From positions 3,434-67,433 of the forward strand of contig JASMMA010000005.1 of assembly GCA_030748415.1 (NCBI GenBank): a stretch of 64,000 nt of DNA, written 5' to 3'. The notes below the pieces were generated by a model. It did not search any database and had not been told where the DNA came from. It was given only the letters and a program-made list of their open reading frames with translations. This document shows positions 1 to 64,000 of this stretch, piece by piece. The DNA comes from Planctomycetota bacterium (GTDB taxonomy: Bacteria; Planctomycetota; UBA1135). Both the position numbers and the translations under genes were made by a program. The stretch's first letter is position 1. The number at the start of each line of letters is the position of its first letter.

Positions 1-308
1 CTCCGACAATATGCGGCCCCAAAACGGGTGGTCTTCCGAAACAGAAAGTGCCGTTCGAAGTAAACCATCCTGGTCATGTTCAGGGGGTATCTCCTGTGCC
101 GGGCACCGGCAAGGAAAACGAAGAACTGCAGCAATACCAGCGATTCCAGCACCAAAAAGGAAAGGCCCCAAAAAGTTGTGCCCTTCTGTCTTTGCGGCAA
201 GAGCTAAAGAGCCGCCACCCAACATCGCACAGACAAGCCATGAAAGGGTCCGTATTCCTGCGAATTTTGTCCACGCTCTCCAACGCAAAGACACCTGAGG
301 CCTCGCCA

Positions 309-1079
309 TTACTTAGGCTGTGTCAATAACGGCTTTCGACTCAACCACAGTTTTACGGGTGTTCCAATAGCAGGCAACAGCCAACTATTCGGATACCAAA
401 CATATTGGTCATCAGCCTCTGGGTCCGAGCCGGTAAGTAAATGGTTTGCAGGGTCGAAATAAACCAAACTCACTACGTTCCCTTCTGCATCTGCGGCAAA
501 AAGTTCTTTCGCATCTTTGTGTGGCTTGACAAATCTAGAACCCAAGTAAACAAATTTTCCACGCCGATAAGTGTCGCCACGCCGAGAGTTGATAACCAAG
601 TCTTCTGCACGGAAAAAGAATTTTTCAGTTTCCGACTCCTGACCATCAACTGCAGGAAGTTCACGCTCCCAACCGGCATAAATATAAAAGCCATCGCCCC
701 GAGCATGACTGACATCGTAAAGAGGAACGCCAGCTTCATATTCTTCACGAGTAGGAATTGGGTCCTTTTGAACCAATCGGCCGTTCTCCCCCTTCTTCGC
801 CCCGAGCAAAATTAGACCCATGTTCAATGCAGCCGCACTGATTCCCTCGTCCAAAATAAATAGGGCTTCGTGATCTTTGCCGCGCTGTTTCACAATCAAA
901 TATTCCAGCGGCTCTTGGATTTGGCAAACAGAAGCAGAAAGTTCAATTACGCCCTTTTCAAAATCTAAACCCACTCCTTGTTTGGCCAACTCAGCAACAA
1001 CCTCATCTTGAGCTTGCGTGTCTGGGTATGGGGACTCGAGACCTTGCGGGATAGCGAGAATAGCGATGGCGAGAATCAT
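309..1079 (-). CDS. hypothetical exported protein (256 aa)
   Basis: The ORF is long and has an ATG start (checked). The N-terminus MILAIAILAIP is hydrophobic. I recognise no catalytic motif. It follows the 814-aa gene on the same strand. Confidence 0.55.
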   Translation of the reverse strand: MILAIAILAIPQGLESPYPDTQAQDEVVAELAKQGVGLDFEKGVIELSASVCQIQEPLEYLIVKQRGKDHEALFILDEGISAAALNMGLILLGAKKGENGRLVQKDPIPTREEYEAGVPLYDVSHARGDGFYIYAGWERELPAVDGQESETEKFFFRAEDLVINSRRGDTYRRGKFVYLGSRFVKPHKDAKELFAADAEGNVVSLVYFDPANHLLTGSDPEADDQYVWYPNSWLLPAIGTPVKLWLSRKPLLTQPK

Positions 1080-1127
1080 GAAGGGAGAACGGGTTTCTGG
1101 GTTTTCGGGTTCAATGAGCAGCTCATT

Positions 1128-3572
1128 TTAGTGAGCCGAAGCCTGGAGACCTTCCTGAGCCTCGTGGGCCCAATCCGAGTCGGGTGGAGCGAGCCTCAAT
1201 GCGCTCTCAAATGCCATCCTCGCCTGCAAAACCTCTCCAAAAATTAAATGGGTTCGGCCAAGCTCCAAATATGGTCGAGAATCGGTTGGTGCCCAATCCT
1301 TGGCCCGATGACAAAGCCTTAGAAGAACCACTTTAGAAAGTCGCCGCAATGCTGAATCTTGAATGTTCTCCTGTCGCAAAACACGCGCTGCAGAAAGCAA
1401 TCGTGATGGGGAAGTAAATCCATTCAAAAGTCGAGAACTCATTTCTAACTTTTTCTTTGTCGAGGCCCCAAATAACTCAGTAACAAGTAGCTCTCGGTTC
1501 AAGCGATCCGCTGGAAGTACCCATGAAATGGAATCTTCGGAACGCAGACCAGCACTTAAATCCCACGGATAGGCGCGAAGACTTTTCGTTTCTTCTAGTA
1601 GGCCAGCCAAACTATCTCGGTAAGCCTCGGTAGATTCAAAAAAGGAGTGTGCGCACAAATTAGCCAAGGCGCGCAACCGAATACTAGAGCTCAAGCCTGT
1701 GCGTTCCGACAATGCGTGCGCTGCTTTCCAAGCAGAGCCAGAAGGTAGGGCAAACAAAGCGTGCAAAACAGGTGCAACGGGTGCGGCCGTAATATAGTTT
1801 TCAAAGTTTTCCGATAGCTTCGATTCAAATTTTCGAAAGTGGGCGCCTAAGGCTCTGGCAACAAAATGAACACGCGGAAACTCACTAGCTAATCTCCTTA
1901 CTTCGGGAAGGCCTTCCGAAAACAAATCTTCTGAATCCAATAATTCTGCAATCAACTCGGATTCCAGTATTTTTTGTTCGCCCAAAAGCGGCCGCGATTC
2001 TTGAGACTGCCAGAATCCTAAGCGCAAAGAAAATGATTCGGAAGCTTGTTCTTCAGTAGCCCCTGACTTTTTAGCTTCCTCTTCTAACTCACGAATAAAA
2101 CTACGGATTTGCTGTCGGTCTGATAGTGTCCCCCTTAAAACAAGTTCACGAACAATGGCGTCTAGTATCTCAAAATCTTGGGTCGATGATTTCAACCAGT
2201 CCAAAAGTTCTTCCCGGCCCACATCATGTCGAGATATTCCTGAAATGGCCGCTGCCCGCATCCCCGAGCCAAGCGTCGCGTCCTGTGCAACCGCAAGTAA
2301 GTAAGGAAGGTCTGAGTGTTCGGAAACTTTAGCAAGCGTTTCCAGCGCTTGGAGCTCGCGGGCGTCCTCCCCCACCCACGACAACTTCCTGAGCCACTCG
2401 CGAGCAAACTCGGAGTACTCCGCGCGAGCGATTGCCAACGGGAAACCTACTTCAATGGGGAGCTCATCAATCGAGAATAGGCTCGGAAGAATTGAATCGA
2501 CCTGCGGGTCTTGCACAAGCTCACGAGAAACTGAACGAGCATGAGTGGCATATCGCCACCCTCCGCCAACAAGCCATTCACCAGCAATCGCGCGGGCTTG
2601 GGGAATGGGCACCCTTGCTAGAGTCACCATGCACCGAGCTCTTGAAAGGGGGTGCGCATTGGAATCCAAACGGAGAACATATTCTTTCCAAAGATCTTCC
2701 GGTTTCAAAAACCCGGGCAGAAATCTCTCTGAGTATTCCCTTTGTTCCTCATTAGATGATTGGAGATTGGCGGACAAGCGGGCGGCTATCTCAGAATGCG
2801 GGCCCTGCAAAGCCAAACTTGCAGTAATCGAATTGCGGCGGTTTGCCTCTAGCTTTTGGGCTTCTAGGAAAAGTTGCGCACGCATGCTGAAGTCCACCGA
2901 GTGGCGAGCAAGAAGCAACCTCGCACCTTGGGCAACTTCATCGGTGCTCTCAGAAATTATCTCATTCAGAAGGTGGGCATCTGAAGGAGTCCAAACTTTT
3001 TCCCAAGCCATTAGAAGAGATTTCAGGAGACCGTGGTTTTCTTCGGCAAGCAGGGCGTTTGCTGCTTGAAGAACAGCATTGCGACCTTCAGCAGTTACCC
3101 ACTTCTTGAGTAGGCGGGCTCGAGCGAAATGGTTTGCGCTGGGGTGAAGAGCCAAGGACTGATGGAAGGCGCGAGTTTCAGACCAGGGTCCCTCCAATAG
3201 AATGTCTAGGGCAGAGTTCGGGCCTCGATTAACAAAAGAATCCGTACTCAAGAGAGCATTTGCACATCGCTGATATCCCTCTTCGGACACCCAACCTCGC
3301 AAGCGAAGGCGAAGAGCAGGGTTCTCTTCGCCTTCGTCATTCAGTAAAAGCCAATCTAAAATCCGAGCAGGAGCTTCTTTCCGGATTTCGTCCGACCACT
3401 CCAGTGAAGAGCCCGGAATTAAAACCGAAGCATAAACCCAGGCGAGCTCTTCGGCATTTTCACAGTTGTTTAATAATTGCTCCCATTCGGTATGGGTTTC
3501 AGGGGCCTCAAATATCAAATCAGAGCTTGGATCTTGAAATGTTCCTGTCAATAAAACAAAAAAGCAGATCAA
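1128..3572 (-). CDS. large alpha-helical repeat protein (HEAT/TPR-like), function unknown
   Basis: The ORF is 814 aa with Leu/Ala/Glu-rich helical composition and a TPR-like C-terminus. It has no ATG near the 5' end. The TTG start forms a TTGA overlap with the nnrD stop. Confidence 0.7.
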   Translation of the reverse strand: MICFFVLLTGTFQDPSSDLIFEAPETHTEWEQLLNNCENAEELAWVYASVLIPGSSLEWSDEIRKEAPARILDWLLLNDEGEENPALRLRLRGWVSEEGYQRCANALLSTDSFVNRGPNSALDILLEGPWSETRAFHQSLALHPSANHFARARLLKKWVTAEGRNAVLQAANALLAEENHGLLKSLLMAWEKVWTPSDAHLLNEIISESTDEVAQGARLLLARHSVDFSMRAQLFLEAQKLEANRRNSITASLALQGPHSEIAARLSANLQSSNEEQREYSERFLPGFLKPEDLWKEYVLRLDSNAHPLSRARCMVTLARVPIPQARAIAGEWLVGGGWRYATHARSVSRELVQDPQVDSILPSLFSIDELPIEVGFPLAIARAEYSEFAREWLRKLSWVGEDARELQALETLAKVSEHSDLPYLLAVAQDATLGSGMRAAAISGISRHDVGREELLDWLKSSTQDFEILDAIVRELVLRGTLSDRQQIRSFIRELEEEAKKSGATEEQASESFSLRLGFWQSQESRPLLGEQKILESELIAELLDSEDLFSEGLPEVRRLASEFPRVHFVARALGAHFRKFESKLSENFENYITAAPVAPVLHALFALPSGSAWKAAHALSERTGLSSSIRLRALANLCAHSFFESTEAYRDSLAGLLEETKSLRAYPWDLSAGLRSEDSISWVLPADRLNRELLVTELFGASTKKKLEMSSRLLNGFTSPSRLLSAARVLRQENIQDSALRRLSKVVLLRLCHRAKDWAPTDSRPYLELGRTHLIFGEVLQARMAFESALRLAPPDSDWAHEAQEGLQASAH

Positions 3573-4426
3573 CGATTAGCTCCGTATTCCTGGATTGCTC
3601 GTGGAAGGGATTTGAGAATATCTGAAGCAATTAAAGATTCCTCGCCCAATTCGTAAGCGGCAAAATCGCCAGCAAGACCATGGAGGTGGGCTGACAACCG
3701 GGTCGCCTCCCAGGCTTCCATGCCTCTAGCCAATAGTGCTCCCAAAATACCCGTCAGGACATCGCCGCTCCCGGCAGTGGCCATCCCGGGATTTCCCGTT
3801 TCGTTTTTCCAAACTTCTTTGCCAGGCGAGCCCACCAAAGTCCCTTCTCCTTTTAATAACACAGTAGCTTGGAATTTATCCACCAAATCAGAAAGCACCT
3901 TTTCCCGGTTGCTCTGTACTTCCATTGCGCTCTTCAGCCCAAGCAAGCGCGCCGCCTCGCCAGGATGAGGTGTCAGGACATAGTTTGAGGAAAGCACAAA
4001 AGGAGAAGTCGCAAGCGCGTTTAGACCATCCGCATCGATGACACATGGAATCGAAAATATAGGAAGCATTGAAAGAACAAAAGCAAAAGTCTCTGGGTCT
4101 TGTCCCAATCCTGGCCCAAGTGCGATTGCGTTTGCTTTACTCGATTCTTCTAGGGCCAAACTTTGGTGGTTTAATTTCAAGTGCCCACACTCAGGATTAC
4201 CCGCCAGCTTTAGCACTGCACTTGGAATCGCAGCGGTCAGCTCCGCAGAAATCGAACTTGGAGAAACCAACACAGCATACCCAGCACCACTTCGAAGGCT
4301 CGCTTCAGCAGACAGCGCTGCTGCTCCGGACATCCCTCGCGAGCCAGCAATCAACACAAGTCGGCCCATGGAGCCTTTGTGCGAATCTAACGGTCGCGGT
4401 GGGAGAGGTACCAAGGGTTCAGCCAT
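3569..4426 (-). CDS. nnrD: ADP-dependent NAD(P)H-hydrate dehydratase (YjeF C-terminal family)
   Basis: It starts with HKGSMGRLVLIAGS and carries GSGDVLTGILGALLARG, the hallmarks of the carbohydrate-kinase-like NnrD domain. No NnrE epimerase domain is fused. Confidence 0.9.
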   Translation of the reverse strand: MAEPLVPLPPRPLDSHKGSMGRLVLIAGSRGMSGAAALSAEASLRSGAGYAVLVSPSSISAELTAAIPSAVLKLAGNPECGHLKLNHQSLALEESSKANAIALGPGLGQDPETFAFVLSMLPIFSIPCVIDADGLNALATSPFVLSSNYVLTPHPGEAARLLGLKSAMEVQSNREKVLSDLVDKFQATVLLKGEGTLVGSPGKEVWKNETGNPGMATAGSGDVLTGILGALLARGMEAWEATRLSAHLHGLAGDFAAYELGEESLIASDILKSLPRAIQEYGANR

Positions 4427-4447
4427 GAGCGTAGGATATTCTGTTTC

Positions 4448-5110
4448 ATGCCCCTCCGCCCCGAAAAGCTGACGGCTTACCGCTCCGATGAGGTCGCACG
4501 CAACTATGACCAGCGATGGTCTGGGTCAGGTGGCCGCCGCCGTGATGCCCGAAAAGGCCGCGTTTTACTCGGTGCTCTCGACTCCTTATCAGGCAATACG
4601 AAAGAGCCCGTCCGTTCTATCTTGGATGTCCCTTGTGGAACCGCTCGCTTTGCTGAACTTCTTACCCAATCCGGCTTTACTTGGACAGGTGCTGACTTAT
4701 CCCTACCCATGCTCAAAAAGGGTGAAGAAAAAAAACCATCCTCTCAACTACTCAGCGCGGACTTGTCCAACCTCCCTTTCCAGGACAACTCCTTTGATGC
4801 TGTTGTTTGCATTCGTTTCCTACATTTAGTGCGCGATCCTGAGCTGCGCATTTCCTTTCTGAAAGAACTTCGGCGAGTGGCGCGATTGGGCGTGATTACA
4901 GGATGGCACCACTCGCAGAGTTTTCGTGTTTGGGGTCGCAAACTCCGCCACCAAGTTGGCTTTCGGAAAAAGGCACCCTCCAATCCTTCGCCCGCCACTA
5001 TTCGATCGGAACTCCAACTTGCTGGACTCCAAACAAATACCTGGCTTCCCGTGCGCCAAATTCCTTGGACAAGTGACAAGGTTCTCGTCCTATCTAAATC
5101 ATCGAAATGA
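4448..5110 (+). CDS. class I SAM-dependent methyltransferase
   Basis: SAM-binding motif I is ILDVPCGTARF and a later acidic loop is SADLSNLPF. Its stop forms an ATGA overlap with the next gene. Confidence 0.8.
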   Translation: MPLRPEKLTAYRSDEVARNYDQRWSGSGGRRRDARKGRVLLGALDSLSGNTKEPVRSILDVPCGTARFAELLTQSGFTWTGADLSLPMLKKGEEKKPSSQLLSADLSNLPFQDNSFDAVVCIRFLHLVRDPELRISFLKELRRVARLGVITGWHHSQSFRVWGRKLRHQVGFRKKAPSNPSPATIRSELQLAGLQTNTWLPVRQIPWTSDKVLVLSKSSK

Positions 5111-6162
5111 AAACTGGGCTCACCAATTGGTTCGAAAACCACGGCGCTGATTTTGTTCAATCCGACGGGGTTCAACTTCCCGTCCGAGTTTCAGGTGCTG
5201 GTCAAGAATACGGCGCTGCCCGGGAGGGTTTCGCTCTGTTTGATGGCGGAGACCGTGGTTGGTTGGAAATGAGCGGCCCTGACACTGCCGATTTCCTTCA
5301 ACGGATATTGACCAGTGACCTGCGCGAATTGAAAGCTGGCAGCGGACAATGGTCCGCCTTGCTAAATGGGAAAGGCAAGTGGATTAGCGACCTTCTCCTG
5401 TTTGGTCTAGATGTTGGCGGGGTGGATGTCGTAGGCATGGATTTGCCGGCGTCCCGTTTAGCCAAAGTGCACCAGGTCTTGGAAATGGCCCATTTTGGGG
5501 AAGAGCTCTCATGGTCAGCGCCGCCCTCAAACCGCCTCTTGGTAATGGGGCCTGAAGCAGAGAGCGCGATTGCCGGACTTGGCTTGCCCCTTCCTGAAGG
5601 GGGAGATTTGAGCTGTATTTCAACCCCGGAGCTGACCGTTCTTAGGCGCCCTGACCGTGGTGAAGCTTGCATTGAACTGCTTGGGGGCCAAGAACCCCTC
5701 TTAGAACAAGCCGACTGCCTTGTTGTCGCCGGTGGAACCCCGGCGGGCCTTGCCGCTTTGGATATCTTGAGGGTCGAGGCCTTTGTCCCTCGCTGGGGCA
5801 CTGATTTTGGAGAGGATGTCACCCTTCCCGAGAGCAATGAATGGAGGCGGGCCTCCTTCGAGAAGGGGTGTTACACCGGCCAAGAGGTCGTCGCCAAAAT
5901 CCACACCTATGGTGAAGCGCCGCGCCAACTCTGCCATTTGACCTTCGAAGCTGGCACGACCCCCCTCCACGGGGCTGAAATCCAAGACCAAGACGGCAAC
6001 CGAATGGGGCTAGTTAGTTCCTGGGTTTGGTCCCCCCTTCAAGATCGCCCCATAGGAATGGGGACCATTCGCCGGAAAGCGGTCCAGAATGGGGGCGCCT
6101 TGTGGGCCGTCTCGGAGGGCATTCGAGAGCCAATTCTGCTCTCCACCCCTCCAAAACCCTAA
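5107..6162 (+). CDS. ygfZ: folate-binding YgfZ/CAF17 family protein (GcvT-like fold)
   Basis: It has the KGCYTGQEVVAKIHTYG signature of the YgfZ family. The N-terminus is aminomethyltransferase-like. Confidence 0.85.
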   Translation: MKTGLTNWFENHGADFVQSDGVQLPVRVSGAGQEYGAAREGFALFDGGDRGWLEMSGPDTADFLQRILTSDLRELKAGSGQWSALLNGKGKWISDLLLFGLDVGGVDVVGMDLPASRLAKVHQVLEMAHFGEELSWSAPPSNRLLVMGPEAESAIAGLGLPLPEGGDLSCISTPELTVLRRPDRGEACIELLGGQEPLLEQADCLVVAGGTPAGLAALDILRVEAFVPRWGTDFGEDVTLPESNEWRRASFEKGCYTGQEVVAKIHTYGEAPRQLCHLTFEAGTTPLHGAEIQDQDGNRMGLVSSWVWSPLQDRPIGMGTIRRKAVQNGGALWAVSEGIREPILLSTPPKP

Positions 6163-6385
6163 ATTGAATGGTCGTTCACTCACCCAATAGGCTTCGCTCG
6201 AGATTTTTTGTAATTTGCGGCTTCCTAGTTTCCCTTTTGTTCAAAAAGGTTTTTCCTGTTTTTAGAATCTGCAACCCCGACCCACTTTGAGATTCCCTCG
6301 CCACTGGCTTTCCCCATCCGACGATTGAAACTCCGATAGGCATTCGTCTATTGCCCGTAAGGGGCTTACCACCACCTAAAAGAAA

Positions 6386-6760
6386 ATGGCCAAAAACTTG
6401 TTCACAATCGCGTTCGCCGTCGCTTGCATTAGCGGCATTGCTACTGGTTCCGCATCAGATCTCGGCGGTTTCGCCGCTATCGCTGACTTCCTCATGTATG
6501 GCTCTGCCGTTTGGATCGGCTGGACCTGCGTCAATAACTCTCAAGCTAAGGATTACGCCATCGGCGCTGCTGCCCTGGTATTCCTAAATGCACCTGGCTG
6601 GGGTAATGCATCTGCCACCATTGGCAATGTTCAGTGGATTGGTGGCTACTTGTCTCCCATCTTCTCTAACCTCGTTTACATCGTTCTACTCGTCGCTGCC
6701 GTTGGCATGCTGAAGAGCCTTGTGGACGGTGCCCGCGCTACGGCAAACGCCGGAGCCTAG
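6386..6760 (+). CDS. small integral membrane protein, unknown function
   Basis: The 124-aa ORF has several hydrophobic segments and is followed by a clear intrinsic terminator. Confidence 0.6.
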   Translation: MAKNLFTIAFAVACISGIATGSASDLGGFAAIADFLMYGSAVWIGWTCVNNSQAKDYAIGAAALVFLNAPGWGNASATIGNVQWIGGYLSPIFSNLVYIVLLVAAVGMLKSLVDGARATANAGA

Positions 6761-6797
6761 GGTTCAATCAGTTAAGCGCGAACAAGCCTCTGGCTTT

Positions 6798-6833
6798 GAG
6801 GCCGCCCCTAAACCGGGCGGTCTCTTTTTATTT
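6798..6833 (+). terminator. rho-independent terminator
   Basis: A 10-bp GC-rich stem pairs 6798-6807 with 6815-6824 (one G.U pair) around a 7-nt loop. It is followed by TTTTTATTT. Confidence 0.6.
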
Positions 6834-6839
6834 GTGCAC

Positions 6840-7613
6840 TTATAAAACAGTCAGCGCCAATCCTGGCGACAAGACACAATCAAGCTGAGGGGGCGAGCCC
6901 GAAGCGCGGATTTCGATAGCCTGAAACCAAATGGGTGTTCCGGTTGGTATTGAGGTCGGAACCATCTGATGGATAACAAGTGTGCCAGACAAGTCCGCCA
7001 ACATGATTGGGGTTTTCAGAATGGGAAGAGTCAGATCGAGAGAGAAACCAAATCCAGTCTGCGTTGGGCCACCTCCGGAAAATGAATACGCAATCACCAA
7101 TGGCGAAACCGGGCCGGCTCCAGTAACAGTTGCAACTGCAACCTGACCAGAAGCAAGGTTGTTCATAGTCAACTGAATCGAATCTGGAATCTTGACCAGG
7201 ATTCGTTTAGTGATGTTGTACCAAGAGCCTAGCGACAACATGTAATTATCTATTTCATCGTGGGCAAGAAAACCTACAGGTGGGTTTCCATCGTGCCTTT
7301 CTATGAAATACTGGCGGGTCGTTCCGTACCAACGCGAACCGGCTCGTAAACACATTGCCGAGTCTTGGTAATTCAGTAGTCCAATGTCATCGCAAAATTG
7401 TTTTACATTTCCAGCAAAGTTAGCCTTGATGTCGTCCCAGTCTGCGACTTCAGCCCCAGGTCCGAATTCAGCAACAGCCATTGCGGCAATATCTACGGTT
7501 TCTGGGTAATGGTTAACGGTAAGCGCATACTGACTGCTTGATGCTTGGGAAAAAGCATGGTTGGGGAAGAGGGCAAAAAGTGAGAGTGCAAGGATGACAG
7601 GCGTAACTTTCAT
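6840..7613 (-). CDS. exported hypothetical protein
   Basis: The ATG at 7613 gives a canonical signal peptide, MKVTPVILALSLFALFPNHAFSQ. The track start at 7631 is a GTG overlapping the gpmI stop. I recognise no domain. Confidence 0.65.
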   Translation of the reverse strand: MKVTPVILALSLFALFPNHAFSQASSSQYALTVNHYPETVDIAAMAVAEFGPGAEVADWDDIKANFAGNVKQFCDDIGLLNYQDSAMCLRAGSRWYGTTRQYFIERHDGNPPVGFLAHDEIDNYMLSLGSWYNITKRILVKIPDSIQLTMNNLASGQVAVATVTGAGPVSPLVIAYSFSGGGPTQTGFGFSLDLTLPILKTPIMLADLSGTLVIHQMVPTSIPTGTPIWFQAIEIRASGSPPQLDCVLSPGLALTVL

Positions 7614-7627
7614 AACGCCCGAGCCTA

Positions 7628-9157
7628 TCACATAAGTGATTTTCCGTCCATAACTGACGGCTGATCAATCTTAAGCGCTTTCATCAAAGTGGGCGCCACA
7701 TCGGCCAAAACCCCCATTTCGCGAAGCTGGGCGCCTCGATACTGTTCTCCAATAAGAAGAAAAGGGACCGGATTCACCGTGTGGGCTGTATGAATCTCCC
7801 CGCTTGCAGGGTCGCGCATTTGCTCAGAGTTTCCGTGGTCGGCAGTAATCGCAATGGTGCCATCTCGCTTCAAAGCTTCTTGAACAATCCTCCCTAAGCA
7901 GCCATCTACCGCGCGAATGGCAGCTTCGGCGGCATCTTGTTTGCCTGTGTGGCCCACCATGTCCGAGTTTGCAAAGTTCACGACATACAAATCGTTTTCA
8001 CCTTTTTCTAACCGCATACAAACTTCGTCGCAAACTTGGGGAGCGGACATTTCGGGTTGCAAATCATAAGTTGGCACCTTGGGAGATTGCACCAGTTTTC
8101 TTTCTTCCCCTTCATAAACTTCTTCGCGTCCGCCGTTGAAGAAGAAAGTCACATGGGCATATTTTTCAGTTTCTGCGCAACGGAACTGGCGCATGCCGTG
8201 TTGTGATACCAACTCCCCGAATAACGAACGAAGCTCTTGCGGAGGGAACGCTACCGGGCAACTGAAGTCTTTTCGGTACTGAGTCATCGTTGCATAATTT
8301 ACTTTTGGAACATCGCCCCGTTCAAAAGAACCGAATTTGTTTTCAAGTAAGGCTTGGCTCATTTGTCGAACGCGGTCCGCTCGAAAATTGAAGCACAAAA
8401 CGGAGTCTCCATCGCGCACCGGAGATGGAGAGCCAATCACTGTTGGCAAAACAAACTCATCCGTTTCGCCACGCTCCAAACCAAGGCGCAACCCTTCTTG
8501 AGCGCTACTTGCAGAAAACTCGCCGCGGCCATGAATCATGCAGTTCCAAAACTTTTCGGTTCGGTCCCAACGCTGATCGCGGTCCATACCCCAGTACCGA
8601 CCACAAATACTGGCAACACTTCCACCCATTTCAGTGAGCATGCCTTCTAGCTTTGCAAGATAGCCCGATGCAGAAGTTGGTGGTGTGTCTCGGCCATCCA
8701 ATAGGGCGTGCACCTTCAACCGCTCGCCAGATAAACCCATTTCCTTGGCAAGAGCAAACAGTTCACGGTAGTGCTCGTCGGAAGCGTGCACTCCACCTGG
8801 GCCAATCAGCCCAAACAAGTGGAGACTAGAGTCGGCATCCAAAGCTGCTTGAACAGCACCTCGCAATGCACCATTCAATCGGAACTTACCAGTTCGAATA
8901 TCCTCATCAATTCGCGAAATCGTTTGATACACAACACGACCCGCGCCAATGTTGGTGTGACCCACTTCAGAATTTCCCATCAACCCAAGAGGCAAGCCCA
9001 CCTCTTTCCCACTCGCTGAAAGCAAAGCATGAGGCCACTCCTGCCACCACTTCAAAAAGTTCTCAGCAGGCGCCTTGGTAATCGCGTTCCAGTCGGTGTC
9101 GGCAGCATGCCCCCAACCATCCAGAACCAGAAGTAGGGTCGGTTTCTTCTTGGCCAT
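7628..9157 (-). CDS. gpmI: 2,3-bisphosphoglycerate-independent phosphoglycerate mutase
   Basis: Full-length iPGM of 509 aa. It has LLLVLDGWG, GNSEVGHTNIGAGR and ADHGN motifs. Confidence 0.95.
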   Translation of the reverse strand: MAKKKPTLLLVLDGWGHAADTDWNAITKAPAENFLKWWQEWPHALLSASGKEVGLPLGLMGNSEVGHTNIGAGRVVYQTISRIDEDIRTGKFRLNGALRGAVQAALDADSSLHLFGLIGPGGVHASDEHYRELFALAKEMGLSGERLKVHALLDGRDTPPTSASGYLAKLEGMLTEMGGSVASICGRYWGMDRDQRWDRTEKFWNCMIHGRGEFSASSAQEGLRLGLERGETDEFVLPTVIGSPSPVRDGDSVLCFNFRADRVRQMSQALLENKFGSFERGDVPKVNYATMTQYRKDFSCPVAFPPQELRSLFGELVSQHGMRQFRCAETEKYAHVTFFFNGGREEVYEGEERKLVQSPKVPTYDLQPEMSAPQVCDEVCMRLEKGENDLYVVNFANSDMVGHTGKQDAAEAAIRAVDGCLGRIVQEALKRDGTIAITADHGNSEQMRDPASGEIHTAHTVNPVPFLLIGEQYRGAQLREMGVLADVAPTLMKALKIDQPSVMDGKSLM

Positions 9158-9216
9158 CGTCGCTCGGGTTCAACCCGAAGGCACTACGATAGGCATTCCC
9201 CCGACCGTCCTCCAGA

Positions 9217-10878
9217 TTGCTCACACTCTTCTTTTTCTTCGCGGCCCTCGCTCCCCAGAGTAACCCCCTCTCGCCGGATGCCCTTCGGGCCGACCTTCAA
9301 CACATGGCGAGCGACTCCATGGAAGGCCGTTCAACGGGCTCCGCGGGAGCTCGACTGGCTGCGGACTGGATTGTGGAGCGTTACAAAAAATTGGGCCTGC
9401 AACCTCTTCAAGGGTCGTACAAACAATCCTTCCCCGCTGAACCACGCAAGCTTCACCTGGAAAACTGTAGATTGCAGGTTGGCAAAAGCACCCCTTGGCA
9501 AGCTGGGGATTGGTTTCTCCCGCACCCAAGTTCCCCCGCCGGAAATGTGTCCGGCGATGTCGTTTTTGTGGGGTACGGACTCGATTCTCCCAAGCATTCT
9601 TACAACGAATTTAAGGGTTTAGACCTGCAGGGAAAAGTCGCTCTACTTTTGCGCTGGGAACCTCAAGCCGAAAACCCGGACAGCATTTTCGATGGTAAGC
9701 GGCTTACTTCCGCTGCAAGTCTTTCCAAAAAAGTACGCAAGTGCGAAGAGCTCGGTGCGGTTGCAGTTTTGATTGCCGCCCCGCCCGGCATCGCCAAAAA
9801 GCGCGAGGCGGCTGGCAGCTCTTACTGGCCCACTTTTTCAAAATTGCACAAGACCCTCATGCCAATGCTTGAAATCCAAGCACAACTGGAAGAGCTTTCA
9901 AAAACCAACTTCACCCCCCATGATGTCGCGGACCAACTTTTTTGCATGCTTCAATCTCAGGCTCCGCTTGGCACTTCTATCCCCGTCGCGTTTGTCGGAC
10001 AGCCCGTTCTTGAAGCAGCCTTTGCAAATACCGACATCACTCCAAATGAATGGGTAGAAGAAACTGACCGATCTCTCACGGGGATGGGTTTCCCCACCCA
10101 AGTCCAGGCCCAACTCCAAATTGAATTCAAACCTCCTCAACGAGAGGGCGTGAATCTCTTTTGTGTCCTTCCTGGCTCCGATCCAGAACTAACCAAAGAA
10201 TTCATTGTGATTGGCGCTCACTACGACCATGTTGGGAAAAACAACCGCGGCGATATTTGGAATGGTGCCGACGACAACGCCTCCGGCGCAGTCGCACTTC
10301 TTGCGCTGGCCGAATCCTTCGCTCAGGAAGGCGCCCCCAAGCGCTCCCTTCTTTTTGTTCACTTTTCCGGCGAAGAAATCGGGTTGCTTGGAGCCGCGTG
10401 GTTTCTTTCCGCAAACCTAGTTCCGCGAGAACGAATCGCCGCAATGGTCAACCTGGACATGATTGGCCGATCCCAAAAGGGGAAGGTTCATGTTTTGGGA
10501 ACAAAATCATCGCCCATTTTTCCGCCTCTTCTTCAACGCAGTTCTAAAAACCTTAATCTTTATCCAAGCACGGAAAGCGAAGAGTTCTTCGACCGAAGCG
10601 ACCAAGTTGTTTTCTATCTCGCAGGAATCCCTGTCATTTTTTTTAATACCGACGAGCACGAGGACTATCACACTCCACGAGACACCTGGGACCAAATTCA
10701 CTACCCTGAAATGTCAGCGATTGCCACCCTCGCCAAACGAATGACGAAAGACCTTGCCAATATTCCTCAGCGGCCAATTTTCGTCGATGGTTATCATCGT
10801 TTGCGCGCAGTCTTTGGGAAGCGCCCCAAGCTTTTGGCCCCTTGGCCGGTTCCTTTCGAACAGCGACTCGACTTCTAA
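9217..10878 (+). CDS. M28 family metallopeptidase with PA domain
   Basis: Zn-ligand motifs are HYDHVG, DDNASGAVALLALAE, GEEIGLLGA and a C-terminal HTPRD. The only start in the open frame is TTG at 9217, giving a short hydrophobic N-terminus. Confidence 0.85.
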   Translation: MLTLFFFFAALAPQSNPLSPDALRADLQHMASDSMEGRSTGSAGARLAADWIVERYKKLGLQPLQGSYKQSFPAEPRKLHLENCRLQVGKSTPWQAGDWFLPHPSSPAGNVSGDVVFVGYGLDSPKHSYNEFKGLDLQGKVALLLRWEPQAENPDSIFDGKRLTSAASLSKKVRKCEELGAVAVLIAAPPGIAKKREAAGSSYWPTFSKLHKTLMPMLEIQAQLEELSKTNFTPHDVADQLFCMLQSQAPLGTSIPVAFVGQPVLEAAFANTDITPNEWVEETDRSLTGMGFPTQVQAQLQIEFKPPQREGVNLFCVLPGSDPELTKEFIVIGAHYDHVGKNNRGDIWNGADDNASGAVALLALAESFAQEGAPKRSLLFVHFSGEEIGLLGAAWFLSANLVPRERIAAMVNLDMIGRSQKGKVHVLGTKSSPIFPPLLQRSSKNLNLYPSTESEEFFDRSDQVVFYLAGIPVIFFNTDEHEDYHTPRDTWDQIHYPEMSAIATLAKRMTKDLANIPQRPIFVDGYHRLRAVFGKRPKLLAPWPVPFEQRLDF

Positions 10879-10880
10879 AC

Positions 10881-11780
10881 ATGGCAAAATCATTTCACAT
10901 CGGGCTGGACTTAGGTGGCACTGCCATTAAGGGTGGTGTGCTTTTGGATAACACTGCAGTCCATGAGGCGCGTTGTGAAAGCCCCATGAATTATGAAGGT
11001 TGTCTGGAGGCACTCTCTAATCACGCCAAAATTTTGGCCAAAGCGGCCGGGGCAACCCGCAATGACACATGTACCTTGGGTTTGGCGGCACCCGGGGCAG
11101 TCAACAAACCAGATGGGGTTGTATTGGATTCCCCAAACCTTCGGTTTTTAGATAAAAAGCCATTACGAGCAGATTTACACGCACGATTGGGTTGGTCAAT
11201 CACACTCGAAAACGATGCCTCCGCCGCTGCCTTGGGCGAATCCAAATTCGGCGCGGGTAAGCACCACCCCAGTTTTCTATTGGTCACTTTAGGGACAGGA
11301 ATTGGCGGTGGGGTAATTCTTGACCACCAACTTTGGTCCGGAACCGGAGGCCTCGCCGGAGAGTTCGGCCATATGCGAACCCATCATGAACGCCCCTGCA
11401 ACTGCGGAGGTCTTGGTTGCGTCGAGGCGGGCCTTTCTTCACCCCAACTTTTGAAGTGGGCACAAGCGGAAGGCAGTCAAGCAGATTCCCTCCCTGCACT
11501 AGCCCAAGCCGCCGACGAAGCAGACGAACTCGCCCTCTCAATTTTCAAACGCGCAGGAACACACTTCGGAGAGGCTCTAGCCCAAGTCGCCCTTCTCCTG
11601 GATTTGCGTGTGTTTCTTTTGGGCGGTGGCGGTGCCCCCATTCTTCCCCACCTTAAAGAGTCTGCACTTCAATCTCTTGCTGCTCGTACCTTAGGGCGCA
11701 AGCCTTCCGACTTTGTATTAGAACAAGCAACTTGCGGAAATCGCGCCGGGTGGTTGGGTGCGGCGCTTTCTTCCCTCTAG
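10881..11780 (+). CDS. ROK family sugar kinase (glucokinase-like)
   Basis: It has HIGLDLGGTAIKGG (ATP-binding) and the ROK Zn motif GHMRTHHERPCNCGGLGCVE. I chose the ATG at 10881, 2 nt after the upstream stop. Confidence 0.85.
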   Translation: MAKSFHIGLDLGGTAIKGGVLLDNTAVHEARCESPMNYEGCLEALSNHAKILAKAAGATRNDTCTLGLAAPGAVNKPDGVVLDSPNLRFLDKKPLRADLHARLGWSITLENDASAAALGESKFGAGKHHPSFLLVTLGTGIGGGVILDHQLWSGTGGLAGEFGHMRTHHERPCNCGGLGCVEAGLSSPQLLKWAQAEGSQADSLPALAQAADEADELALSIFKRAGTHFGEALAQVALLLDLRVFLLGGGGAPILPHLKESALQSLAARTLGRKPSDFVLEQATCGNRAGWLGAALSSL

Positions 11781-12652
11781 CAATCTCCGCCAGAATCTCC
11801 AGGTGACCACCAACCATGGGACATTGTGGTTGTGCTTTTAATCGCGGCGTAATCGCCTTCAACAGGAATGGAAATGGCGCCGCCTGCGCCTCCAAGTTCG
11901 CGCTCGATTCGATTCAATACATTTTGAATCGCTCCAGCGGGTTCTTCGCCCCGACGAATTCGGTCTGCAACCCTTGCAGCGAAAACTGCGCGCATGAACG
12001 CCTCACCGGTCCCGGTCGCGCTCACCGCACAAAGCTCATCGGCATAAGTTCCAACACCAATCAATGGGCTGTCACCGACACGACCGGGGAGTTTTCCCAT
12101 GGTGCCACCAGTGCTCGTTGCGGCGGCAAGGTCGCCATGGGCATCGCGCGCCACGGCGCCGACAGTGCCGCCGGCCCAGTTAGAAGAACCACCTTCTTGC
12201 ACCACATGCTTCCAAGCCTTTACGGCTGAAGGAACAATCAATTCATCTTCTTGAAGCCGTTCGAAGCCTTGAGCTTCAGCCCACCGCTCGGCTTCAATTC
12301 CTACTAGCAAAATTGTTTCTTCCTCCAATAAGCATTGAGCGACTCGGACGGGGTTTCGGAATGCTCCCAAACAAGCCACGCCACCTGCTCGGTTAGTCTT
12401 CCCGCACATCACTGAGCTATCCAAAGAAACGCCACCGTTGCAAGTTAGAGCGCAACCCTTTCCGGAGTTGTAAATCGGGTTGTTTTCTAAAGACTCCACA
12501 GCCGCGCAAACAGCTTCCACAGCAGTTCCTCCAGAATCCAACACCTCCCCACCCACCGAAGCGGCTAGGGCGCAGCCGTCGGCGTGGCGTTGCCGAGATT
12601 CAGTGGGAACTGAACCTGCGCCGCCGTGAACAAGAATGAGTGGCTCGGGCAT
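11777..12652 (-). CDS. isoaspartyl peptidase / L-asparaginase (Ntn hydrolase)
   Basis: It starts LILVHGGAG and has the autoprocessing site GTVGAVARD plus a GAGGAI C-terminal motif. Confidence 0.9.
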   Translation of the reverse strand: MPEPLILVHGGAGSVPTESRQRHADGCALAASVGGEVLDSGGTAVEAVCAAVESLENNPIYNSGKGCALTCNGGVSLDSSVMCGKTNRAGGVACLGAFRNPVRVAQCLLEEETILLVGIEAERWAEAQGFERLQEDELIVPSAVKAWKHVVQEGGSSNWAGGTVGAVARDAHGDLAAATSTGGTMGKLPGRVGDSPLIGVGTYADELCAVSATGTGEAFMRAVFAARVADRIRRGEEPAGAIQNVLNRIERELGGAGGAISIPVEGDYAAIKSTTTMSHGWWSPGDSGGDC

Positions 12653-12743
12653 GGGTTGGTGCTTTGAAGCTCGGAAAGTCTAACCATGCAACCGGCCTTC
12701 GGCTATGGTTTCAAGGGTTCAGCCGCGCCGATAAAATGCCCGC

Positions 12744-14123
12744 GTGACCCATAGCCCGACCGACTGGCTTGTTGCTCCCGCACTCCGCCTGGATCAAGGC
12801 GAAGGACTGGCGGAAGCGCTTCGTTGCCTCCGTGAGTTCGACCCACGGTTTTTCCTCATTTTTGGCGGCGATGCTGAAGATGTGGCGTGGCTCCATGAAA
12901 CCTTAGAAGAGGAAGCCGGACACCCCATCGTTTTTGCCGGTGACTTGGAACGCGGCGCCGGCCAGCAGTACGACGGGCTCACCCCCCTTCCCGATGCTTG
13001 GGCACTGGGCCAACTTGGTCCCGAAGCCTGCTACGACGCTGGACATCGCACTGCAAGCGAAGCGGCTCAAGCCCATGTACGCTGGATTTTTGGGCCTGTT
13101 TTGGATTTGCATCGCCTCGCACCTGAAGCAATCTGCTCTCCCATCATTGCCAACCGTGCATTCGGTGAAGAGTCCATGCGGATTATCGAGTGCGCTGGCG
13201 CTTGGATTAAAGGAGTCCAAGACGGCGGTGGATTTGCTTGCGGAAAGCATTTTCCCGGCCACGGTGCTTGCCCTCAAGACAGCCACATTGAGAGTGCGGT
13301 TTCATTTGAAGATCCGGAACCTCACCTCGTTCCTTTCCGTGCACTTGCAAAACATTTGCCCTCGATGATGACGGGGCATATTGAATTTCCCATGCTCGAT
13401 GAGGAAATGCGTTGCACCAGTCGCTCACCGGTCATCATGGATATTCTTCGGAAGGACATAGGCTACGACGGCGTTGTTGTTACGGATTCTCTTCGGATGG
13501 CGGGATTTGGCGACGGCCCGCATGAAGAACTTGCCGCAGAAGCCATTCACGCCGGATGCGACCTTTTGTTAGACCCCGAAGACCCCGTTGTTCTCGCAAC
13601 CAGTCTTCGCAACGCAATGGACCGAGGTGATTTGGCTCCGGATGCGGTCGAACGGTCTGTCAAACGCCTGGAATCTTTTATGGCTTCCATTTTGGAAACT
13701 GAAGCTGAAGCTCCGCGCCCCCTCGTCATGGGCGCAAGCACTAAACGCCTTCTGCATCCCCTGTACGGGGGTTCGCCCGGAAGAACTAAGTTCCCGCCAC
13801 CCGAAACGGTTCTTAATCTCGCCGGCACACCCGACGCAATTCGGTTCCTAGAAGATTGGGGACTTGAAGTTCTTCCTGCAGACTCCATTCCACCGGAAGA
13901 AATCCCCGGCGCAGTTTTGATTCTTTGTGGTGCACGCGAAGGCCGCGGCCTTCCACAACTTCCGGGCCCTTGGCTTGATGCCATTTCCCGCGACCACCCA
14001 ATCACTTATGTTGCCGGCGCACCCGAGGCCATTGACCTTCCACCGGCTAGCGTGAAAGGTTTCCACCTCCCAGGTATTTCACCCGCCCTGCTTGCGCTTT
14101 TGTTCGCTGCCGGAGAAGAATAG
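12744..14123 (+). CDS. glycoside hydrolase family 3 (NagZ-like beta-N-acetylhexosaminidase) with C-terminal extension
   Basis: It has KHFPGHG and VVTDSLRM motifs. The start is GTG. About 120 extra C-terminal residues extend beyond a typical NagZ. Confidence 0.8.
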   Translation: MTHSPTDWLVAPALRLDQGEGLAEALRCLREFDPRFFLIFGGDAEDVAWLHETLEEEAGHPIVFAGDLERGAGQQYDGLTPLPDAWALGQLGPEACYDAGHRTASEAAQAHVRWIFGPVLDLHRLAPEAICSPIIANRAFGEESMRIIECAGAWIKGVQDGGGFACGKHFPGHGACPQDSHIESAVSFEDPEPHLVPFRALAKHLPSMMTGHIEFPMLDEEMRCTSRSPVIMDILRKDIGYDGVVVTDSLRMAGFGDGPHEELAAEAIHAGCDLLLDPEDPVVLATSLRNAMDRGDLAPDAVERSVKRLESFMASILETEAEAPRPLVMGASTKRLLHPLYGGSPGRTKFPPPETVLNLAGTPDAIRFLEDWGLEVLPADSIPPEEIPGAVLILCGAREGRGLPQLPGPWLDAISRDHPITYVAGAPEAIDLPPASVKGFHLPGISPALLALLFAAGEE

Positions 14124-14138
14124 CGAAGGCGCACTCGA

Positions 14139-15932
14139 GTGTCTGCCTTCCACCCGCTAGATTGGATTGCCATCGGTGGGTACCTTGTCTTTGCTCTTGC
14201 TGTAGGAAGTTATTTATCTAAACGCGCTTCAAAATCCACCCAGGATTTTTACCTTGCGGGCCGTTCCCTCCCATGGTGGATGGCCGGCACTTCGCTCGTA
14301 GCAACCAGTTTTGCGAGCGACACACCCCTCGTTGTTACAGGTTGGGTTCGTACTGGTGGAATCGCAAGCAATTGGATTTGGTGGGGCTTTGCAGTAGGCG
14401 GTGCAATGTCGTTTGCCTTTCTAGCCGGCTGGTGGCGAAAGCTAGAGGTCACAACCGATGCCGAACTCATTGAGCACCGTTACTCCGGGCGACCCGCACG
14501 AATCTTGCGCGGGTTTTATGGTGCCTACCATTCTCTTATTACGAATACTTTAGTTCTCGCGTGGGTTCTGTTGGCCATGCTCAAAGTGGTACGAGTGGTT
14601 TTAGATATCGATGATTCCAGTTCGGATGTTTTAATTGTCGGCGGCGCTGTCGTACTCGCGATTACTTATTCCATCCTCGCCGGCCTTTGGGGAGTTGTTG
14701 TCACCGACTTCTTTCAATTCTTTCTTGCTCTGGGTGGAGCCATTTTGCTCGGGTGGAAAGCGGCCGACGCGCTTGGTGGTTTGGATTCAGCTCGCGAATA
14801 CTTTTCAGCAATGGAACCAGCAAAGACCGCACTTTTCCCTAGCCCGGGCGAAGGCGGCTGGACTTCCACCGCATGGTGGACTCAAGGCTTTACCGCCTTT
14901 TTGGTGTTAGTAGGTTTACAGGGTTGGGCAAATAAAAATGCCGACGGCGGCGGGCAAGCCGTTCAAAGATACTCCGCATGCAAGAGTGAGGGCCACGCCC
15001 GCGGCGCCGCTCTTTGGTTTCATATTGCCCACTATTGCCTTCGCCCTTGGCCTTGGATTTTCGTAGCCCTTTGTTCTTTAATCTTGATTCCAGAAACGGA
15101 TCTCCCCCAAATATTGGTGAACGGTGAAATTGTTCCCGACCACGAAGCTGCATATCCCATGATGATGGCCCGCTATCTCGGTCCCGGCCTGTTTGGACTC
15201 ATGTGCGCCAGTTTTTTGGCAGCATTCATGAGCACGCTGGATACTCATCTGAACTTGGCCTCTGCTTATGCTGTAAACGACCTTTATCGACGATTTATTC
15301 GACCAGAAGCCAAGCCTCAACATTTTGTTAATGTCGGGCGAGTCGCAGAGCTTTTTGTTGGCATCTTGGGAGCTTCGTTTGCATTATTTGCCGGGAGCAT
15401 TTCTAACTTGTTTACTTTTACTCTAGCTCTACTCGGCGGACTAGGACCTGCTTATTTACTGCGCTGGTTTTGGTGGCGCGCCAATGCCTGGACCGAATTT
15501 AGTGCACTCATCACTTCGGGATGCATGACTGTTTTATTGAAGTTCGTCCTTCCCAATTCTTTTTGGCCTGCTGCTCCATTTAATCAATGGCAAGAGGGAA
15601 TCCCTTGGGACCATTCAGGTCAGTATTTGCTGGTAGTCGGCGTGTCAATCTTAGTCATGGTCGCCGTCACTTTGCTTACTCCCCCCGTGGACTCTGAACA
15701 CCTTTCCCGCTTTCACGCCAAGGTGCGGCCCTTTGGCTTTTGGAGCAAGGTGAGCCAACTTAAACACAAACCCGGAACTGTCCGCGCCGCTTTTCAGGTT
15801 TGGTTTGGCGGCCTCGCCCTTCTCCTCGGACTCCTTATGGGAACAGGCACATGGCTCCTCGGCCAACCCGATTCGTGGGTTTGGTTTGCCATTGCGGCCA
15901 CAGGCTCTCTTCTACTCAAGCGCTCGTGGTAA
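14139..15932 (+). CDS. sodium:solute symporter family transporter
   Basis: The protein is 597 aa and polytopic. Its N-terminus, DFYLAGRSLPWWMAGTSLVAT, is typical of the SSF family. The start is GTG. Confidence 0.85.
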   Translation: MSAFHPLDWIAIGGYLVFALAVGSYLSKRASKSTQDFYLAGRSLPWWMAGTSLVATSFASDTPLVVTGWVRTGGIASNWIWWGFAVGGAMSFAFLAGWWRKLEVTTDAELIEHRYSGRPARILRGFYGAYHSLITNTLVLAWVLLAMLKVVRVVLDIDDSSSDVLIVGGAVVLAITYSILAGLWGVVVTDFFQFFLALGGAILLGWKAADALGGLDSAREYFSAMEPAKTALFPSPGEGGWTSTAWWTQGFTAFLVLVGLQGWANKNADGGGQAVQRYSACKSEGHARGAALWFHIAHYCLRPWPWIFVALCSLILIPETDLPQILVNGEIVPDHEAAYPMMMARYLGPGLFGLMCASFLAAFMSTLDTHLNLASAYAVNDLYRRFIRPEAKPQHFVNVGRVAELFVGILGASFALFAGSISNLFTFTLALLGGLGPAYLLRWFWWRANAWTEFSALITSGCMTVLLKFVLPNSFWPAAPFNQWQEGIPWDHSGQYLLVVGVSILVMVAVTLLTPPVDSEHLSRFHAKVRPFGFWSKVSQLKHKPGTVRAAFQVWFGGLALLLGLLMGTGTWLLGQPDSWVWFAIAATGSLLLKRSW

Positions 15933-16005
15933 CACCTGGCACAATCCTGGATTCTGAACACCGCCCCTTCGGAGCCACAGGGGTGCACTTCTTTATAATC
16001 CCTCC

Positions 16006-16710
16006 ATGGCATTTGAACGCACCCAACCTGAACAGTATCGCGGCATGATGGCGATTCAAGTCTCCTCTGCAGAGAGGATGGCTTTTATTCGGAAGGTTTA
16101 TTCCCTTTTCTCTTTGGCTTTAGTTCTCTTTGCCGGCACCACTTGGTGGGCCTGCCAAAGTGAATTTGCATTGCGACTCATCATGCCTCTCCTTGGCGGG
16201 GGGATTCTTAAGTTTTTATTGCTCATGCTTTTGATGTTTGGCATGTTGCGCTTGGCCATGAATCGTTTCCCCATCAACATTTTTGCCTTGGGGGCGTTTG
16301 CCTTTTTTATGGGGCTCATGACCGGTCCACTCGTCACCATGGCTTTAGCGCAAGGTGGCGTTGAAGTTGTCGCTCAAGCTGCCGTACTCACAACCGTCGT
16401 TTTTGGTGGCTTAACCCTTTACGCCCTCACGAGCAAAACGGACTTCTCCTTTTTGCGAGCTGGTCTTTGGATTGGATTCTCCATCCTTATTGGATTTCTT
16501 CTATTAGGGTGGCTGTTTGGATTTAATACCGGCGGCTGGGGGGTCTCTGCGGGATTCGTGCTCCTGATGTCTGGCTTTGTTCTCTACGACACATCCAACA
16601 TCATGCGGCGTTATCCAACCACCGCAGCAGTGCCTGCGGCAATCGCCCTCTTCTTAGACTTTGTGATTATGTTCCAGCACATTCTGCGGCTTCTATCCCG
16701 CAGAGACTGA
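16006..16710 (+). CDS. Bax inhibitor-1/YccA family membrane protein
   Basis: It has seven hydrophobic segments, FIRKVYSLF at the N-terminus and a basic C-terminal tail. Confidence 0.85.
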   Translation: MAFERTQPEQYRGMMAIQVSSAERMAFIRKVYSLFSLALVLFAGTTWWACQSEFALRLIMPLLGGGILKFLLLMLLMFGMLRLAMNRFPINIFALGAFAFFMGLMTGPLVTMALAQGGVEVVAQAAVLTTVVFGGLTLYALTSKTDFSFLRAGLWIGFSILIGFLLLGWLFGFNTGGWGVSAGFVLLMSGFVLYDTSNIMRRYPTTAAVPAAIALFLDFVIMFQHILRLLSRRD

Positions 16711-16713
16711 TTT

Positions 16714-18933
16714 CTAATCCCGCATCACGACGCATTTCTCGGATAAGTCGTACAGCGTCGGCATGAGAGGGCGGAGGGCCTGGGGGTTGTCGGCCTTGAC
16801 CAAGATTTGTCGGCGCCATCGATTCTTGAGGCGCTCCACGGGCGGGGGTGCCGGGCCAAGCAAACGCACCCCTTTCGCTTGAAGTTCGGACAAAGATGCA
16901 GCAGCTTTTTGGGCAGTCGCTTCCGCCTTTTCACGATTAGTATTCTCTATCATAATCCGAACGATGGAGCTGAAGGGTGGGTAGCCAAACTCGCGGCGCT
17001 CCTTCATTTCGACTTCGGCAAATCCCATAAAGTCATGGTGTGCTGCGTGACGAATAGCAGCGTGCTCAGGGATCCAAGTTTGCACAACTACCTGCCCCCC
17101 TTTGGAACTCCTGCCTGCACGCCCACCGACTTGAGCAATCAAGTCAAAGCACCGTTCGGCGGAACGGAAGTCGGGGTGGTGAAGGGCGGTATCGGCATCC
17201 AGCACTCCAACCAAAGTTACATTGGAAAAGTCCAAGCCCTTTGCAACCATTTGGGTGCCCAAAAGAATATCGTATTTCCCTGCACCGAAATCAGCGAGCA
17301 ACTCTTCGTAAGATTCCCGCCGAACCATGGTGTCGCGATCCATGCGGGCTATTCGAATGTCGGGAAACATGCGCTGAATGGTGAGTTCGGCTCGTTCAGT
17401 TCCAACGCCAACCAAAGAAATGTCTTCGCTGCAAGATGGGCAGGATTGCGGAAGAGGAAACTCCTGCATGCAAAAGTGACATAGAGCTTTTTCGCGCCAT
17501 CGGTGATAGGTCAACGCAATGTCACACCCCTTACATTTCACGGTGCCGCCACATGCGCGGCAATGCCATGCCGGCGCAAACCCCCGGCGATTCAAAAACA
17601 AAATCGCTTGTTCCTTCCGGCTTAAGGTTTCCTCCAGTGCGCGGCGCAGAGGTTCTGAAACAACGAGCCAATGTTTTTTGTCGGGTTTCTCCACGCGCAT
17701 GTCCACAATCTGGACAGGGGGCAAGGCGCCACCTGCAACTCGTTCGGGTAAATCTAGGCGGGCGAGTTCGCCTCGCCCTGCGGAAACCCAAGATTCCAGG
17801 GATGGTGTCGCAGAACCCAGCACGCAAACGGCGCCCTCAAGGCGAGCTCGTTCTCGAGCGACATCGCGGGCGTGATAACGCGGTGTGGATTCCTGCCGGA
17901 AAGAGGATTCATGTTCCTCGTCCACCACAATTAAACCCAAGTCAGGTACGGGAGCAAATAATGCGGAACGCGCACCCACCACGACTCGCAACCGACCTTC
18001 ACGCAGGGCAACCCATTGGTCATGCCGCTCGGCATCGGTCAAACCGCTATGCAAAACCGCGACATCGGAGCACCGAGCGCGAAATCGTGAAACTGTTTGA
18101 GGGGTGAGCGCGATTTCAGGAACCAAGATGATGGCGCCCCGGTTTTGTTCTAAACAACGCTTCAATGCTCGAAGATAAACCTCTGTCTTTCCTGAACCTG
18201 TAATGCCATAAAGTAAATAATCTGCGTGCTCGCGAGAATCCAGACCTGCACAAATGGAATCCACGCACAACTTTTGCTGGTGGGTCAGTTCAGGCGGAAT
18301 ATCCGGGGTGGAAGCCTGACCGCCAAAGGGGTCGTAAAACTCGCGGCGACGGTCAAAGCGAACCAGGCCCTTTTTTGCCAAAGTGTCTAAAGGGGAGCGC
18401 GACAAACCTGTGCGCGAACAAAACTCACGCACCCCCACCGGGCCGCCTGCTTGCACCAACCAAGCAAGTGCCTTTTCTTGCTTGGGAAATTTCCGCCTTA
18501 ACTCTTCAAGGGTTTCGCCTTCGGGAACAGAGACCACTTCAGCTGTAGGAATCGTGCGCCGTGGGCGGTCTTTACGGAGGGCAGCCGGCATCATGGCGGA
18601 AAGCGCCTGACCCCAAGAGCAAAAGGTCGTATCGGCTATGTGCCGAGCCAAACGCAGCAGTGAGTCTGTCAAAAGCGGGATTTCATCTAGAAGAATCCGA
18701 AGATCCCGCACTCGGCGTGGATCCAAATCCGGGGGCAAATGAGGGTCGGTGCCTACAACAACCCCAACCAAGTCACGCGTTCCAAAAGGAACCTTGGCGC
18801 GGCACCCCACTTCAACATCCTTCATGCCTGCGGGAATCCGATAGCTAAATTCGCGGCGGACAGGGGTATCCAAAGCAACCCGGGCATAGGGCCCATCGGG
18901 AGCGTCGAACAAAAAACCCTGATTGGAAGACAT
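16714..18933 (-). CDS. priA: primosomal protein N' (replication restart helicase)
   Basis: Walker A is GITGSGKTEVY and the DEAH-like box is VVDEEH. The Cys-rich Zn insertion reads CRACGGTVKCKGCD...CHFC...CPSC. Confidence 0.95.
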   Translation of the reverse strand: MSSNQGFLFDAPDGPYARVALDTPVRREFSYRIPAGMKDVEVGCRAKVPFGTRDLVGVVVGTDPHLPPDLDPRRVRDLRILLDEIPLLTDSLLRLARHIADTTFCSWGQALSAMMPAALRKDRPRRTIPTAEVVSVPEGETLEELRRKFPKQEKALAWLVQAGGPVGVREFCSRTGLSRSPLDTLAKKGLVRFDRRREFYDPFGGQASTPDIPPELTHQQKLCVDSICAGLDSREHADYLLYGITGSGKTEVYLRALKRCLEQNRGAIILVPEIALTPQTVSRFRARCSDVAVLHSGLTDAERHDQWVALREGRLRVVVGARSALFAPVPDLGLIVVDEEHESSFRQESTPRYHARDVARERARLEGAVCVLGSATPSLESWVSAGRGELARLDLPERVAGGALPPVQIVDMRVEKPDKKHWLVVSEPLRRALEETLSRKEQAILFLNRRGFAPAWHCRACGGTVKCKGCDIALTYHRWREKALCHFCMQEFPLPQSCPSCSEDISLVGVGTERAELTIQRMFPDIRIARMDRDTMVRRESYEELLADFGAGKYDILLGTQMVAKGLDFSNVTLVGVLDADTALHHPDFRSAERCFDLIAQVGGRAGRSSKGGQVVVQTWIPEHAAIRHAAHHDFMGFAEVEMKERREFGYPPFSSIVRIMIENTNREKAEATAQKAAASLSELQAKGVRLLGPAPPPVERLKNRWRRQILVKADNPQALRPLMPTLYDLSEKCVVMRD

Positions 18934-18987
18934 GGCTCAGCATTGTAAGGAGACGCGCCCGCCCCTCGGGCGTTACCCTTTGCTTTC

Positions 18988-19983
18988 ATGTCCCGCGACC
19001 CCTTCGATTCCCGCGCACCGGTCACAATCCTGACTGGATGGCTTGGCGCTGGGAAAACGACTCTCCTCAATCACCTCCTGACCGACCCCCACGGCCAGCG
19101 GTTTGCAGTGCTGGTCAATGAGTTTGGGGAAATCGGGGTGGATCAACGGCTCATCCGTCGTTCCAACGAGGACATTGTGGAACTCTCCAATGGCTGTGTT
19201 TGCTGCTCGGTTCGCGGTGACCTCGTGCGCACCCTGAAGCGACTTCGCAAGCGCCGCGCTTGGGGTCTGCTTCCTGCGCAAAGTTTCGACCATGTGCTTT
19301 TGGAAACCACCGGGATTGCCGAACCCGCTCCGCTCTTGCGCACTTTCCTTGTCGAAGAGGGTGTCGCCGCTTTGTACCGAGTTGATTCCGTTGTTGCGTT
19401 GGTTGATTCCGCCCATTGGAATCGTGCAGCCGCCGAAACTGCTGCTCGAGACCAAATTGCTCTTGCTGATTTTCTAGTTCTCAATAAAAAGGACTTGGTT
19501 GATTCGAAAGAGATGGCTCTTGTTGAAAAGGAAATCGTTCAACTCAATCCCATTTCCCCTCTACTCAAAACAACTCAAGCTGAGTTAGATTCAAAGATGG
19601 TCCTTCAAGCTCGAGAGCCACGGCCATTGAGCGAACTTGAAGGCTATCCAATGGGCCATCACCATAGCGAGAACGAGATTCATACAATCACGCTCACTAC
19701 CTCAAAGCCCCTAGATATCCTCAAGGCCGAACTTTGGTTCAACTCTATTGCCAGCTCTCACTCAGGAGAGCTTGTTCGATGGAAAGGTTTTCTCAACCTT
19801 GAGGGTTGCGAAGAACGAGCCATACTTCAGGGAACCTACGAACTCTTCAATGTTGCTTCGGAAAAGCCCTGGGGGACTCTTCCCCGTCGCACCGAGCTCG
19901 TTTTTATTGGTCGAAACCTCAAAAAAGAAAGCTTGGAGCGCGGGCTCCAAGCTTGTGTGGCTGGAAATCCGACGATTACTTAG
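18988..19983 (+). CDS. COG0523 (CobW/YeiR-like) GTP-binding metallochaperone
   Basis: It has GWLGAGKTTLLNHLL (P-loop), the CxCC-type metal motif GCVCCSVRGDL, and a His-rich stretch, MGHHHSENEIH. Confidence 0.9.
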   Translation: MSRDPFDSRAPVTILTGWLGAGKTTLLNHLLTDPHGQRFAVLVNEFGEIGVDQRLIRRSNEDIVELSNGCVCCSVRGDLVRTLKRLRKRRAWGLLPAQSFDHVLLETTGIAEPAPLLRTFLVEEGVAALYRVDSVVALVDSAHWNRAAAETAARDQIALADFLVLNKKDLVDSKEMALVEKEIVQLNPISPLLKTTQAELDSKMVLQAREPRPLSELEGYPMGHHHSENEIHTITLTTSKPLDILKAELWFNSIASSHSGELVRWKGFLNLEGCEERAILQGTYELFNVASEKPWGTLPRRTELVFIGRNLKKESLERGLQACVAGNPTIT

Positions 19984-20251
19984 CGCAATCTGCGCATTCT
20001 TTGCCAAGCGCTTTGGCATCTTTACAGCACTGAGCGGCTTGCTTTTCACCGCAACAGGGTTTGGTGCAATCGGAACCGCATTCGGCTTTGGCGGTGGCGT
20101 CGCAACTAGGCTTAGCGCATTCGGAACCGCATTCGGCTTTGGCGGTGGCGTCGCAACTAGGCTTAGCGCAATCGGAACCGCATTCGCCGGGTGTTGCACA
20201 GGCGAAAAAGGAAAGAGAAAGTGCCGCAAGGACAAGGGTGAGGTTTTTCAT
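19976..20251 (-). CDS. small exported cysteine-rich repeat protein (91 aa, 15 Cys), possible lipoprotein
   Basis: The signal peptide MKNLTLVLAALSLSFFAC is followed by three units of ECGS(D/E)C(A/T)KP(S/C)C.... The ATG lies 5 nt after the rnd stop. Competing ORFs in the track over this stretch lack any such features. Confidence 0.6.
   Translation of the reverse strand: MKNLTLVLAALSLSFFACATPGECGSDCAKPSCDATAKAECGSECAKPSCDATAKAECGSDCTKPCCGEKQAAQCCKDAKALGKECADCAK
20066..20188. repeat. 51-bp tandem repeat, about 2.4 copies, inside the Cys-rich ORF
   Basis: Units 20066-20116 and 20117-20167 differ at one base. A partial third unit spans 20168-20188. Confidence 0.9.
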
Positions 20252-20256
20252 GTTTC

Positions 20257-21465
20257 TTAGTTTTGGTTAGGGTCCGGCAAAGATTCAAGCATTTGTAACA
20301 GGGAGTCTTCCAAATTTTCTCTTTGCCAGTCGTTTAATTCTATTGTATTCAGAAGATCTTGGCGGGTACGGGGCAAGTTTTTGCCAAGAGCTTCAAGGTG
20401 GCGGCGATGCATGAGCCGTTCGCTCGGAAGACCCAGCTCCTTCGCCAAGTTGGTGCGCCACTTTCGAAGCGCTTCTTTGTTGTCTCGGAGGATGCGGTGC
20501 TTCCGTCGTTCTTCTGGAGTACGCTTTGGAGCAACAGGTGCCTCTACTCGTTCTCCTTCGGCAGACTTCAAAGCAGAAGAAATGTCTTCGCCATTTCGGC
20601 GGGCCATATTCCACCCCACTCCCCTGATAGACGCAAGTTCTTTGGTGTTCCGAGGTGGGTGCTTTGCGATTGAAACAAGGGCCTCGTTTGCCATCACGCG
20701 GAAAACCGGGCGATCCAGTTTCATGGCCAACTCTTCCCGCCACCTGAAAAGGGACCGCAACCGAGCTGACCCGGCGGGGTCAAGAGATTTCGCGCCCTTC
20801 AACTTGCGCCAACCATCAAAGTTTGGTTCTCGTGGCGGCAAGATTTCTCTCTCCAATCGGCGGAACTCCCCCTCTGCGGCGGAGGTCATTCCTTTTTCTT
20901 CAAGCTCTACTGTTAGACGACGATGAAGGTCTGGAAGAAAGTGTGTGTCAATGCGGGCGTAAGCAAGCTGCGCTTCGGTGAGGGGTCGCCTTCCCCAATT
21001 CGATCGCTGTTCCTTTTTGGAAAGTTTGATTCCGTAATAAGCGTCGATGAGTGCGGCGAGCCCCGTTTTTTCATGTTGCAAAAGGGTCATCGCTACTTGC
21101 GTATCGAAAAGACCCTTCATTTCCACGCCCAAATCTTTCTTTAAAAGCATGAGGTCAAACTCTGCAGCGTGGAAAATCTTGATAAAGTTCGGGTCGGCTA
21201 AAGGCGTGTTAATCGCCTTCAAGTCCTCGCCCAATGCGATAGGGTCCACAATGTAGTCTGTGTCCCCCGCGGTAACCTGCACCAAGCACAATTTATCGGT
21301 GTAGGCGTAAAAAGAGTTGGATTCCGTGTCCACCCCAATGATTCCAGCACTTTCCCACTCTTGAAGGGCAGCGGCCAGTTCACTCGGCGTTTTAATGGTC
21401 CTCACTGTGGGCCAATCGGCCGGGATTCTGTCGGGCATGATGGTGGTGATTGTTGCGAGCGGCAC
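20257..21465 (-). CDS. rnd: ribonuclease D (DEDD 3'-5' exonuclease + HRDC)
   Basis: It has VDTESNSFY (Exo I), HAAEFDL and YARIDTHFL motifs. The C-terminal region is HRDC-like. Confidence 0.9.
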   Translation of the reverse strand: MPLATITTIMPDRIPADWPTVRTIKTPSELAAALQEWESAGIIGVDTESNSFYAYTDKLCLVQVTAGDTDYIVDPIALGEDLKAINTPLADPNFIKIFHAAEFDLMLLKKDLGVEMKGLFDTQVAMTLLQHEKTGLAALIDAYYGIKLSKKEQRSNWGRRPLTEAQLAYARIDTHFLPDLHRRLTVELEEKGMTSAAEGEFRRLEREILPPREPNFDGWRKLKGAKSLDPAGSARLRSLFRWREELAMKLDRPVFRVMANEALVSIAKHPPRNTKELASIRGVGWNMARRNGEDISSALKSAEGERVEAPVAPKRTPEERRKHRILRDNKEALRKWRTNLAKELGLPSERLMHRRHLEALGKNLPRTRQDLLNTIELNDWQRENLEDSLLQMLESLPDPNQN

Positions 21466-21532
21466 ACTTTTTATTCGTTTAAGTGATTCAAGTGTGACGA
21501 AAAACTCGTTGGTGACTTATTGTAAGGGAGCC

Positions 21533-22645
21533 ATGTCGCACCGCCTCCCTCTGTGGATTCTCTTGGTTGCTGGGCTTTTCTTCGCCCAGCTCGGATGGTG
21601 GGGTCTTTCCCTATGGCGGCAGGGGGAAGCCCTTCACTCCGCAGGGCACCAAGCCTTGCTGGAAAGGCGGGATTTGGCCGTTCAAGAACTTCTTTATCGC
21701 GTTGAAAATGGGGCCTCAATCCTCGAAGCATGGGAAGAGATTTCCTCCGACTTTCCTGGCCTTGTTCGAGTCGCCACCGCCGAGGCCGGGGGACATCTGG
21801 GGGTTCAACTCAGCGAAACCGCGATTCGAAGCTTGGAGAGCGACCTCATCTCCCACCACACGATGGTTTTGGGCGAAGGAAGTTTGAGCTTTCTTATTGC
21901 TCTGGTTGCGATTTGGTTTCTAATGAAAAGTGTTCGGCGGCAACAACAGCTCGCCCTTCAAGAATCCAACTTCTTGCATGCTGTGACTCACGAGTTTCGT
22001 TCCCCCATTCAAGGGATTCGACTTGCGGTGGAATCTCTCATGCGGCGGCCCGACCCTGCGAAGGCCCGCTCTTATTCTGAAGGTATGTTAGAAGATTTAC
22101 ACCGATTGGATTCTTTGGTGGACAATGCCCTAACCGTGGGCCGCCTAGAAGCCCAGGCTTTGAACCCTCAAATCCGTCCGCTCAACATGAGTGAAGCAGT
22201 TCAAACAACAATCACTTCATGGTGCGCTTCGAACCCTGCTGGTGCAAAGCTATTAGATGTTGAAATCGAAAATGCTGTCTGGGCCGAGGCGGATCCAGCA
22301 GCTCTCCAGCCCATTCTTCGAAACCTTTTGGAAAACGCCATCAAATATGGCGAGGGCAACCGCGTTACCGCTTCCTTGAAAGCCGAAAGCGGGTGTGCAA
22401 TCTTGCGGATTCGCGATATGGGTCGTGGTTTTACATCCGAAGAACGGGCCCGGCTTTTTGAACGCTTCTGGCGGGCGGGCGATGAACGGGTTCGCACCGC
22501 GCAAGGGACCGGCCTGGGCCTTTACCTTGTTTCCGAACTCGCCCGCGCCCAAACCGCCAAGGTAGAAGCGCATAGCAAGGGTTTGGGCAAAGGTGCCGAA
22601 TTCAAAATTTCCTGGCCGGAAAGCGCGTCTAAACTAAACTCATGA
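21533..22645 (+). CDS. sensor histidine kinase (HisKA + HATPase_c)
   Basis: The H-box is FLHAVTHEFRSPIQ, the N-box LLENAIKYG, and the G-boxes DMGRGF and GTGLGL. Two TM segments flank a ~100-aa external loop. I chose the ATG at 21533. Confidence 0.85.
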   Translation: MSHRLPLWILLVAGLFFAQLGWWGLSLWRQGEALHSAGHQALLERRDLAVQELLYRVENGASILEAWEEISSDFPGLVRVATAEAGGHLGVQLSETAIRSLESDLISHHTMVLGEGSLSFLIALVAIWFLMKSVRRQQQLALQESNFLHAVTHEFRSPIQGIRLAVESLMRRPDPAKARSYSEGMLEDLHRLDSLVDNALTVGRLEAQALNPQIRPLNMSEAVQTTITSWCASNPAGAKLLDVEIENAVWAEADPAALQPILRNLLENAIKYGEGNRVTASLKAESGCAILRIRDMGRGFTSEERARLFERFWRAGDERVRTAQGTGLGLYLVSELARAQTAKVEAHSKGLGKGAEFKISWPESASKLNS

Positions 22646-23352
22646 AACCCCGCATCCTAGTTGTTGAAGATGAACCTCGCATACAGCGGTTGGTTTGTGA
22701 CAACTTGGAAGCAGAAGGCTATCGAGTCGTGGCAGCATCTGATGGCGATTCAGGATTAGCTGCTGCCCGCACTGGGGGCTTAGCTTTAATTTTGCTCGAT
22801 GTCATGCTTCCCAAAATGGATGGCTTTGACTTGTGCAAACGCTTGCGCGAAGAGGGAAACCGAACCCCCATTCTTTTCCTAACCGCGCGAGACTTGCCGC
22901 ATGACCGCGTTGCAGGCTTAGAAGCTGGCGGTGATGATTATTTAGTTAAGCCCTTTCACCTTGATGAACTTCTTGCACGAGTGCGTGCCCTCCTCCGACG
23001 GAGTGATTGGTCCACGAGCAGTGTTCAAGAACGGATACCTTTGGGGGAAGGCTGGTTCGACTTGAACACCCATGAAGCCATGTCGGTTGACGGAACTATC
23101 GAAACACTTCCCCTTAAAGAGTTAGGAATTATGAAACTTCTCCTCGAAGCGCGCGGCGGAATCGTGGACCGCCATAAAATCTTGGATGAAGTGTGGGGCG
23201 GCGAGGCCGAACCCACCACCCGCACTGTAGATAATTTTGTCGTACGCCTGCGCCGTCGCTTTGAAAAAGACCCCGGACGGCCAGAACTCATTCTGACCGT
23301 CCGGGGAGTGGGTTACCGCTTAGGGAACCCCAAAAGGGAAGTTAAAACCTAG
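22642..23352 (+). CDS. OmpR-family response regulator
   Basis: The receiver has ILVVEDE, LILLDVMLPKMDG and LTAR. The winged-helix C-terminus ends with RGVGYRL. It forms an ATGA overlap with the kinase gene. Confidence 0.9.
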   Translation: MKPRILVVEDEPRIQRLVCDNLEAEGYRVVAASDGDSGLAAARTGGLALILLDVMLPKMDGFDLCKRLREEGNRTPILFLTARDLPHDRVAGLEAGGDDYLVKPFHLDELLARVRALLRRSDWSTSSVQERIPLGEGWFDLNTHEAMSVDGTIETLPLKELGIMKLLLEARGGIVDRHKILDEVWGGEAEPTTRTVDNFVVRLRRRFEKDPGRPELILTVRGVGYRLGNPKREVKT

Positions 23353-25316
23353 AAGCTCAACACTCCAGCGTAGCCTTGGGGACCTTGAGGAATGCTCTTG
23401 CCTTCAAGATGAATCCAGTACTGACCTGCAGGTGGGTTCGAAAGGAGAATTTGCTCGATTGAGTTCTTTGGGTCTTGTTGGCTTGGGTTTGGAGTCGCCG
23501 TGCCATCTGATGTACTCAAGATTCCACCGTGGTAAATCGTGCCGTTAGGGGCCCGCAAACGAAGGTTGATGTCGTTCACGACTGGGTTTGCAGAATTTGC
23601 AGCACCTGGCTCATCGGAGAAGGCCAAGGTTAAACGAAGTTCAGAACGACCCGCAGGAAGGTTGAAGGAAAAGTACTTGTTATCGCCAGTACTCAAACCG
23701 TTTGCGTGAGGCACATCGGCAACGAAGTTGCGGCGGGAATCGCCAGCGAGGAAGAGCGAATTATCCAAAAGAATTCGGCCATACGCTTCTTTGTTTCCAA
23801 GGTAACCCGAGATGCCCGTCATGTTCACAGAACCGTTCACGAGTGTGGCTCGAAGAAGAGCACCACTGGGTGTAAATCCATTAGAGGCAACCGCAGAACC
23901 AGTTGGATAGTAACCGTCTTCGTAGTACTGCTTGATGAGCGCGGCGCCACCTGCAACAACTGGACAAGCCATGGATGTTCCACACATGGAAGTTGTTCCG
24001 CAGGATGCAGTGCTTGCAGAAATCGTTGAACAACCAGGAGCAAATACTTCTGGCTTCCGGCGGCCATCAGCGGTCGGGCCAACTCCACCACTTCCGTGGT
24101 TCTCTGGATTGTTTCTGCTTGAAGCAGCAACGGCTAAAACATTCTTGGCGTTCTCTGGGTTTTTTACCTTGGAGCCATTTGTTTCAGCAAAGCAAACTAG
24201 ACCATCTTCATTGTCGTGAGAGTATGCATCGATGTCGCGACACCAGTTGTCATAACTGGTTGTCCAGTCGTTACCCCAAGAGTTGGTGTGAATGCGACCG
24301 CCGTGGGAATGAGCATTGTTGAGGAAGGTGTCCATGGCATTACTTCCAGGAAAACTGGACTGATGAACCAGCCACGCTTCAGGAGCCATCCCGTTTCCAG
24401 CCGTACTTCCATTTACAGGGGTGCGATTACCCGCAGCCGAACCAGCAGTATGGGTTCCGTGGGAGTCTTGACCACTTCCATTTCCCATCCATTTGATTTT
24501 TCGGTGATTGGAACCAACGCCAGCGCCAGATGGATCGTCGAAGTAGCAAGAACTTTCCTTGATACGACCATCGATGTGACCAATCGTTACGCCTGAGCCA
24601 TCAATACCTGCATTCCAAAGCTTGGTGTCGTTACTAACATAGGTTTGGATGACCCATTTGGATTTATCATTGCGCTGTTCAGCTTGGGCGCTTTCTTGAA
24701 TCCACTTGATTCCATGAATGCGAGCAAGGGCGAGAACTTCGCCACCGTTGGCGCGAACGAGCATCCGAAGATAACGAGCAGTTTGGTTGGTTTCTAAAAT
24801 TTGAATATCCAACTGACGCACAAAATCTTCAACAACGGATAAATCTTGGTCGGGCCAAAGTTCGAGAGCGATTTCCATTCGACCATCAGAAGAGCCGATT
24901 GCAGAACCCCAGGTCCCGGTTTCGGGATGAACCTTCCATGCAGGGTGAACTGGGGCAACAAAAAGAGCTTCGGCGGCAACAGCATTTGCGAGCCCTGCGA
25001 ACATCTTGGCCTCAAATCCATTGTGGGGAATGTAGTCAAAAACCTGCCCGCCCTGCGAGCGAATCCGGTCTCGGGTGGATTCCCATTGCTCGGCAGAGGT
25101 TTGGACATAGTAATAGCCAGCTTCGGCGGCTTCCCAGTCTCCATAGGCCAGGTGAGTGGGCACCGATGGGGCCCCCCAGCGGCTGTCCCAATCCAAAGTT
25201 TTAAGGGCAAGCCGGGTAGGTTCTTTGTACCGGTCCGTTTGCTCAAGGGGCAAAAGGGCCTGGGAAGGGGCTTGCAATGTGGGGGTAAAAGCAAGGAGCA
25301 GGAGGGTCAAGTTCAT
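23349..25316 (-). CDS. secreted S8 (subtilisin-like) serine peptidase
   Basis: It has a signal peptide. The catalytic triad motifs are GHIDGR (Asp region), HGTHTAGSAAG and GTSMACPVVAG. The C-terminal domain looks like a beta-sandwich. Confidence 0.9.
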   Translation of the reverse strand: MNLTLLLLAFTPTLQAPSQALLPLEQTDRYKEPTRLALKTLDWDSRWGAPSVPTHLAYGDWEAAEAGYYYVQTSAEQWESTRDRIRSQGGQVFDYIPHNGFEAKMFAGLANAVAAEALFVAPVHPAWKVHPETGTWGSAIGSSDGRMEIALELWPDQDLSVVEDFVRQLDIQILETNQTARYLRMLVRANGGEVLALARIHGIKWIQESAQAEQRNDKSKWVIQTYVSNDTKLWNAGIDGSGVTIGHIDGRIKESSCYFDDPSGAGVGSNHRKIKWMGNGSGQDSHGTHTAGSAAGNRTPVNGSTAGNGMAPEAWLVHQSSFPGSNAMDTFLNNAHSHGGRIHTNSWGNDWTTSYDNWCRDIDAYSHDNEDGLVCFAETNGSKVKNPENAKNVLAVAASSRNNPENHGSGGVGPTADGRRKPEVFAPGCSTISASTASCGTTSMCGTSMACPVVAGGAALIKQYYEDGYYPTGSAVASNGFTPSGALLRATLVNGSVNMTGISGYLGNKEAYGRILLDNSLFLAGDSRRNFVADVPHANGLSTGDNKYFSFNLPAGRSELRLTLAFSDEPGAANSANPVVNDINLRLRAPNGTIYHGGILSTSDGTATPNPSQQDPKNSIEQILLSNPPAGQYWIHLEGKSIPQGPQGYAGVLSF

Positions 25317-25666
25317 CTAAGTTGTTTCCTTTTCAGGGGTTAGGCATTTTTTTGGTTCGTGGGGAACGCTAAGTTTCTCATCATGGACGATGACAAGGGA
25401 CAGCAAGTTCCCTAGATTCCAATGGCTCATGTTCAAGTTTAGAACCTAATTCGCCCCATGGGACCTATTTCGGCTAGAAATTCGCATTTACTGTCGGTTT
25501 TTTCGGGTAAAACTAGGGTGGTGGCGAGGTCCTCGCCCCCCTCTGGGAACTTGTGCGCCTTCTGGCCGCCCCCTTTCATGGAACTTTCGGCCCCCCACAA
25601 GCCGTCTCCCTAGTGAGAGCCCCCGCTCTCAACACAACAATCAATCCTCCTAATCCAATCCCACAC

Positions 25667-26209
25667 ATGAAAACTCCACACTGGATCACCTCGGCTGTCG
25701 CCGGGCTTCTTTTTGCGGGCGGTGCAATCGCCTGCATTGAGGCTCTTGACCTGCCTAAGATGATGGAGCGAACCGATGCCGCCGTTCACGGCACCATCAC
25801 TGATGTTCGCTCGACCCTCTTTGCCCCCACCCCGGAAGATCGCCGGATTTACACCATTCTCACCATTGAAGGAACTGACCTTTACACCGGTGAGCCTCGC
25901 ACAATTGATGCCGCTTTTATTGGTGGCACCTACCAAGGCGAGACCATGAATGTGACCTGCATGCCCGCCCCTGGCGATTACCGCCTCGGCAATGATGTGC
26001 TGGTGTTCTCCGGGCCTGTTGAAGGCTGGGGCCCTGATGTAAACCGTTGTGTTTACGCGGCCATGGGCGGCATCTTCCGCACCGTGGACACACCGAACGG
26101 AACTGTGTTCTTGGGTAAAGGTGAAGGAACTGCCATTGAGAAAAACACTCTCAAGAGCCAGTTGCTTTCCAACATTCAACGCATTCAGCGCACGAAGGAG
26201 GTGAAGTGA
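25667..26209 (+). CDS. exported hypothetical protein
   Basis: The ATG at 25667 gives MKTPHWITSAVAGLLFAGGAIAC. It forms a TGATG overlap with the downstream metalloprotease gene. Confidence 0.6.
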   Translation: MKTPHWITSAVAGLLFAGGAIACIEALDLPKMMERTDAAVHGTITDVRSTLFAPTPEDRRIYTILTIEGTDLYTGEPRTIDAAFIGGTYQGETMNVTCMPAPGDYRLGNDVLVFSGPVEGWGPDVNRCVYAAMGGIFRTVDTPNGTVFLGKGEGTAIEKNTLKSQLLSNIQRIQRTKEVK

Positions 26210-27522
26210 TGAATAGTTTCCTTCGTCTTTCTCTTGGCGGCCTTTTGCTTGCAGGAACCGCGACCGTTGTCGTTCCCGAAGATGCTTCCGCATGGAGCAC
26301 TATTGGTGGAAGCTTGGGTCTGACCCAACGCGACTATCGTATCTACGACAACTTCACTGATAATACTTGTCACGACAATACCACTGCTCACAGCAACTGG
26401 CCTGAGTACACCGAAGTCGAAATGTCTGCCTGGAAAGCTGGTGCCGAATGGGGTTCTCGCTCCTTTGGTGATGGCACAGGCGATGGTTCCCAAAACAATG
26501 TGGGAGATGGCGGCGCCAACTTCAACTTTGTTTGGGCTGGCAACGCCGGTAACACTGGTGGTTTCAATGGAAACATCATCTCTCCACTTGGTGGCTCAAG
26601 CGGTGGAGTTCTCGCCTACTGCGAAACTCCAATCTCTGATGGCTGGCGAATTCGTTTCTACGAATCGTGGACTTGGGATGATGGCCCCGACAGCGTTCCT
26701 GGTTCTCGCATGGATTTCCAAGGTGTTGCTTGTCATGAACTTGGCCACGCTCTCGGCTTAGGGCACTCCACTGCTGGTGGAAACCCAACCATGTCTGCCT
26801 ACGCAACCGGCAATGGTGTTTCTGACCGTTCTATCACCTCTGATGACCAAGCTGGTATCCAACAAGGTGTTTACGGAGCCATGTCTTCATCAATGCCTGA
26901 GATTACGGACCTTCAAGGTTCGTTGAACTCTGGTGGAACACTCATCGTAGTTGGAAACAACTTCAGCACCACTGGTAACGAAGTTTGGTTCAACAACAAC
27001 GGCACAAGCGCAAGCGGAGCCGACGGCGACCCTGTCAAAGTCACGGGCCTTGCTTCGACCAACGGTGGAACCCAGATTTCACTTACCATTCCAACTTCTG
27101 GAATTGAAGGTGGCTCCATCCATGTTAAGAAGAGTGGTTCTGGAAACAGCACCCTGTCTGAAGGTCATCCCTTTGACCTAGATGGCGGACAACCTGGTTT
27201 GAACACCATCACTCTTTCTGGTCCAACACTTGTCTTCGCAGGTGGCGTTGCCATCTTGGATGTGTCGCGTGCAACTCCAAACGCACGGGTTTACTTGCTT
27301 TACAGTTTGTCTAACACAGGAACGACCATTTTTGGCCATCAGTTTGATCTTGGCTCAAACTGGAATGTACTCTCCAATACCCTTGTGGATGCTTCCGGTG
27401 TAGGTTCCTACTCCTTGAATGTTCCGAATGGTGCGGCAGGAATGACTGTTTACATGGAATGTGGTTCGGACACTGGTGGTGTCATCACCGACTCGAACAT
27501 CCATCAACTCACTGTGATGTAA
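26209..27522 (+). CDS. secreted matrixin-like (M10 metzincin) zinc protease with IPT/TIG-like C-terminal domains
   Basis: It has a signal peptide, the HELGHALGLGHS zinc motif and a downstream Met-turn (PTMSAY). The C-terminus has repeated beta-rich segments. Confidence 0.85.
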   Translation: MNSFLRLSLGGLLLAGTATVVVPEDASAWSTIGGSLGLTQRDYRIYDNFTDNTCHDNTTAHSNWPEYTEVEMSAWKAGAEWGSRSFGDGTGDGSQNNVGDGGANFNFVWAGNAGNTGGFNGNIISPLGGSSGGVLAYCETPISDGWRIRFYESWTWDDGPDSVPGSRMDFQGVACHELGHALGLGHSTAGGNPTMSAYATGNGVSDRSITSDDQAGIQQGVYGAMSSSMPEITDLQGSLNSGGTLIVVGNNFSTTGNEVWFNNNGTSASGADGDPVKVTGLASTNGGTQISLTIPTSGIEGGSIHVKKSGSGNSTLSEGHPFDLDGGQPGLNTITLSGPTLVFAGGVAILDVSRATPNARVYLLYSLSNTGTTIFGHQFDLGSNWNVLSNTLVDASGVGSYSLNVPNGAAGMTVYMECGSDTGGVITDSNIHQLTVM

Positions 27523-27543
27523 AGGCTTGAATCGATGCCTAAA

Positions 27544-27586
27544 AGGGCTTGAGGGTCAAGAAACCCTCAAGCCCTTCTTCTTTTCT
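27544..27586 (+). terminator. rho-independent terminator
   Basis: A perfect 13-bp stem, AGGGCTTGAGGGT/ACCCTCAAGCCCT, encloses a 6-nt loop. It is followed by TCTTCTTTTCT. Confidence 0.75.
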
Positions 27587-27601
27587 GGTCGATGGCGAAA
27601 T

Positions 27602-27958
27602 ATGGACAACGCAATTCCAGCCCATAATCCCCGCCTTTCCGTAGCGCAGAGCCTTCAGGACCAAGGCCGCTTCCTCGCAGCCGCCGACATTCTCTTAGAG
27701 GATTTCCGCCAGGACCCATGGGATTCCATTGTGGCTCGAGAATTAGGCTGCGTTCTTCACGCGGCTGGTGATTTGGTTTCGGCGCAGGAATATTTGGTTC
27801 GCGCCCATCATGCAAACCCTTCCGACGCTAGAGCCCTTTCGGAATTGGTGCTCGTTCTTCGGGAGCGGGACATGTCCGATGAAGCCGCCGGCTTTTTGCT
27901 CGCCGGTTTGAACGCAGGTGCAAACCCGCAAGAAATATCTGGGAATCTAGCAGCCTAA
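27602..27958 (+). CDS. small TPR-like protein
   Basis: The ORF is 118 aa from the ATG at 27602, downstream of the terminator. It has helical Ala/Leu-rich repeats. The call is weak. Confidence 0.45.
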   Translation: MDNAIPAHNPRLSVAQSLQDQGRFLAAADILLEDFRQDPWDSIVARELGCVLHAAGDLVSAQEYLVRAHHANPSDARALSELVLVLRERDMSDEAAGFLLAGLNAGANPQEISGNLAA

Positions 27959-27961
27959 CGA

Positions 27962-28328
27962 CGATACCGAACCCGACCCTTTTTACCGAGAAAAAAAGAC
28001 CCTACTCGCAGGGGGCTCTCACGCCGCAGGCGCTCGTTTCTCAGAAGCTCCGCGAAATAGGATTGCCCTCGCGCCCCCACCTCCACCCCACACCCCCAAT
28101 CGGTGTTGGCGATATCGGGCGTTAACAGTTGGCTCTAAACAAACCGCCCCAATTCCTAGTGGCGGATTTGGTGGGTCACTTATTAGCTCGAGGGTCCGGT
28201 TGCGCGGATTTTGGCGCTATGCCGCGGGAGGCGGCTTAGTGCCACTGGAGCGCAACGGATTCCCTCGCGCATAAAAAAACAAACCCAACAAATACCATCA
28301 CAAACAAATCAACAATCACAAACAAATC
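27962..28328 (-). repeat. paralogous intergenic element, copy A (candidate sRNA gene, sense on minus strand)
   Basis: The reverse complement aligns with 39959-40274. The 38-nt block rc 28231-28268 matches at 35/38 positions. The 25-nt hairpin plus T7 (rc 27991-28015) is identical, and the 28 nt at 27962-27989 are identical. Confidence 0.85.
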
Positions 28329-28332
28329 AGAA

Positions 28333-29016
28333 CTATTCGTTATCCGATTCCTGGAACACACCCTTAACGCCGTTGACATCGAGTAGAACGGCAGCGGCGT
28401 CAATCTTTCCGCCCGCTGAAGTCGTGCGCACAACGAGGTGGATGGTCCATTCTTCAGTTGTATATTCAGTAACGATGAGTTTTTCAACGCGATAACCATG
28501 GGAGCGCAAAGCTTCTGCCAAACTTTCAACCAGCCCAGGGCGTGGTGCGGCGGTGACATCGAGTGCGCGGCGTTTTACGGAGCGCAACAAACTGCTTTCC
28601 ACGGGAGAAAGAACTAGAAGCGCGAACAAAATAAACGCTGCACAAAGAACGGCTTCGGGAATGAGGCCAGCACCAACGGTTAAACCAAGGGCAGCAACTG
28701 CCCACAAAACGGATGCGGTGGTTAGGCCATGAACAGTTAATCCGGTTCGCAAAATTACGCCTGCTCCAAGGAATCCCATGCCACTAATCACTTGAGCAGC
28801 GATTCGACCGGAATCGTGAAAGTCACGGCCATCGGCAACCCGTTCAGAAAGAATCATGATGAGTGCCGAGGCCGCGCCGAGAACGGTCAAAGTTCGAAAG
28901 CCAGCCGGATGGCCGCGCATTTCGCGCTCCATTCCGATGAGGGCACCGAGGCCGCCAGCGATTGCCAAACGAGCCGCGACATCAATCAATCCAGGGTCCA
29001 GGGTGATAGAAAGCAT
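28333..29016 (-). CDS. MgtC/SapB family membrane protein
   Basis: The MgtC N-terminal domain has GLGALIGMEREMRGHPAGFRT. The C-terminus is a soluble ACT-like domain. Confidence 0.85.
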   Translation of the reverse strand: MLSITLDPGLIDVAARLAIAGGLGALIGMEREMRGHPAGFRTLTVLGAASALIMILSERVADGRDFHDSGRIAAQVISGMGFLGAGVILRTGLTVHGLTTASVLWAVAALGLTVGAGLIPEAVLCAAFILFALLVLSPVESSLLRSVKRRALDVTAAPRPGLVESLAEALRSHGYRVEKLIVTEYTTEEWTIHLVVRTTSAGGKIDAAAVLLDVNGVKGVFQESDNE

Positions 29017-29038
29017 TCTTATTGAAACCCTAGCACTT

Positions 29039-29335
29039 ATGATGGTGGAAATGAACTCCCCTGCCGTCGAATGCGCCCACTGCGGCTACGAAATTGCCAG
29101 TTTCACGGAAGCTCTTGAAGCCCTAGAAGGGGGCGGCCGATGCCTTCTATGTGGTGGAGATATAGCCAAGGAGGCTCTTGAAAGGGCAGTGGACAACTGG
29201 AGCGACGAGAAGTTGATTCAAGAAGGGAAAAGCCGCGCTGACCAGGAAAGCGAGGTCATGGAAGAAGAAGAGCTCCTCGAAGGCGGCCCCGATTTTGGGG
29301 ATGACGGCGAAGACGAAGAAGATCCCCTTCTTTAG
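29039..29335 (+). CDS. small zinc-ribbon protein with acidic tail
   Basis: CAHCG...CLLCGG forms a CxxC-x(24)-CxxC pattern. The C-terminus is very acidic. It is followed by a terminator. The start is uncertain because it lies only 22 bp from the divergent mgtC start. Confidence 0.5.
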   Translation: MMVEMNSPAVECAHCGYEIASFTEALEALEGGGRCLLCGGDIAKEALERAVDNWSDEKLIQEGKSRADQESEVMEEEELLEGGPDFGDDGEDEEDPLL

Positions 29336-29338
29336 GGC

Positions 29339-29357
29339 CTGCCGTTCCGGCAGTTTT
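29339..29357 (+). terminator. short intrinsic terminator
   Basis: The stem CTGCCG/CGGCAG has a 3-nt loop and is followed by TTTT. Confidence 0.45.
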
Positions 29358-29439
29358 GGGGCCATCGGGTAGGGGCATAGACAGCCCTAACTGATTGTAT
29401 TTCATTAACTTAGGTCTTCCTTGGCGGCTAGGGCCCAAG

Positions 29440-29455
29440 TGGCACAAAGCTTGCA
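29440..29455 (+). promoter_or_regulatory. sigma-54 (-24/-12) promoter
   Basis: TGGCACaaagcTTGCA matches the consensus TGGCAC-N5-TTGCW with the exact GG-N10-GC spacing. It ends 15 nt before the receiver gene ATG. Confidence 0.55.
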
Positions 29456-29470
29456 CACTTCCCTAGGACC

Positions 29471-29878
29471 ATGTCGTACCGCATCCTCATTGCCGACGAT
29501 TCCTCCGACTGCCGACGGGCCATGGCTGACCTGTTGGATTCGGCTGGGTTCCTCGTGGAGCAAGCCGAAGATGGCTCCGCCGCCCTTCAACGGCTTCTGG
29601 AGACGGCCTACGACCTTTCCCTGCTGGACATGCACATGCCTGCCCTTACTGGCCTTGAGGTTCTTACCCAACTTCAGCACAGCGGAGTCCGCACCCCCAG
29701 CATTCTCATGACGGGCCATCCATCGCGAGCCATCGAAGCTGCTGCTCTTGAAGCGGGTGCGCGGACCATGCTCCGGAAACCCATCCCTGCCGAGATTCTC
29801 CGAATCACGGTTCAAACCATCGTTTGTGAAATTCACGGCCCCGAAGGTGGGCCCCACCCCGGCCCCCATCGGGCTTGA
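29471..29878 (+). CDS. single-domain CheY-like response regulator
   Basis: All receiver residues are present: the ADD acidic pocket, LLDMHMP (phospho-Asp), MTG (Thr) and RKP (Lys). There is no output domain. Confidence 0.85.
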   Translation: MSYRILIADDSSDCRRAMADLLDSAGFLVEQAEDGSAALQRLLETAYDLSLLDMHMPALTGLEVLTQLQHSGVRTPSILMTGHPSRAIEAAALEAGARTMLRKPIPAEILRITVQTIVCEIHGPEGGPHPGPHRA

Positions 29879-29918
29879 CCTTAGCGCTCAATACCGCGCA
29901 CAACCCCTAAATAAAAAC

Positions 29919-30227
29919 ATGGCCGACACTGCCAACAAAGTTGCTATCCGTCCCCTTGGCGACAAGGTTCTTGTCCAACGCACCGAAGCTGCCGAAATCA
30001 GCGCCGGAGGCATTGTTCTTCCTGACTCTGCGAAAGAAAAGCCAAAGGAAGGCACCATCATTGCACTCGGCGAAGGCCGCATGCTTGAAGACGGTAACCG
30101 CACCGAGTTCACTGTAAAGATGGGCGACACCGTTCTCTTTACCTCCTACGCCGGCACTGAAGTGAAGTGGAACGACGAGGAGTATCTCATTTTGTCCGAG
30201 GAAGACATTCTCGGAATCGTCGGCTAA
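29919..30227 (+). CDS. groES: co-chaperonin GroES
   Basis: It has IRPLGDKVLVQR, GGIVLPDSAKEKP and the typical 102-aa length. Confidence 0.95.
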   Translation: MADTANKVAIRPLGDKVLVQRTEAAEISAGGIVLPDSAKEKPKEGTIIALGEGRMLEDGNRTEFTVKMGDTVLFTSYAGTEVKWNDEEYLILSEEDILGIVG

Positions 30228-30260
30228 TCGAAGCCTAAATCATCAACATAGGAAATAAAA

Positions 30261-31931
30261 ATGGCTGCTAAAAAAATCGCCTACGACCAAGATGCTCGCG
30301 AGCACATTCATGCCGGCATCAGCAAACTTGCTGCCGCAGTGAAGGTAACCCTCGGCCCTCGCGGACGGAATGTCATCATTGAAAAATCTTTCGGCACACC
30401 AACGGTAACGAAGGATGGTGTTTCGGTTGCAAAAGAGGTTGAACTCGAAGACAAGTACGAGAACATTGGTGCTCAACTTGTGCGCCAGGTTGCCTCAAAA
30501 ACTTCGGACGTCGCTGGCGATGGAACAACCACCGCTACCGTTCTTGCTGAAGCAATCTTTGAAGAAGGTCTGCGCTCGGTAACAGCTGGCGCAAACCCAG
30601 TTGAATTGAAGCGCGGAATGGAAGCCGCTGTTAAAGCTGCTTCTGACTTCCTTCTTGAAAAATCTAACCCTGTCGCCGGCATTCAAGAGATTGAGCAAAT
30701 CGGCACGGTTGCCGCAAACAACGACCCTGAGATTGGTTCCAAACTTGCCGAGGCTTTTGAGCGCGTTGGCAAAGATGGGGTCATTACTGTTGAAGAAGGT
30801 CGCTCACTTGATACTGAAATCGAATGGGTTGAAGGAATGCAATTCGACAAGGGTTATCTTTCCCCGCACTTCTCCACCGACATGGAGCGCATGGAATGTG
30901 TCATGGAAGATCCATACATTTTGATTTTCGAAAAGAAAATCTCGAATGTGCGCGACATGCTTGGCTTGTTGGAAGAAGTTGCCAAGAGCGGAAAGCCACT
31001 TGTCATCATCGCCGAAGATGTTGAAGGTGAAGCTCTTGCAACTTTGGTTGTCAACAAATTGCGCGGAATCTTTAAGTGCGTTGCCGTGAAAGCTCCAGGC
31101 TTTGGTGATCGCCGGAAAGCCATGATGGAAGATATCGCTGTTTTGACTGGCGGAACTGCTCTCATGGAAGACATGGGTTACAGCCTTGAAAAAGCAGCTT
31201 TGGAGCACTTGGGCACAGCCAAGCGCGTGGTTATCACAAAAGATGACACCACCATTGTTGAAGGTGCTGGTTCTACTGACGCCCTCAAAGCTCGGATGGA
31301 TCAGATTAAGGTTGAAGTGGATAAAGCTACTTCTGATTACGACAAAGAAAAGCTTCTTGAGCGTCAAGCCAAGTTGGCTGGCGGAGTTGCCGTACTGAAT
31401 GTAGGCGCTGCAACCGAAGCTGAAATGAAAGAAAAGAAAGCTCGCGTCGAAGACGCCCTTCACGCTGTTCGCGCAGCTGCTGAGGAAGGAGTTCTCCCTG
31501 GTGGCGGAACCACTTTGGTTCGCGCCCAGGAAATCGTGAACAACCTAAAGCTTGACGGCGACCAAAAGTTTGGCGCTGAAATCATTGCACGCGCCTTGGA
31601 AGCACCGATTCGTCAAATCGCCGCGAATGCCGGCATTGACGGTTCAATCGTTGTGGACCGTGTCCGCGCAGAGAGCAACTTCTCCCATGGCTTCAATGCT
31701 GCAAAAGGTGAGTATGTGGATCTCGTTGCAGATGGTGTCATCGACCCCACCAAAGTTGTTCGTTCGGCCCTGCAAAACGCCGCTTCTGTGAGCACCCTTC
31801 TCCTTACTACCGAGGCCATCGTGACCGAGATTAAGGATGAAGCCCCTGCAATGCCTCCTGCCGGTGGCGGCATGGGTGGAATGGGTGGAATGGGCGGTGG
31901 CATGCCCGGCATGGGCGGAATGGGTTTCTAA
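30261..31931 (+). CDS. groEL: chaperonin GroEL
   Basis: It has [23 protein letters not shown] and a GGM-repeat C-terminus. Confidence 0.98.
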
Positions 31932-31980
31932 AAGACCCCTCCTTCGCCGCTGCAGCACCCATGTAGCGAAAAGAAACATA

Positions 31981-32012
31981 ACGGCGACCCCCTTCCAAGG
32001 GTCGCCGTTTGC
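31981..32012 (+). terminator. hairpin after groEL (weak U-tract)
   Basis: A perfect 10-bp stem, ACGGCGACCC/GGGTCGCCGT, has an 8-nt loop. Only TTT follows it. Confidence 0.45.
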
Positions 32013-32053
32013 GTCAGAATCGGGGTGGCCCCTCGCAAAGCCCAACACTCCCC

Positions 32054-32458
32054 TTGAAGGCAATCGCCTTTCTTACCTTTCTCCTAGCTGGTTGGTTACC
32101 GGCAACCGATTACCATGTTTCCCCCTTCGGTGACGATGTCACTGGAGATGGGAGCCTTCTTTCGCCATGGAGAAGTGTGACCCAAGCCACAACTGCTGTG
32201 GTAAGCGGGGACCGAATTCTGGTTGGCGGCGGAACCTATGACAGCTTTTCTGGTGAGTCCTTCCCCATCACAAGTGGAGACCACAAGAATTTCTCCTGTT
32301 CGGATTGCCATCTAATTCCCAATAATTTTGTTAGCTTCTCTTGTACTCATTGCCACGAACATCGGCAATCAAAAATGGATGATGAGCATGACGATGGATC
32401 AGGCTACATATGGGAAAGTTCAGCTTGCCTCAGTTGCCATCCCAACGGGCGAGACTAA
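32054..32458 (+). CDS. exported tri-haem c-type cytochrome with beta-helix-type N-terminal segment
   Basis: It has three CxxCH motifs: CSDCH, CTHCH and CLSCH. The in-frame TTG at 32054 gives the signal peptide MKAIAFLTFLLAGW. The track ATG at 32009 lies inside the groEL terminator hairpin. Confidence 0.65.
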   Translation: MKAIAFLTFLLAGWLPATDYHVSPFGDDVTGDGSLLSPWRSVTQATTAVVSGDRILVGGGTYDSFSGESFPITSGDHKNFSCSDCHLIPNNFVSFSCTHCHEHRQSKMDDEHDDGSGYIWESSACLSCHPNGRD

Positions 32459-32460
32459 TG

Positions 32461-33612
32461 CTAAAAACTCCAGTGCAAACGGACTTGAAAAGCGCTTGAG
32501 TTTCCGACTCCATTGACCTGAATCCGATTGGATTCGATGCGCAGAATGTGGTTGGGTTTCATGTGCACATTGAGCGCAAGGGAGTTCACTTTGCCGGTTC
32601 CTGCCTGGATGTTGCCCGAGTTGAGGTCTGCCCAGGAAGAGCGAATGGACAACTCCCAGATACTGGGAACCCCTGTTAGCTCTCGTCGAAAACGCGGTGC
32701 ATCAAACGCAACACGGCCCGGAATAATACTTCGGCTACCTCCTCGAAAAACCCAACCTAATTGCGCAGAACCAGAAAGAAAATTGTGGTCTTCAATGCCT
32801 CCACGATCAACTGTGGTAGAAACTTCGGCAAGCGCTGTAAGGGTTTGGGTGGTTGCGGCCGCTTCCAAGCTAAGTTGTTGAACACTTTTAGCTTGGATGG
32901 GACCCGTTGCAAGTAGTGTTGGAAAAGTTGAGACTTCACCACCGATGTTGAGGGAGTAAAAGTTCTCTTCGGGAAACCGCAAACTCGCACTTAGCCCCGA
33001 ACTTGCTTGTACATTGGAAAAACTCATCGGCATAAAATCAAAATCTCCTTCGTAGTGCCAATGCATCCGACCAGTAATCGCTTTCGCCGTTTCTCCCCCA
33101 TTTTCAAAATCCAGGGAAGGTTCTGAAGTTGCCCAAAATGCCCCCAAGGCCCAACTTCGGCTTGCATGTTTTTCATAATCCCAGGCCATAACACCGAGAT
33201 TTCGACCAGGAGAAAAATCCGTAGTCAAGGAGCGCTCCAAAAACAAAATGTTGTCGCTGGGGGTCAGCGCTTCGAACGAAAAGGGTTCCCGGAAGTGGCC
33301 GAACCGGAGGTGGCCTGGGCCACTCCACTCTTTTCGGTCTATGTAAAAATCTTTAAATCCCTTAGAGCGGAAATCGACTGTTGAACGAAAATGAGCAGAG
33401 TCGTTCTCACTTGAAAAGCTCAACCGAAGCCGTCGCGTTTCCCGTTCATCTTTCAAGTCGCCATAGCTGGTGACGAAACCGGGCTGAGGGTTGAAAAAAA
33501 CAGCATCAAGCTCCACTTTCCCGCTGATTTCTAATGGAGGTCTTCCCACATCCTGCGCATGCGACGCACCTAAGAAAGTAAGGCTGAGAAAAGCGGTGAG
33601 GAAAATTCTCAC
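32461..33612 (-). CDS. outer-membrane porin, phosphate-selective porin O/P (OprO/OprP) family
   Basis: It has a signal peptide and RRLRLSF...FKDFYIDRK...LRFGHFREPFSFE...FLERS, matching the Porin_O_P pattern. The C-terminal residue is Phe. The GTG start forms a GTGA overlap with the upstream stop. Confidence 0.8.
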   Translation of the reverse strand: MRIFLTAFLSLTFLGASHAQDVGRPPLEISGKVELDAVFFNPQPGFVTSYGDLKDERETRRLRLSFSSENDSAHFRSTVDFRSKGFKDFYIDRKEWSGPGHLRFGHFREPFSFEALTPSDNILFLERSLTTDFSPGRNLGVMAWDYEKHASRSWALGAFWATSEPSLDFENGGETAKAITGRMHWHYEGDFDFMPMSFSNVQASSGLSASLRFPEENFYSLNIGGEVSTFPTLLATGPIQAKSVQQLSLEAAATTQTLTALAEVSTTVDRGGIEDHNFLSGSAQLGWVFRGGSRSIIPGRVAFDAPRFRRELTGVPSIWELSIRSSWADLNSGNIQAGTGKVNSLALNVHMKPNHILRIESNRIQVNGVGNSSAFQVRLHWSF

Positions 33613-34340
33613 CGAGGCCTCTTCTTTTTACGGCGGCGCTTAGGGTCTTCAGCAGTGGGTTCAGGTTTGCGGAAAATGACCAAGTGTTGGAACCCACGCA
33701 GAAAGAAGTTGGTCTCTTCAGCGGCCTTGTGGTAGTTGCCTTTATCTAAATCCTTATTCCCTCGGACAACTGCAATGTGGTCCACAATTTCAGCAATCTG
33801 GGAAAGCATGAAAATAAACTGTGCACCAATTGGCGTGAAACCTTTTCGGTGCCAGATGTCGGCGGCGTAAACGGCCCCACACTTTCCAGGCTTGAGCACG
33901 CGCCACATTTCTTCAAAAACCTTACCCATTTCTTGAAAATAGGCCTCTTCCCGAGCGCTTAACTCCCCAATGCAATCTCGGCTGCCGGAGTAGCGCAGGT
34001 TTCGGCCATAAGGTGGATCCACGAAAACAAAGTCGGCACAATCATCTTCGATAGGAAGTTCTCGAGCATCTGCTTCCTGCACTTCGGGGTGATGTGGCTG
34101 AAGGTCAAAGCCTATACCCTTGCGCCCTATGTCAGCGCATACATCGAGGGTTGTCCCGGAACCGCACATGGGGTCCACCACAACTTCACCGGACTGGGTG
34201 TAACGCTGAAGCAAATTCCAAATGACCCAGGATGGGGTCGCACCCCGGTAATCCTGCGAACCTTGCTCGCCCTTTCCATAATGCTGGGAAGGGTATTGCC
34301 AAAGAGTGGTAGTTTGAAGGCTTAGTTTGGGGCTGGGCAT
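33609..34340 (-). CDS. SAM-dependent methyltransferase with DPPY motif (DNA N6/N4- or RNA-amino-methylase-like)
   Basis: Motif I is VVDPMCGSGTTLDV, followed by FVFVDPPYGRNLRY. The tail is basic. No restriction enzyme gene is adjacent. Confidence 0.8.
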   Translation of the reverse strand: MPSPKLSLQTTTLWQYPSQHYGKGEQGSQDYRGATPSWVIWNLLQRYTQSGEVVVDPMCGSGTTLDVCADIGRKGIGFDLQPHHPEVQEADARELPIEDDCADFVFVDPPYGRNLRYSGSRDCIGELSAREEAYFQEMGKVFEEMWRVLKPGKCGAVYAADIWHRKGFTPIGAQFIFMLSQIAEIVDHIAVVRGNKDLDKGNYHKAAEETNFFLRGFQHLVIFRKPEPTAEDPKRRRKKKRPR

Positions 34341-34342
34341 TT

Positions 34343-37087
34343 CTACAGGTGATAAGCCGAATCGGCGGGCCGGACTGCGCGGGCGAAGTGGAGGGGGCGG
34401 CGAAGGCCGTTAGTTGGCTTGCACTCGCTTTGCTCTAACCACTCACGGAACACCTTCATAGACCGGCGTGTGTCCACTTCAATGTCACCATAGCAATCAC
34501 CCGAGATTGCTTTGGTTACGACTACTTTTTGGTGCCAGCAATGCATGCCGGATACGGGGTCGGGTTGAACAGGAAACGTAAGGTTTTGATGAACACCCCC
34601 CTCGGTCCACCAGATGCGGCTCGAGTCGGGATCCTCAGAAGAGAAGGGCGCAATGTCGGTCAGGCGCCGCATTTTCCAAATACCTGGTTCTGGATTGTCC
34701 ACCTGAACAGTGGGCGATGCCCATCGGTCTGTGCCTCCTTCGCCACTTTGAATTCTCCACCGACCCAAGTGATGCGAACAAGCCACAACCCCAGGGCGAA
34801 TGCCCTCTGTAACCCAAGCTTTATTCACAAAATACCCGATGCGTGTTGAAACTCGAACCAGGTCCCCAGATTCCACGCCAACCCGAGCGGCGTCGGTTGG
34901 GTTCATCCAAACGGGGTTCGTGTTCGACAGTTCGGCTAACCATTTTGAGTTTGCGGAACGCGTGTGAATCAGAGTTGGGATTCTGAATGTAGGCACCAAG
35001 GCCATCTCACCCGCTGTTTGATCCATATCACTAAATCGAATGTGGCTCGGCAAATACTTTGGGAGTGCATGCTGTTCCACTCCCCACTCTTTCATGGTTG
35101 GAGACCAAACCTCCAACTTTCGAGAGGGGGTGTTAAAGCCAGCAAGTCGCTTGCCGCAAATATCAATACCAGGTTTATCAGCAGAAACCTCTTTAAGGTG
35201 AGCCGCCACAGACCCATCGGGCTCCACTTCAAAGACCCCGTACTGCCGCATGTAATCCATCGGGCTCAAGCCCTCTTTTTCAGCTGCTTCGGGTAACCCG
35301 GGAACAGAGTTTTCAAAAATCCAACGGTAATACTCTTCAGAAGTGACGCGCTCACCTGGGCGATACGGGGATTCGAACCATTTTCGGATTCCAAGAGAGC
35401 CGTCCTCGTCAATCGCCCATGAAAGGGCAATCCAAAACTCATCCTCTTCCCAGACTTCTCCGGGATTGGCTTGCCAGGTCCACTCAATCTTTTCGCCATC
35501 GGCTTCGCGGGAAACTCGGAGAACCGGTTGTCTAAAACCAATCCACTTTCCAGCATGGGTTTCTTGACTCATGATGTCGTGCCGCTCTGAGGCCAGGCCC
35601 ATGGGTAGAACCCAGTCCGCATAGATCGCGGTTTCACTCCAAGTCGGAGTCAGTGCTACATGACATCCGACCAAAGATTCATCCGACAGTACCTCCATCC
35701 ATGCGCACCCATCTGGGTTGGTCCACACGGGGTTGTAAACACGGGTGAAATAAGTGTCGAGTTTTCCTCTACCATCCATCAGGAGGTGTGGAAGGAGGAA
35801 GCTTAATTCATGGTGAGAAAGTGGCCACTCTTTTGGGTAAAGGAGTTCATTCCAAACCGTTTGTGGCGGTGGCTTCACAAATGGAGCGGGAACAAACTTG
35901 TTGTCAGAGTGGAGAAAAGTTCCGCCTGGTGTTCCAACCGAACCGGTCAGTACAGTTAAGAACTGTAAACACCTTGCAACTTGCCAACCACCACGATTCC
36001 CAGATGCCGCGTTGCGCCAAACATGAGAAGCAAAGGCGCCGCGCGCTTTTCCGATTTCTTGTCCAACCGCAACTACAGCTGAGGCTTCAATTCCACATTC
36101 TTCAGCCGTTCTTTCTGGAGTCCATTCTTCAACGAGGCTCTTCAAGCTCTCCAGAAACCGTTCGAACGAAGGTGCCTCACCCGGGTATTCCGCGAGCATC
36201 CAATCTTCCCAATTAGTCCAGGTGCGTAAATATTCCTGATCTTCAAGGCCTTCTTTCAAAATCACGCGAGCAAAACCCAGCAATAAGGCTGCCTCCGAAC
36301 CCGGATGCGTTGCAAGCCAATAATCACTCATGGAGGCGGTATTGGAAAGCCGAACATCCACGGTCGCGATTTTCGCGCCGGACATTTTGGCTTCCATAAT
36401 TCTCTGTGCATGAGGATTGAAATAGTGGCCTGTTTCCAAATGCGCGCTCAAGAGCAAGATAAACTTCGCTCGAGCATGGTCAGGGGAAGGGCGGTCGCTA
36501 CCCGACCACAAGCTATAACCCAAACGAGCCGCGCCTGAACAAACATTGGTATGGCTGTTGTGGCCGTCCACACCCCATGCTTGAAGAACACGGTCCATAT
36601 AACCGTCTGCCCCAGGCCGACCGACATGGTACATCACTTCGGTTCGGCGGTTTTCTTGAAGCGCTTTTCGAATCCGTGGAGCGATTGCTGCAATCACATC
36701 ATCCCAAGTAGCTCGTTCAAACTTACCCTCCCCCCGCTTTCCAACTCGACGCATCGGGTAAAGGATTCGTTGTGGGTCTTGAATCTGATTTAGGGTCGCA
36801 GGCCCTTTTGCACAGTTTCGCCCGCGCGACCCGGGGTGGTAGGGGTTGCCTTCAAACTTCCGAACCTCGCCCGTTTCTTTATCAACATAGGAAATCAACC
36901 CACAGCCGGCCTCGCAGTTAAAGCAAATAGTTGGAACAATGCGGTAATGCTTTTCAACGCGCTTTGGCCATGCTTTTGAATCGAGCTCTACCCAATCATC
37001 CCACTTATCTTTCGGCGGGCAAGACTCGAGGGTCGTGGTTTGCCACTCTTCACCTGATGGCGCAACTTGGGAAAGGTCCATTTTCAT
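34343..37087 (-). CDS. molybdopterin (MopB superfamily) oxidoreductase catalytic subunit, no Tat signal
   Basis: The N-terminal 4Fe-4S motif is CFNCEAGCG...C. The protein is large, 915 aa from the ATG at 37087, which forms an ATGA overlap with the upstream stop. There is no twin-arginine motif. Confidence 0.9.
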   Translation of the reverse strand: MKMDLSQVAPSGEEWQTTTLESCPPKDKWDDWVELDSKAWPKRVEKHYRIVPTICFNCEAGCGLISYVDKETGEVRKFEGNPYHPGSRGRNCAKGPATLNQIQDPQRILYPMRRVGKRGEGKFERATWDDVIAAIAPRIRKALQENRRTEVMYHVGRPGADGYMDRVLQAWGVDGHNSHTNVCSGAARLGYSLWSGSDRPSPDHARAKFILLLSAHLETGHYFNPHAQRIMEAKMSGAKIATVDVRLSNTASMSDYWLATHPGSEAALLLGFARVILKEGLEDQEYLRTWTNWEDWMLAEYPGEAPSFERFLESLKSLVEEWTPERTAEECGIEASAVVAVGQEIGKARGAFASHVWRNAASGNRGGWQVARCLQFLTVLTGSVGTPGGTFLHSDNKFVPAPFVKPPPQTVWNELLYPKEWPLSHHELSFLLPHLLMDGRGKLDTYFTRVYNPVWTNPDGCAWMEVLSDESLVGCHVALTPTWSETAIYADWVLPMGLASERHDIMSQETHAGKWIGFRQPVLRVSREADGEKIEWTWQANPGEVWEEDEFWIALSWAIDEDGSLGIRKWFESPYRPGERVTSEEYYRWIFENSVPGLPEAAEKEGLSPMDYMRQYGVFEVEPDGSVAAHLKEVSADKPGIDICGKRLAGFNTPSRKLEVWSPTMKEWGVEQHALPKYLPSHIRFSDMDQTAGEMALVPTFRIPTLIHTRSANSKWLAELSNTNPVWMNPTDAARVGVESGDLVRVSTRIGYFVNKAWVTEGIRPGVVACSHHLGRWRIQSGEGGTDRWASPTVQVDNPEPGIWKMRRLTDIAPFSSEDPDSSRIWWTEGGVHQNLTFPVQPDPVSGMHCWHQKVVVTKAISGDCYGDIEVDTRRSMKVFREWLEQSECKPTNGLRRPLHFARAVRPADSAYHL

Positions 37088-38571
37088 GAGTTGGGTTCCT
37101 CTTGGCCTGCAAAAATCCATGCTTTTTCAAAGGGAAGCATCGAGAGAGCTGTAAGCGCAGCAACAACAGGGAACACATGGGTTTCCAATTCATTTCCTGT
37201 CGCCACCAAGCAACCCAACCCCGTTGCAAGAATCAAACCTAATACAAAAAGTAATGGGCCACTGCGACCTGCTAAGCGGCGGCGAGCGCGATCTGCGCTT
37301 GCGGTTTTTGTTTTTCCACGAATCTCATGATTCAAGAATGCGAGATTCAGAATCCCCAATAAGGCTAATACCTGACCAGCTAAGACTGAAGCGGTTACAC
37401 CCTCAAAAGCAAAGGCAAGAAGCAATCCCAGGAGAGAAGCACGGGCAATGAGGGCAGGGAATAAGCCATTCTCTAACCACAAGTCGCGGCCGCGACATTG
37501 AGAAAACAAAAATGCGGAATAACCCGATGTCATGACGGCAATTGGTAAAGCAAGCCACCGCAAAACTGAAACCAATTCAGTTAAGCCCGCCCATTGGCAG
37601 GCAAGCGATGCCACAGTCACCGCACCAAACATCGACAAAATCCAAGCTCCGCGAACGAGCCATGAAGCGGAATTGCCTCGTGTCAATAAGGAAAGCGCCC
37701 GCTCAGGTTTGCCAAGGTCTGCAATCAGCAAAGCGGCGGTGAGAGCAAGGGCCACAAGTGCTACCCACTCATGGATTCCACCCGCGGGCATTCCGAGATA
37801 TGCCAATAGGGGCGCAACCAACATCGCGCCGGCGGCAACATTTTTGGTGAACAAATATCCCCAAACATGCCAACCCCAAGGGGGCGCGTGGTCTGTGTCC
37901 AAAACAGTTTTGGGTTCACCCGGTTCAAATTGGGGAAGACCTTCAGGGATTCCTGGAGGGGGGAAGCGGCGGTCCGACCAGAGCCAGGAGTCGGGCTGAC
38001 TTGTGGCGCCAGGCTCTAAAGATGCCTCGAGGGCATCTACATACCAAACTCGGGGCCCTGTTCCTTTTTCTTCTCGCCGCCGTTGAACAGGTAAATCTAA
38101 AACTGTCTGGGAAATAGGGGATTGGGGGTCGTCTAAGTCTCCTGCGAGAATAGCCTGTTCAGGACAAATCACTGCGCATGCGGGTTGAAGCCCCACCTCG
38201 ACTCGGTGAGCGCAGAAATGGCATTTCTCAGCTACACCAGAGTCTGGGTTCAAGTAAAGCGCGTCGTATGGACAAGCTTGCATGCAAGATGCACAACCGA
38301 TACAGGCGCCTCGGTCTAAGTCCACAATGCCGTCGTCGCGCTTGCTGAGGGCGTGCACGGGGCAAATTTTCATACAGGGTGCATCGTCGCAATGATTGCA
38401 ACGCATCACGCTGAAGTGGCGGCGGGAGTCGGGAAACTCCCCCACTTCGACATACTTCACCCAAGTGCGGAAACTGCCCACCGGCACTTCATTTTCAGAT
38501 TTGCATACTACGGTGCAGGCGTGACAGCCAATGCACTTTCGCTGGTCAATGACAAATCCGTAGGCGGTCAT
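37084..38571 (-). CDS. fusion of four-cluster 4Fe-4S ferredoxin (PsrB/DmsB-like) and NrfD/PsrC-like membrane anchor
   Basis: The Cys clusters are CIGCHACTVVC, CNHCDDAPC, CIGCASCMQAC and CHFCAHR...C. About 300 aa of polytopic membrane domain follow. Confidence 0.85.
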   Translation of the reverse strand: MTAYGFVIDQRKCIGCHACTVVCKSENEVPVGSFRTWVKYVEVGEFPDSRRHFSVMRCNHCDDAPCMKICPVHALSKRDDGIVDLDRGACIGCASCMQACPYDALYLNPDSGVAEKCHFCAHRVEVGLQPACAVICPEQAILAGDLDDPQSPISQTVLDLPVQRRREEKGTGPRVWYVDALEASLEPGATSQPDSWLWSDRRFPPPGIPEGLPQFEPGEPKTVLDTDHAPPWGWHVWGYLFTKNVAAGAMLVAPLLAYLGMPAGGIHEWVALVALALTAALLIADLGKPERALSLLTRGNSASWLVRGAWILSMFGAVTVASLACQWAGLTELVSVLRWLALPIAVMTSGYSAFLFSQCRGRDLWLENGLFPALIARASLLGLLLAFAFEGVTASVLAGQVLALLGILNLAFLNHEIRGKTKTASADRARRRLAGRSGPLLFVLGLILATGLGCLVATGNELETHVFPVVAALTALSMLPFEKAWIFAGQEEPNS

Positions 38572-38603
38572 ACTCCGCTCAGTTTAAGGTCGCGGCAAGA
38601 ATC

Positions 38604-38769
38604 AGACACTGACACAATCCGCTGGGTCATTTTTTTCTTAATCCCTTTGCTATTAATCACTTGGGATCCAATTAAGTTGAGACCTAGCCCTGTCTCAATT
38701 CGAGTACCCAAACCTCTTCCATAAATGGCTTTGCGGAAAGGGGTGACCCAGCGGATTGTGTCAGTGTCT
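38604..38769. repeat. hairpin element E1: perfect 26-bp terminal inverted repeats, 114-bp spacer
   Basis: 38604-38629 (AGACACTGACACAATCCGCTGGGTCA) is the exact reverse complement of 38744-38769. Confidence 0.95.
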
Positions 38770-39761
38770 TAGTGGGCCACGAAGCCCAAAAGTTCGACCT
38801 GGCCATTGGTGTAATGATCCTTCTGCTCCTCATCCGAACAATAGTCGGTCGAGAGATACTTTTTGTTGCTATCAGCAAAAACCGTGGCCACATCTCCCCC
38901 CGTCTGGAGGGCAATCTGAACTGCGCCAACGAAATTCGCGCCGGACGAAATTCCCACCGCTAAGCCTAGATCTGCCGCAAGCTTTTGAGCCATCAAAATG
39001 GCGTCCCCATCCCAGACATCCACAATGTCGCTGAGCCAGTCTAGTTCCACAATCGAAGGCACGAATTCATCGGAAATACCCTGAATCCGGTGCTTTCCAA
39101 CCTTGCAGCCGGTGCTCATCGTGGGGGAGTTGGCCGGCTCAAGAGGGTGGCTGGGGAAGTCCTCTCCCAATTTCTCGCGTAAAAACCGCCCGACACCCAT
39201 GACCGTTCCGCCCGTGCCAACACCTGCAACGAAGGCGGTAGGAATTGCCTCAGCCGCCTGCATTTGGGACAAAATTTCTGGACCGGTCCCTCGGTAGTGG
39301 GCCTCGATGTTGGCCTCATTGTCAAATTGGTGAGGCAAGAAGACCCCAGGCGTTTCAGCAGCAAAGGAGTCCGCCTTTTGAATGCTTCCCAAAAAACCAC
39401 CCTCTTCCTTGCTCACGGGTATCACAGCAGCGCCCAGGCTCTGGATTACCTGCACCCGCTCCATGCTCATCCAGTCTGGCATATAAATCCGCACCGAGTG
39501 CCCCAAGGCTCGTCCAACAGCAGCGAAAGAGATTCCCGTGTTGCCAGATGTGGCTTCTACTAAGGTGTCCCCCGCCCTGACTGCACCCTTTGCATAAGCA
39601 TCCCGCATGATGTGCAGGGCCATCCGGTCCTTAATACTCCCAGTAAAGTTGATAGATTCCTGTTTCGCCCAAATAGAGAACTCCTTCCCCTCTACGCGGC
39701 ACCGAATCTGAAGGATTGGAGTGTTCCCAATCAATTTTTCAAGGGCGGCAATGTTGTTCAT
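38769..39761 (-). CDS. cysK: cysteine synthase (PLP-dependent, CysK/CysM family)
   Basis: It has GNTP, NFTGSIKDR (the PLP lysine) and TSGNTGISFA motifs. Confidence 0.9.
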   Translation of the reverse strand: MNNIAALEKLIGNTPILQIRCRVEGKEFSIWAKQESINFTGSIKDRMALHIMRDAYAKGAVRAGDTLVEATSGNTGISFAAVGRALGHSVRIYMPDWMSMERVQVIQSLGAAVIPVSKEEGGFLGSIQKADSFAAETPGVFLPHQFDNEANIEAHYRGTGPEILSQMQAAEAIPTAFVAGVGTGGTVMGVGRFLREKLGEDFPSHPLEPANSPTMSTGCKVGKHRIQGISDEFVPSIVELDWLSDIVDVWDGDAILMAQKLAADLGLAVGISSGANFVGAVQIALQTGGDVATVFADSNKKYLSTDYCSDEEQKDHYTNGQVELLGFVAH

Positions 39762-39798
39762 GGGGAGTCAAAATAACGCTTTCATCCTATCGCGCCAC

Positions 39799-39830
39799 AA
39801 AAAAAGGAGTCACTCCTAAGAGCAACTCCG
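39799..39830 (-). terminator. putative terminator downstream of tRNA-Leu
   Basis: On the minus strand, GGAGT...ACTCC hairpin options are followed by T7 (A-run 39799-39805 on the plus strand). Confidence 0.45.
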
Positions 39831-39836
39831 ATGTTT

Positions 39837-39925
39837 TGGTGCCGGGAACAGGGGTCGAACCTGCACTGAGTATTATCCCAACATGGCCCTCAACCATGCG
39901 CGTCTGCCAATTCCGCCATCCCGGC
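39837..39925 (-). tRNA. tRNA-Leu (anticodon GAG), 89 nt with encoded CCA
   Basis: I folded it by hand. The acceptor is GCCGGGA/TCCCGGC. The anticodon stem is CATGG/CCATG with loop TTGAGGG. It has a long variable arm and a GGTTCGACCCC T-arm. Confidence 0.9.
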
Positions 39926-39958
39926 TGGGTTTGGGGTTGGAGATTCTACAAAAGCGGC

Positions 39959-40274
39959 GATTTGTTTGTGATGAGATTTGTTGGGTGTGTTTGGTTTTCT
40001 GTGCGAGGAGATCCGTTGCGCTCCAGTGGCACTAGGCCGCATCCGGCGGCTTTGCGGCAAAATCCCCACCTCGGGCGAGTAAGTGTGACCCATAACGACC
40101 AATATCGCCAATACAGGTTTGATTGTGGGGAGGAGATTGCGGCCCGAGTTTATCTGGCGGAGCCGAAATGAGATTTGCCAGGGGAGGCCACATACCAGGC
40201 AAGGAATCCGAACGGGAGGACCCCCTGCGAGTAGGGTCTTTTTTTATCGGTAAAAAGGGTCGGGTTCGGTATCG
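39959..40274 (+). repeat. paralogous intergenic element, copy B (candidate sRNA gene, sense on plus strand)
   Basis: It aligns with rc 27962-28328. The conserved 38-nt block is 40003-40040. The hairpin plus T7 is 40219-40245. The last 28 nt overlap the 3' end of the convergent 706-aa gene. Confidence 0.85.
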
Positions 40275-42364
40275 AAAGATAACTCGCCTGAGATTAGAAG
40301 ACTTGCGTCACGGCGGCCCATCTCCAGAGAAATCCCTAGCCACTTCAAGGCCATTGCCGGAAGAAAGGACAGTTGGGCGCGCTCGACCATTGTTGGCCGT
40401 TGCCTCTCCCACTGTGCGGATGCGCGATCTTGGAGAGCTTCGTCCACAGCATCCATTAGGCGCTGCTTTTGTGCCTCCTTTAATTGGATTGCGCCAGGAA
40501 ACAAAAACTCCCTTTGTTTCTTCTCTTCTTCCGGGCGCCATTGGCGGAACACACTATTCTCCATTCTTGTGAGAAATTCTGCTCGCGCAGACTGTTCCGC
40601 AAGTTGGCTGAGCCAGTGAGCTGACTTCAATGGTTCGCCGTAGAGAAAGAACTTTGAGCCCCCCTGGATTCCATTCAAGATTGATTTGAATCCCTTTTGG
40701 TGAGACAACTTGAATTCATCGGCACTATTGGCAGATTCTGAAATGTGTGCAACATCCACAATGTCCCGAAGGTACTTGTAAGAGTTTGTCACAACAACTG
40801 TTGGAGGGCGAGTGTTTGGTAATTTATAGACAACGAATTCTCCGGTACCAGGAATCATTGGAGATGAGAACGAAATTGCTTTAGAGCCTCCACCAATGGG
40901 AACACTTTCAACTCGAGGGCGGTCTGAGCCTTGAGCAAAGCTACTTGCATTATTCTTAAAGAACTCCAGCAAGTTTTCGAAACCCGAAGGATCTTTCAAC
41001 TTGCCCATCATTGCGAAAACAGGAACTGGTGAATCATCATGCTCAACATCCAGGGTCTCATCAGCTGGATAGTCGTTTCGGCGGATGGAGAAATAAAGCC
41101 CCCCGTGCAATGTTTGGCCAATAGTCTCAAAAAGATGGGCCATCCCTTGATACTTTCCCGTCTCGATAATTATTTCATCAAGGATCCGACGAACATCTTT
41201 GGGGAATGAGGATTCTAGTTGGAGCAGTGTTCGGCCTGAATCACCAGCAATGGCCCCGAAAAGAAATGACTCTGCGGGAACCCTCCCAGCAAATTCTTTG
41301 AGAGATTTTTCGCCAATTCCCTTTCCCTCGGCCCATCCGCGTTGAAATGCAGGTGCCTCGCTTAAATCAATGTCACCGGAAAACCGACCCTCAAAGTGAT
41401 TGCCAGGTAACCAATAGCCAGACAAGTACCGCAAAAGTTCGGTGTTAAAAAAGGAGCTAAGGACACGAGCCCAGTATGCCGTGGATTTTGGATTTGGGAA
41501 CACTCCAAATTTTTTGGATGCCTCATCCCAGTCCACAAAAATTTCGAGTGGCTCGTCGCTTGGCGTTAAAAATGCCGTGACATTGTCTCGATATTTCGAC
41601 GCACGACCTATTGAATCTTGGCCAGAGCGGTTTTCTAAATCCTTTGCAATATCCAACCACTCCCGGCTAGTTGAAAGAACCAATACATCTTTCATGCGAG
41701 TTAAAAAGGCATCGCGCATTCCAAATGGAGGAAATTGAACTAATTTATATCGGTCGCCGCCAAGCTCTTCGAGCCCCAAGGCCTGAACTTTCGAGCGTAC
41801 AGAACTGAACCCTAGCAGGGAAATCCCCGCCTTTACTTTAAATGAAACCCGCAACATCAAAAGCCCGTCGAATTCGGACCCCAATGATGGTGTGCCACGG
41901 CCGGCTAATACAACTTCCTTCAAAATATCGTTGGTCAAACTTAAGCCGGGTGGAAGATTTCCCATAACTTTGCGCAATTCTTCAGCCATTTGGCTAGAAC
42001 CCGTTGAAGCATCCCATTGTTTGAAAGTTCCGCCTGCTTCTAACTTTTGGCCAACCTTGCTCTCGGAAAAATCCTCCCAGACCGTCGGTACAGGGAAATC
42101 GCCAAACCGTTCTCCAGGCTTCTTCCAGTGGAGAAAATAATCCACCTCCCGGGGGACAACATCAGCCATGTCACCCAAGTCATCCTCCAAGGGATTAAAG
42201 AAGATGGTGGCGAAAAGGAAGTAGAGAATCACGAGCACCCCAAACAGGATGGTGATAATCCACATGAAGCGTTGACTGGTGAGGAACTCACGCAGGCGGT
42301 CGAGGAAGGAAAGTTGAGGCATTGGGGAGTTCTTTGGACGGCGAAAGAATAGAATCTCGTCCAT
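40244..42364 (-). CDS. membrane-anchored hypothetical protein (706 aa)
   Basis: The ORF is long and has one N-terminal TM segment, FMWIITILFGVLVILYFLFATIFF. I recognise no catalytic motif. Confidence 0.75.
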   Translation of the reverse strand: MDEILFFRRPKNSPMPQLSFLDRLREFLTSQRFMWIITILFGVLVILYFLFATIFFNPLEDDLGDMADVVPREVDYFLHWKKPGERFGDFPVPTVWEDFSESKVGQKLEAGGTFKQWDASTGSSQMAEELRKVMGNLPPGLSLTNDILKEVVLAGRGTPSLGSEFDGLLMLRVSFKVKAGISLLGFSSVRSKVQALGLEELGGDRYKLVQFPPFGMRDAFLTRMKDVLVLSTSREWLDIAKDLENRSGQDSIGRASKYRDNVTAFLTPSDEPLEIFVDWDEASKKFGVFPNPKSTAYWARVLSSFFNTELLRYLSGYWLPGNHFEGRFSGDIDLSEAPAFQRGWAEGKGIGEKSLKEFAGRVPAESFLFGAIAGDSGRTLLQLESSFPKDVRRILDEIIIETGKYQGMAHLFETIGQTLHGGLYFSIRRNDYPADETLDVEHDDSPVPVFAMMGKLKDPSGFENLLEFFKNNASSFAQGSDRPRVESVPIGGGSKAISFSSPMIPGTGEFVVYKLPNTRPPTVVVTNSYKYLRDIVDVAHISESANSADEFKLSHQKGFKSILNGIQGGSKFFLYGEPLKSAHWLSQLAEQSARAEFLTRMENSVFRQWRPEEEKKQREFLFPGAIQLKEAQKQRLMDAVDEALQDRASAQWERQRPTMVERAQLSFLPAMALKWLGISLEMGRRDASLLISGELSFDTEPDPFYR

Positions 42365-42414
42365 TAATCCTAGCCAGTCGGCTGACTACAACCTTGCCCT
42401 CCACTCAATCCCCC

Positions 42415-43617
42415 ATGACCTCCCTCCAACTCTCCGCCCGCGTTGCCGCCCTTCAGCCTTCTGCGACCTTGGCCATGGTAGCTCGGGTGAAAGAGCTTCA
42501 AGCTGATGGTGTCGAAGTTTTGGACCTCACCGCCGGCGAGCCGGATTTCGGACCTCCTGCTTGTGCTGAAGCTGCTGCAAAAGAGGCAATTGATGCGAAC
42601 TTGGGGCGATATACCGCAGCGGCAGGTTTGGCTGACCTTCGAGAAGCCGCTGCGGACCTGGCAACGGAAACCACTGGCCTTGAATGGTCTTCGAGCCAGC
42701 TTTTGGTCACAACTGGGGCAAAATTGGGAATCTGCCAAGCGTTGATGGCTTTAGTCGAAGAGGGCGATGAGGTTTTATTCCCAGTTCCTTGCTGGACCTC
42801 CTATCCGGAGATGGTTCAACTCGCAGGCGGTGTACCTGTGCCTGTTCAGTGTGGAGAGAACCACTTGCCCAAGGTCGATGATTTGGCTGCGGCGGCCAGC
42901 AGCCGGGCCAAAGTCCTGCTCATCAACACGCCTTGCAATCCAACTGGCGCAGTGTACCCACGGGAATTACTAGAAGAAATCGGCGCTTGGGCCCTTGAAA
43001 AAAGAGTCGCATTAATTTCTGATGAAATTTATGCGGCCATGACCTACGGCGGGGCCAAACATGTCTCCCCCATTGCTGTTTTACCTGAGTTGCGCGAACA
43101 AGCGGTTTGGGTGGGTGGCATGAGTAAAGCTTTCGCAATGACTGGTTGGCGCATGGGGTTCTTGGGTGGACCCGCTCCCATCATTTCAAAAATCGGAGCT
43201 CTTCAAAGTCAATTGGCATCCAGTCCACCTGCGATTTCTCAGCACGCTTCAATCGCTGCTCTGCGCGGCGGGGCCGAGGATTGCCTTCGGATGCGCGAGG
43301 CATTTGAAAAGCGGTGCGTCCTTGTTTCCGATGCTCTTTCAGAAATGCCCGGTGTGGAATGCCCTCGTCCACAAGGAGCGTTCTACGCTTTTCCAGGCTT
43401 TGGGTCCTTCCTCGGGAAAACCGATTCTGAAACTGGGAGACCCATTCACTCAGGGGATGATTTAGCAGAACTTCTGCTTGAAGCCGACCGCATTGCCTTG
43501 ATTGGTGGCTCGGCTTTCGGCAAACCCGATGCCGTTCGGATTTCCTTCGCCACTTCCGAAGATGTCTTAAAGAAGGCCCTTGGACGACTTGCGGCGCGCC
43601 TTCAAAAGTTAAGCTAA
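42415..43617 (+). CDS. pyridoxal-phosphate-dependent aminotransferase (aspartate aminotransferase class I)
   Basis: It has NTPCNPTG and SKAFAMTGWRMGF (the PLP lysine). I chose the ATG at 42415. Confidence 0.9.
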   Translation: MTSLQLSARVAALQPSATLAMVARVKELQADGVEVLDLTAGEPDFGPPACAEAAAKEAIDANLGRYTAAAGLADLREAAADLATETTGLEWSSSQLLVTTGAKLGICQALMALVEEGDEVLFPVPCWTSYPEMVQLAGGVPVPVQCGENHLPKVDDLAAAASSRAKVLLINTPCNPTGAVYPRELLEEIGAWALEKRVALISDEIYAAMTYGGAKHVSPIAVLPELREQAVWVGGMSKAFAMTGWRMGFLGGPAPIISKIGALQSQLASSPPAISQHASIAALRGGAEDCLRMREAFEKRCVLVSDALSEMPGVECPRPQGAFYAFPGFGSFLGKTDSETGRPIHSGDDLAELLLEADRIALIGGSAFGKPDAVRISFATSEDVLKKALGRLAARLQKLS

Positions 43618-43647
43618 CTTACTTTGCCGTATGCATGCCCCTTTCGA

Positions 43648-44667
43648 TTATTTAAAAAGGTGCCGGCCCACCTCCCGAATTGCCGACTTTAGGAACCCAC
43701 CGTTCTGCCCACGCCGGCCAGTGGTTTTGAGGTAGAAGCGCTCCAGAGCTTTTCCCATTTCTGCGATATCCTGATACCGCCGATTGGGCTCCAGTTGGAG
43801 AGCTCGGCGGAGAATCTTCTCTAGTCCAGCCGGGGCATTTGCCCCGTGGGCTGAAAGGGGTGCAGGTCTGGGATCAAACAAAACAACATCACTTGAGAGG
43901 GTTTGTTGTATGGGGAAGGGGAGCGATCCAGTCAAAGCACGGTAAAGGACAGCACCCAAACTGAACACATCCGTTTCGGGGCCGACGGGCAGGCCAGCTT
44001 CCTCTTCGGGGCTGAGATAGCCATGCAGTGCTGGGATATCCCTTGGTGCAAAAGAGCATGGAAGCCAAAAATCAAAAAGACGAACTGACCCGAGTTTGTC
44101 CACCCTAATGTTGCCTGGCCAGAGCGCTCGGTGTAATGCACCTCTACGGTGTGCGGCGGCCAGTCCAAATGCAAGTTCACTCCCCCATCTGGCAATCGTT
44201 CCAGCCCAGCAAGAATCCCTGTGAAGTAAGGCGGGCAGGCTTGCGGAAAAAACAGTGGTGCCGCTCAGGGTGCTTGGCCAGTGGGGATGGTTGAGTGAAT
44301 GAAAGCGCAGCAAAAGTTGATCCATCCTCTCGCCAGGAACATGCTCCCGAAGGATGTAAGCTTCTTCGCCGATGCGGCCTGTTCTAAAGATGGACGATAT
44401 GGTCGGGTGTTCAGCGCGCGCAATTGCGCTTGCGGCTGCTAGGATTTCCTCAGTAGTTGTAGAACTTTCGATAAGCGGACTGTGAAAGACTTTGGCCTCA
44501 ACAAGCCGGTGAAGGGATGTGTCGTTTGCCAGCCAGAGTGTGCCAAGGGCGCCCTTTTCAATCACGCGTGCCAAATAGCAGTCCCCTAAGTTGAGGCCTG
44601 GAACGAAGTGGGTCGACCTTCCCATTGGGAAGTTGTTTCGTTCAGAATCAATTTTCGGTAGTGACAT
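43648..44667 (-). CDS. protein-kinase-like protein, predicted pseudokinase
   Basis: The fold is recognisable (GALGT loop, AKVF lysine, SPEE), but the catalytic loop reads HRALWPGN instead of HRDLKPxN, and DFG reads DFW. Confidence 0.7.
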   Translation of the reverse strand: MSLPKIDSERNNFPMGRSTHFVPGLNLGDCYLARVIEKGALGTLWLANDTSLHRLVEAKVFHSPLIESSTTTEEILAAASAIARAEHPTISSIFRTGRIGEEAYILREHVPGERMDQLLLRFHSLNHPHWPSTLSGTTVFSASLPALLHRDSCWAGTIARWGSELAFGLAAAHRRGALHRALWPGNIRVDKLGSVRLFDFWLPCSFAPRDIPALHGYLSPEEEAGLPVGPETDVFSLGAVLYRALTGSLPFPIQQTLSSDVVLFDPRPAPLSAHGANAPAGLEKILRRALQLEPNRRYQDIAEMGKALERFYLKTTGRRGQNGGFLKSAIREVGRHLFK

Positions 44668-44808
44668 TTCCTGCGCTAGCAGGGGGCATACCTGTAAGAC
44701 CCTAATCGCTCTGTATTGGCCCTGTTTCTTTTCTAGTTTTTCGAAAAGAAAAAAAGATAATTTTGGAACTTTTGGATACCTAGGCCGTCCAGTTCGACGG
44801 GAAATGCC

Positions 44809-45603
44809 CTATTCGGCGAAAGGAAAGCCTGGATTCTCCAAACTCACCGTCCAGGCCAAATCTGCTGGGCCATTTTTCAGAAGCGCTCTCTGGAGATTAG
44901 GGCAAGCGACAGTGCTCCCAACTTCTTCCAGGGCCATCATAGATTCAATATCTCGAAGATAAATATCGATTTGGAGGCCCTGCCCTGCCTTTTTGACGGT
45001 TACAAGGTCAAGAGACTCGCCCACTCCGCTCACGAGCTCTTCCGATGGCTGGGAGTGCTCGGCGGTGAGCCCAAGTTTAATGTGGTGAAAACCAAGCTTG
45101 AGCTTTGTTTCACGAAGGGACTTCTTCAGTTTTGCTGAGTCGATTTTGGGGTCGTGGAAAACCCAAATAACTTCGGCTTTACTGTCGGGGTCAAATGCCC
45201 AGATTTTTGACTCGGAGCGAGCCAAATCGCGGAAAGCACGGTGAACTGTGGAGCCGCTCGTTTTGGCAAGCAAAGAGAAAGCAGTTCCGTTCAGGAGGGT
45301 CGCTTTGTAGCCCGACTTTCGGAGCTCCTTTTTGAGAGACTTGGCCAGGGCTTTGGAAGAAAGCTCGGTACGGACAGCCCAAACTTTGCGCTCCTTAGTA
45401 ATCGAGGAGCGAATGGGCTTGCCCACGAACTCGAGCTTCAACTTGGACTGGAGGCGGGAAGTGAGCGCGTCTTCCAATTCGCCGCTGAAATCGCCCTCTA
45501 CGCCCATAAAAAACAGACTCTCCTTGGTTTCAAGGGGGTAAGTCTCCAGGGTGGAGCCCACCATGGGTAGGGCAAGCAGGACGGGAAGCAGTAGCACGGG
45601 CAC
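44809..45603 (-). CDS. exported hypothetical protein
   Basis: It has a GTG start and a hydrophobic N-terminus. It lies 10 nt after the stop of the HD-domain gene. Confidence 0.6.
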   Translation of the reverse strand: MPVLLLPVLLALPMVGSTLETYPLETKESLFFMGVEGDFSGELEDALTSRLQSKLKLEFVGKPIRSSITKERKVWAVRTELSSKALAKSLKKELRKSGYKATLLNGTAFSLLAKTSGSTVHRAFRDLARSESKIWAFDPDSKAEVIWVFHDPKIDSAKLKKSLRETKLKLGFHHIKLGLTAEHSQPSEELVSGVGESLDLVTVKKAGQGLQIDIYLRDIESMMALEEVGSTVACPNLQRALLKNGPADLAWTVSLENPGFPFAE

Positions 45604-45613
45604 TAATAGCTCC

Positions 45614-47026
45614 CTAAACTCCGTGAGTTTCTTTTTTTGTTGCCGAATGCAAGGATTTAACTCCGAGTTTTAGGAGGTTTTTCCCCTCAGGGAACTCGTT
45701 ATCACAGATTTGATTAAGGGTCTGCAGAATCTCAGGATTCTTGGTCAAGGCCAGGACATAAAACTTCCACATTCCTTGGTAGGCATTCTCCAGATCAAGC
45801 AGCCGAGGGACATGATCCCTAAAGTCGTTCAAGGGACGGAGGTCACTCTCGCCAGGCCAGTGAACAAGGAGGCGGGCGGATTTGAGCTGCATATGCCCTG
45901 CCGGGCAGTAGAGCAAGACGGGAACTCGTTCCCCTGTTTGTTCTTCGAGAAGGTCGGACAGGTGCTCCTCGACTCGGCGCCGCTCTTGAGAGGAGCCTGC
46001 GCCGAAAAACCTTTGGATGAGCCCTTCTTGTGCATTGCGGTTTGCGTAGACAGGGTAAACCGCTGCCCGCTTGGGGAGTCGGCGACTCTTGTAAGCATCA
46101 ACAAAAACACGCAGGCGTTTCCCTTCGGGAGAATCTCCTAAGTCTGCGCGGGAAAGAATGGAAAGAAGGCCAGCATCGGTTGTCCGCTGGAGTTGAGGGA
46201 AATCAACCACACCTTCAAGGAGGGCAATTTCAACCGCCTTTGCAATCAAAGCTCCCGATGCAATTTTTGCGTGGTGGTAGTAAACCCGTTCAGAAAAAAA
46301 GTAGCGGGCATCAAAGCAGCGAAGTAACTCACTCAAGATTGCTTCTTTTAAATAGCCGCGACTTTCCAGCTCAACATAAAGACGCTGGGTTCGCCGCTCG
46401 ACTCGGAACATTCCAAAGATACGCGAGTCATACTGGAGATTTAAGCCCGTGAACATTGCATCGCGTGCAAGGTAATCAAGCATGTCGGCATCGATTGTTC
46501 CGGAAACGATTTCGCGCCAATGCGCGGGCGGGCGGTCTGCATCGGCAACGGCATCAGGTGCGAGAATTCCTATCACTTGCTGGCGCACTCCAGTTCGTTC
46601 GAGCTCTTGGCCTAGCTCTGTTTCCAAAGAAAACATGGAAGCAAATCTATCCGGAACATCGTGTCGGGGAAGGAGCCCAGTTTGATCTTCAATATTGTGA
46701 CCAAATGGAAGATGTGTGGCATCGTGAACGAGAGCCGCAAGGCGAATAACTCGTTCTTCGTGGTCATCATAGCCCCCCAACCGACCACCGTTCTGGTCTC
46801 GGGAAGAGTTGATTTCCCGAATCATTTTGCTCGCGAAATGTGCGGTTCCTACCGAATGCTCGAATCGGGAATGTTGCGCCCCCGGGTAAACTAAATAGGC
46901 CGTTCCGAGTTGGCGAATATTTCTCAAGCGCTGCATTTCTGCGGTGTCAAGAATGCGCAACTCTTCAGCTGTTAAAGGGATGTCCCCATGAACGGGGTCG
47001 CGAATAATGTTATCGAAACGAAGCAT
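45614..47026 (-). CDS. HD-domain phosphohydrolase (COG1078 / dNTPase-like)
   Basis: RFEHSVGTAH...LAALVHDATHLPFGH are the HD metal-binding motifs. The protein is 470 aa. Confidence 0.85.
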   Translation of the reverse strand: MLRFDNIIRDPVHGDIPLTAEELRILDTAEMQRLRNIRQLGTAYLVYPGAQHSRFEHSVGTAHFASKMIREINSSRDQNGGRLGGYDDHEERVIRLAALVHDATHLPFGHNIEDQTGLLPRHDVPDRFASMFSLETELGQELERTGVRQQVIGILAPDAVADADRPPAHWREIVSGTIDADMLDYLARDAMFTGLNLQYDSRIFGMFRVERRTQRLYVELESRGYLKEAILSELLRCFDARYFFSERVYYHHAKIASGALIAKAVEIALLEGVVDFPQLQRTTDAGLLSILSRADLGDSPEGKRLRVFVDAYKSRRLPKRAAVYPVYANRNAQEGLIQRFFGAGSSQERRRVEEHLSDLLEEQTGERVPVLLYCPAGHMQLKSARLLVHWPGESDLRPLNDFRDHVPRLLDLENAYQGMWKFYVLALTKNPEILQTLNQICDNEFPEGKNLLKLGVKSLHSATKKETHGV

Positions 47027-47925
47027 TAGTCTTGAGCCTTATCGTTAGGGCCCTTGCGAGCCATGCGAACAAGTTCGTCGCGCTCCTCGCGGGTAAGTGG
47101 GCGCACTCCACCTCGGCGCACGCCTCGAAGGTTTAGATTGCCGATTCGAATTCGTTGAAGCCGTTTTACGCCATGACCGACGCGAGCAAAAAGGCGGCGG
47201 ACTTCGCGGTTTCTACCTTCGCACAAACAAACTTCAACAGTAGTTTGAGATTTTCCTCTGCGGGCGATACGGACGGATTCCGGGACTACTTTTCCAGAGT
47301 CAATCCAGGCACCTTTGCGGAGCTCTTCCAATTCTTCCATTGTGAGAGCACCATTCAGAAGCACACTATATGTTTTTGGAATACCATAACGAGGGTGGGT
47401 CATCATATTTGCGAAATCACCATCGTTTGTGAGGAGGAGGAGGCCTTCGGAATCCTCATCAAGGCGGCCAACGGTAACCACACGGCCAGCCACTAGAGGC
47501 TCAACTAAATCGCAAACGCGCATTCTAGATTCGCGCGGATCGTCGGTGCACAAAACACTCTTGGGCTTGTGGAACAAATAGTAAAGACGACGCACATCTT
47601 TGACGGGCTTTCCGTCAACACAAACAACATCTCCCTCTTGGACTAGGTAGCCGGGTTCGGTCAAAATATTCCCGTTCACTTCAACGGAACATTCACGGAT
47701 GAGGTCGTCGCATTTGCGCCTAGAGGCAACGCCGCGCTCAGAAAGCCAACGGTTAATGCGAACACCCTTCGCGGCGGGTTGGATAATGCCCTCGCTGGGA
47801 ATGTTTTCCCCCGCAACTCGGCCGTGGGCGCGGCGTCGCTCGCCAATTTTTGCCTTTGGCTTCCCTCGGCCCATGTGCCCACTTAGGTGTTTACGGTTCT
47901 TCTTACCTCGGTTCGACTTAGTCAT
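47026..47925 (-). CDS. rluB: 23S rRNA pseudouridine synthase (RluB-like) with S4 domain
   Basis: The N-terminus is basic. S4 is RINRWLSERGVASRRKCD and the catalytic motif is GRLDEDSEGLLLLTNDG. Confidence 0.9.
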   Translation of the reverse strand: MTKSNRGKKNRKHLSGHMGRGKPKAKIGERRRAHGRVAGENIPSEGIIQPAAKGVRINRWLSERGVASRRKCDDLIRECSVEVNGNILTEPGYLVQEGDVVCVDGKPVKDVRRLYYLFHKPKSVLCTDDPRESRMRVCDLVEPLVAGRVVTVGRLDEDSEGLLLLTNDGDFANMMTHPRYGIPKTYSVLLNGALTMEELEELRKGAWIDSGKVVPESVRIARRGKSQTTVEVCLCEGRNREVRRLFARVGHGVKRLQRIRIGNLNLRGVRRGGVRPLTREERDELVRMARKGPNDKAQD

Positions 47926-48923
47926 CGTGCGAATCCTTCAAGGAGTTCGAGTCCATCGTTTCCTGGAATAAATTTGAGGGCATCTAGGGTGCCGGGGACC
48001 AGAAGAACATCGCCAAATTGGATTTCCCTGTCAGGGTATTTTCCTTCAGGGTGGGAAATTTTTCCGGATCCACCTACAACTGAAACAGTTGTAGCGAATC
48101 CAGACAGCTTGTGTGTGTGTTCGCCTGTTATTTTCACGGCAGTCAAATCAAAATACGGGCAATGCCCAAGGGGGGCGGAATCTGCGCCTTCAAAGTGTTC
48201 TCGGAATACTGCCTGGACTGCCTTGCCAGGAGCCAAATGGTGGTCCATAACATCCAGGGCGCGTTCGATATGGAGTTCCCGCATGTGGCCGTTTGAGTCG
48301 GGGCGGTTCCAATCCCAAACGCGATAAGTTACATCGCTAGTTTGCTGGACTTCAATGAGGAGAACGCCCCCCAGAATGGCATGAATTTGCCCGGCAGGAA
48401 TAAAAAGGACATCCCCGCGTTTCACAGGAACTCGATGCAAAAGAGATTCGACTCCTGAAGCGCCAATGGCTTCCCGAAAAGAGGATGGAGTCGTACCCGG
48501 CTCAAGACCGCAAATCACCTCTGCGCCTTCGACGGCGTGCAAGATGTACCAAGCTTCAGTTTTGCCTACTCCTGTTGGAGACTTTGGCCCGTCGGGCGGG
48601 TGGATTTGAACGGATAAATCTTGAGCGGCGTCAATGAACTTGACCAGCAAAGGAAAGCGGCCATGTGGGCCCGAAGTTGAGCGCCCCAAGATTGCAGGTC
48701 CGTGCCGCTCCATAAGTTGGCGGAGAGTAAATCCGTGGCAACTTCCTCCGCGAACGCGAGTTTCGAAACCGGAAACATCGCTTAGCTCCCAAGACTCGCC
48801 AACTGGGGCTCCCGCTTCGGATGAAAGGGAAAACCACTCCTCTAAGCGCGTTCCACCCCACACTTTCCCCTTCGGGATTCGGTCGAACAGCAAAGGTTCA
48901 TAGGGGAGTGGAGGGGCAGCCAC
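47922..48923 (-). CDS. manA: type I mannose-6-phosphate isomerase
   Basis: It has KGKVWGG, GESWELSD and LLVKFIDAAQDLSVQIHP motifs of the cupin fold. Its stop forms an ATGA overlap with rluB. Confidence 0.85.
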   Translation of the reverse strand: MAAPPLPYEPLLFDRIPKGKVWGGTRLEEWFSLSSEAGAPVGESWELSDVSGFETRVRGGSCHGFTLRQLMERHGPAILGRSTSGPHGRFPLLVKFIDAAQDLSVQIHPPDGPKSPTGVGKTEAWYILHAVEGAEVICGLEPGTTPSSFREAIGASGVESLLHRVPVKRGDVLFIPAGQIHAILGGVLLIEVQQTSDVTYRVWDWNRPDSNGHMRELHIERALDVMDHHLAPGKAVQAVFREHFEGADSAPLGHCPYFDLTAVKITGEHTHKLSGFATTVSVVGGSGKISHPEGKYPDREIQFGDVLLVPGTLDALKFIPGNDGLELLEGFAR

Positions 48924-48934
48924 GGCCCCTCAGT

Positions 48935-49375
48935 TTACCAGCGAAACCAAAGTCGGCGCCGGCGGCGGTGCCGGGCCTTGGAATTGGCCAAACCGGTGGT
49001 ATCGAGGTTGTGGGTTGCCTTTGTGGACTCGCCCGCTTTTTGCATAAGTGCCTTCCAGGCTTGGCCGTGGGGGGGAACTTTTGGGCCAAATAGGCGACGA
49101 ACTACCAGGTGGGCAGCTTCATGGATGAGGACATGCTCGACCTGTTCAGGGTGGCGGGCAAGTAGGCGAAGGTTCAACTCCAGAATCATGTCGTCGAGGA
49201 ATGCACGGCCCACTGTTGTACGCAGGCGGGGGTTCCAGCGAACTTCGATGACAGCTCGCAAATCTTCGACATCCCAGAGCTGGAGGACTTCGTCCAGGCG
49301 AGCCCGAAGCCGCTCCTCCGGCCAATCGGCAAGGACCAACTGGACACTGACACAATCGGCTGGGTCACCTTTCAT
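48935..49375 (-). CDS. SprT-like zinc metallopeptidase-fold protein
   Basis: It has the HEAAHLVV (HExxH) motif in a SprT-like context. The start is uncertain, because the first ~12 codons are encoded by the inverted-repeat arm of element E2. Confidence 0.65.
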   Translation of the reverse strand: MKGDPADCVSVQLVLADWPEERLRARLDEVLQLWDVEDLRAVIEVRWNPRLRTTVGRAFLDDMILELNLRLLARHPEQVEHVLIHEAAHLVVRRLFGPKVPPHGQAWKALMQKAGESTKATHNLDTTGLANSKARHRRRRRLWFRW

Positions 49376-49513
49376 TCCAAGCCTAGGTTTTATATGACTT
49401 TAGGAAGGAAAAAGGGGGCAGGCCTAGCCCCTGGACTTTTTTCTTCCCTAGGTCCTTTGCCTGAATGAACTTATCTAAGGTGATGACCCAGCCGATTGTG
49501 TCAGTGTCCAGTT
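49338..49513. repeat. hairpin element E2: perfect 30-bp terminal inverted repeats, 116-bp spacer
   Basis: 49338-49367 (AACTGGACACTGACACAATCGGCTGGGTCA) is the exact reverse complement of 49484-49513. The arms share 25 of 26 core positions with E1. Confidence 0.95.
49409..49431 (-). terminator. intrinsic terminator inside E2 spacer (for rsmD)
   Basis: The GGGGC/GCCCC stem has a 7-nt AGGCCTA loop. On the minus strand it is followed by CTTTTT, and the plus strand also has a T-run 5 nt after the stem. Confidence 0.5.
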
Positions 49514-49558
49514 GCTTCTTTGAGTCGGGTTCTTTTTGCACGGTATTTTGGGTCGGGT

Positions 49559-50119
49559 TCAGTAATGCCACCAATAAAGGGAGGTGGTGCCGTAGTTGCG
49601 TTGGACGAGGCCGGGCAGGTTGTCCATTTCGTTTGAGTTGAGGATGCCGCGGGGGGTGTGGGCGACGGAGCAGCCGCCATGGTTGAGGCGGCGAGAGAGA
49701 TTGCAAAATAATTCCCACACCTCAGCCCTTCGGGGGCCCTTGAAATCTTTATAGGGAGGGTCAAAAAAAACAATGTCGGGGTTCTCCACAGCTGCTTCGC
49801 TTTTGAGAAAACTGTGGGCGTCTATGCGCAAGGTTTGAATCCGCTGCTCATAACCCAATAAATCTGCAGTTTCCCGAAGTTGGCGAATTGCTCGCGGATG
49901 GCCTTCCACCGCAACAACTTCACTCGCGCCACGGGAGAGAGTTTCGAAACCCAAAATCCCTGACCCCGCATAGATATCCCAAACACGGGCCCCAGCCAAG
50001 ATTGGCCTCATGTGATCTAAGACAGCCATGCGCGCCCGCTCCACTAAGGGGCGGGTGGCTTTGACATCAGGTACGGGAAGCTTTCTCCCGCGATGTTCGC
50101 CGGCTGTGATGCGGAGCAT
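49559..50119 (-). CDS. rsmD: 16S rRNA (guanine966-N2)-methyltransferase
   Basis: It starts [14 protein letters not shown] and has [12 protein letters not shown] and FFDPPY motifs. I chose the ATG at 50119. Confidence 0.85.
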
Positions 50120-50137
50120 ATGCGTAGAATACGCGCG

Positions 50138-50869
50138 ATGCCTCGACTTCATGTCAACATTGACCATGTGGCCACTCTCCGACAAGCGCGAAGAGAGTCT
50201 CAGCCCGACCCAGTTGCTGCCGCAGTTCTGTGTGAGCTGGCCGGCGCCAACGGAATTACCGTTCATCTTCGTGAGGACCGCCGGCACATTCAGGACCGGG
50301 ATTTGCGGGTTTTGAAGGAAACTGTGAAGACAACTCTCAATATGGAGCTTGCCCTCACCGAGGAGATGATTGGGATTGCCCTTGATGTCCTCCCGGATGA
50401 AGTTTGCATCGTTCCGGAAAAGCGGGAAGAGCTTACAACCGAAGGTGGACTGGATGCCGCCGCTTGTTTGGCAGATTTGGAGCGGGAAGTCCCCCGCCTG
50501 CGCGAAGCAGGGATCGCCGTAAGCCTATTTGTGGATCCTGAGCCCAGCGCAATTGAGGCTGCTGCAAAGTGTGGCGCTGATTTTGTTGAGCTCCATACGG
50601 GTTGCTATGCCAACGCAAGTGGTGTTGAAAAAGAAAATGAACTTAAGCGTTTAGATACCTCCGCACGCTACGCACACGAGTTTGGCCTTCGAGTAAATGC
50701 AGGACATGGTCTGGACTATGACAATGTTCAAGCAGTCGCTGCGCTTCCATTCCTTGAAGAGTTGAATATTGGCCATGCCATTATTTCCCGCGCCGTTTTG
50801 ATTGGCCTAGATTCAGCTGTGCGTGAGATGCAAGACCGAATCTTGTCCGCCGACACTTCTGAGGAATGA
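50138..50869 (+). CDS. pdxJ: pyridoxine 5'-phosphate synthase
   Basis: It has [24 protein letters not shown] and NAGHGL motifs. Confidence 0.95.
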
Positions 50870-51957
50870 CCTCGGGAAAAACCCTTTTCATCAATGCCCG
50901 TTTCTTAACGGAGCCCATGACGGGATTACAGCGATCGGGAATTGAAATCCTATCCGAGTTGCACGCCATGCTAGACGAGGGCGAGATTGATGCCCAGCAG
51001 TGGCGATTTGTTCTTCTGGCGCCGGACTTTGGTGATGAACTCCCCGACTGGCCGCGGTTTGAATTCAAAGCTGGCGGAATATTTCGGTCGCACTTATGGG
51101 AACAGCTCTCATTGCCAAGATTAGCAAAAGGGCCACTGCTCTGTTTAAAAAACACTGCCCCTATTCGGCATACGCAATTGATTTCAATGATTCATGATGC
51201 CCTCGTCTGGGAGCAACCAGACAGTTATTCTATTTCCTTTGGTCGCCTTTATCGCTTTCTGCTTCCTCGAGTTGCTCGCCGCTCTCGCGTTGTTTTAACT
51301 CCTTCAAAAAATAGTGCGGATTTACTAAGCGAACGGACTTCCGTTCCTAGGAATCGATTTGTTGTTGTCTCGAACGGACACGAACACGCACTGCGGACAA
51401 ATAGTGATACTTCTGTTCTGGAAAAGCACAGTCTGTTCTCCGGGAAATATTTGATTGCTGTTTCGAGTCATATGAAAAACAAAAACTTTTACAACGCTGC
51501 CCGGGCAGTTCGAGAAGCAAAGCTTTCTAATATTCCCCTTGTGGTAGTAGGCGGAGCAAACCCTGAAGTATTTGAAGGCTCCAACGAACTTCCGGACAAC
51601 TGCCGCACCATTGGTAGGGTCGGGGACAGTGCCCTTCGAGCACTCTACGAAAATTCACTAGGGCTCATTTTCCCGTCCTTCCATGAAGGTTTCGGTTTGC
51701 CGCCTCTTGAAGCAATGGCGCTTGGCTGCCCGGTGATTGTTAGCCAAACATCGTCCCTTCCTGAGGTTTGTGGCGATGCCGCCCTCTACTGCAACCCCTC
51801 CGATGTTTCAGACATTGCCCGGCAAGTAAGCCGACTTGCCAATGACCGGGGCTTAGTGGCTGAATTAAAACAGAAAGGACTCGCGCAAGCCAAAAAATTT
51901 AGTTGGCGCACCACTGCCAGAACTGTCTGGAAAGCAGTGGAAGAAAACTTGAGTTAA
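50866..51957 (+). CDS. glycosyltransferase (GT-B, GT4-like)
   Basis: The C-terminus has [25 protein letters not shown], the EX7E motif. It forms an ATGA overlap with pdxJ. Confidence 0.85.
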
Positions 51958-52799
51958 AAGTCGCTCTCGGAGGAATCTGCCCCAGCTGGAACCATCGAAT
52001 TCAGCATGGCATCCATATCCATTACATGAATACCGGGATCAGGCACATACTCAAATAGTTTCTTATCAATTTTTTTCGGGTCAAGAAACTTGGCATTGCT
52101 CATGGACATCTCAATGATGTCCTCTTTTTCATTGCCCATCACAAGTCGATTGGGGAAGGCGGTTTTTTGGTCAAGCTCAGCGCGGAATCGGTCAAGTTCA
52201 ATTCCACCCATGGGTACATTTTCTAAAAACTCATCACTGATATTTCCAGAGATTTTCACAGTTCCGTTTTTAACTGAAAGTTCACAGTCGGTATAGAACT
52301 TGTCGAACATAGTTCGAATTTGGGTGGCCATGTCTGCAGAGCTTCCGGCCCCGGGAAGCCCACCCCCCATTCCGGCAGCGCCCTGCCCCATTTTTTCCAT
52401 TAGTTCAATGGTCATCCGCGAGACAGAACTGATTTTTTCACCTTGGTTTACGGGGTAATCCATCGAGGTGACGGTCCACATCGTTTCGCCATCCATAATC
52501 ATTACTTGTTCGGCTTTCTGGGCACCATTAGGCATCATGGCAGACTCAACCGAGGATTTCGTTGTCATGTGCATATGCCGTTGATCGAGCATAACAATTG
52601 AACCGGAAGCCTTGACTGAAGTACCAACAGCGGCCATGTTGAAGTTAAGAGAGAAGTCATAACTAAGTGGCTTAGCTGTACACTCAGCCATCTTTTCGAC
52701 CCACTCAGAAACGGTTGGGGCCTCTTGGGCAATGGCTGTTGGCGTTCCAACGCAAAAAACTAGTAGAGTTATAAAACTAGATATTATTGAGCGCATCAT
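51954..52799 (-). CDS. exported LolA-like paralog 3, methionine-rich
   Basis: It has a signal peptide and the C-terminal motif KFLDPKKIDKKLFEYVPDPG, shared with the two upstream genes. By my count it has 27 Met in 281 aa. Confidence 0.7.
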   Translation of the reverse strand: MMRSIISSFITLLVFCVGTPTAIAQEAPTVSEWVEKMAECTAKPLSYDFSLNFNMAAVGTSVKASGSIVMLDQRHMHMTTKSSVESAMMPNGAQKAEQVMIMDGETMWTVTSMDYPVNQGEKISSVSRMTIELMEKMGQGAAGMGGGLPGAGSSADMATQIRTMFDKFYTDCELSVKNGTVKISGNISDEFLENVPMGGIELDRFRAELDQKTAFPNRLVMGNEKEDIIEMSMSNAKFLDPKKIDKKLFEYVPDPGIHVMDMDAMLNSMVPAGADSSESDF

Positions 52800-53566
52800 T
52801 TTTTTGAATTTGGGGTGGGGGTTGATGGAAGCGGAGTAGGCTCAGTAAAAACAACGCCCTCAGGCACTTGGTATTCAAAGACTTTCATGTCAAGCTTCTT
52901 CGGATTTAAGAATTTGACATCTGTGTAGTTAAACTGAACCAAGACCTTATGGTAACTTTTAACAACATATGATTTTGGGAAGCCCGTTTTTCTGTCGAGT
53001 CGAACCTCTAGTGTTCTGGGAATTCCACCACGAAAATCGTTAATAAGCCTGCCCTTGGAATCTTCGGAAAACTCACCCGACATGAAAACTTCGGTGTCAC
53101 TCAGCTCGACCGATTCAAAGTCTGCATAGTCGGCAAGCTCCAGGATTCGGTCGGACGGGTGGTGGGTTGTGAATGCCCGCCCCTGCTTGATAGCCATTGC
53201 CTTTAGTTCCGACAGCTTCATTCGGCGAACTTGGGCCTGATTGAACATGTGGTCGTTAGCTTCCATCCACATCCAGGTGCCGTCGCCAACATTAATCATG
53301 CTGCGTTTTGCTGGCTTCTCTAACCCTCCACCTTCAAGAGTGATGTCCATGGTGATTCGAAAATGTAAATCATCCATGTAGGTCAGTTTACCGAAGGAGC
53401 TTTGAGTCGCCCCGTTCAAATCCATTGTCATGGTCTGAGTTACTTCAACAGGACTCTTCTTTGTCGCACGAAGCCTGGACAACCAAGCCTCGGGTGCATC
53501 CTGGCTGAAAGCAACTCCGCTAAGAAGCGTGGTGGCTAGAAAAGCGAGTGGAACCAATCGGGTCAT
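52796..53566 (-). CDS. exported LolA-like paralog 2
   Basis: It has a signal peptide and the C-terminal motif KFLNPKKLDMKVFEYQVPEG. Its stop forms a 4-nt overlap with paralog 3. Confidence 0.7.
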   Translation of the reverse strand: MTRLVPLAFLATTLLSGVAFSQDAPEAWLSRLRATKKSPVEVTQTMTMDLNGATQSSFGKLTYMDDLHFRITMDITLEGGGLEKPAKRSMINVGDGTWMWMEANDHMFNQAQVRRMKLSELKAMAIKQGRAFTTHHPSDRILELADYADFESVELSDTEVFMSGEFSEDSKGRLINDFRGGIPRTLEVRLDRKTGFPKSYVVKSYHKVLVQFNYTDVKFLNPKKLDMKVFEYQVPEGVVFTEPTPLPSTPTPNSKK

Positions 53567-53568
53567 TC

Positions 53569-54408
53569 TTAAAACTCCTCTTCGTAGCCAGGGCTACCCG
53601 ATTCTTGCATTCCCGCACGAATCATCATGGTGACATCCATTGGGAATACGCCTTGGGGTGCCTCGAACACATACTTGCTTTCGTCGAACTCCTCAGGGAA
53701 GGAAACATTCGAGAATGAAAACCCGACCTTGCCCACGCCGCCCAAATCAACGCTAACTTGACGCGGAAAGGAAGTCTTGGAATTGAAATCCATCACAAAG
53801 GAAAGGCTCTCAGGGACATCTTCTCCGGATGCTGCGGCCATATCCAAAAGAGATGTCAAATCGGAGGAAATCCGTGTTGTTGCACCATCGTCAACTTTTG
53901 TTTCTTTGAAGTCAATAGAGCCCAAGAACATTTCAAGTTCCTCAATTCCCATTCCATTCATGGCAATCGCTTCATCAAATCCGCCCTGTTGCTGCATCTC
54001 TTCAAGGACATCTAGGTCAATCTTAAAGGCTTGTGGCGCTGGGAGTTCAGAAGCCTCCATCAGGATAGTTAAAAAGTCGTCATCTCCTACGGCCTGAATG
54101 TGAGCGGAAAGATCTTGGCCGGCGGCGGTCCCAGCAATGTTTAAGTCGAATGCAAACATGCGGGATGAAAAGAAAGAAGCAGTTCCTGTTCCTTGGACTG
54201 TGGCCTCTTCAAGCTCCACATTAAAGGAAAGGTTTGAGTCCCAAGGTTGCTTCAAGGCTTCGACTGCCTTCTTCCAAATAGGAGGAAGGGCGGTCTCGAG
54301 GGCTTCTTGAATCGATGGGGCTTCAGCAGGGGCGGGATCTCTGTCTTGCTGAGCAAAAACAGGAGATGCAAGCAGAAGGAGGGCAGGGAAAAGGGTATGC
54401 ATTTTCAT
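53569..54408 (-). CDS. exported LolA-like paralog 1
   Basis: The ATG at 54408 gives the signal peptide MKMHTLFPALLLLASPVFAQ. The C-terminal motif is SFPEEFDESKYVFEAPQG. Confidence 0.7.
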   Translation of the reverse strand: MKMHTLFPALLLLASPVFAQQDRDPAPAEAPSIQEALETALPPIWKKAVEALKQPWDSNLSFNVELEEATVQGTGTASFFSSRMFAFDLNIAGTAAGQDLSAHIQAVGDDDFLTILMEASELPAPQAFKIDLDVLEEMQQQGGFDEAIAMNGMGIEELEMFLGSIDFKETKVDDGATTRISSDLTSLLDMAAASGEDVPESLSFVMDFNSKTSFPRQVSVDLGGVGKVGFSFSNVSFPEEFDESKYVFEAPQGVFPMDVTMMIRAGMQESGSPGYEEEF

Positions 54409-54512
54409 GGTCTTGGGGAATCTGTTGGGGAGGTATTCTACCGCTACGCAAGAGATGTGCCTTTCTTGGGGTTTTTCCGAAGTATTTTCCACCCTAGACC
54501 GAGAATTCGGCT

Positions 54513-55025
54513 CTATGAGAACCAGAGAGCCCAAGCCAGCCACACCACCTGAAAAACTCCAAGCCATACTTTTAAGACCCGGCCAAAAATAGTGCCCACG
54601 AAAGCACCAAGGCCTATCTTGAGGCTGTCGCTTCTTGTTCGCTTGGCAAGGGCATGCTCGGACAGGGCAGCGGCACCAAATGAACCGACTGCCGCCCCGA
54701 TTAAGGTACCAAGCGGAGGCAGGATTGGTGTCCCAACAATCGCGCCGGCAAAGCCACCCAAAAACGCGCCCGCCAGGCCGCTTTTTCCAGCACCACTTTT
54801 CCGGGCAATCCCCAATGAAGCTCCAAACTCAATGGCTTCTGCCAAGGCGGCTGCAGCGAAAAGAAGCCCAACATCAAACCAATCGCCACCGAGCCACGGC
54901 AAAGCCAAACCCAAGACGGCGATAACCCAAAGCCCTGGAAGTCCCAGCAATACTAAAAATAATGCTGCAAGACCAAATAGCTCAAGAAGGACCTTTGACA
55001 AAAACAAAAGAACTGCGGTCATCAT
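54513..55025 (-). CDS. DUF456-type membrane protein
   Basis: It is Gly/Ala-rich and polytopic, with the GLPGLWVI motif typical of DUF456. Confidence 0.75.
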   Translation of the reverse strand: MMTAVLLFLSKVLLELFGLAALFLVLLGLPGLWVIAVLGLALPWLGGDWFDVGLLFAAAALAEAIEFGASLGIARKSGAGKSGLAGAFLGGFAGAIVGTPILPPLGTLIGAAVGSFGAAALSEHALAKRTRSDSLKIGLGAFVGTIFGRVLKVWLGVFQVVWLAWALWFS

Positions 55026-56174
55026 CTAATCCAAAAAATCCACATCTCCCTGACAATAAAACCAAGTATCTCCTTGGAGCATTTGCCGCTGGGATTCGTA
55101 AACAACAGAATCGGCATCGGGGCACCACATCGCAGTACCAATCACGCGGTCTTTCGCTTCTCTTTTCGAAACTTTGAAGTTTGGGAGAGCATTTAGCGCA
55201 GATGAAAGGAACCCGTTTTCGCGAACAGCAATCCTGAAAATATCGGCACTGCCTTGGTTGGCAAGAGTTATCGCATGAGATAACAAGGCGGAAGAAGCTG
55301 TGGAGTCTTGCTCGGCAAATAAGTCCAGAACCTGGGCAATGGTGGTGCCTTTATCTTCCCACATTCGATACACCAAGTAGCCTTTCATCTTTCCACCCTT
55401 TTGCGCACTCAGAATCTGGTGTGCCCCAATAGGACAATCACGCCAACGCCAATTGAGGTGCTCTGAATCACGAACGGCACAAACCGGATATTGCCCTTGC
55501 AGTTCAGCCCAAAGGGTGTCGAACTGAGAATCAAAACTACTGTGGATTTCAAATTCCCACCCTTCCTCCGCTTCAGAGGGCTGTAGGCGTGCTCGGGGCA
55601 AAATATCGGAAAGAGAGTCCCCTACTTTTCCGAGGCGGCCCTTGAGTGCGGGACGAGAGGAAAGAATGCAATCGTGCACGAGCAGTTCAAAAAGATCTTG
55701 GTAGTGGAAAAGTCTCCGACCAATGCGAATCGCTTCATCTGTGCTTTGACCACCATATGCAAAACAAACCCCGTGCTCATGAGCACTGTTCACCATTCCG
55801 CCAGTGACGGATCGGAACAAAAACCCACCGCCACGGAAATTAGGGTCAACTGCATTTTCACAAGCAAACATGGCTCGGATTTCATTCCCATTGACCTGGA
55901 ATCGCCGGACAATTCCCGTGTTGGTGGCAACAATGCGGCCGCTGGATTGCTCAATGGCCACCATGCCCACTGGAGAGCCCGCTGGATTTCGCCAAAATTT
56001 CCACATATAGTGGGCGAGGGGCCTTGCTTGCTGGAAGATTTCATTAAACAACTGATTGGCCCCATCGGCATGCTTTTCTGCCAAAGGCTCGAACCGAATG
56101 CCATCCCGATCGCTGGGCATGGCTACGGGCGGGATATACTCCGCCAAGTCCATGGGCATTTTCGGATTCATCAT
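55026..56174 (-). CDS. GNAT-like acyltransferase (two-domain, ~380 aa)
   Basis: The N-terminal GNAT-like core has an FRGGGF acyl-CoA loop. The assignment comes from pattern only, and the start is uncertain (Met codons at 56174, 56162 and 56156). Confidence 0.6.
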   Translation of the reverse strand: MMNPKMPMDLAEYIPPVAMPSDRDGIRFEPLAEKHADGANQLFNEIFQQARPLAHYMWKFWRNPAGSPVGMVAIEQSSGRIVATNTGIVRRFQVNGNEIRAMFACENAVDPNFRGGGFLFRSVTGGMVNSAHEHGVCFAYGGQSTDEAIRIGRRLFHYQDLFELLVHDCILSSRPALKGRLGKVGDSLSDILPRARLQPSEAEEGWEFEIHSSFDSQFDTLWAELQGQYPVCAVRDSEHLNWRWRDCPIGAHQILSAQKGGKMKGYLVYRMWEDKGTTIAQVLDLFAEQDSTASSALLSHAITLANQGSADIFRIAVRENGFLSSALNALPNFKVSKREAKDRVIGTAMWCPDADSVVYESQRQMLQGDTWFYCQGDVDFLD

Positions 56175-57900
56175 CTTCTCGGTTGCGTTGGCTTCAGGTT
56201 TCGTTGGCTCCCTTCGAGCGCTTCGTGAATGGCACGAGGGCGCTTGGGCATCCTATGGTGACGGATGCCTTTTTTGGGAAAGCTGGGCCGCCGATTTCGG
56301 TTCCCAAAGATTACTACAAGCTACCGGACTAGCGGTTGTTATTTTCCTGCTAACAAAATGGCTTGCAAATAAAGCGCCTGCCTTGGAAAAGCTCGTCAGC
56401 CGCCTTTCTTCCCCCTCATCTGCTTTTCTTGCCCTAGGGTTTGCGCTTCTACCTCAAGTGTGTGCCCCTTTATTTCGACCAGATACCCAAGGTCAACCAA
56501 GTGTCATTGTGGTCATGCTGGACACTGTTCGAGCCGACGAAGTGGGTTGGGTTCGAAATGCGACGGGACAAGTTCTGCTTCCCGAAATCGAGGATCCAAC
56601 CCCCCACTTTGATTCTCTTGCCCTGAAAGGTGCTTCTTTTTCTCAAGCAGTGTCGCAGGCCCCTTGGACGAAACCTTCCACTGCGACTCTGCTAACTGGC
56701 CTCGTTCCTGGGAAGCACTTAGCTGTTGAGCGGAATGGTCCCTGCACTTTGTTTCAATCGTCCCAGCGAACAATGGCAGAAGCTTTTTCTTCCGCTGGGT
56801 GGCGGACTGCAGGCTTTTCATCAAACCCCAATATTCGGTCTTTCTTTGGCTTCCAGCAGGGCTTCCAACAATTCCACGAATCAGTCAGTATGACTGCCGA
56901 AGAGGCCTTGGGGTTTGCCGACGACTTCCTTGGAAAACCCGCTGAAAATGACCGACCATTCTTCCTTTATCTTCATTTAAATGATGCCCATTACCCATTT
57001 GAGGCCGCGGCACCCTGGAAAGGAATGTATGACAATACCTCAAGCACAGCGGTATTAGATGGTGACACTGAGCGGGAATACCGCGAAAGTCGGCGCGAAT
57101 TTTCTGATGAAGACTTCCGCCACTTCCGGCTCTCTCACGCTGAGGAAATTAGATATTTAGACGATGTCGTTGGCCCTTGGTTAGAGAAGCAGCTTGCGGA
57201 AAGACCCAATTTACTAGTCGTTCTTCTTTCAGACCACGGTGAGGAATTCCATGATCATGGAGATGTTGGTCACGGTCACACTCTGAATGATGAGCTCTTA
57301 AGAATTCCTCTTCAAATCTCGTGGAGCCCCGATTGGGAACTCAATCCAGTCGCGGTTAATACTCAAGTTCGAACTATGGATGTACTTCCTACCTTGTTGG
57401 ATTTTTGTGGATTGGAGTGGCCCGGCGCCGCTCTACCTCTTGATGGAGACAGCTTGCTTCCTCTCTTTAAGGGGGGTGGTAAAAACCGACCCGCTCCCTC
57501 CGAAACCGACTCCCCTGGAAGCCCTCGTAGTGGCGTTACGGGCCCCCTTCGTTCTTATCGTGCAAATGGCTGGAAGTGGATTCAAACTGCTTCCGAAAGT
57601 GAGAACCCAAATCGGGTCTGGCTCTATGACCTCCAGGCCGACCCTAAAGAAACCCAAAACCTCGCCCACCGAGAAAGGGCTCAAGCTGATGCTCTTAGGG
57701 GTGCCCAGCTATCCAGCGGATGGCTTCACAACAGCTTGTCCCCATGCGCTTGTGACAATTGTGGAGAACTGGAAATTACCGGAGGGCTCGGGGCGGAATT
57801 GGAGGCCCTGGGGTACGGTGAAGACGCTTCCGGGGAAGAGGGCCTGTTTCTGCCTGGGGCCGTTCCCTGGATAGATTTTGGCCTGAAACAGCGTGACTGA
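56152..57900 (+). CDS. membrane-anchored sulfatase-like (alkaline-phosphatase superfamily) enzyme
   Basis: It has N-terminal TM segments, VVMLDTVRADE (metal site) and DHGEEFHDHGDVGHGH. The nucleophile position reads TKPST rather than (C/S)xPxR. The start is uncertain and overlaps the divergent gene. Confidence 0.75.
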   Translation: MGIFGFIIFSVALASGFVGSLRALREWHEGAWASYGDGCLFWESWAADFGSQRLLQATGLAVVIFLLTKWLANKAPALEKLVSRLSSPSSAFLALGFALLPQVCAPLFRPDTQGQPSVIVVMLDTVRADEVGWVRNATGQVLLPEIEDPTPHFDSLALKGASFSQAVSQAPWTKPSTATLLTGLVPGKHLAVERNGPCTLFQSSQRTMAEAFSSAGWRTAGFSSNPNIRSFFGFQQGFQQFHESVSMTAEEALGFADDFLGKPAENDRPFFLYLHLNDAHYPFEAAAPWKGMYDNTSSTAVLDGDTEREYRESRREFSDEDFRHFRLSHAEEIRYLDDVVGPWLEKQLAERPNLLVVLLSDHGEEFHDHGDVGHGHTLNDELLRIPLQISWSPDWELNPVAVNTQVRTMDVLPTLLDFCGLEWPGAALPLDGDSLLPLFKGGGKNRPAPSETDSPGSPRSGVTGPLRSYRANGWKWIQTASESENPNRVWLYDLQADPKETQNLAHRERAQADALRGAQLSSGWLHNSLSPCACDNCGELEITGGLGAELEALGYGEDASGEEGLFLPGAVPWIDFGLKQRD

Positions 57901-58057
57901 GCAAGATTTTCGTTCAAATCTGCGTGTTTTGTGTGAAATTCCTGCCTTTTTTGGGTTTTTTTTGCATTTTTGAACCACTTTTTCGTGCAATCCTGCACGG
58001 GGCGGCCTATCCTTCCACCATTCCCGCACCCCCTTCACCCCGCGGGATAGGAGAAAA

Positions 58058-59464
58058 ATGGCTGCGACCACCACCAAGGACTATTCCCAAACCCTGGACA
58101 CCTGCTACGCAATCACAGGCACGATGACACGCGACGAAATCCTGGAACACATGCGCCAGAATGATGTCCGCTTCTTGCGGCTTCAGTTCATGGACATCAC
58201 CGGCAACAATAAAAATGTTGAGGTTCCTTCGAGTCAATTCGAGAAGGCGCTTGATGGTGAAATCATGTTCGATGGCTCCTCGATTGAGGGTTTCACTCGA
58301 ATCGAAGAATCGGACATGCTTTTGCACCCGGCTTACGAGAGTTACCGAATTGATCCCTGGCCGAACGATGGAATCGGTTGGACGGATCACGGAAAAGTCG
58401 CGCATATGATCTGTGATGTTTACAACTCTAACGGAACTCCATTCAGTGGATGTCCACGCGGAACTCTAAAGCGACTCATCGCCGAGGCTTCCGAACTCGG
58501 TTATGAAATGAATTGTGGCCCTGAAGCTGAGTTCTTTCTGTTCCTACGCACTGAAGATGGAGACGCCACCACAGAAACTCATGACTCTGCTGGTTACTTC
58601 GATCTTGCTCCCATGGACTTGGGCGAAGCATGCCGTCGTGAAATTGTGATTGCCTTGGAAAACCTTGGCTTTGAAATTGAAGCCGCTCACCATGAAGTTG
58701 CGCCTGGTCAACATGAAATTGATTTCAAGTATGGCGATGCCTTAACAACTGCCGACCGCTTGGCGACTTTTCGCTGGGTCGTTCGCAAGGTCGCTCGCGA
58801 CATGGGACTTCATGCGACCTTTATGCCAAAGCCCATCTACGGACAAAACGGCTCTGGGATGCATGTTCACCAATCTTTGTTCAAAGATGGAAGCAATTCC
58901 TTCTTTGACGAGAACGGAGAAGACGGTATCTCCGATACCATGCGCTGGTATGTTGGTGGCCTCTTGAAGCACGCCCGTGGGCTAGTGGCTGTCACAAACC
59001 CAACAGTAAACTCGTTCAAGCGCTTGGTTCCTGGCTATGAAGCCCCAACACATCTTGCTTGGTCAAAGCGCAACCGCTCACCTTTGATTCGGGTCCCCGA
59101 TCGGCGCGGTATTGGAACTCGCCTAGAACTGCGAATGCCAGATCCAAGTTGCAACCCTTACCTCGCCTTTGCATGCATGCTTGCTGCTGGACTCGATGGA
59201 GTTAAAAACCAAATCAATCCTCCCGAAGCCGTTACGAGCAATGTTTACAAAATGAGCGCTCGCGAACGCAAGCGCTTGAAGATTAAGAGCCTCCCCGCTG
59301 ACTTGGGTGAAGCGATTGTTGTTCTGGAAAAGGATCGTGTCCTAGCTGATGCACTTGGCGAACATGTCCTCAATCAATTTATCGCTGCCAAAAAACAAGA
59401 ATGGGGTGATTACATTGCCGCCGTTCATCCTTGGGAGCTTGACCGCTACTTGGAAACGATGTAA
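58058..59464 (+). CDS. glnA: glutamine synthetase type I
   Basis: It has FDGSSIEGF, GSGMHVHQSL and NRSPLIRVP motifs and is 468 aa long. Confidence 0.95.
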   Translation: MAATTTKDYSQTLDTCYAITGTMTRDEILEHMRQNDVRFLRLQFMDITGNNKNVEVPSSQFEKALDGEIMFDGSSIEGFTRIEESDMLLHPAYESYRIDPWPNDGIGWTDHGKVAHMICDVYNSNGTPFSGCPRGTLKRLIAEASELGYEMNCGPEAEFFLFLRTEDGDATTETHDSAGYFDLAPMDLGEACRREIVIALENLGFEIEAAHHEVAPGQHEIDFKYGDALTTADRLATFRWVVRKVARDMGLHATFMPKPIYGQNGSGMHVHQSLFKDGSNSFFDENGEDGISDTMRWYVGGLLKHARGLVAVTNPTVNSFKRLVPGYEAPTHLAWSKRNRSPLIRVPDRRGIGTRLELRMPDPSCNPYLAFACMLAAGLDGVKNQINPPEAVTSNVYKMSARERKRLKIKSLPADLGEAIVVLEKDRVLADALGEHVLNQFIAAKKQEWGDYIAAVHPWELDRYLETM

Positions 59465-60363
59465 CCGCTTTCAGCAGTCAGCTTGCAGAATAATTTCGAG
59501 AGGCGCTCGGTCATCTGACCGGGCGCCTTTCCCTTTGTTGCGCCCGAACCGATTGTTCGGCCATCGATTTCCACCACGCCCGCAAGTTCTCCCATCGTCC
59601 CAGTCGTAAAGACTTCGTCTGCTCGGTAAATCTGTGTAAGAGAAAGGTCGCAAACCTCGTGTGGAATACTATTGTCCTGGCATATATCTAGAATGGTGGC
59701 TCTCGTGACCCCTTCGGGGCATGCTCGCGTTGTTGGTGTTCTTACAACTCCATTCTGAACGGCGAACAAATGAGTGGCATTTGTTTCAGCAACAAAGCCA
59801 TGCTTGTCCAACAGGATGGCATCGTCCGCGCCGGCCACATTTGCTTCTATTTTGGCTAATATAGATTGAACTAAATTGTTGTGGTGAATGTTGGGATCTA
59901 GGCAGTCTGGCGGAAACCTCCGCACGGAAGAAGTCACTAAGCGCAATCCGCTTTTTGAGTACACAGGCGGCTTCCACTCAGCCAAAACAATCAAAGTTGG
60001 GCCGGATTTGTTTAGGCGAGGGTCCATTCCACTTGTGGTTTTCACGCCCCGGCTTAAAGTCAATCGAATATGAACGCCGTCCGTCATTTCGTTTGCTTCC
60101 AAAGTGTGGGTAATTTCTTGAATCAACTCTTCCTTCGTTGGGATTTCGGAAAAGGCTAAAGCTTTTGCAGAAGAAATGAGGCGATTCAAGTGTTCATCCA
60201 ATTTAAATATTTTCCCCTCATAAACCCGCAGGCCCTCCCATACGCCATCACCACCCTGGACCAATGAATCAAAAGGGCTAACTCCTGCTTCATCCCGCGG
60301 AATCAACTCCCCATTGATGTTAATAAGGATTTTGAGATTGCGTTTATCTAATTGCTGCAACAT
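59446..60363 (-). CDS. class IV aminotransferase (branched-chain amino acid aminotransferase-like)
   Basis: It has the fold-type IV pattern: VWEGLRVYEGKIF, ETNATHLF and PEGVTR. Confidence 0.85.
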   Translation of the reverse strand: MLQQLDKRNLKILININGELIPRDEAGVSPFDSLVQGGDGVWEGLRVYEGKIFKLDEHLNRLISSAKALAFSEIPTKEELIQEITHTLEANEMTDGVHIRLTLSRGVKTTSGMDPRLNKSGPTLIVLAEWKPPVYSKSGLRLVTSSVRRFPPDCLDPNIHHNNLVQSILAKIEANVAGADDAILLDKHGFVAETNATHLFAVQNGVVRTPTTRACPEGVTRATILDICQDNSIPHEVCDLSLTQIYRADEVFTTGTMGELAGVVEIDGRTIGSGATKGKAPGQMTERLSKLFCKLTAESGYIVSK

Positions 60364-61379
60364 GAAGATTGCATTCTAGTCTCAGAAAGCTCAATGCATC
60401 GACTTAATGCATAGGCAAAAGGGCCATAATCAGCCTTCCCTGTTCGGGCAATGTCCCAAGCTGTTCCATGCATGGGGCTTGTCCGAAGAAGGTCGCCACC
60501 GACAAACAGAGTCCACGCCTCTTTCCTTCCCATGAATTTGAGGGGAATAAATCCTTGATCGTGGTATAGGGCAATTACGATGTCCCACTTGCCTGCTGCC
60601 GCATCTGCAAAAACAACATCGGGAACGGCAGGTCCACTTGTTCTAAAACCAAATTCTTTCTCTGCCCTCTGCATTGCTGGCCGGAGCACCTTTCGTTCTT
60701 CTTTTCCAAAGGCACCGTTTTCGCCTGCATGAGGGTTTAACCCAGCCAATACGATGCGGGGATTTTCCAGACCTAAGGGGCCGCGAGCAGCTTCGTGGGC
60801 AATACGAATCTGTTTTGCAACAGAGCCGATTTCTAACCTTTCCACGACTTCGCGAAGAGAGATGTGGCGAGTGGCCAATAAAACTTTCAAATTCCCATTA
60901 CACGCCAACATCCCATATCGCCTTGAATTGCAAAGCTCCCCCAGGATTTGGGTTTGCCCTTCAAAGACATATCCAGCTTTATGCATGGATTCTTTTGATA
61001 GCGGAGGTGTAACCATTCCGGCCGCCTTACCCGTCAAACAAAGTGTTCCCGCTCGGAGCACACTTTCGACCGCAGCCATTCCAAACGATGCCGAAGGACC
61101 GCCAGGCGGGTCATCGGAGGCTGGCGTTTCAAGTTCTAAAACTGGTAGGCCAGCTTTGGGCTCTAATTCAAAACCCTCCGTTGGATTTGAAACCGGAACC
61201 AAGCTCAGTTCGAGCTCCATTTCTTCGGCCAACTTCGATAGAGCAGAATAGTGCCCCAGAATAAGAGGGCGGCATCGTGTCGCCTGGCTTGAATTGGAAA
61301 AGGTCCGGAGTAAAACCTCCGGACCAATGCCGCCAAAATCCCCTTGGGGAATGGCGATGCGAGGAACTTCCTGGCTCAG
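60348..61379 (-). CDS. pdxA: PdxA family dehydrogenase (4-hydroxythreonine-4-phosphate dehydrogenase-like)
   Basis: It has NPHAGENG, YHDQGFIPLK and HGTAWDIA metal-site motifs. The conserved N-terminus RIAIPQGDFGGIGPEV lies upstream of the track start (a TTG at 61232). The frame is open back to 61433 with no ATG/GTG/TTG. The CTG at 61379 overlaps the upstream stop (CTGA). Confidence 0.75.
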   Translation of the reverse strand: MSQEVPRIAIPQGDFGGIGPEVLLRTFSNSSQATRCRPLILGHYSALSKLAEEMELELSLVPVSNPTEGFELEPKAGLPVLELETPASDDPPGGPSASFGMAAVESVLRAGTLCLTGKAAGMVTPPLSKESMHKAGYVFEGQTQILGELCNSRRYGMLACNGNLKVLLATRHISLREVVERLEIGSVAKQIRIAHEAARGPLGLENPRIVLAGLNPHAGENGAFGKEERKVLRPAMQRAEKEFGFRTSGPAVPDVVFADAAAGKWDIVIALYHDQGFIPLKFMGRKEAWTLFVGGDLLRTSPMHGTAWDIARTGKADYGPFAYALSRCIELSETRMQSSCCSN

Positions 61380-62026
61380 GGCTGGTACTGAATGTTGAGA
61401 GTTCCGTTGTGGAAAGAAACTTGAACGCGAATTTCAGAAAGTGAGAGATTCGCTGCATTCGGCAAGAAGGTAATTGTGGCCGTCCCTACTGAAACAGGGA
61501 GGTTCGCAATCTCCATTAATTGAATTGGAAGTAGCTGCCCAACGATTGGAGTCACTGTCAAAGTGCCGTCAAGGATAAACTCAACTTCACCACCAATAAA
61601 TCCGGCAGGCAGGAACTGCCACATGGCTACTTGCGAAGCGGCAACCGAAGCTCTGTCCATTGTGAGCACAGTCCGCTTAACCATGCCGAGGTGGCTCCAA
61701 TTTTCGTAGTCATCCAAAAAGCCGTAGGGCTGGCCTGCTGCACCTAACAAAGTACCTGAAAGATTCGTGTTCCCCATCACAGCGGCAACGGGTGGCAAGC
61801 CAGAAAGGAAAGGCGCTGGTGGTTCTGGGAAACCATTTGGAATCCAGAACAAATCATCGAGACGTGGATCAACCACGCAAGGGAGACTACCAACAACTGG
61901 GTTGTCGCCACGGCCTGCGCTTCCACCAATCCCATCCCAAACGGCTGGAAGCATGGGCACCAAGCCCACGGCAAGGGTCAAACCCAAGGTGGCGAGCAAA
62001 ATGCGGGAACGGGTGAGAGTTTTCAT
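61376..62026 (-). CDS. exported hypothetical protein
   Basis: It has the signal peptide MKTLTRSRILLATLGLTLAVG and forms a TAATG overlap with the anti-sigma gene. Confidence 0.6.
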   Translation of the reverse strand: MKTLTRSRILLATLGLTLAVGLVPMLPAVWDGIGGSAGRGDNPVVGSLPCVVDPRLDDLFWIPNGFPEPPAPFLSGLPPVAAVMGNTNLSGTLLGAAGQPYGFLDDYENWSHLGMVKRTVLTMDRASVAASQVAMWQFLPAGFIGGEVEFILDGTLTVTPIVGQLLPIQLMEIANLPVSVGTATITFLPNAANLSLSEIRVQVSFHNGTLNIQYQP

Positions 62027-63033
62027 TAGGCTGCGAAAAATTCGGGCTCAAGAGCCTCGATGCAACTGCGAGATTCGGAATCGTTCCGAAGAACGGCTAA
62101 AAGTTCCGGGCTTTGGCGCAACCACTCGATGGACTGCTTCCATAGCTCGGGGTAACCCAGGCGGATGCGTTGCAACATGGCAGTCGCAGCGTCAACATCG
62201 CCTAAGGAAAGGTGCTCAACAGCAATGTTGTAAAGCACAAAAGCGAATTCGGGCTTGCGCTCAACAAGTCCGCTTGCAACAACCCAACGATACATCCTTA
62301 ATGCAAGATGGTTATCGCCTTGGTGGTCGTAAAGTTGGCCTAGCTGAATTGCAGCGTGGGCACGATTAGTTGGACGGTCAGTGCGTAGGAACACCTCACG
62401 ATATTCTTTGGCAGAGGCTTCAACATCATCCATGAGTTGGTGAACAAATCCGGAGTAGAGGCGCGCTTCGGCAAACTTTGGCTTCAGGCTCAAAGCTTCG
62501 CTCAATAATTTTCGGCCCTGGAGCAAAAAGTCTTCACTCTTCTCTTCAAGCACTTCTTTGGAAATGCAACAAGCGCCGGTTTTTTCGGCGGCTTCAGCGA
62601 GTTCACATGCTTCGTTTGCTCTAAACTCTTCAATGCGAACAGGCTCTTCGGCAACTTTAAGTAGGTAGCCGTCATCGTTGGCGGTAAGAACATAGGCCTT
62701 GCCGAGTTCGTAAAGTGCATTGGCCAAGCGCCGAACAATCTCAGAGTCCGTTAGGCCTTCGAACAAGTCTTGCCCACGGAGGCGGCGAATACGCTTCGCA
62801 AGGCTACCTGGCACCGCGAGGTCGCGATGAGCAAGGGCTTGCAAACGAATCGCTTGGAAGAACTCCGAGCAATGGTCACAAGTTTCCAAGTGAGCAAGAG
62901 AGCGGCGGGAGTGCTGCTCGCCAAGTTCGCCATCCAATAGTGCACTCAAGTCACGCTGAAAGCCGGCGCATAGGAGTCGGCTTGAAGAACGCGCGTTGCG
63001 GATGGTATCGAGGAACTCGGTGCGGTCGTACAT
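62026..63033 (-). CDS. soluble anti-sigma factor (zf-HC2) with TPR-like C-terminal domain
   Basis: It has the HLETCDHCSEFF zinc motif near the N-terminus. I see no TM segment. It forms a TGATG overlap with the sigma gene. Confidence 0.7.
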   Translation of the reverse strand: MYDRTEFLDTIRNARSSSRLLCAGFQRDLSALLDGELGEQHSRRSLAHLETCDHCSEFFQAIRLQALAHRDLAVPGSLAKRIRRLRGQDLFEGLTDSEIVRRLANALYELGKAYVLTANDDGYLLKVAEEPVRIEEFRANEACELAEAAEKTGACCISKEVLEEKSEDFLLQGRKLLSEALSLKPKFAEARLYSGFVHQLMDDVEASAKEYREVFLRTDRPTNRAHAAIQLGQLYDHQGDNHLALRMYRWVVASGLVERKPEFAFVLYNIAVEHLSLGDVDAATAMLQRIRLGYPELWKQSIEWLRQSPELLAVLRNDSESRSCIEALEPEFFAA

Positions 63034-63857
63034 CAGTTCGCCAGCTCCTCTGTTGACATTGCGCGGCGGTCCGAGGCGTCTTGCCCGGACTGGAACTTGC
63101 GCTTCATAATGGTAAAAATCTTCCGACGAGCGCGGAAGACCATCATTTTGAGGTTCTCAACCCGCACTTCAACTTTGGCGGCCGCCTCTCGGTAAGGAAG
63201 CCCTTCGACTTCCACGAGGAATAGAACCCGCTTTTCGCGCGGGGTCAAACAGCGATACGCCTCAAGATAAAAATGCAGGTAGAGCCGCCAGGTTGAAACA
63301 AGCTCATTGGCGGCTTCTTTTTCGGCCGTGTCATGAAGTGGGGTGTGAACCCGATCATCGGCCAGTTCAAGGGCAGCGGCTTCTTCACTGTCGCAGCTTG
63401 GAGAGCCGAGAGACAGCACGCGGTCGCGCTGCGCGCGGCGACTATGCTTCAGGGCCGTATTCCGAATGATGGAATGAGTCCAGTTGCGGAATGCGGATTT
63501 CCGATCTGGCTTGAACTTGTGTGGGTAGCGGTAGATGTTGAAGAAGACCTCTTGAAGGACATCTCCTGCATCTACAAAGTAGTAAGAGCGTTTGAGGTGG
63601 TGGTAGGTAAGGCGTAAAAAGTCTTCGCTGTTTATCTCATAGAGAAGAGCAAAGGCTTCTTTTGAGGCAGTCTCTTTGTAAACGCCCATCAGGACAGTTG
63701 AGACGCCATCTCTGCAGGTTTTAGGCGACGCGACATAAGCCTGCGCCAACTCAAGCAGATCGCCAGCCCCGAATTCCGCAGGGTTCGCCTCAGCAAAGCT
63801 AATCAGCTTTGAAGCGAGCTCCTCATTGCTCTTGCGGTTGTGGGTCTGGGTGTTCAT
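63033..63857 (-). CDS. ECF-type sigma-70 family factor with ~90-aa N-terminal extension
   Basis: Region 2 is VLQEVFFNIYRY...FRNWTHSIIRN and region 4 is LFLVEVEGLPYREAAAKVEVRVENLKMMVFRARRK. Confidence 0.85.
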   Translation of the reverse strand: MNTQTHNRKSNEELASKLISFAEANPAEFGAGDLLELAQAYVASPKTCRDGVSTVLMGVYKETASKEAFALLYEINSEDFLRLTYHHLKRSYYFVDAGDVLQEVFFNIYRYPHKFKPDRKSAFRNWTHSIIRNTALKHSRRAQRDRVLSLGSPSCDSEEAAALELADDRVHTPLHDTAEKEAANELVSTWRLYLHFYLEAYRCLTPREKRVLFLVEVEGLPYREAAAKVEVRVENLKMMVFRARRKIFTIMKRKFQSGQDASDRRAMSTEELAN

Positions 63858-64000
63858 CGTAGGGGGGTCTATCTAGCTAAATCCTATCAGAGATTGGAGT
63901 AACGGTGTTTATCGACGGTATTTTGGGTAGTCCTGCTTCCCGAAAACCTGGACTTGTTTCGAAAAAACGCCACAAGTCTTTATGGTTTCTAAAGATAGAG

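Follow-up and report, generated by a model that had tools for sequence, protein, structure and literature searches.

A hairpin repeat with perfect inverted ends at two gene junctions of an uncultured Planctomycetota bacterium, probably a lineage-specific mobile element

Two copies of a short hairpin repeat, here called E1 and E2, are found in a stretch of 64,000 nucleotides from an uncultured Planctomycetota bacterium (the whole of this stretch is referred to below as the window). They probably represent a lineage-specific, non-autonomous mobile hairpin repeat, in other words a MITE in the broad sense, and we would put the probability of this reading at roughly 0.7. The repeating unit consists of identical inverted 25-nt ends around a spacer that is fixed in length (114-116 nt) and almost free in sequence, with CCTAGCCC at its centre. 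The copies lie at unrelated gene junctions and, from comparison with relatives, are derived insertions. The element is most likely selfish mobile DNA and not a conserved regulatory site. The features concerned are the following.

37084..38571, minus strand: Fe-S/NrfD fusion gene, first gene of a molybdopterin oxidoreductase operon; downstream neighbour of E1
38604..38629: E1 arm adjoining the Fe-S/NrfD gene, 26 nt; exact reverse complement of 38744-38769
38630..38743: E1 spacer, 114 nt; 41% GC (window 52%)
38744..38769: E1 arm adjoining cysK, ending on base 3 of the cysK TAA stop
38769..39761, minus strand: gene for a cysK-like PLP enzyme; upstream neighbour of E1
48935..49375, minus strand: SprT-like metalloprotease gene; first 12 codons (MKGDPADCVSVQ) encoded by E2
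49337..49367: E2 arm adjoining the SprT-like gene; 31-nt perfect inverted repeat, in which 49343-49367 is the 25-nt core common with E1
49368..49483: E2 spacer, 116 nt; 45% GC; quasi-palindromic
49484..49514: E2 arm adjoining the RsmD-like gene; 31-nt perfect inverted repeat, core 49484-49508
49559..50287, minus strand: RsmD-like methyltransferase gene; upstream neighbour of E2

The arms of E1 (AGACACTGACACAATCCGCTGGGTCA at 38604-38629 and its exact reverse complement at 38744-38769) enclose a spacer of 114 nt, just as the initial annotation had described them. That annotation also noted that the arm recurs in a second element, at 49338-49513. The recurrence is confirmed with slightly wider limits: the inverted repeat of E2 is perfect over 31 nt (49337-49367 / 49484-49514) and 95% over 37 nt (49331-49367 / 49484-49520), with its core at 49343-49367 / 49484-49508 around a spacer of 116 nt. 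The lengths of the elements are 166 bp for E1 and 178 bp for E2. The window contains four copies of a 25-nt core, GACACTGACACAATCSGCTGGGTCA (at 38605, at 38744 on the minus strand, at 49343, and at 49484 on the minus strand), which was found in 0 of 100 dinucleotide-preserving shuffles of the window, even with 3 mismatches allowed.

The differences between the two elements are mirrored within each of them. Both arms of E1 have C as their central base, and both arms of E2 have G. This had been reported as the sole difference, which is not quite so, since the base just outside GACAC also differs, again in mirrored fashion (A...T in E1, G...C in E2). E2 carries in addition six extra mirrored bases beyond the arm common to E1 and E2. 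The five known outer flanks, which include that of a third arm described below, are CACTAA, GAATCA, CAACTG (twice) and CAATAA; they give a loose consensus CAAYNR, so the arm ends may extend to about 31 nt. Direct repeats of 2-9 nt were looked for on either side of both elements, and no target-site duplication is present with any choice of boundary, the immediate flanks being TCA/TTA for E1 and CTG/CAG for E2.

Both elements are crossed by chance ORFs only. They are predicted to fold into strong hairpins in comparison with shuffled sequences (z = -6.5 for E1 and -11 for E2), with very stable predicted stems of 26-31 bp. A single arm is not self-complementary: it folds with only -1 to -2.6 kcal/mol, and between 11 and 86 of 200 shuffles fold equally well. 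Direct reading of the arm finds neither a GTAG nor a CGTC tetranucleotide on either strand.

The spacers are lower in GC content (41-45%) than the window (52%). It had been noted that they are nearly equal in length (114 and 116 nt) yet share little sequence, and this holds: a local alignment of the E1 and E2 spacers is no better than that of shuffles, while a global alignment is weakly better (z about 4). Two motifs had been proposed as common to both spacers. One of them, CCTAGCCC, lies at an equal offset in the two spacers, about 52-54 nt from the arm, and therefore forms a positionally conserved centre of 8 nt. The other, the TTTTTTCTT...CCTTTGC stretch, begins at offset 0 in E1 and at about 69 in E2, and its position is not conserved. 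In E1 the centre of the spacer contains a small hairpin (GAGAC at 38679-38683 and GTCTC at 38692-38696, with the loop CTAGCCCT), and no promoter-like or terminator-like site was found in this spacer. The centre of the E2 spacer (49414-49432) is a GC hairpin preceded by an A tract and followed by a T tract, and is predicted to match the intrinsic-terminator pattern on both strands. A sigma-70-like promoter is absent from the E1 spacer and from the E2 spacer alike. Consensus folding with RNAalifold, on n=2 sequences only, gave interiors that differ between the two relative orientations of the spacers.

An ORF of 20 codons, MTQRIVSVSDSCRDLKLSGV, is present at 38568-38630 on the minus strand. Its ATG is formed at the inner edge of the downstream arm of E1, and it ends in a TGA that overlaps the ATG of the Fe-S gene (ATGA). 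This overlap could couple its translation with that of the Fe-S gene, or may well be chance (probability roughly 0.1).

Each element is found between co-directional genes on the minus strand, in a window whose gene content is of ordinary chromosomal type (PriA, GroEL/ES, glutamine synthetase and PdxJ/PdxA are examples). The placement of E1 is as originally described: its outermost base, 38769, also serves as the final base of the cysK TAA, and the ATG of the Fe-S gene (38571-38569, minus strand) is 32 nt beyond the other arm. At E2 the neighbouring gene begins within the element. The annotated SprT-like protein starts MKGDPADCVSVQLVLADWPEE, with its ATG at 49375-49373 on the minus strand, 6 nt into the E2 spacer; the arm encodes codons 4-11. 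No transposase or recombinase was found among the genes of the window, in agreement with the initial annotation, which had seen neither a transposase nor a target-site duplication. There is also no Y1/HUH transposase in the window gene lists, and no full-length insertion sequence with the same arms in the window or its flanks.

A sister species is the closest relative on record, with a protein identity of 84% for the Fe-S protein and 86% for SprT; the exact Fe-S protein is not on record. The homologues carry the source name Planctomycetota bacterium. In the sister species the stop of the RsmD-like gene overlaps the start of the SprT gene (ATGA), and SprT begins MSEPEQEVPEQETQSLLSDWPED. By comparison the window has a net excess of about 160 nt at this junction, the RsmD-like gene ends early, and the N-terminus of SprT is unrelated. 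A contig from an outgroup has compact junctions and no element here, and five further SprT homologues have ordinary, variable N-termini that do not contain the arm-encoded peptide. These comparisons show that E2 broke the overlap of RsmD and SprT and replaced the N-terminus of SprT; the element now supplies the annotated ATG, in frame, together with 12 codons.

At the E1 site of the sister species cysK is deleted except for its last ~45 nt, and the leader of the Fe-S gene is kept (contig L010, 8360-8440). In place of the TAA and the element of the window there are 18 nt (TTGGACAGAGGCAAATCG), which loosely resemble the start of the arm (about 12/19) and are either a remnant or chance. An outgroup, a more distant relative, has an intergenic region of 123 nt at this site that does not contain the element. 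A cysK-proximal tRNA-Leu (GAG) gene is present in the window at 39837-39925 on the minus strand, just upstream of cysK, with a strong terminator hairpin at 39806-39829. The tRNA gene and the terminator are both conserved in the sister species, where the remnant of cysK lies between the tRNA-Leu terminator and the Fe-S gene; a Logan contig of the strain ends inside the tRNA gene.

The sites of E1 and E2 are thus empty in the sister species and in two more distant relatives, and no arm-like sequence is present in about 45 kb of sister-species DNA. Since both sites are empty in the sister and in the outgroups, E1 and E2 are derived insertions in this lineage. Insertion took place after the split from the nearest relatives, at boundaries whose exact position is not readable at 84-86% protein identity. 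It is only through the outgroups, with their partly different synteny, that loss in the sister species instead of gain in this one is excluded. The initial annotation had stated that absence from close relatives would argue against a conserved regulatory role. By that standard such a role fails, the sites being empty in close relatives, and we regard it as unlikely. The changes in gene boundaries brought about by the element are side effects and not its purpose.

Searches of larger collections were carried out for further copies, and Rfam was searched, as had been proposed originally. A 21-nt segment of the arm (20 specified bases) gave 0 matches in 185,579 GTDB species genomes, JGI metagenome contigs and IMG/VR. 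The pattern of paired outer ends matched the GTDB genomes only at three TGACAC microsatellites (in Segatella and a Spongiibacteraceae MAG), which are chance matches, and the pattern of paired inner ends gave no match in the JGI metagenomes. With blastn nothing was found in the PLSDB plasmids, and the GenBank phages gave one chance match of 24 nt. Known copies were not returned by these searches, and the source samples are therefore evidently missing from the scanned collections; either the family is narrowly distributed, or the lineage is missing from them. No part of the window matches an Rfam family at gathering thresholds. Below threshold there is only noise from eukaryotic miRNA and snoRNA hairpins, the best being MIR2619, with 22.8 bits against a gathering score of 113. 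Over 458 kb of sequence, nhmmer with an E1/E2 profile returned only E1, E2 and the third-arm loci. In about 78 kb of this organism E1 and E2 are the only complete copies, and the third arm stands alone.

Identical elements are found in other assemblies of this strain, namely JGI 3300035204 and 3300035250, the NCBI MAG GCA_030747345.1 and several Logan assemblies. Every contig of this species has E1 and E2 in identical form, and no strain lacking an element was found among them. The orientation of the spacers is constant in the JGI, Logan and NCBI assemblies for E1 and in the JGI and NCBI assemblies for E2, with the qualification that consensus assemblies would hide a minority orientation. A JGI contig of 93.7 kb that covers most of the window ends near position 1640, and another starts at 1787, in an ORF of 814 aa; from this split at about 1640-1790, the assembly behind the window is more contiguous than those on record.

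The third arm, of the G variant, lies about 3.4 kb to the left of position 1 of the window and is found in JGI and Logan contigs (L005, 5149-5173, and the end of L004). The stop codon TGA of a methyltransferase gene is inside it (GACAC-TGA-CAC). On the JGI contig no partner arm is present within the 158 nt that follow, and the sequence after the arm is unrelated to the spacers of E1 and E2. Logan contigs are built with k=31. They run through E1, which has an inverted repeat of 26 nt, and at E2 a contig (L033) breaks 1 nt short of the inner end of the arm, because the 31-nt inverted repeat of E2 is itself as long as k. The break at E2 was considered as evidence of copy number and rejected, since E2 alone explains it; of the breaks, that at the third arm alone carries information. 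Here a Logan contig stops inside the arm, at the mirror-image position of the break at E2, which suggests that at least 30 nt, including the CAATAA flank, are repeated elsewhere in the genome.

We also considered that the third arm might be the end of a full-length insertion sequence, as there is an ORF (MSFRPPFCPHKTCPSHKKVPFLWR...) 86 nt after it. This proposal is unsupported: the ORF has no homologue, no match in Pfam or NCBIfam and no tblastn match in plasmids, and it overlaps a terminator-like palindrome.

It is worth adding that the region contains other repeats. A second, unrelated family of about 315-380 nt is found at 39959-40274 and 27962-28310, the two copies being 78% identical overall and 86-94% identical at their ends. 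Its first ~45 nt (CGATACCGAACCCGACCCTTTTTACCGAKAAAAAAAGACCCTACTC) recur beside E2 (49519-49564) and, more weakly, at 63894-63928. This family supplies the last 9 codons and the stop of a gene of 706 aa, as well as the TGA of the RsmD-like gene. The tRNA-Leu locus of the sister species lacks it. There are also three tandem copies of a 51-nt unit at 20050-20202, the second and third being 88% and 67% identical to the first.

Among known systems of short prokaryotic repeats, RUP, Nezha and MITEAba12 are classical MITEs derived from DDE insertion sequences. MITEs in general are defined as non-coding sequences of less than 500 bp with terminal inverted repeats of about 4-30 bp (PMC10969869, PMC3733652). 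E1 and E2 fit in length (166 and 178 bp), in their lack of coding capacity and in their terminal inverted repeats, which are perfect over 26 and 31 nt; a target-site duplication, which is also expected, is not present. They further resemble classical MITEs in being richer in AT than their surroundings, in having terminal inverted repeats of 25-31 bp, in their location next to genes and in their presence or absence at orthologous sites. They differ in that direct repeats are absent even though the arms are undecayed, that no parent insertion sequence is known, and that the two copies have essentially unrelated interiors. The flanking direct repeats of MITEs are described as fading with age (reviewed in PMC10969869 / PMC3733652).

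The Correia elements of Neisseria, also called CREE or NEMIS, have a TA duplication and inverted repeats that are cleaved by RNase III (PMC2649163, PMC10969869). They are like the present elements in several respects: a size of about 100-200 bp, inverted ends of about 26 bp, a location at gene boundaries, co-transcription with neighbours, a long stem that is a possible RNase III substrate, and the ability to alter neighbouring coding sequence. They are set apart by description, since E1 and E2 come from another phylum and have no TA duplication and no promoter-like sites. In addition, Correia copies share a core, whereas here only the ends and the 8-nt central motif CCTAGCCC are common to the copies. 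The initial suggestion of a Correia/MITE-like element can thus be kept in part: a small non-coding repeat of mobile type fits best, and it is not a Correia element, given the missing TA duplication and the different phylum.

The architecture most resembles that of REPINs, in which two REP sequences form a hairpin that is mobilised by RAYT tyrosine transposases; the spacer is less conserved than the ends, its length is kept, and singlets are presumed to be remnants (PMC3116915). Shared features are the conserved inverted ends, the less conserved hairpin spacer of fixed length, the compensatory changes, the extragenic location and the absence of a target-site duplication, to which the lone third arm may be added as a counterpart of the singlets. 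However, E1 and E2 do not belong to the REPINs or to REP sequences. The arm is not a REP sequence, being neither self-complementary nor provided with a GTAG or CGTC tag (PMC3733652), and with a spacer of 114-116 nt the distance from centre to centre is about 140 nt, as against 71 or 110 bp.

Repeats with terminal inverted repeats that are not REP sequences have also been described, as singles and dimers, linked to TIRYT tyrosine transposases in moderately abundant 'TIRtrons', and the planctomycete Rhodopirellula baltica has many tyrosine transposase genes with flanking repeats (PMC3733652). The likeness is that the inverted units are non-REP and occur here as one single and two dimers; the difference is that no TIRYT gene flanked by arms is seen. 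The inner end of the arm, TGGGTCA(C/T), is one mismatch from the published motif GGGGWSAS (PMC3733652), which may be chance.

E1 and E2 should be co-transcribed with their neighbours, and the transcript is predicted to fold into a stem of 26-31 bp. As in Correia elements (PMC10969869), RNase III could act on such stems in read-through RNA. This raises the alternative, listed in the initial annotation, that the element is an RNA hairpin selected by the host, in which the stem would be an RNase III site, an insulator or a terminator that separates upstream from downstream expression. Such a function would suit the location between co-directional genes, which implies transcription of the element if the gene pairs are operons, and also the very stable predicted stems, whose pairing is preserved by two-sided changes; the centre of E2 matches the intrinsic-terminator pattern on the sense strand, and Correia inverted repeats are indeed cleaved by RNase III (PMC10969869, PMC2649163). 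It is nevertheless improbable. Both sites are empty in the sister species and the outgroups, and E2 disrupted a translationally coupled pair of genes and the N-terminus of a protein, which is unlike a refined regulatory site. Furthermore a terminator-like site is absent from E1, no conserved interior structure is evident from the two copies, and there is no Rfam family. With the element absent from relatives, processing or insulation is unlikely to be the reason for its existence, and is plausible only as a consequence of its transcription.

Two further explanations place the function in the DNA, and we give each of them very little weight. The arms might be sites for an invertase encoded elsewhere, which would flip the spacer of ~115 bp and so switch the downstream gene. 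Identical inverted repeats at several loci would be expected of such an inverton, as would a segment of constant length that immediately precedes genes (32 nt from the Fe-S gene, and at the start of SprT), and Correia elements are reported to invert (PMC10969869). However, neither spacer contains a sigma-70-like promoter to be switched, no recombinase is encoded in the window, the element is absent in relatives, and a single spacer orientation is found in all the independent assemblies, although a consensus would hide a minority orientation. The arms might alternatively be paired binding sites, about 140 bp apart, for a regulator or nucleoid protein that loops or wraps the spacer. This was the remaining regulatory reading of the initial annotation, and is equally disfavoured. 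It would account for arms conserved to the base around a spacer that keeps only its length, and for the conserved CCTAGCCC at the centre. Against it, the flanking genes are unrelated in function (cysK with a molybdoenzyme; SprT with an rRNA methyltransferase; another methyltransferase), relatives with these genes lack the sites, and E2 destroys the N-terminus of a gene; mirrored base changes are not expected for two independent sites, and a lone arm exists.

The reading as a mobile repeat is not free of difficulties. Counting against it are the lack of a duplication, of a transposase in the window and of a parent element, the third arm that has no partner within 158 nt, and the small number of copies in about 78 kb. 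The perfect conservation of the arms could instead reflect selection at the level of the host.

On the basis of the observations above we hypothesise that an enzyme encoded elsewhere in the genome would recognise the 25-nt ends and move or copy the element, and that copying or correction would act on the folded single-stranded hairpin, in the way suggested for REPINs. What points to a route through hairpin copying, and away from a classical staggered-cut DDE insertion, is the absence of a duplication despite flawless arms, taken together with the mirrored changes in the arms and with a spacer whose length is kept and whose sequence is not. A hairpin or HUH route on the one hand, and a DDE transposase with an absent or lost duplication on the other, carry roughly equal weight. 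A more specific version is that the elements are REPIN-like replicative hairpins with non-REP ends, a doublet class of the Planctomycetota that would be copied by foldback through a candidate TIRYT-like HUH enzyme or another enzyme. This version would explain the flawless co-varying arms, the fixed length of the spacer and the lack of target duplication; we consider it rather doubtful.

Taken as a mobile hairpin repeat, the family is new and of a known kind, and its arms have remodelled gene boundaries. To our knowledge there are hardly any descriptions of small hairpin repeats from Planctomycetota. In genome annotation, N- and C-termini such as the start of SprT and the stop of the methyltransferase are thus to be read as derived from a repeat. 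If the element proves to be an ordinary MITE, its value would be limited to a catalogue entry and a strain marker. Its perfect, co-varying ends without target duplication are a hint that mobilisation by hairpin copying may extend beyond REP sequences and RAYT.

Follow-up and report, generated by a model that had tools for sequence, protein, structure and literature searches.

Two paralogous non-coding elements in a planctomycete genome: possible sibling small RNAs joined to a dispersed gene-end repeat

Sibling small RNAs such as OmrA/OmrB or Qrr1-4 have a conserved upstream region, a conserved 5' end and a conserved 3' end, and their middle part is variable. Hardly anything, to our knowledge, is known of regulatory RNAs and small repeats in Planctomycetota. 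We analysed two related intergenic elements, hereafter copies A and B, found in a planctomycete genome within a window of 64,000 nt (the whole stretch of DNA that was analysed). Like OmrA/OmrB, Qrr1-4 and PrrF1/2, these are paralogous non-coding loci of a few hundred nucleotides whose upstream region and two ends are nearly identical and whose middle has diverged, with a hairpin and a U-run on one strand only. The near-invariant 5' or seed region expected of sibling small RNAs is also present here (35/38 positions, with a 24-nt invariant run). Unlike such RNAs, however, the two elements have no recognisable promoter and a weak terminator, their conservation continues for 29 nt past the U-run, and they are confined to a single lineage.

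A second group of described systems has to be considered. The pneumococcal BOX A/B/C elements, REP/BIME and ERIC are, as is the case here, short non-coding modules that are variously combined and that lie right after stop codons, between convergent genes or inside operons, at sites that are empty in relatives. These families comprise tens to hundreds of copies and have palindromic cores, whereas in the present case no palindromic core was observed, about 76 kb hold two full copies and one solo module, and the motif GTAG occurs in two of the three modules. MITEs and IS200/IS605-derived PATEs also share with our elements a small size, the absence of coding capacity, conserved ends, a variable interior and insertion at gene boundaries, and the IS200/IS605 derivatives have in common with them the absence of inverted termini and of a target duplication. 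In contrast to MITEs and PATEs, the elements studied here show neither terminal inverted repeats (TIR) nor a target-site duplication (TSD), nor a shared target tetranucleotide, nor matching subterminal hairpins at their ends; one of their "ends" looks native to its locus, and no cognate transposase was seen. The element belongs to no named family, and it resembles sibling small RNAs or modular intergenic repeats most.

Homology and mosaic conservation of the two copies

The initial annotation had described copy B as homologous to the reverse complement of copy A. This homology was borne out by blastn, in which copy B (39959-40274, +) and the reverse complement of copy A (27962-28328) share 66% identity over 354 nt (E=2e-30), and by an nhmmer profile search, which agrees with blastn. 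The two copies are inverted relative to each other and lie 11.6 kb apart; copy A takes up the intergenic gap between the mgtC and TPR genes almost entirely, with 4 nt left on the mgtC side and 3 nt on the TPR side. The entire shared units, as delimited by blastn and nhmmer, are:

39959-40274, + strand: copy B, entire shared unit, 316 nt
27962-28328, - strand: copy A, entire shared unit, 367 nt

Each unit can be read as a four-part cassette, composed of a T/G-rich stretch, a 71-nt 5' block, a fast-evolving middle of about 150-180 nt and a 62-nt 3' module:

39959-39992, + strand: T/G-rich 5' stretch of copy B (GATTTGTTTGTGAT...), 34 nt, 91% identical to copy A
28277-28328, - strand: T/G-rich 5' stretch of copy A, with an 18-nt tandem duplication
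39995-40065, + strand: 5' block of copy B, 71 nt, 86% identical to copy A, with two small hairpins
28206-28276, - strand: 5' block of copy A, counterpart of the 71-nt block of copy B
40066-40212, + strand: variable middle of copy B, sharing only short islands with copy A, with several indels relative to it, the largest of 45 nt
28024-28205, - strand: variable middle of copy A, including the A-specific 45-nt hairpin insert
40213-40274, + strand: 3' module of copy B, 62 nt, 94% identical to copy A
27962-28023, - strand: 3' module of copy A, counterpart of the 62-nt module of copy B

The T/G-rich stretch, which precedes the 5' block, was missing from the earlier description; in copy A, the 18-nt tandem duplication at its 5' end covers 28294-28311 and 28312-28329. 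Direct repeats are present at both ends of the cassette: the 5' end holds two to three occurrences of ATTTGTT(T/G)G, and the module holds three of GGGTC / GGGTTC. The 38-nt block that had been highlighted initially occurs exactly twice in the window, against zero occurrences expected by chance, and three of its 38 positions differ between the copies. The 24-nt invariant run of the 5' block is ATCCGTTGCGCTCCAGTGGCACTA, and four of the five substitutions of this block fall in predicted loops. We also found the islands CAAAATCC, TAAGTG(TG)ACCCA, ATATCGCCAAyAC and GATTGkGGG in both copies, as had been reported, together with the 3' 25-mer, identical at 25/25 positions, and the 45-nt segment present only in copy A, which indeed holds complementary CCGCC and GGCGG runs. 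In the 3' module of copy B, a weak hairpin (40223-40236) is followed by a T7 run (40239-40245) and then by a conserved tail of 28-29 nt ending GGGTCGGGTTCGGTATCG. The 3' conserved block reaches 29 nt beyond the T-run in this way, and the most conserved stretch of all (28/29 nt) is this tail after the U-run, TCGGTAAAAAGGGTCGGGTTCGGTATCG.

The divergence between A and B is mosaic, far from a uniform decay. When the alignment columns were permuted, the longest identical run (28 nt) exceeded the permutation maximum of 23 (P<2e-4), and the variance of identity in 30-nt windows was 76 against a permutation maximum of 18 (P<2e-4). Such mosaic conservation implies selection on both copies, and, judged from this alignment, it demonstrates that the cassette is constrained in sequence over about 105 nt of its 5' end and some 60 nt of its 3' end. 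A similar pattern could be produced if the elements were an old functionless duplication in which gene conversion, acting in patches across the 11.6 kb between the inverted copies, has kept the blocks alike. The two copies are indeed near each other and inverted, and since all available assemblies of the species are 99.5-100% identical, strain variation is uninformative and within-species polymorphism offers no direct evidence of ongoing constraint. Gene conversion, however, would have to have acted on several distinct patches of 25-70 nt that have indel-rich segments between them, and a third 3' module, described below, retains the 15-mer core 9 kb away, outside any conversion pair; we regard this explanation as improbable.

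The absence of a credible conserved open reading frame, noted initially, was also observed here: the frames differ between the copies or contain stops, with the single exception of one frame that is open in both copies across the 5' block to the shared TAAGTG island. This frame has no start codon in copy B, and all its substitutions but one fall at codon positions 1 or 2, with no lone third-position change. A small protein gene was rejected because of this missing start and because there are no synonymous-biased substitutions. A six-frame pseudo-protein probe, meant to detect spurious ORFs called over other copies, gave 0 matches against 5.8 billion proteins; as it did not return the JGI-called 69-aa ORF over copy B either, this negative carries no information. 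Taken together, the homology, the ORF check and the mosaic pattern support the description of the two copies as paralogous, non-coding and selectively constrained elements, and what had been observed initially is for the most part borne out.

The Rfam comparison proposed initially was carried out with Rfam 15, and neither locus matched a family at the gathering score or at E<10. At the gathering score, the search of the whole window returned nothing on the elements; at E<10, the hits were the neighbouring tRNA-Leu and chance matches to SNORA64, CRISPR-DR23 and the S15 leader, all of them outside the elements. In Rfam 15, we thus found no membership in the tmRNA, RNase P, SRP, 6S, riboswitch, T-box or HEARO/omega RNA families. 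Readings of the tail as T-box, tRNA-like or SECIS-like are unsupported by ARAGORN or Rfam. A sponge RNA of the CsrB/RsmZ type, acting on CsrA, was also considered and rejected, as GGA is not enriched (8 occurrences against 5.7 expected in copy B, 5 against 5.8 in copy A).

The 3' module, neighbouring genes and origin of the cassette

The 15-mer core of the tail, GGGTCGGGTTCRGTA, has a third exact match at 49550-49564, which belongs to a module without its body:

49522-49564, + strand: third, solo 3' module (GAGTCGGGTTCTTTTTGCACGGTATTTTGGGTCGGGTTCAGTA), without hairpin, its end overlapping the rsmD stop codon (49559-49561)

The 43 nt of this module align to the A and B modules at 32-33/43 positions, with Smith-Waterman scores of 21-23 against shuffle maxima of 14.5 and 17.0; the solo module, near 49.5 kb, is about 45 nt long, compared with 62 nt for those of A and B. 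GTAG is conserved in the A and B modules and reads GTCG in the third one. The third module lacks the A/B body and directly adjoins an unrelated inverted-repeat element, and we detected no relationship between the A/B body and the neighbouring inverted-repeat elements beyond the 3' module. The pattern is that of modules met in varying combination, with the body in A and B and without it at 49522-49564. As judged from these three occurrences, the 3' module is an independent dispersed gene-end repeat, separate from the body.

The genes that surround the three modules are:

27527-27958, + strand: TPR gene, convergent on copy A, with 3 nt between its native stop codon and the 3' module of copy A
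28333-29016, - strand: mgtC-family gene, with 4 nt between its stop codon and the start of copy A
39837-39925, - strand: tRNA-Leu(GAG), divergent from copy B, with the -10 TAGAAT at 39948-39943
40244-42364, - strand: gene of a 706-aa conserved hypothetical protein, its last 9 codons and stop codon derived from the 3' module of copy B
49559-50119, - strand: rsmD-like methyltransferase gene, its stop codon within the third 3' module

On the opposite strand, each of the three modules meets a gene end, adjoining or overlapping its stop codon, and two of them (B and the third) replace the native stop codon. At locus B, the last nine codons of the 706-aa protein (40247-40273) encode DTEPDPFYR, and the homologs from relatives end exactly at the residue before this extension; by this comparison, the cassette demonstrably gave the predicted protein a new C-terminal tail. 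A similarity between coding flanks (ISGxL) was set aside as a coincidence, since both C-termini are native.

The position of the modules could also be understood if they acted in cis at gene ends on the opposite strand, where they start at or near the TPR, 706-aa and rsmD stop codons as UAC(C/U)GAACCCGACCC... On that strand, the whole unit would be a long 3' UTR in A and B, serving as a C-rich Rho-loading, processing or protein-binding site, and it would form an mRNA-tRNA spacer at B. All three modules have the same orientation relative to the adjacent stop codon, although three of three in one orientation has a chance P of 0.25. The tail adjoining the stop codon is the best-conserved part, and the opposite strand of the module is C-rich and G-poor and, at the third copy, unusually unstructured (z +2.45). 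The three genes are nevertheless functionally unrelated, the relatives manage without the module, the antisense alignment carries no structural signal, and the conservation of the 5' block about 250 nt away is left unexplained. We consider a cis-acting role on the opposite strand rather unlikely.

The window matches the planctomycete MAG JGI 3300035204 / NCBI GCA_030747345.1. Gene order is conserved with relatives, and in the nearest ones all three sites are empty. In relative L034 (MgtC 69% identical), the mgtC and TPR stop codons abut. In a clade with RsmD 82% identical (L061-66), rsmD and sprT overlap by 4 nt, and a 126-nt spacer separates a 683-aa gene from the tRNA-Leu that follows it. 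The corresponding 658-aa gene of L031 is separated from tRNA-Leu by a spacer of about 57 nt, which carries a TTGACG-N17-TAGAAT promoter, and in the window the TAGAAT -10 lies at the same distance from the tRNA as in L031. At locus B, the T/G-rich stretch is the upstream half of the divergent tRNA-Leu promoter, and its reverse complement carries the -35-like ATCACA (39972-39967); the cassette has probably altered the -35 region of tRNA-Leu.

When we compared the upstream region of tRNA-Leu in L061 with locus B, we observed that the homology runs about 22 nt into the T/G-rich start of copy B (14/22 beyond the clear part), with a local score of 42 against a shuffle maximum of 16; for the extension alone, we estimate a chance probability of about 0.01. 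The remainder of the L061 spacer has no similarity to the element. From this we infer that the first ~20 nt of the shared unit are native tRNA-Leu upstream sequence. A 5' end native to the tRNA-Leu locus implies that copy A was probably copied from a B-type locus, instead of two insertions of a free-standing element having occurred. It is highly probable, on the comparison with these relatives, that the cassette is lineage-specific, non-coding and modular, that it was gained after the split from the nearest known relatives, and that A is a secondary copy of a B-type locus. The independent 3' module with its third copy, the lineage-specific gain of all sites at stop codons and the overlap of the 5' end with the tRNA-Leu promoter region had all escaped the initial annotation.

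These observations bear on another possibility, namely that the elements are a dispersed or formerly mobile DNA repeat of the REP, BOX or MITE kind, without an RNA function of its own. The 5' ~105 nt and the 3' ~60 nt would then be cis copying sites for an enzyme encoded elsewhere, the interior would drift, and the weak one-way terminator, the substitute -35 for tRNA-Leu and the new C-terminal codons of the 706-aa protein would be side effects. This explains the module, its solo occurrence at a third site, the stop-codon positions (three of three modules within a few nucleotides of a stop codon, two replacing the native one) and the sites that are empty in relatives and filled in A and B with the same sharp ends. 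It also agrees with the absence of both fold conservation and a promoter, described below, and with the presence in the same genome of a second small repeat family, which has terminal inverted repeats of 26-37 nt and lies at gene boundaries. One Logan contig (L023) breaks within the 5' block, which could hint at more copies. On the other hand, a DNA repeat fits poorly with the first ~20 nt, which look native to the tRNA-Leu locus, so that this end would be no element terminus, with the missing TIR and TSD, and with the internal 71-nt block, which is conserved as much as the termini. The junctions have no shared target motif, a Pfam scan of the 26 window ORFs around the three sites found no transposase-like gene, and there are only two full copies and one partial copy in about 76 kb, with none in about 25 kb outside the window. 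We regard a DNA repeat without RNA function as a serious but doubtful alternative.

Two specific versions of such a repeat were rejected. For a MITE with TIR and TSD, there is no inverted repeat between the ends of either copy and no target duplication at the junctions (flanks TAGTTCT| ... |TCGTTA for A and AGCGGC| ... |AAAGAT for B). For an IS200/IS605-derived PATE or a REP serving as RAYT substrate, the T/G-rich 5' end has no hairpin, GTAG is not found in the third module and the flanks have no common motif.

Transcription signals, folding and the small-RNA reading

The hairpin CCCUGCGAGUAGGG followed by U7 passed a simple terminator scan in A and B, on the sense strand only. It consists of 5 bp, of which 3 are GC pairs, with a loop of 4 nt, and is followed by T7; for comparison, the stem of the terminator of tRNA-Leu, also in this window, measures 10 bp. 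Taken alone, the hairpin has a folding energy of -6.9 / -5.2 kcal/mol, with z-scores of -0.1 / +0.9 against shuffled sequence. As for the terminator described initially, the restriction of the T7 run to the sense strand holds, and the hairpin itself is weak, no better than shuffled sequence. Upstream, a sigma-70 scan detected no sigma-70-like promoter on the sense strand of A or B, and the sole promoter-like site points the opposite way, toward tRNA-Leu. The proposal that each copy is its own transcription unit is not supported by these results, given the missing sigma-70-like sense promoter, the weakness of the hairpin and the position of the best-conserved sequence beyond the T-run. A sigma-54 promoter was rejected too: although the -24 box TGGCAC is perfect, the -12 GC lies too close to it by 1 nt.

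The same box was weighed when we considered that the conserved parts may be DNA-level protein-binding or recombination sites, such as iteron-like ATTTGTTKGKG, the GGGTC direct repeats, or an inversion or replication-fork-trap site. The direct repeats at the 5' end and in the module and the orientation of A, opposite to that of B and of the third copy, would suit such sites. But the spacing of the sigma-54 elements counts against them, the 12-kb segment separating the two copies keeps its collinearity with relatives and hence has not been inverted, and no recombinase gene was found nearby. There is no GC-skew switch anywhere in the window, and a replication terminus or fork trap was rejected on this basis. 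Of the explanations considered, DNA-level sites seem to us very improbable.

Even though no tRNA gene is found at locus A, the T/G-rich region retains 91% identity in this copy, as would be expected if it drives or begins a sense transcript. We infer that its retention in copy A would be best explained by the need for such a transcript.

The RNAalifold consensus has an energy of -43.7 kcal/mol against a mean single-sequence energy of -106 kcal/mol, which gives a structure conservation index (SCI) of 0.41. We did not detect a conserved global fold on either strand, the column-shuffle z-score being -0.66 for sense and -0.68 for antisense, a comparison of two sequences with low power. In single-sequence folding, the z-scores for sense and antisense are -0.75 and -0.53 for copy B, and -2.75 and -3.26 for copy A; this signal is neither common to both copies nor strand-specific. 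The 5' block alone gave a modest signal on the sense strand (z -2.1, 2/60 shuffles) against -0.7 on the antisense strand. The term "structured" used initially is not supported, considering the SCI of 0.41, z-scores no better than column-shuffled and single-sequence values discordant between the copies.

The long-range helix for which shifted complementary changes had been described was not confirmed: complementarity is present, and a double change occurs at 0 positions of this helix. In the RNAalifold consensus as a whole, 3/51 pairs are changed on both sides. In both copies, a segment Y with a CCUCG core (ACCUCGGGC in B, CCCUCGAGC in A) pairs at 8/9 positions with a downstream GCSCGAG (GCCCGAGUU / GCGCGAGGG), with one mismatch that is at a different position in each copy. 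An alternative partner, the 5' GCGAGG, is nearly as good for segment Y (7/9 and 8/9), and inverted repeats of this size are frequent here, with 2 and 4 reported per copy.

Our first-ranked reading of these data, which we hold only tentatively, is that the A and B bodies may be sibling small non-coding RNAs fused to a dispersed gene-end repeat; the reading as a DNA repeat is ranked close behind. Transcription would proceed on the sense strand, from a start within or just after the T/G-rich region, and would end at the weak hairpin and U7 provided by the 3' module, with products of about 245 nt for B and about 280 nt for A. The RNAs would use their invariant 5' block to pair with specific sequences or to bind protein, and would not depend on a large conserved fold; the conserved tail past the U-run would be part of the gene-end repeat and not of the RNA. 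We counted in favour of sibling RNAs the contrast between blocks of 86-94% identity and a middle that for a large part aligns poorly, with indels up to 45 nt, the resemblance of this anatomy to that of known sibling small RNAs, the T/G-rich region retained in copy A, the fold signal of the 5' block on the sense strand only, the location of four of its five substitutions in predicted loops, the strand-specific T7, the absence of a conserved ORF and of an Rfam match, the gains at empty sites, and the direction of copying from B to A. We counted against them the missing sense promoter, the weak hairpin, the absence of a conserved global structure and of a compensatory pair in the proposed helix, the existence of only two copies in one lineage, and the fact that the most conserved stretch lies after the U-run and recurs at a third site without body or hairpin. 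The absence of target-like complementarity was also counted against them: the complementarity of the elements to the 55 translation start regions in the window is no better than that of shuffled controls.

Distribution and wider meaning of the elements

An 18-mer of the 5' block was searched against 185,579 GTDB species genomes and gave 20 matches, none of which contains the 38-nt block; the sole planctomycete match among these 20 (L011) is coding. A 20-mer gave 4 matches in JGI metagenome contigs, with no similarity outside the seed, two scans of viral contigs gave seed-only matches, and blastn found nothing in plasmids and phages. A profile HMM found nothing over about 270 kb of the relatives' loci, and a profile search of about 25 kb of the same genome outside the window revealed no further copy; the copy number stated above refers to the window plus L040-44. 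The word "family" in the initial annotation is not supported, with only two full copies in one species-level lineage and no true match in the GTDB, JGI, viral, plasmid and phage searches. We found nothing relevant to the element in the literature.

The element is a well-delimited candidate, not a discovery, and it is confined to one uncultured lineage. If validated, a sibling small RNA pair would be among the first for the phylum Planctomycetota. The stop-codon-hugging 3' module illustrates how non-coding insertions can open compact junctions, where genes overlap or abut in relatives; here, such insertions have rewritten the C-terminus of a protein and, it appears, also changed part of a tRNA promoter.

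A more speculative proposal, which we think has little chance of being right, is that the 3' module represents a gene-end-seeking element of a new kind, which can carry or recruit cargo and would spread non-coding RNA genes in a planctomycete genome. It would land a few nucleotides from stop codons, sometimes replacing them, with no inverted termini and no target duplication, and its cargo would consist of the sibling small RNA body in the case of A and B, and of a hairpin element in that of the third copy.

Small repeats with inverted termini and their neighbouring genes

We found a second family of small repeats in the window, in addition to the non-coding cassettes A and B, with two members:
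38604-38769, copy 1
49331-49520, copy 2
The termini of these repeats are long inverted repeats (perfect over 26 nt; 95% over 37 nt), which flank a diverged interior of approximately 115 nt, and the core of the family is GACACTGACACAATCSGCTGGGTCA. The family looks MITE-like, and a search of it against Rfam gave only spurious matches to miRNA hairpins. Copy 1 abuts the stop codon of cysK and occupies most of the spacer between this gene and the FeS/NrfD gene. Copy 2 is located between rsmD and sprT, two genes which overlap in the relative L061. The sprT-like ORF appears to take its start codon and its ~11 initial codons from the left arm of this copy.

The cassette itself also reaches into a coding sequence. 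In the gene for the 706-aa conserved hypothetical protein (40244-42364, minus strand), the ancestral stop codon has been lost (window 40244-40276) and nine additional codons (DTEPDPFYR) come from the repeat module, the 62-nt 3' module of the cassette. The homologs of this protein in L031 and L061 stop at the residue preceding DTEPDPFYR.

Gene call and contig break within the cassettes

The JGI gene caller placed one ORF over copy B, in L058:
L058 2591-2800 (window 39962-40171), plus strand, 69-aa ORF
We observed no conserved counterpart of this ORF in copy A. It was not returned by our protein search, in which a six-frame pseudo-protein probe of the cassette was compared with 5.8 billion proteins, and the negative result of that search is therefore uninformative.

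In the short-read assembly contig L023 (Logan SRR25584963_644), the sequence ends at window position 28242, inside the invariant part of the 5' block of copy A. The identical run common to copies A and B at this point is ~19 nt when read by eye, and this seems too short for the break to be explained by copy B. An additional copy at another place in the genome may be responsible, but low coverage alone could also account for the break.

Gene content and the tRNA-Leu(GAG) locus

The 11.6 kb separating copies A and B (window 28329-39958) are collinear with L031 and L061 and differ in gene content. The window carries cysK, a porin and a molybdopterin oxidoreductase with FeS/NrfD; in their place L031 has two multicopper oxidase genes, and in L061 tRNA-Leu is followed directly by FeS/NrfD, without cysK.

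The promoter regions of tRNA-Leu(GAG) compared are:
window 39926-39972, minus strand
L031 4256-4312
L061 19666-19791
The spacing of TAGAAT to the tRNA is constant in all three lineages. At -35, the distant relative (L031) has TTGACG, but the window and L061 have an ATCACA/ATCACC-like sequence. At the gathering threshold, an Rfam scan of the whole window gave zero matches, even at tRNA-Leu (39837-39925), but when this locus was searched alone its score was 48 bits, where the cut-off is 29; negatives of the whole-window gathering scan therefore deserve limited trust.

A Cys-rich tandem-repeat ORF

Tandem repeats were also observed within a short ORF:
19976-20251, minus strand, 91-aa ORF (repeats at 20050-20202)
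Its three repeats of 51 nt each encode Cys-rich 17-residue repeats, and its N-terminus is signal-peptide-like. The adjoining 331-aa ORF contains a GxxGxGKT motif, from which it reads like a putative CobW/G3E GTPase.
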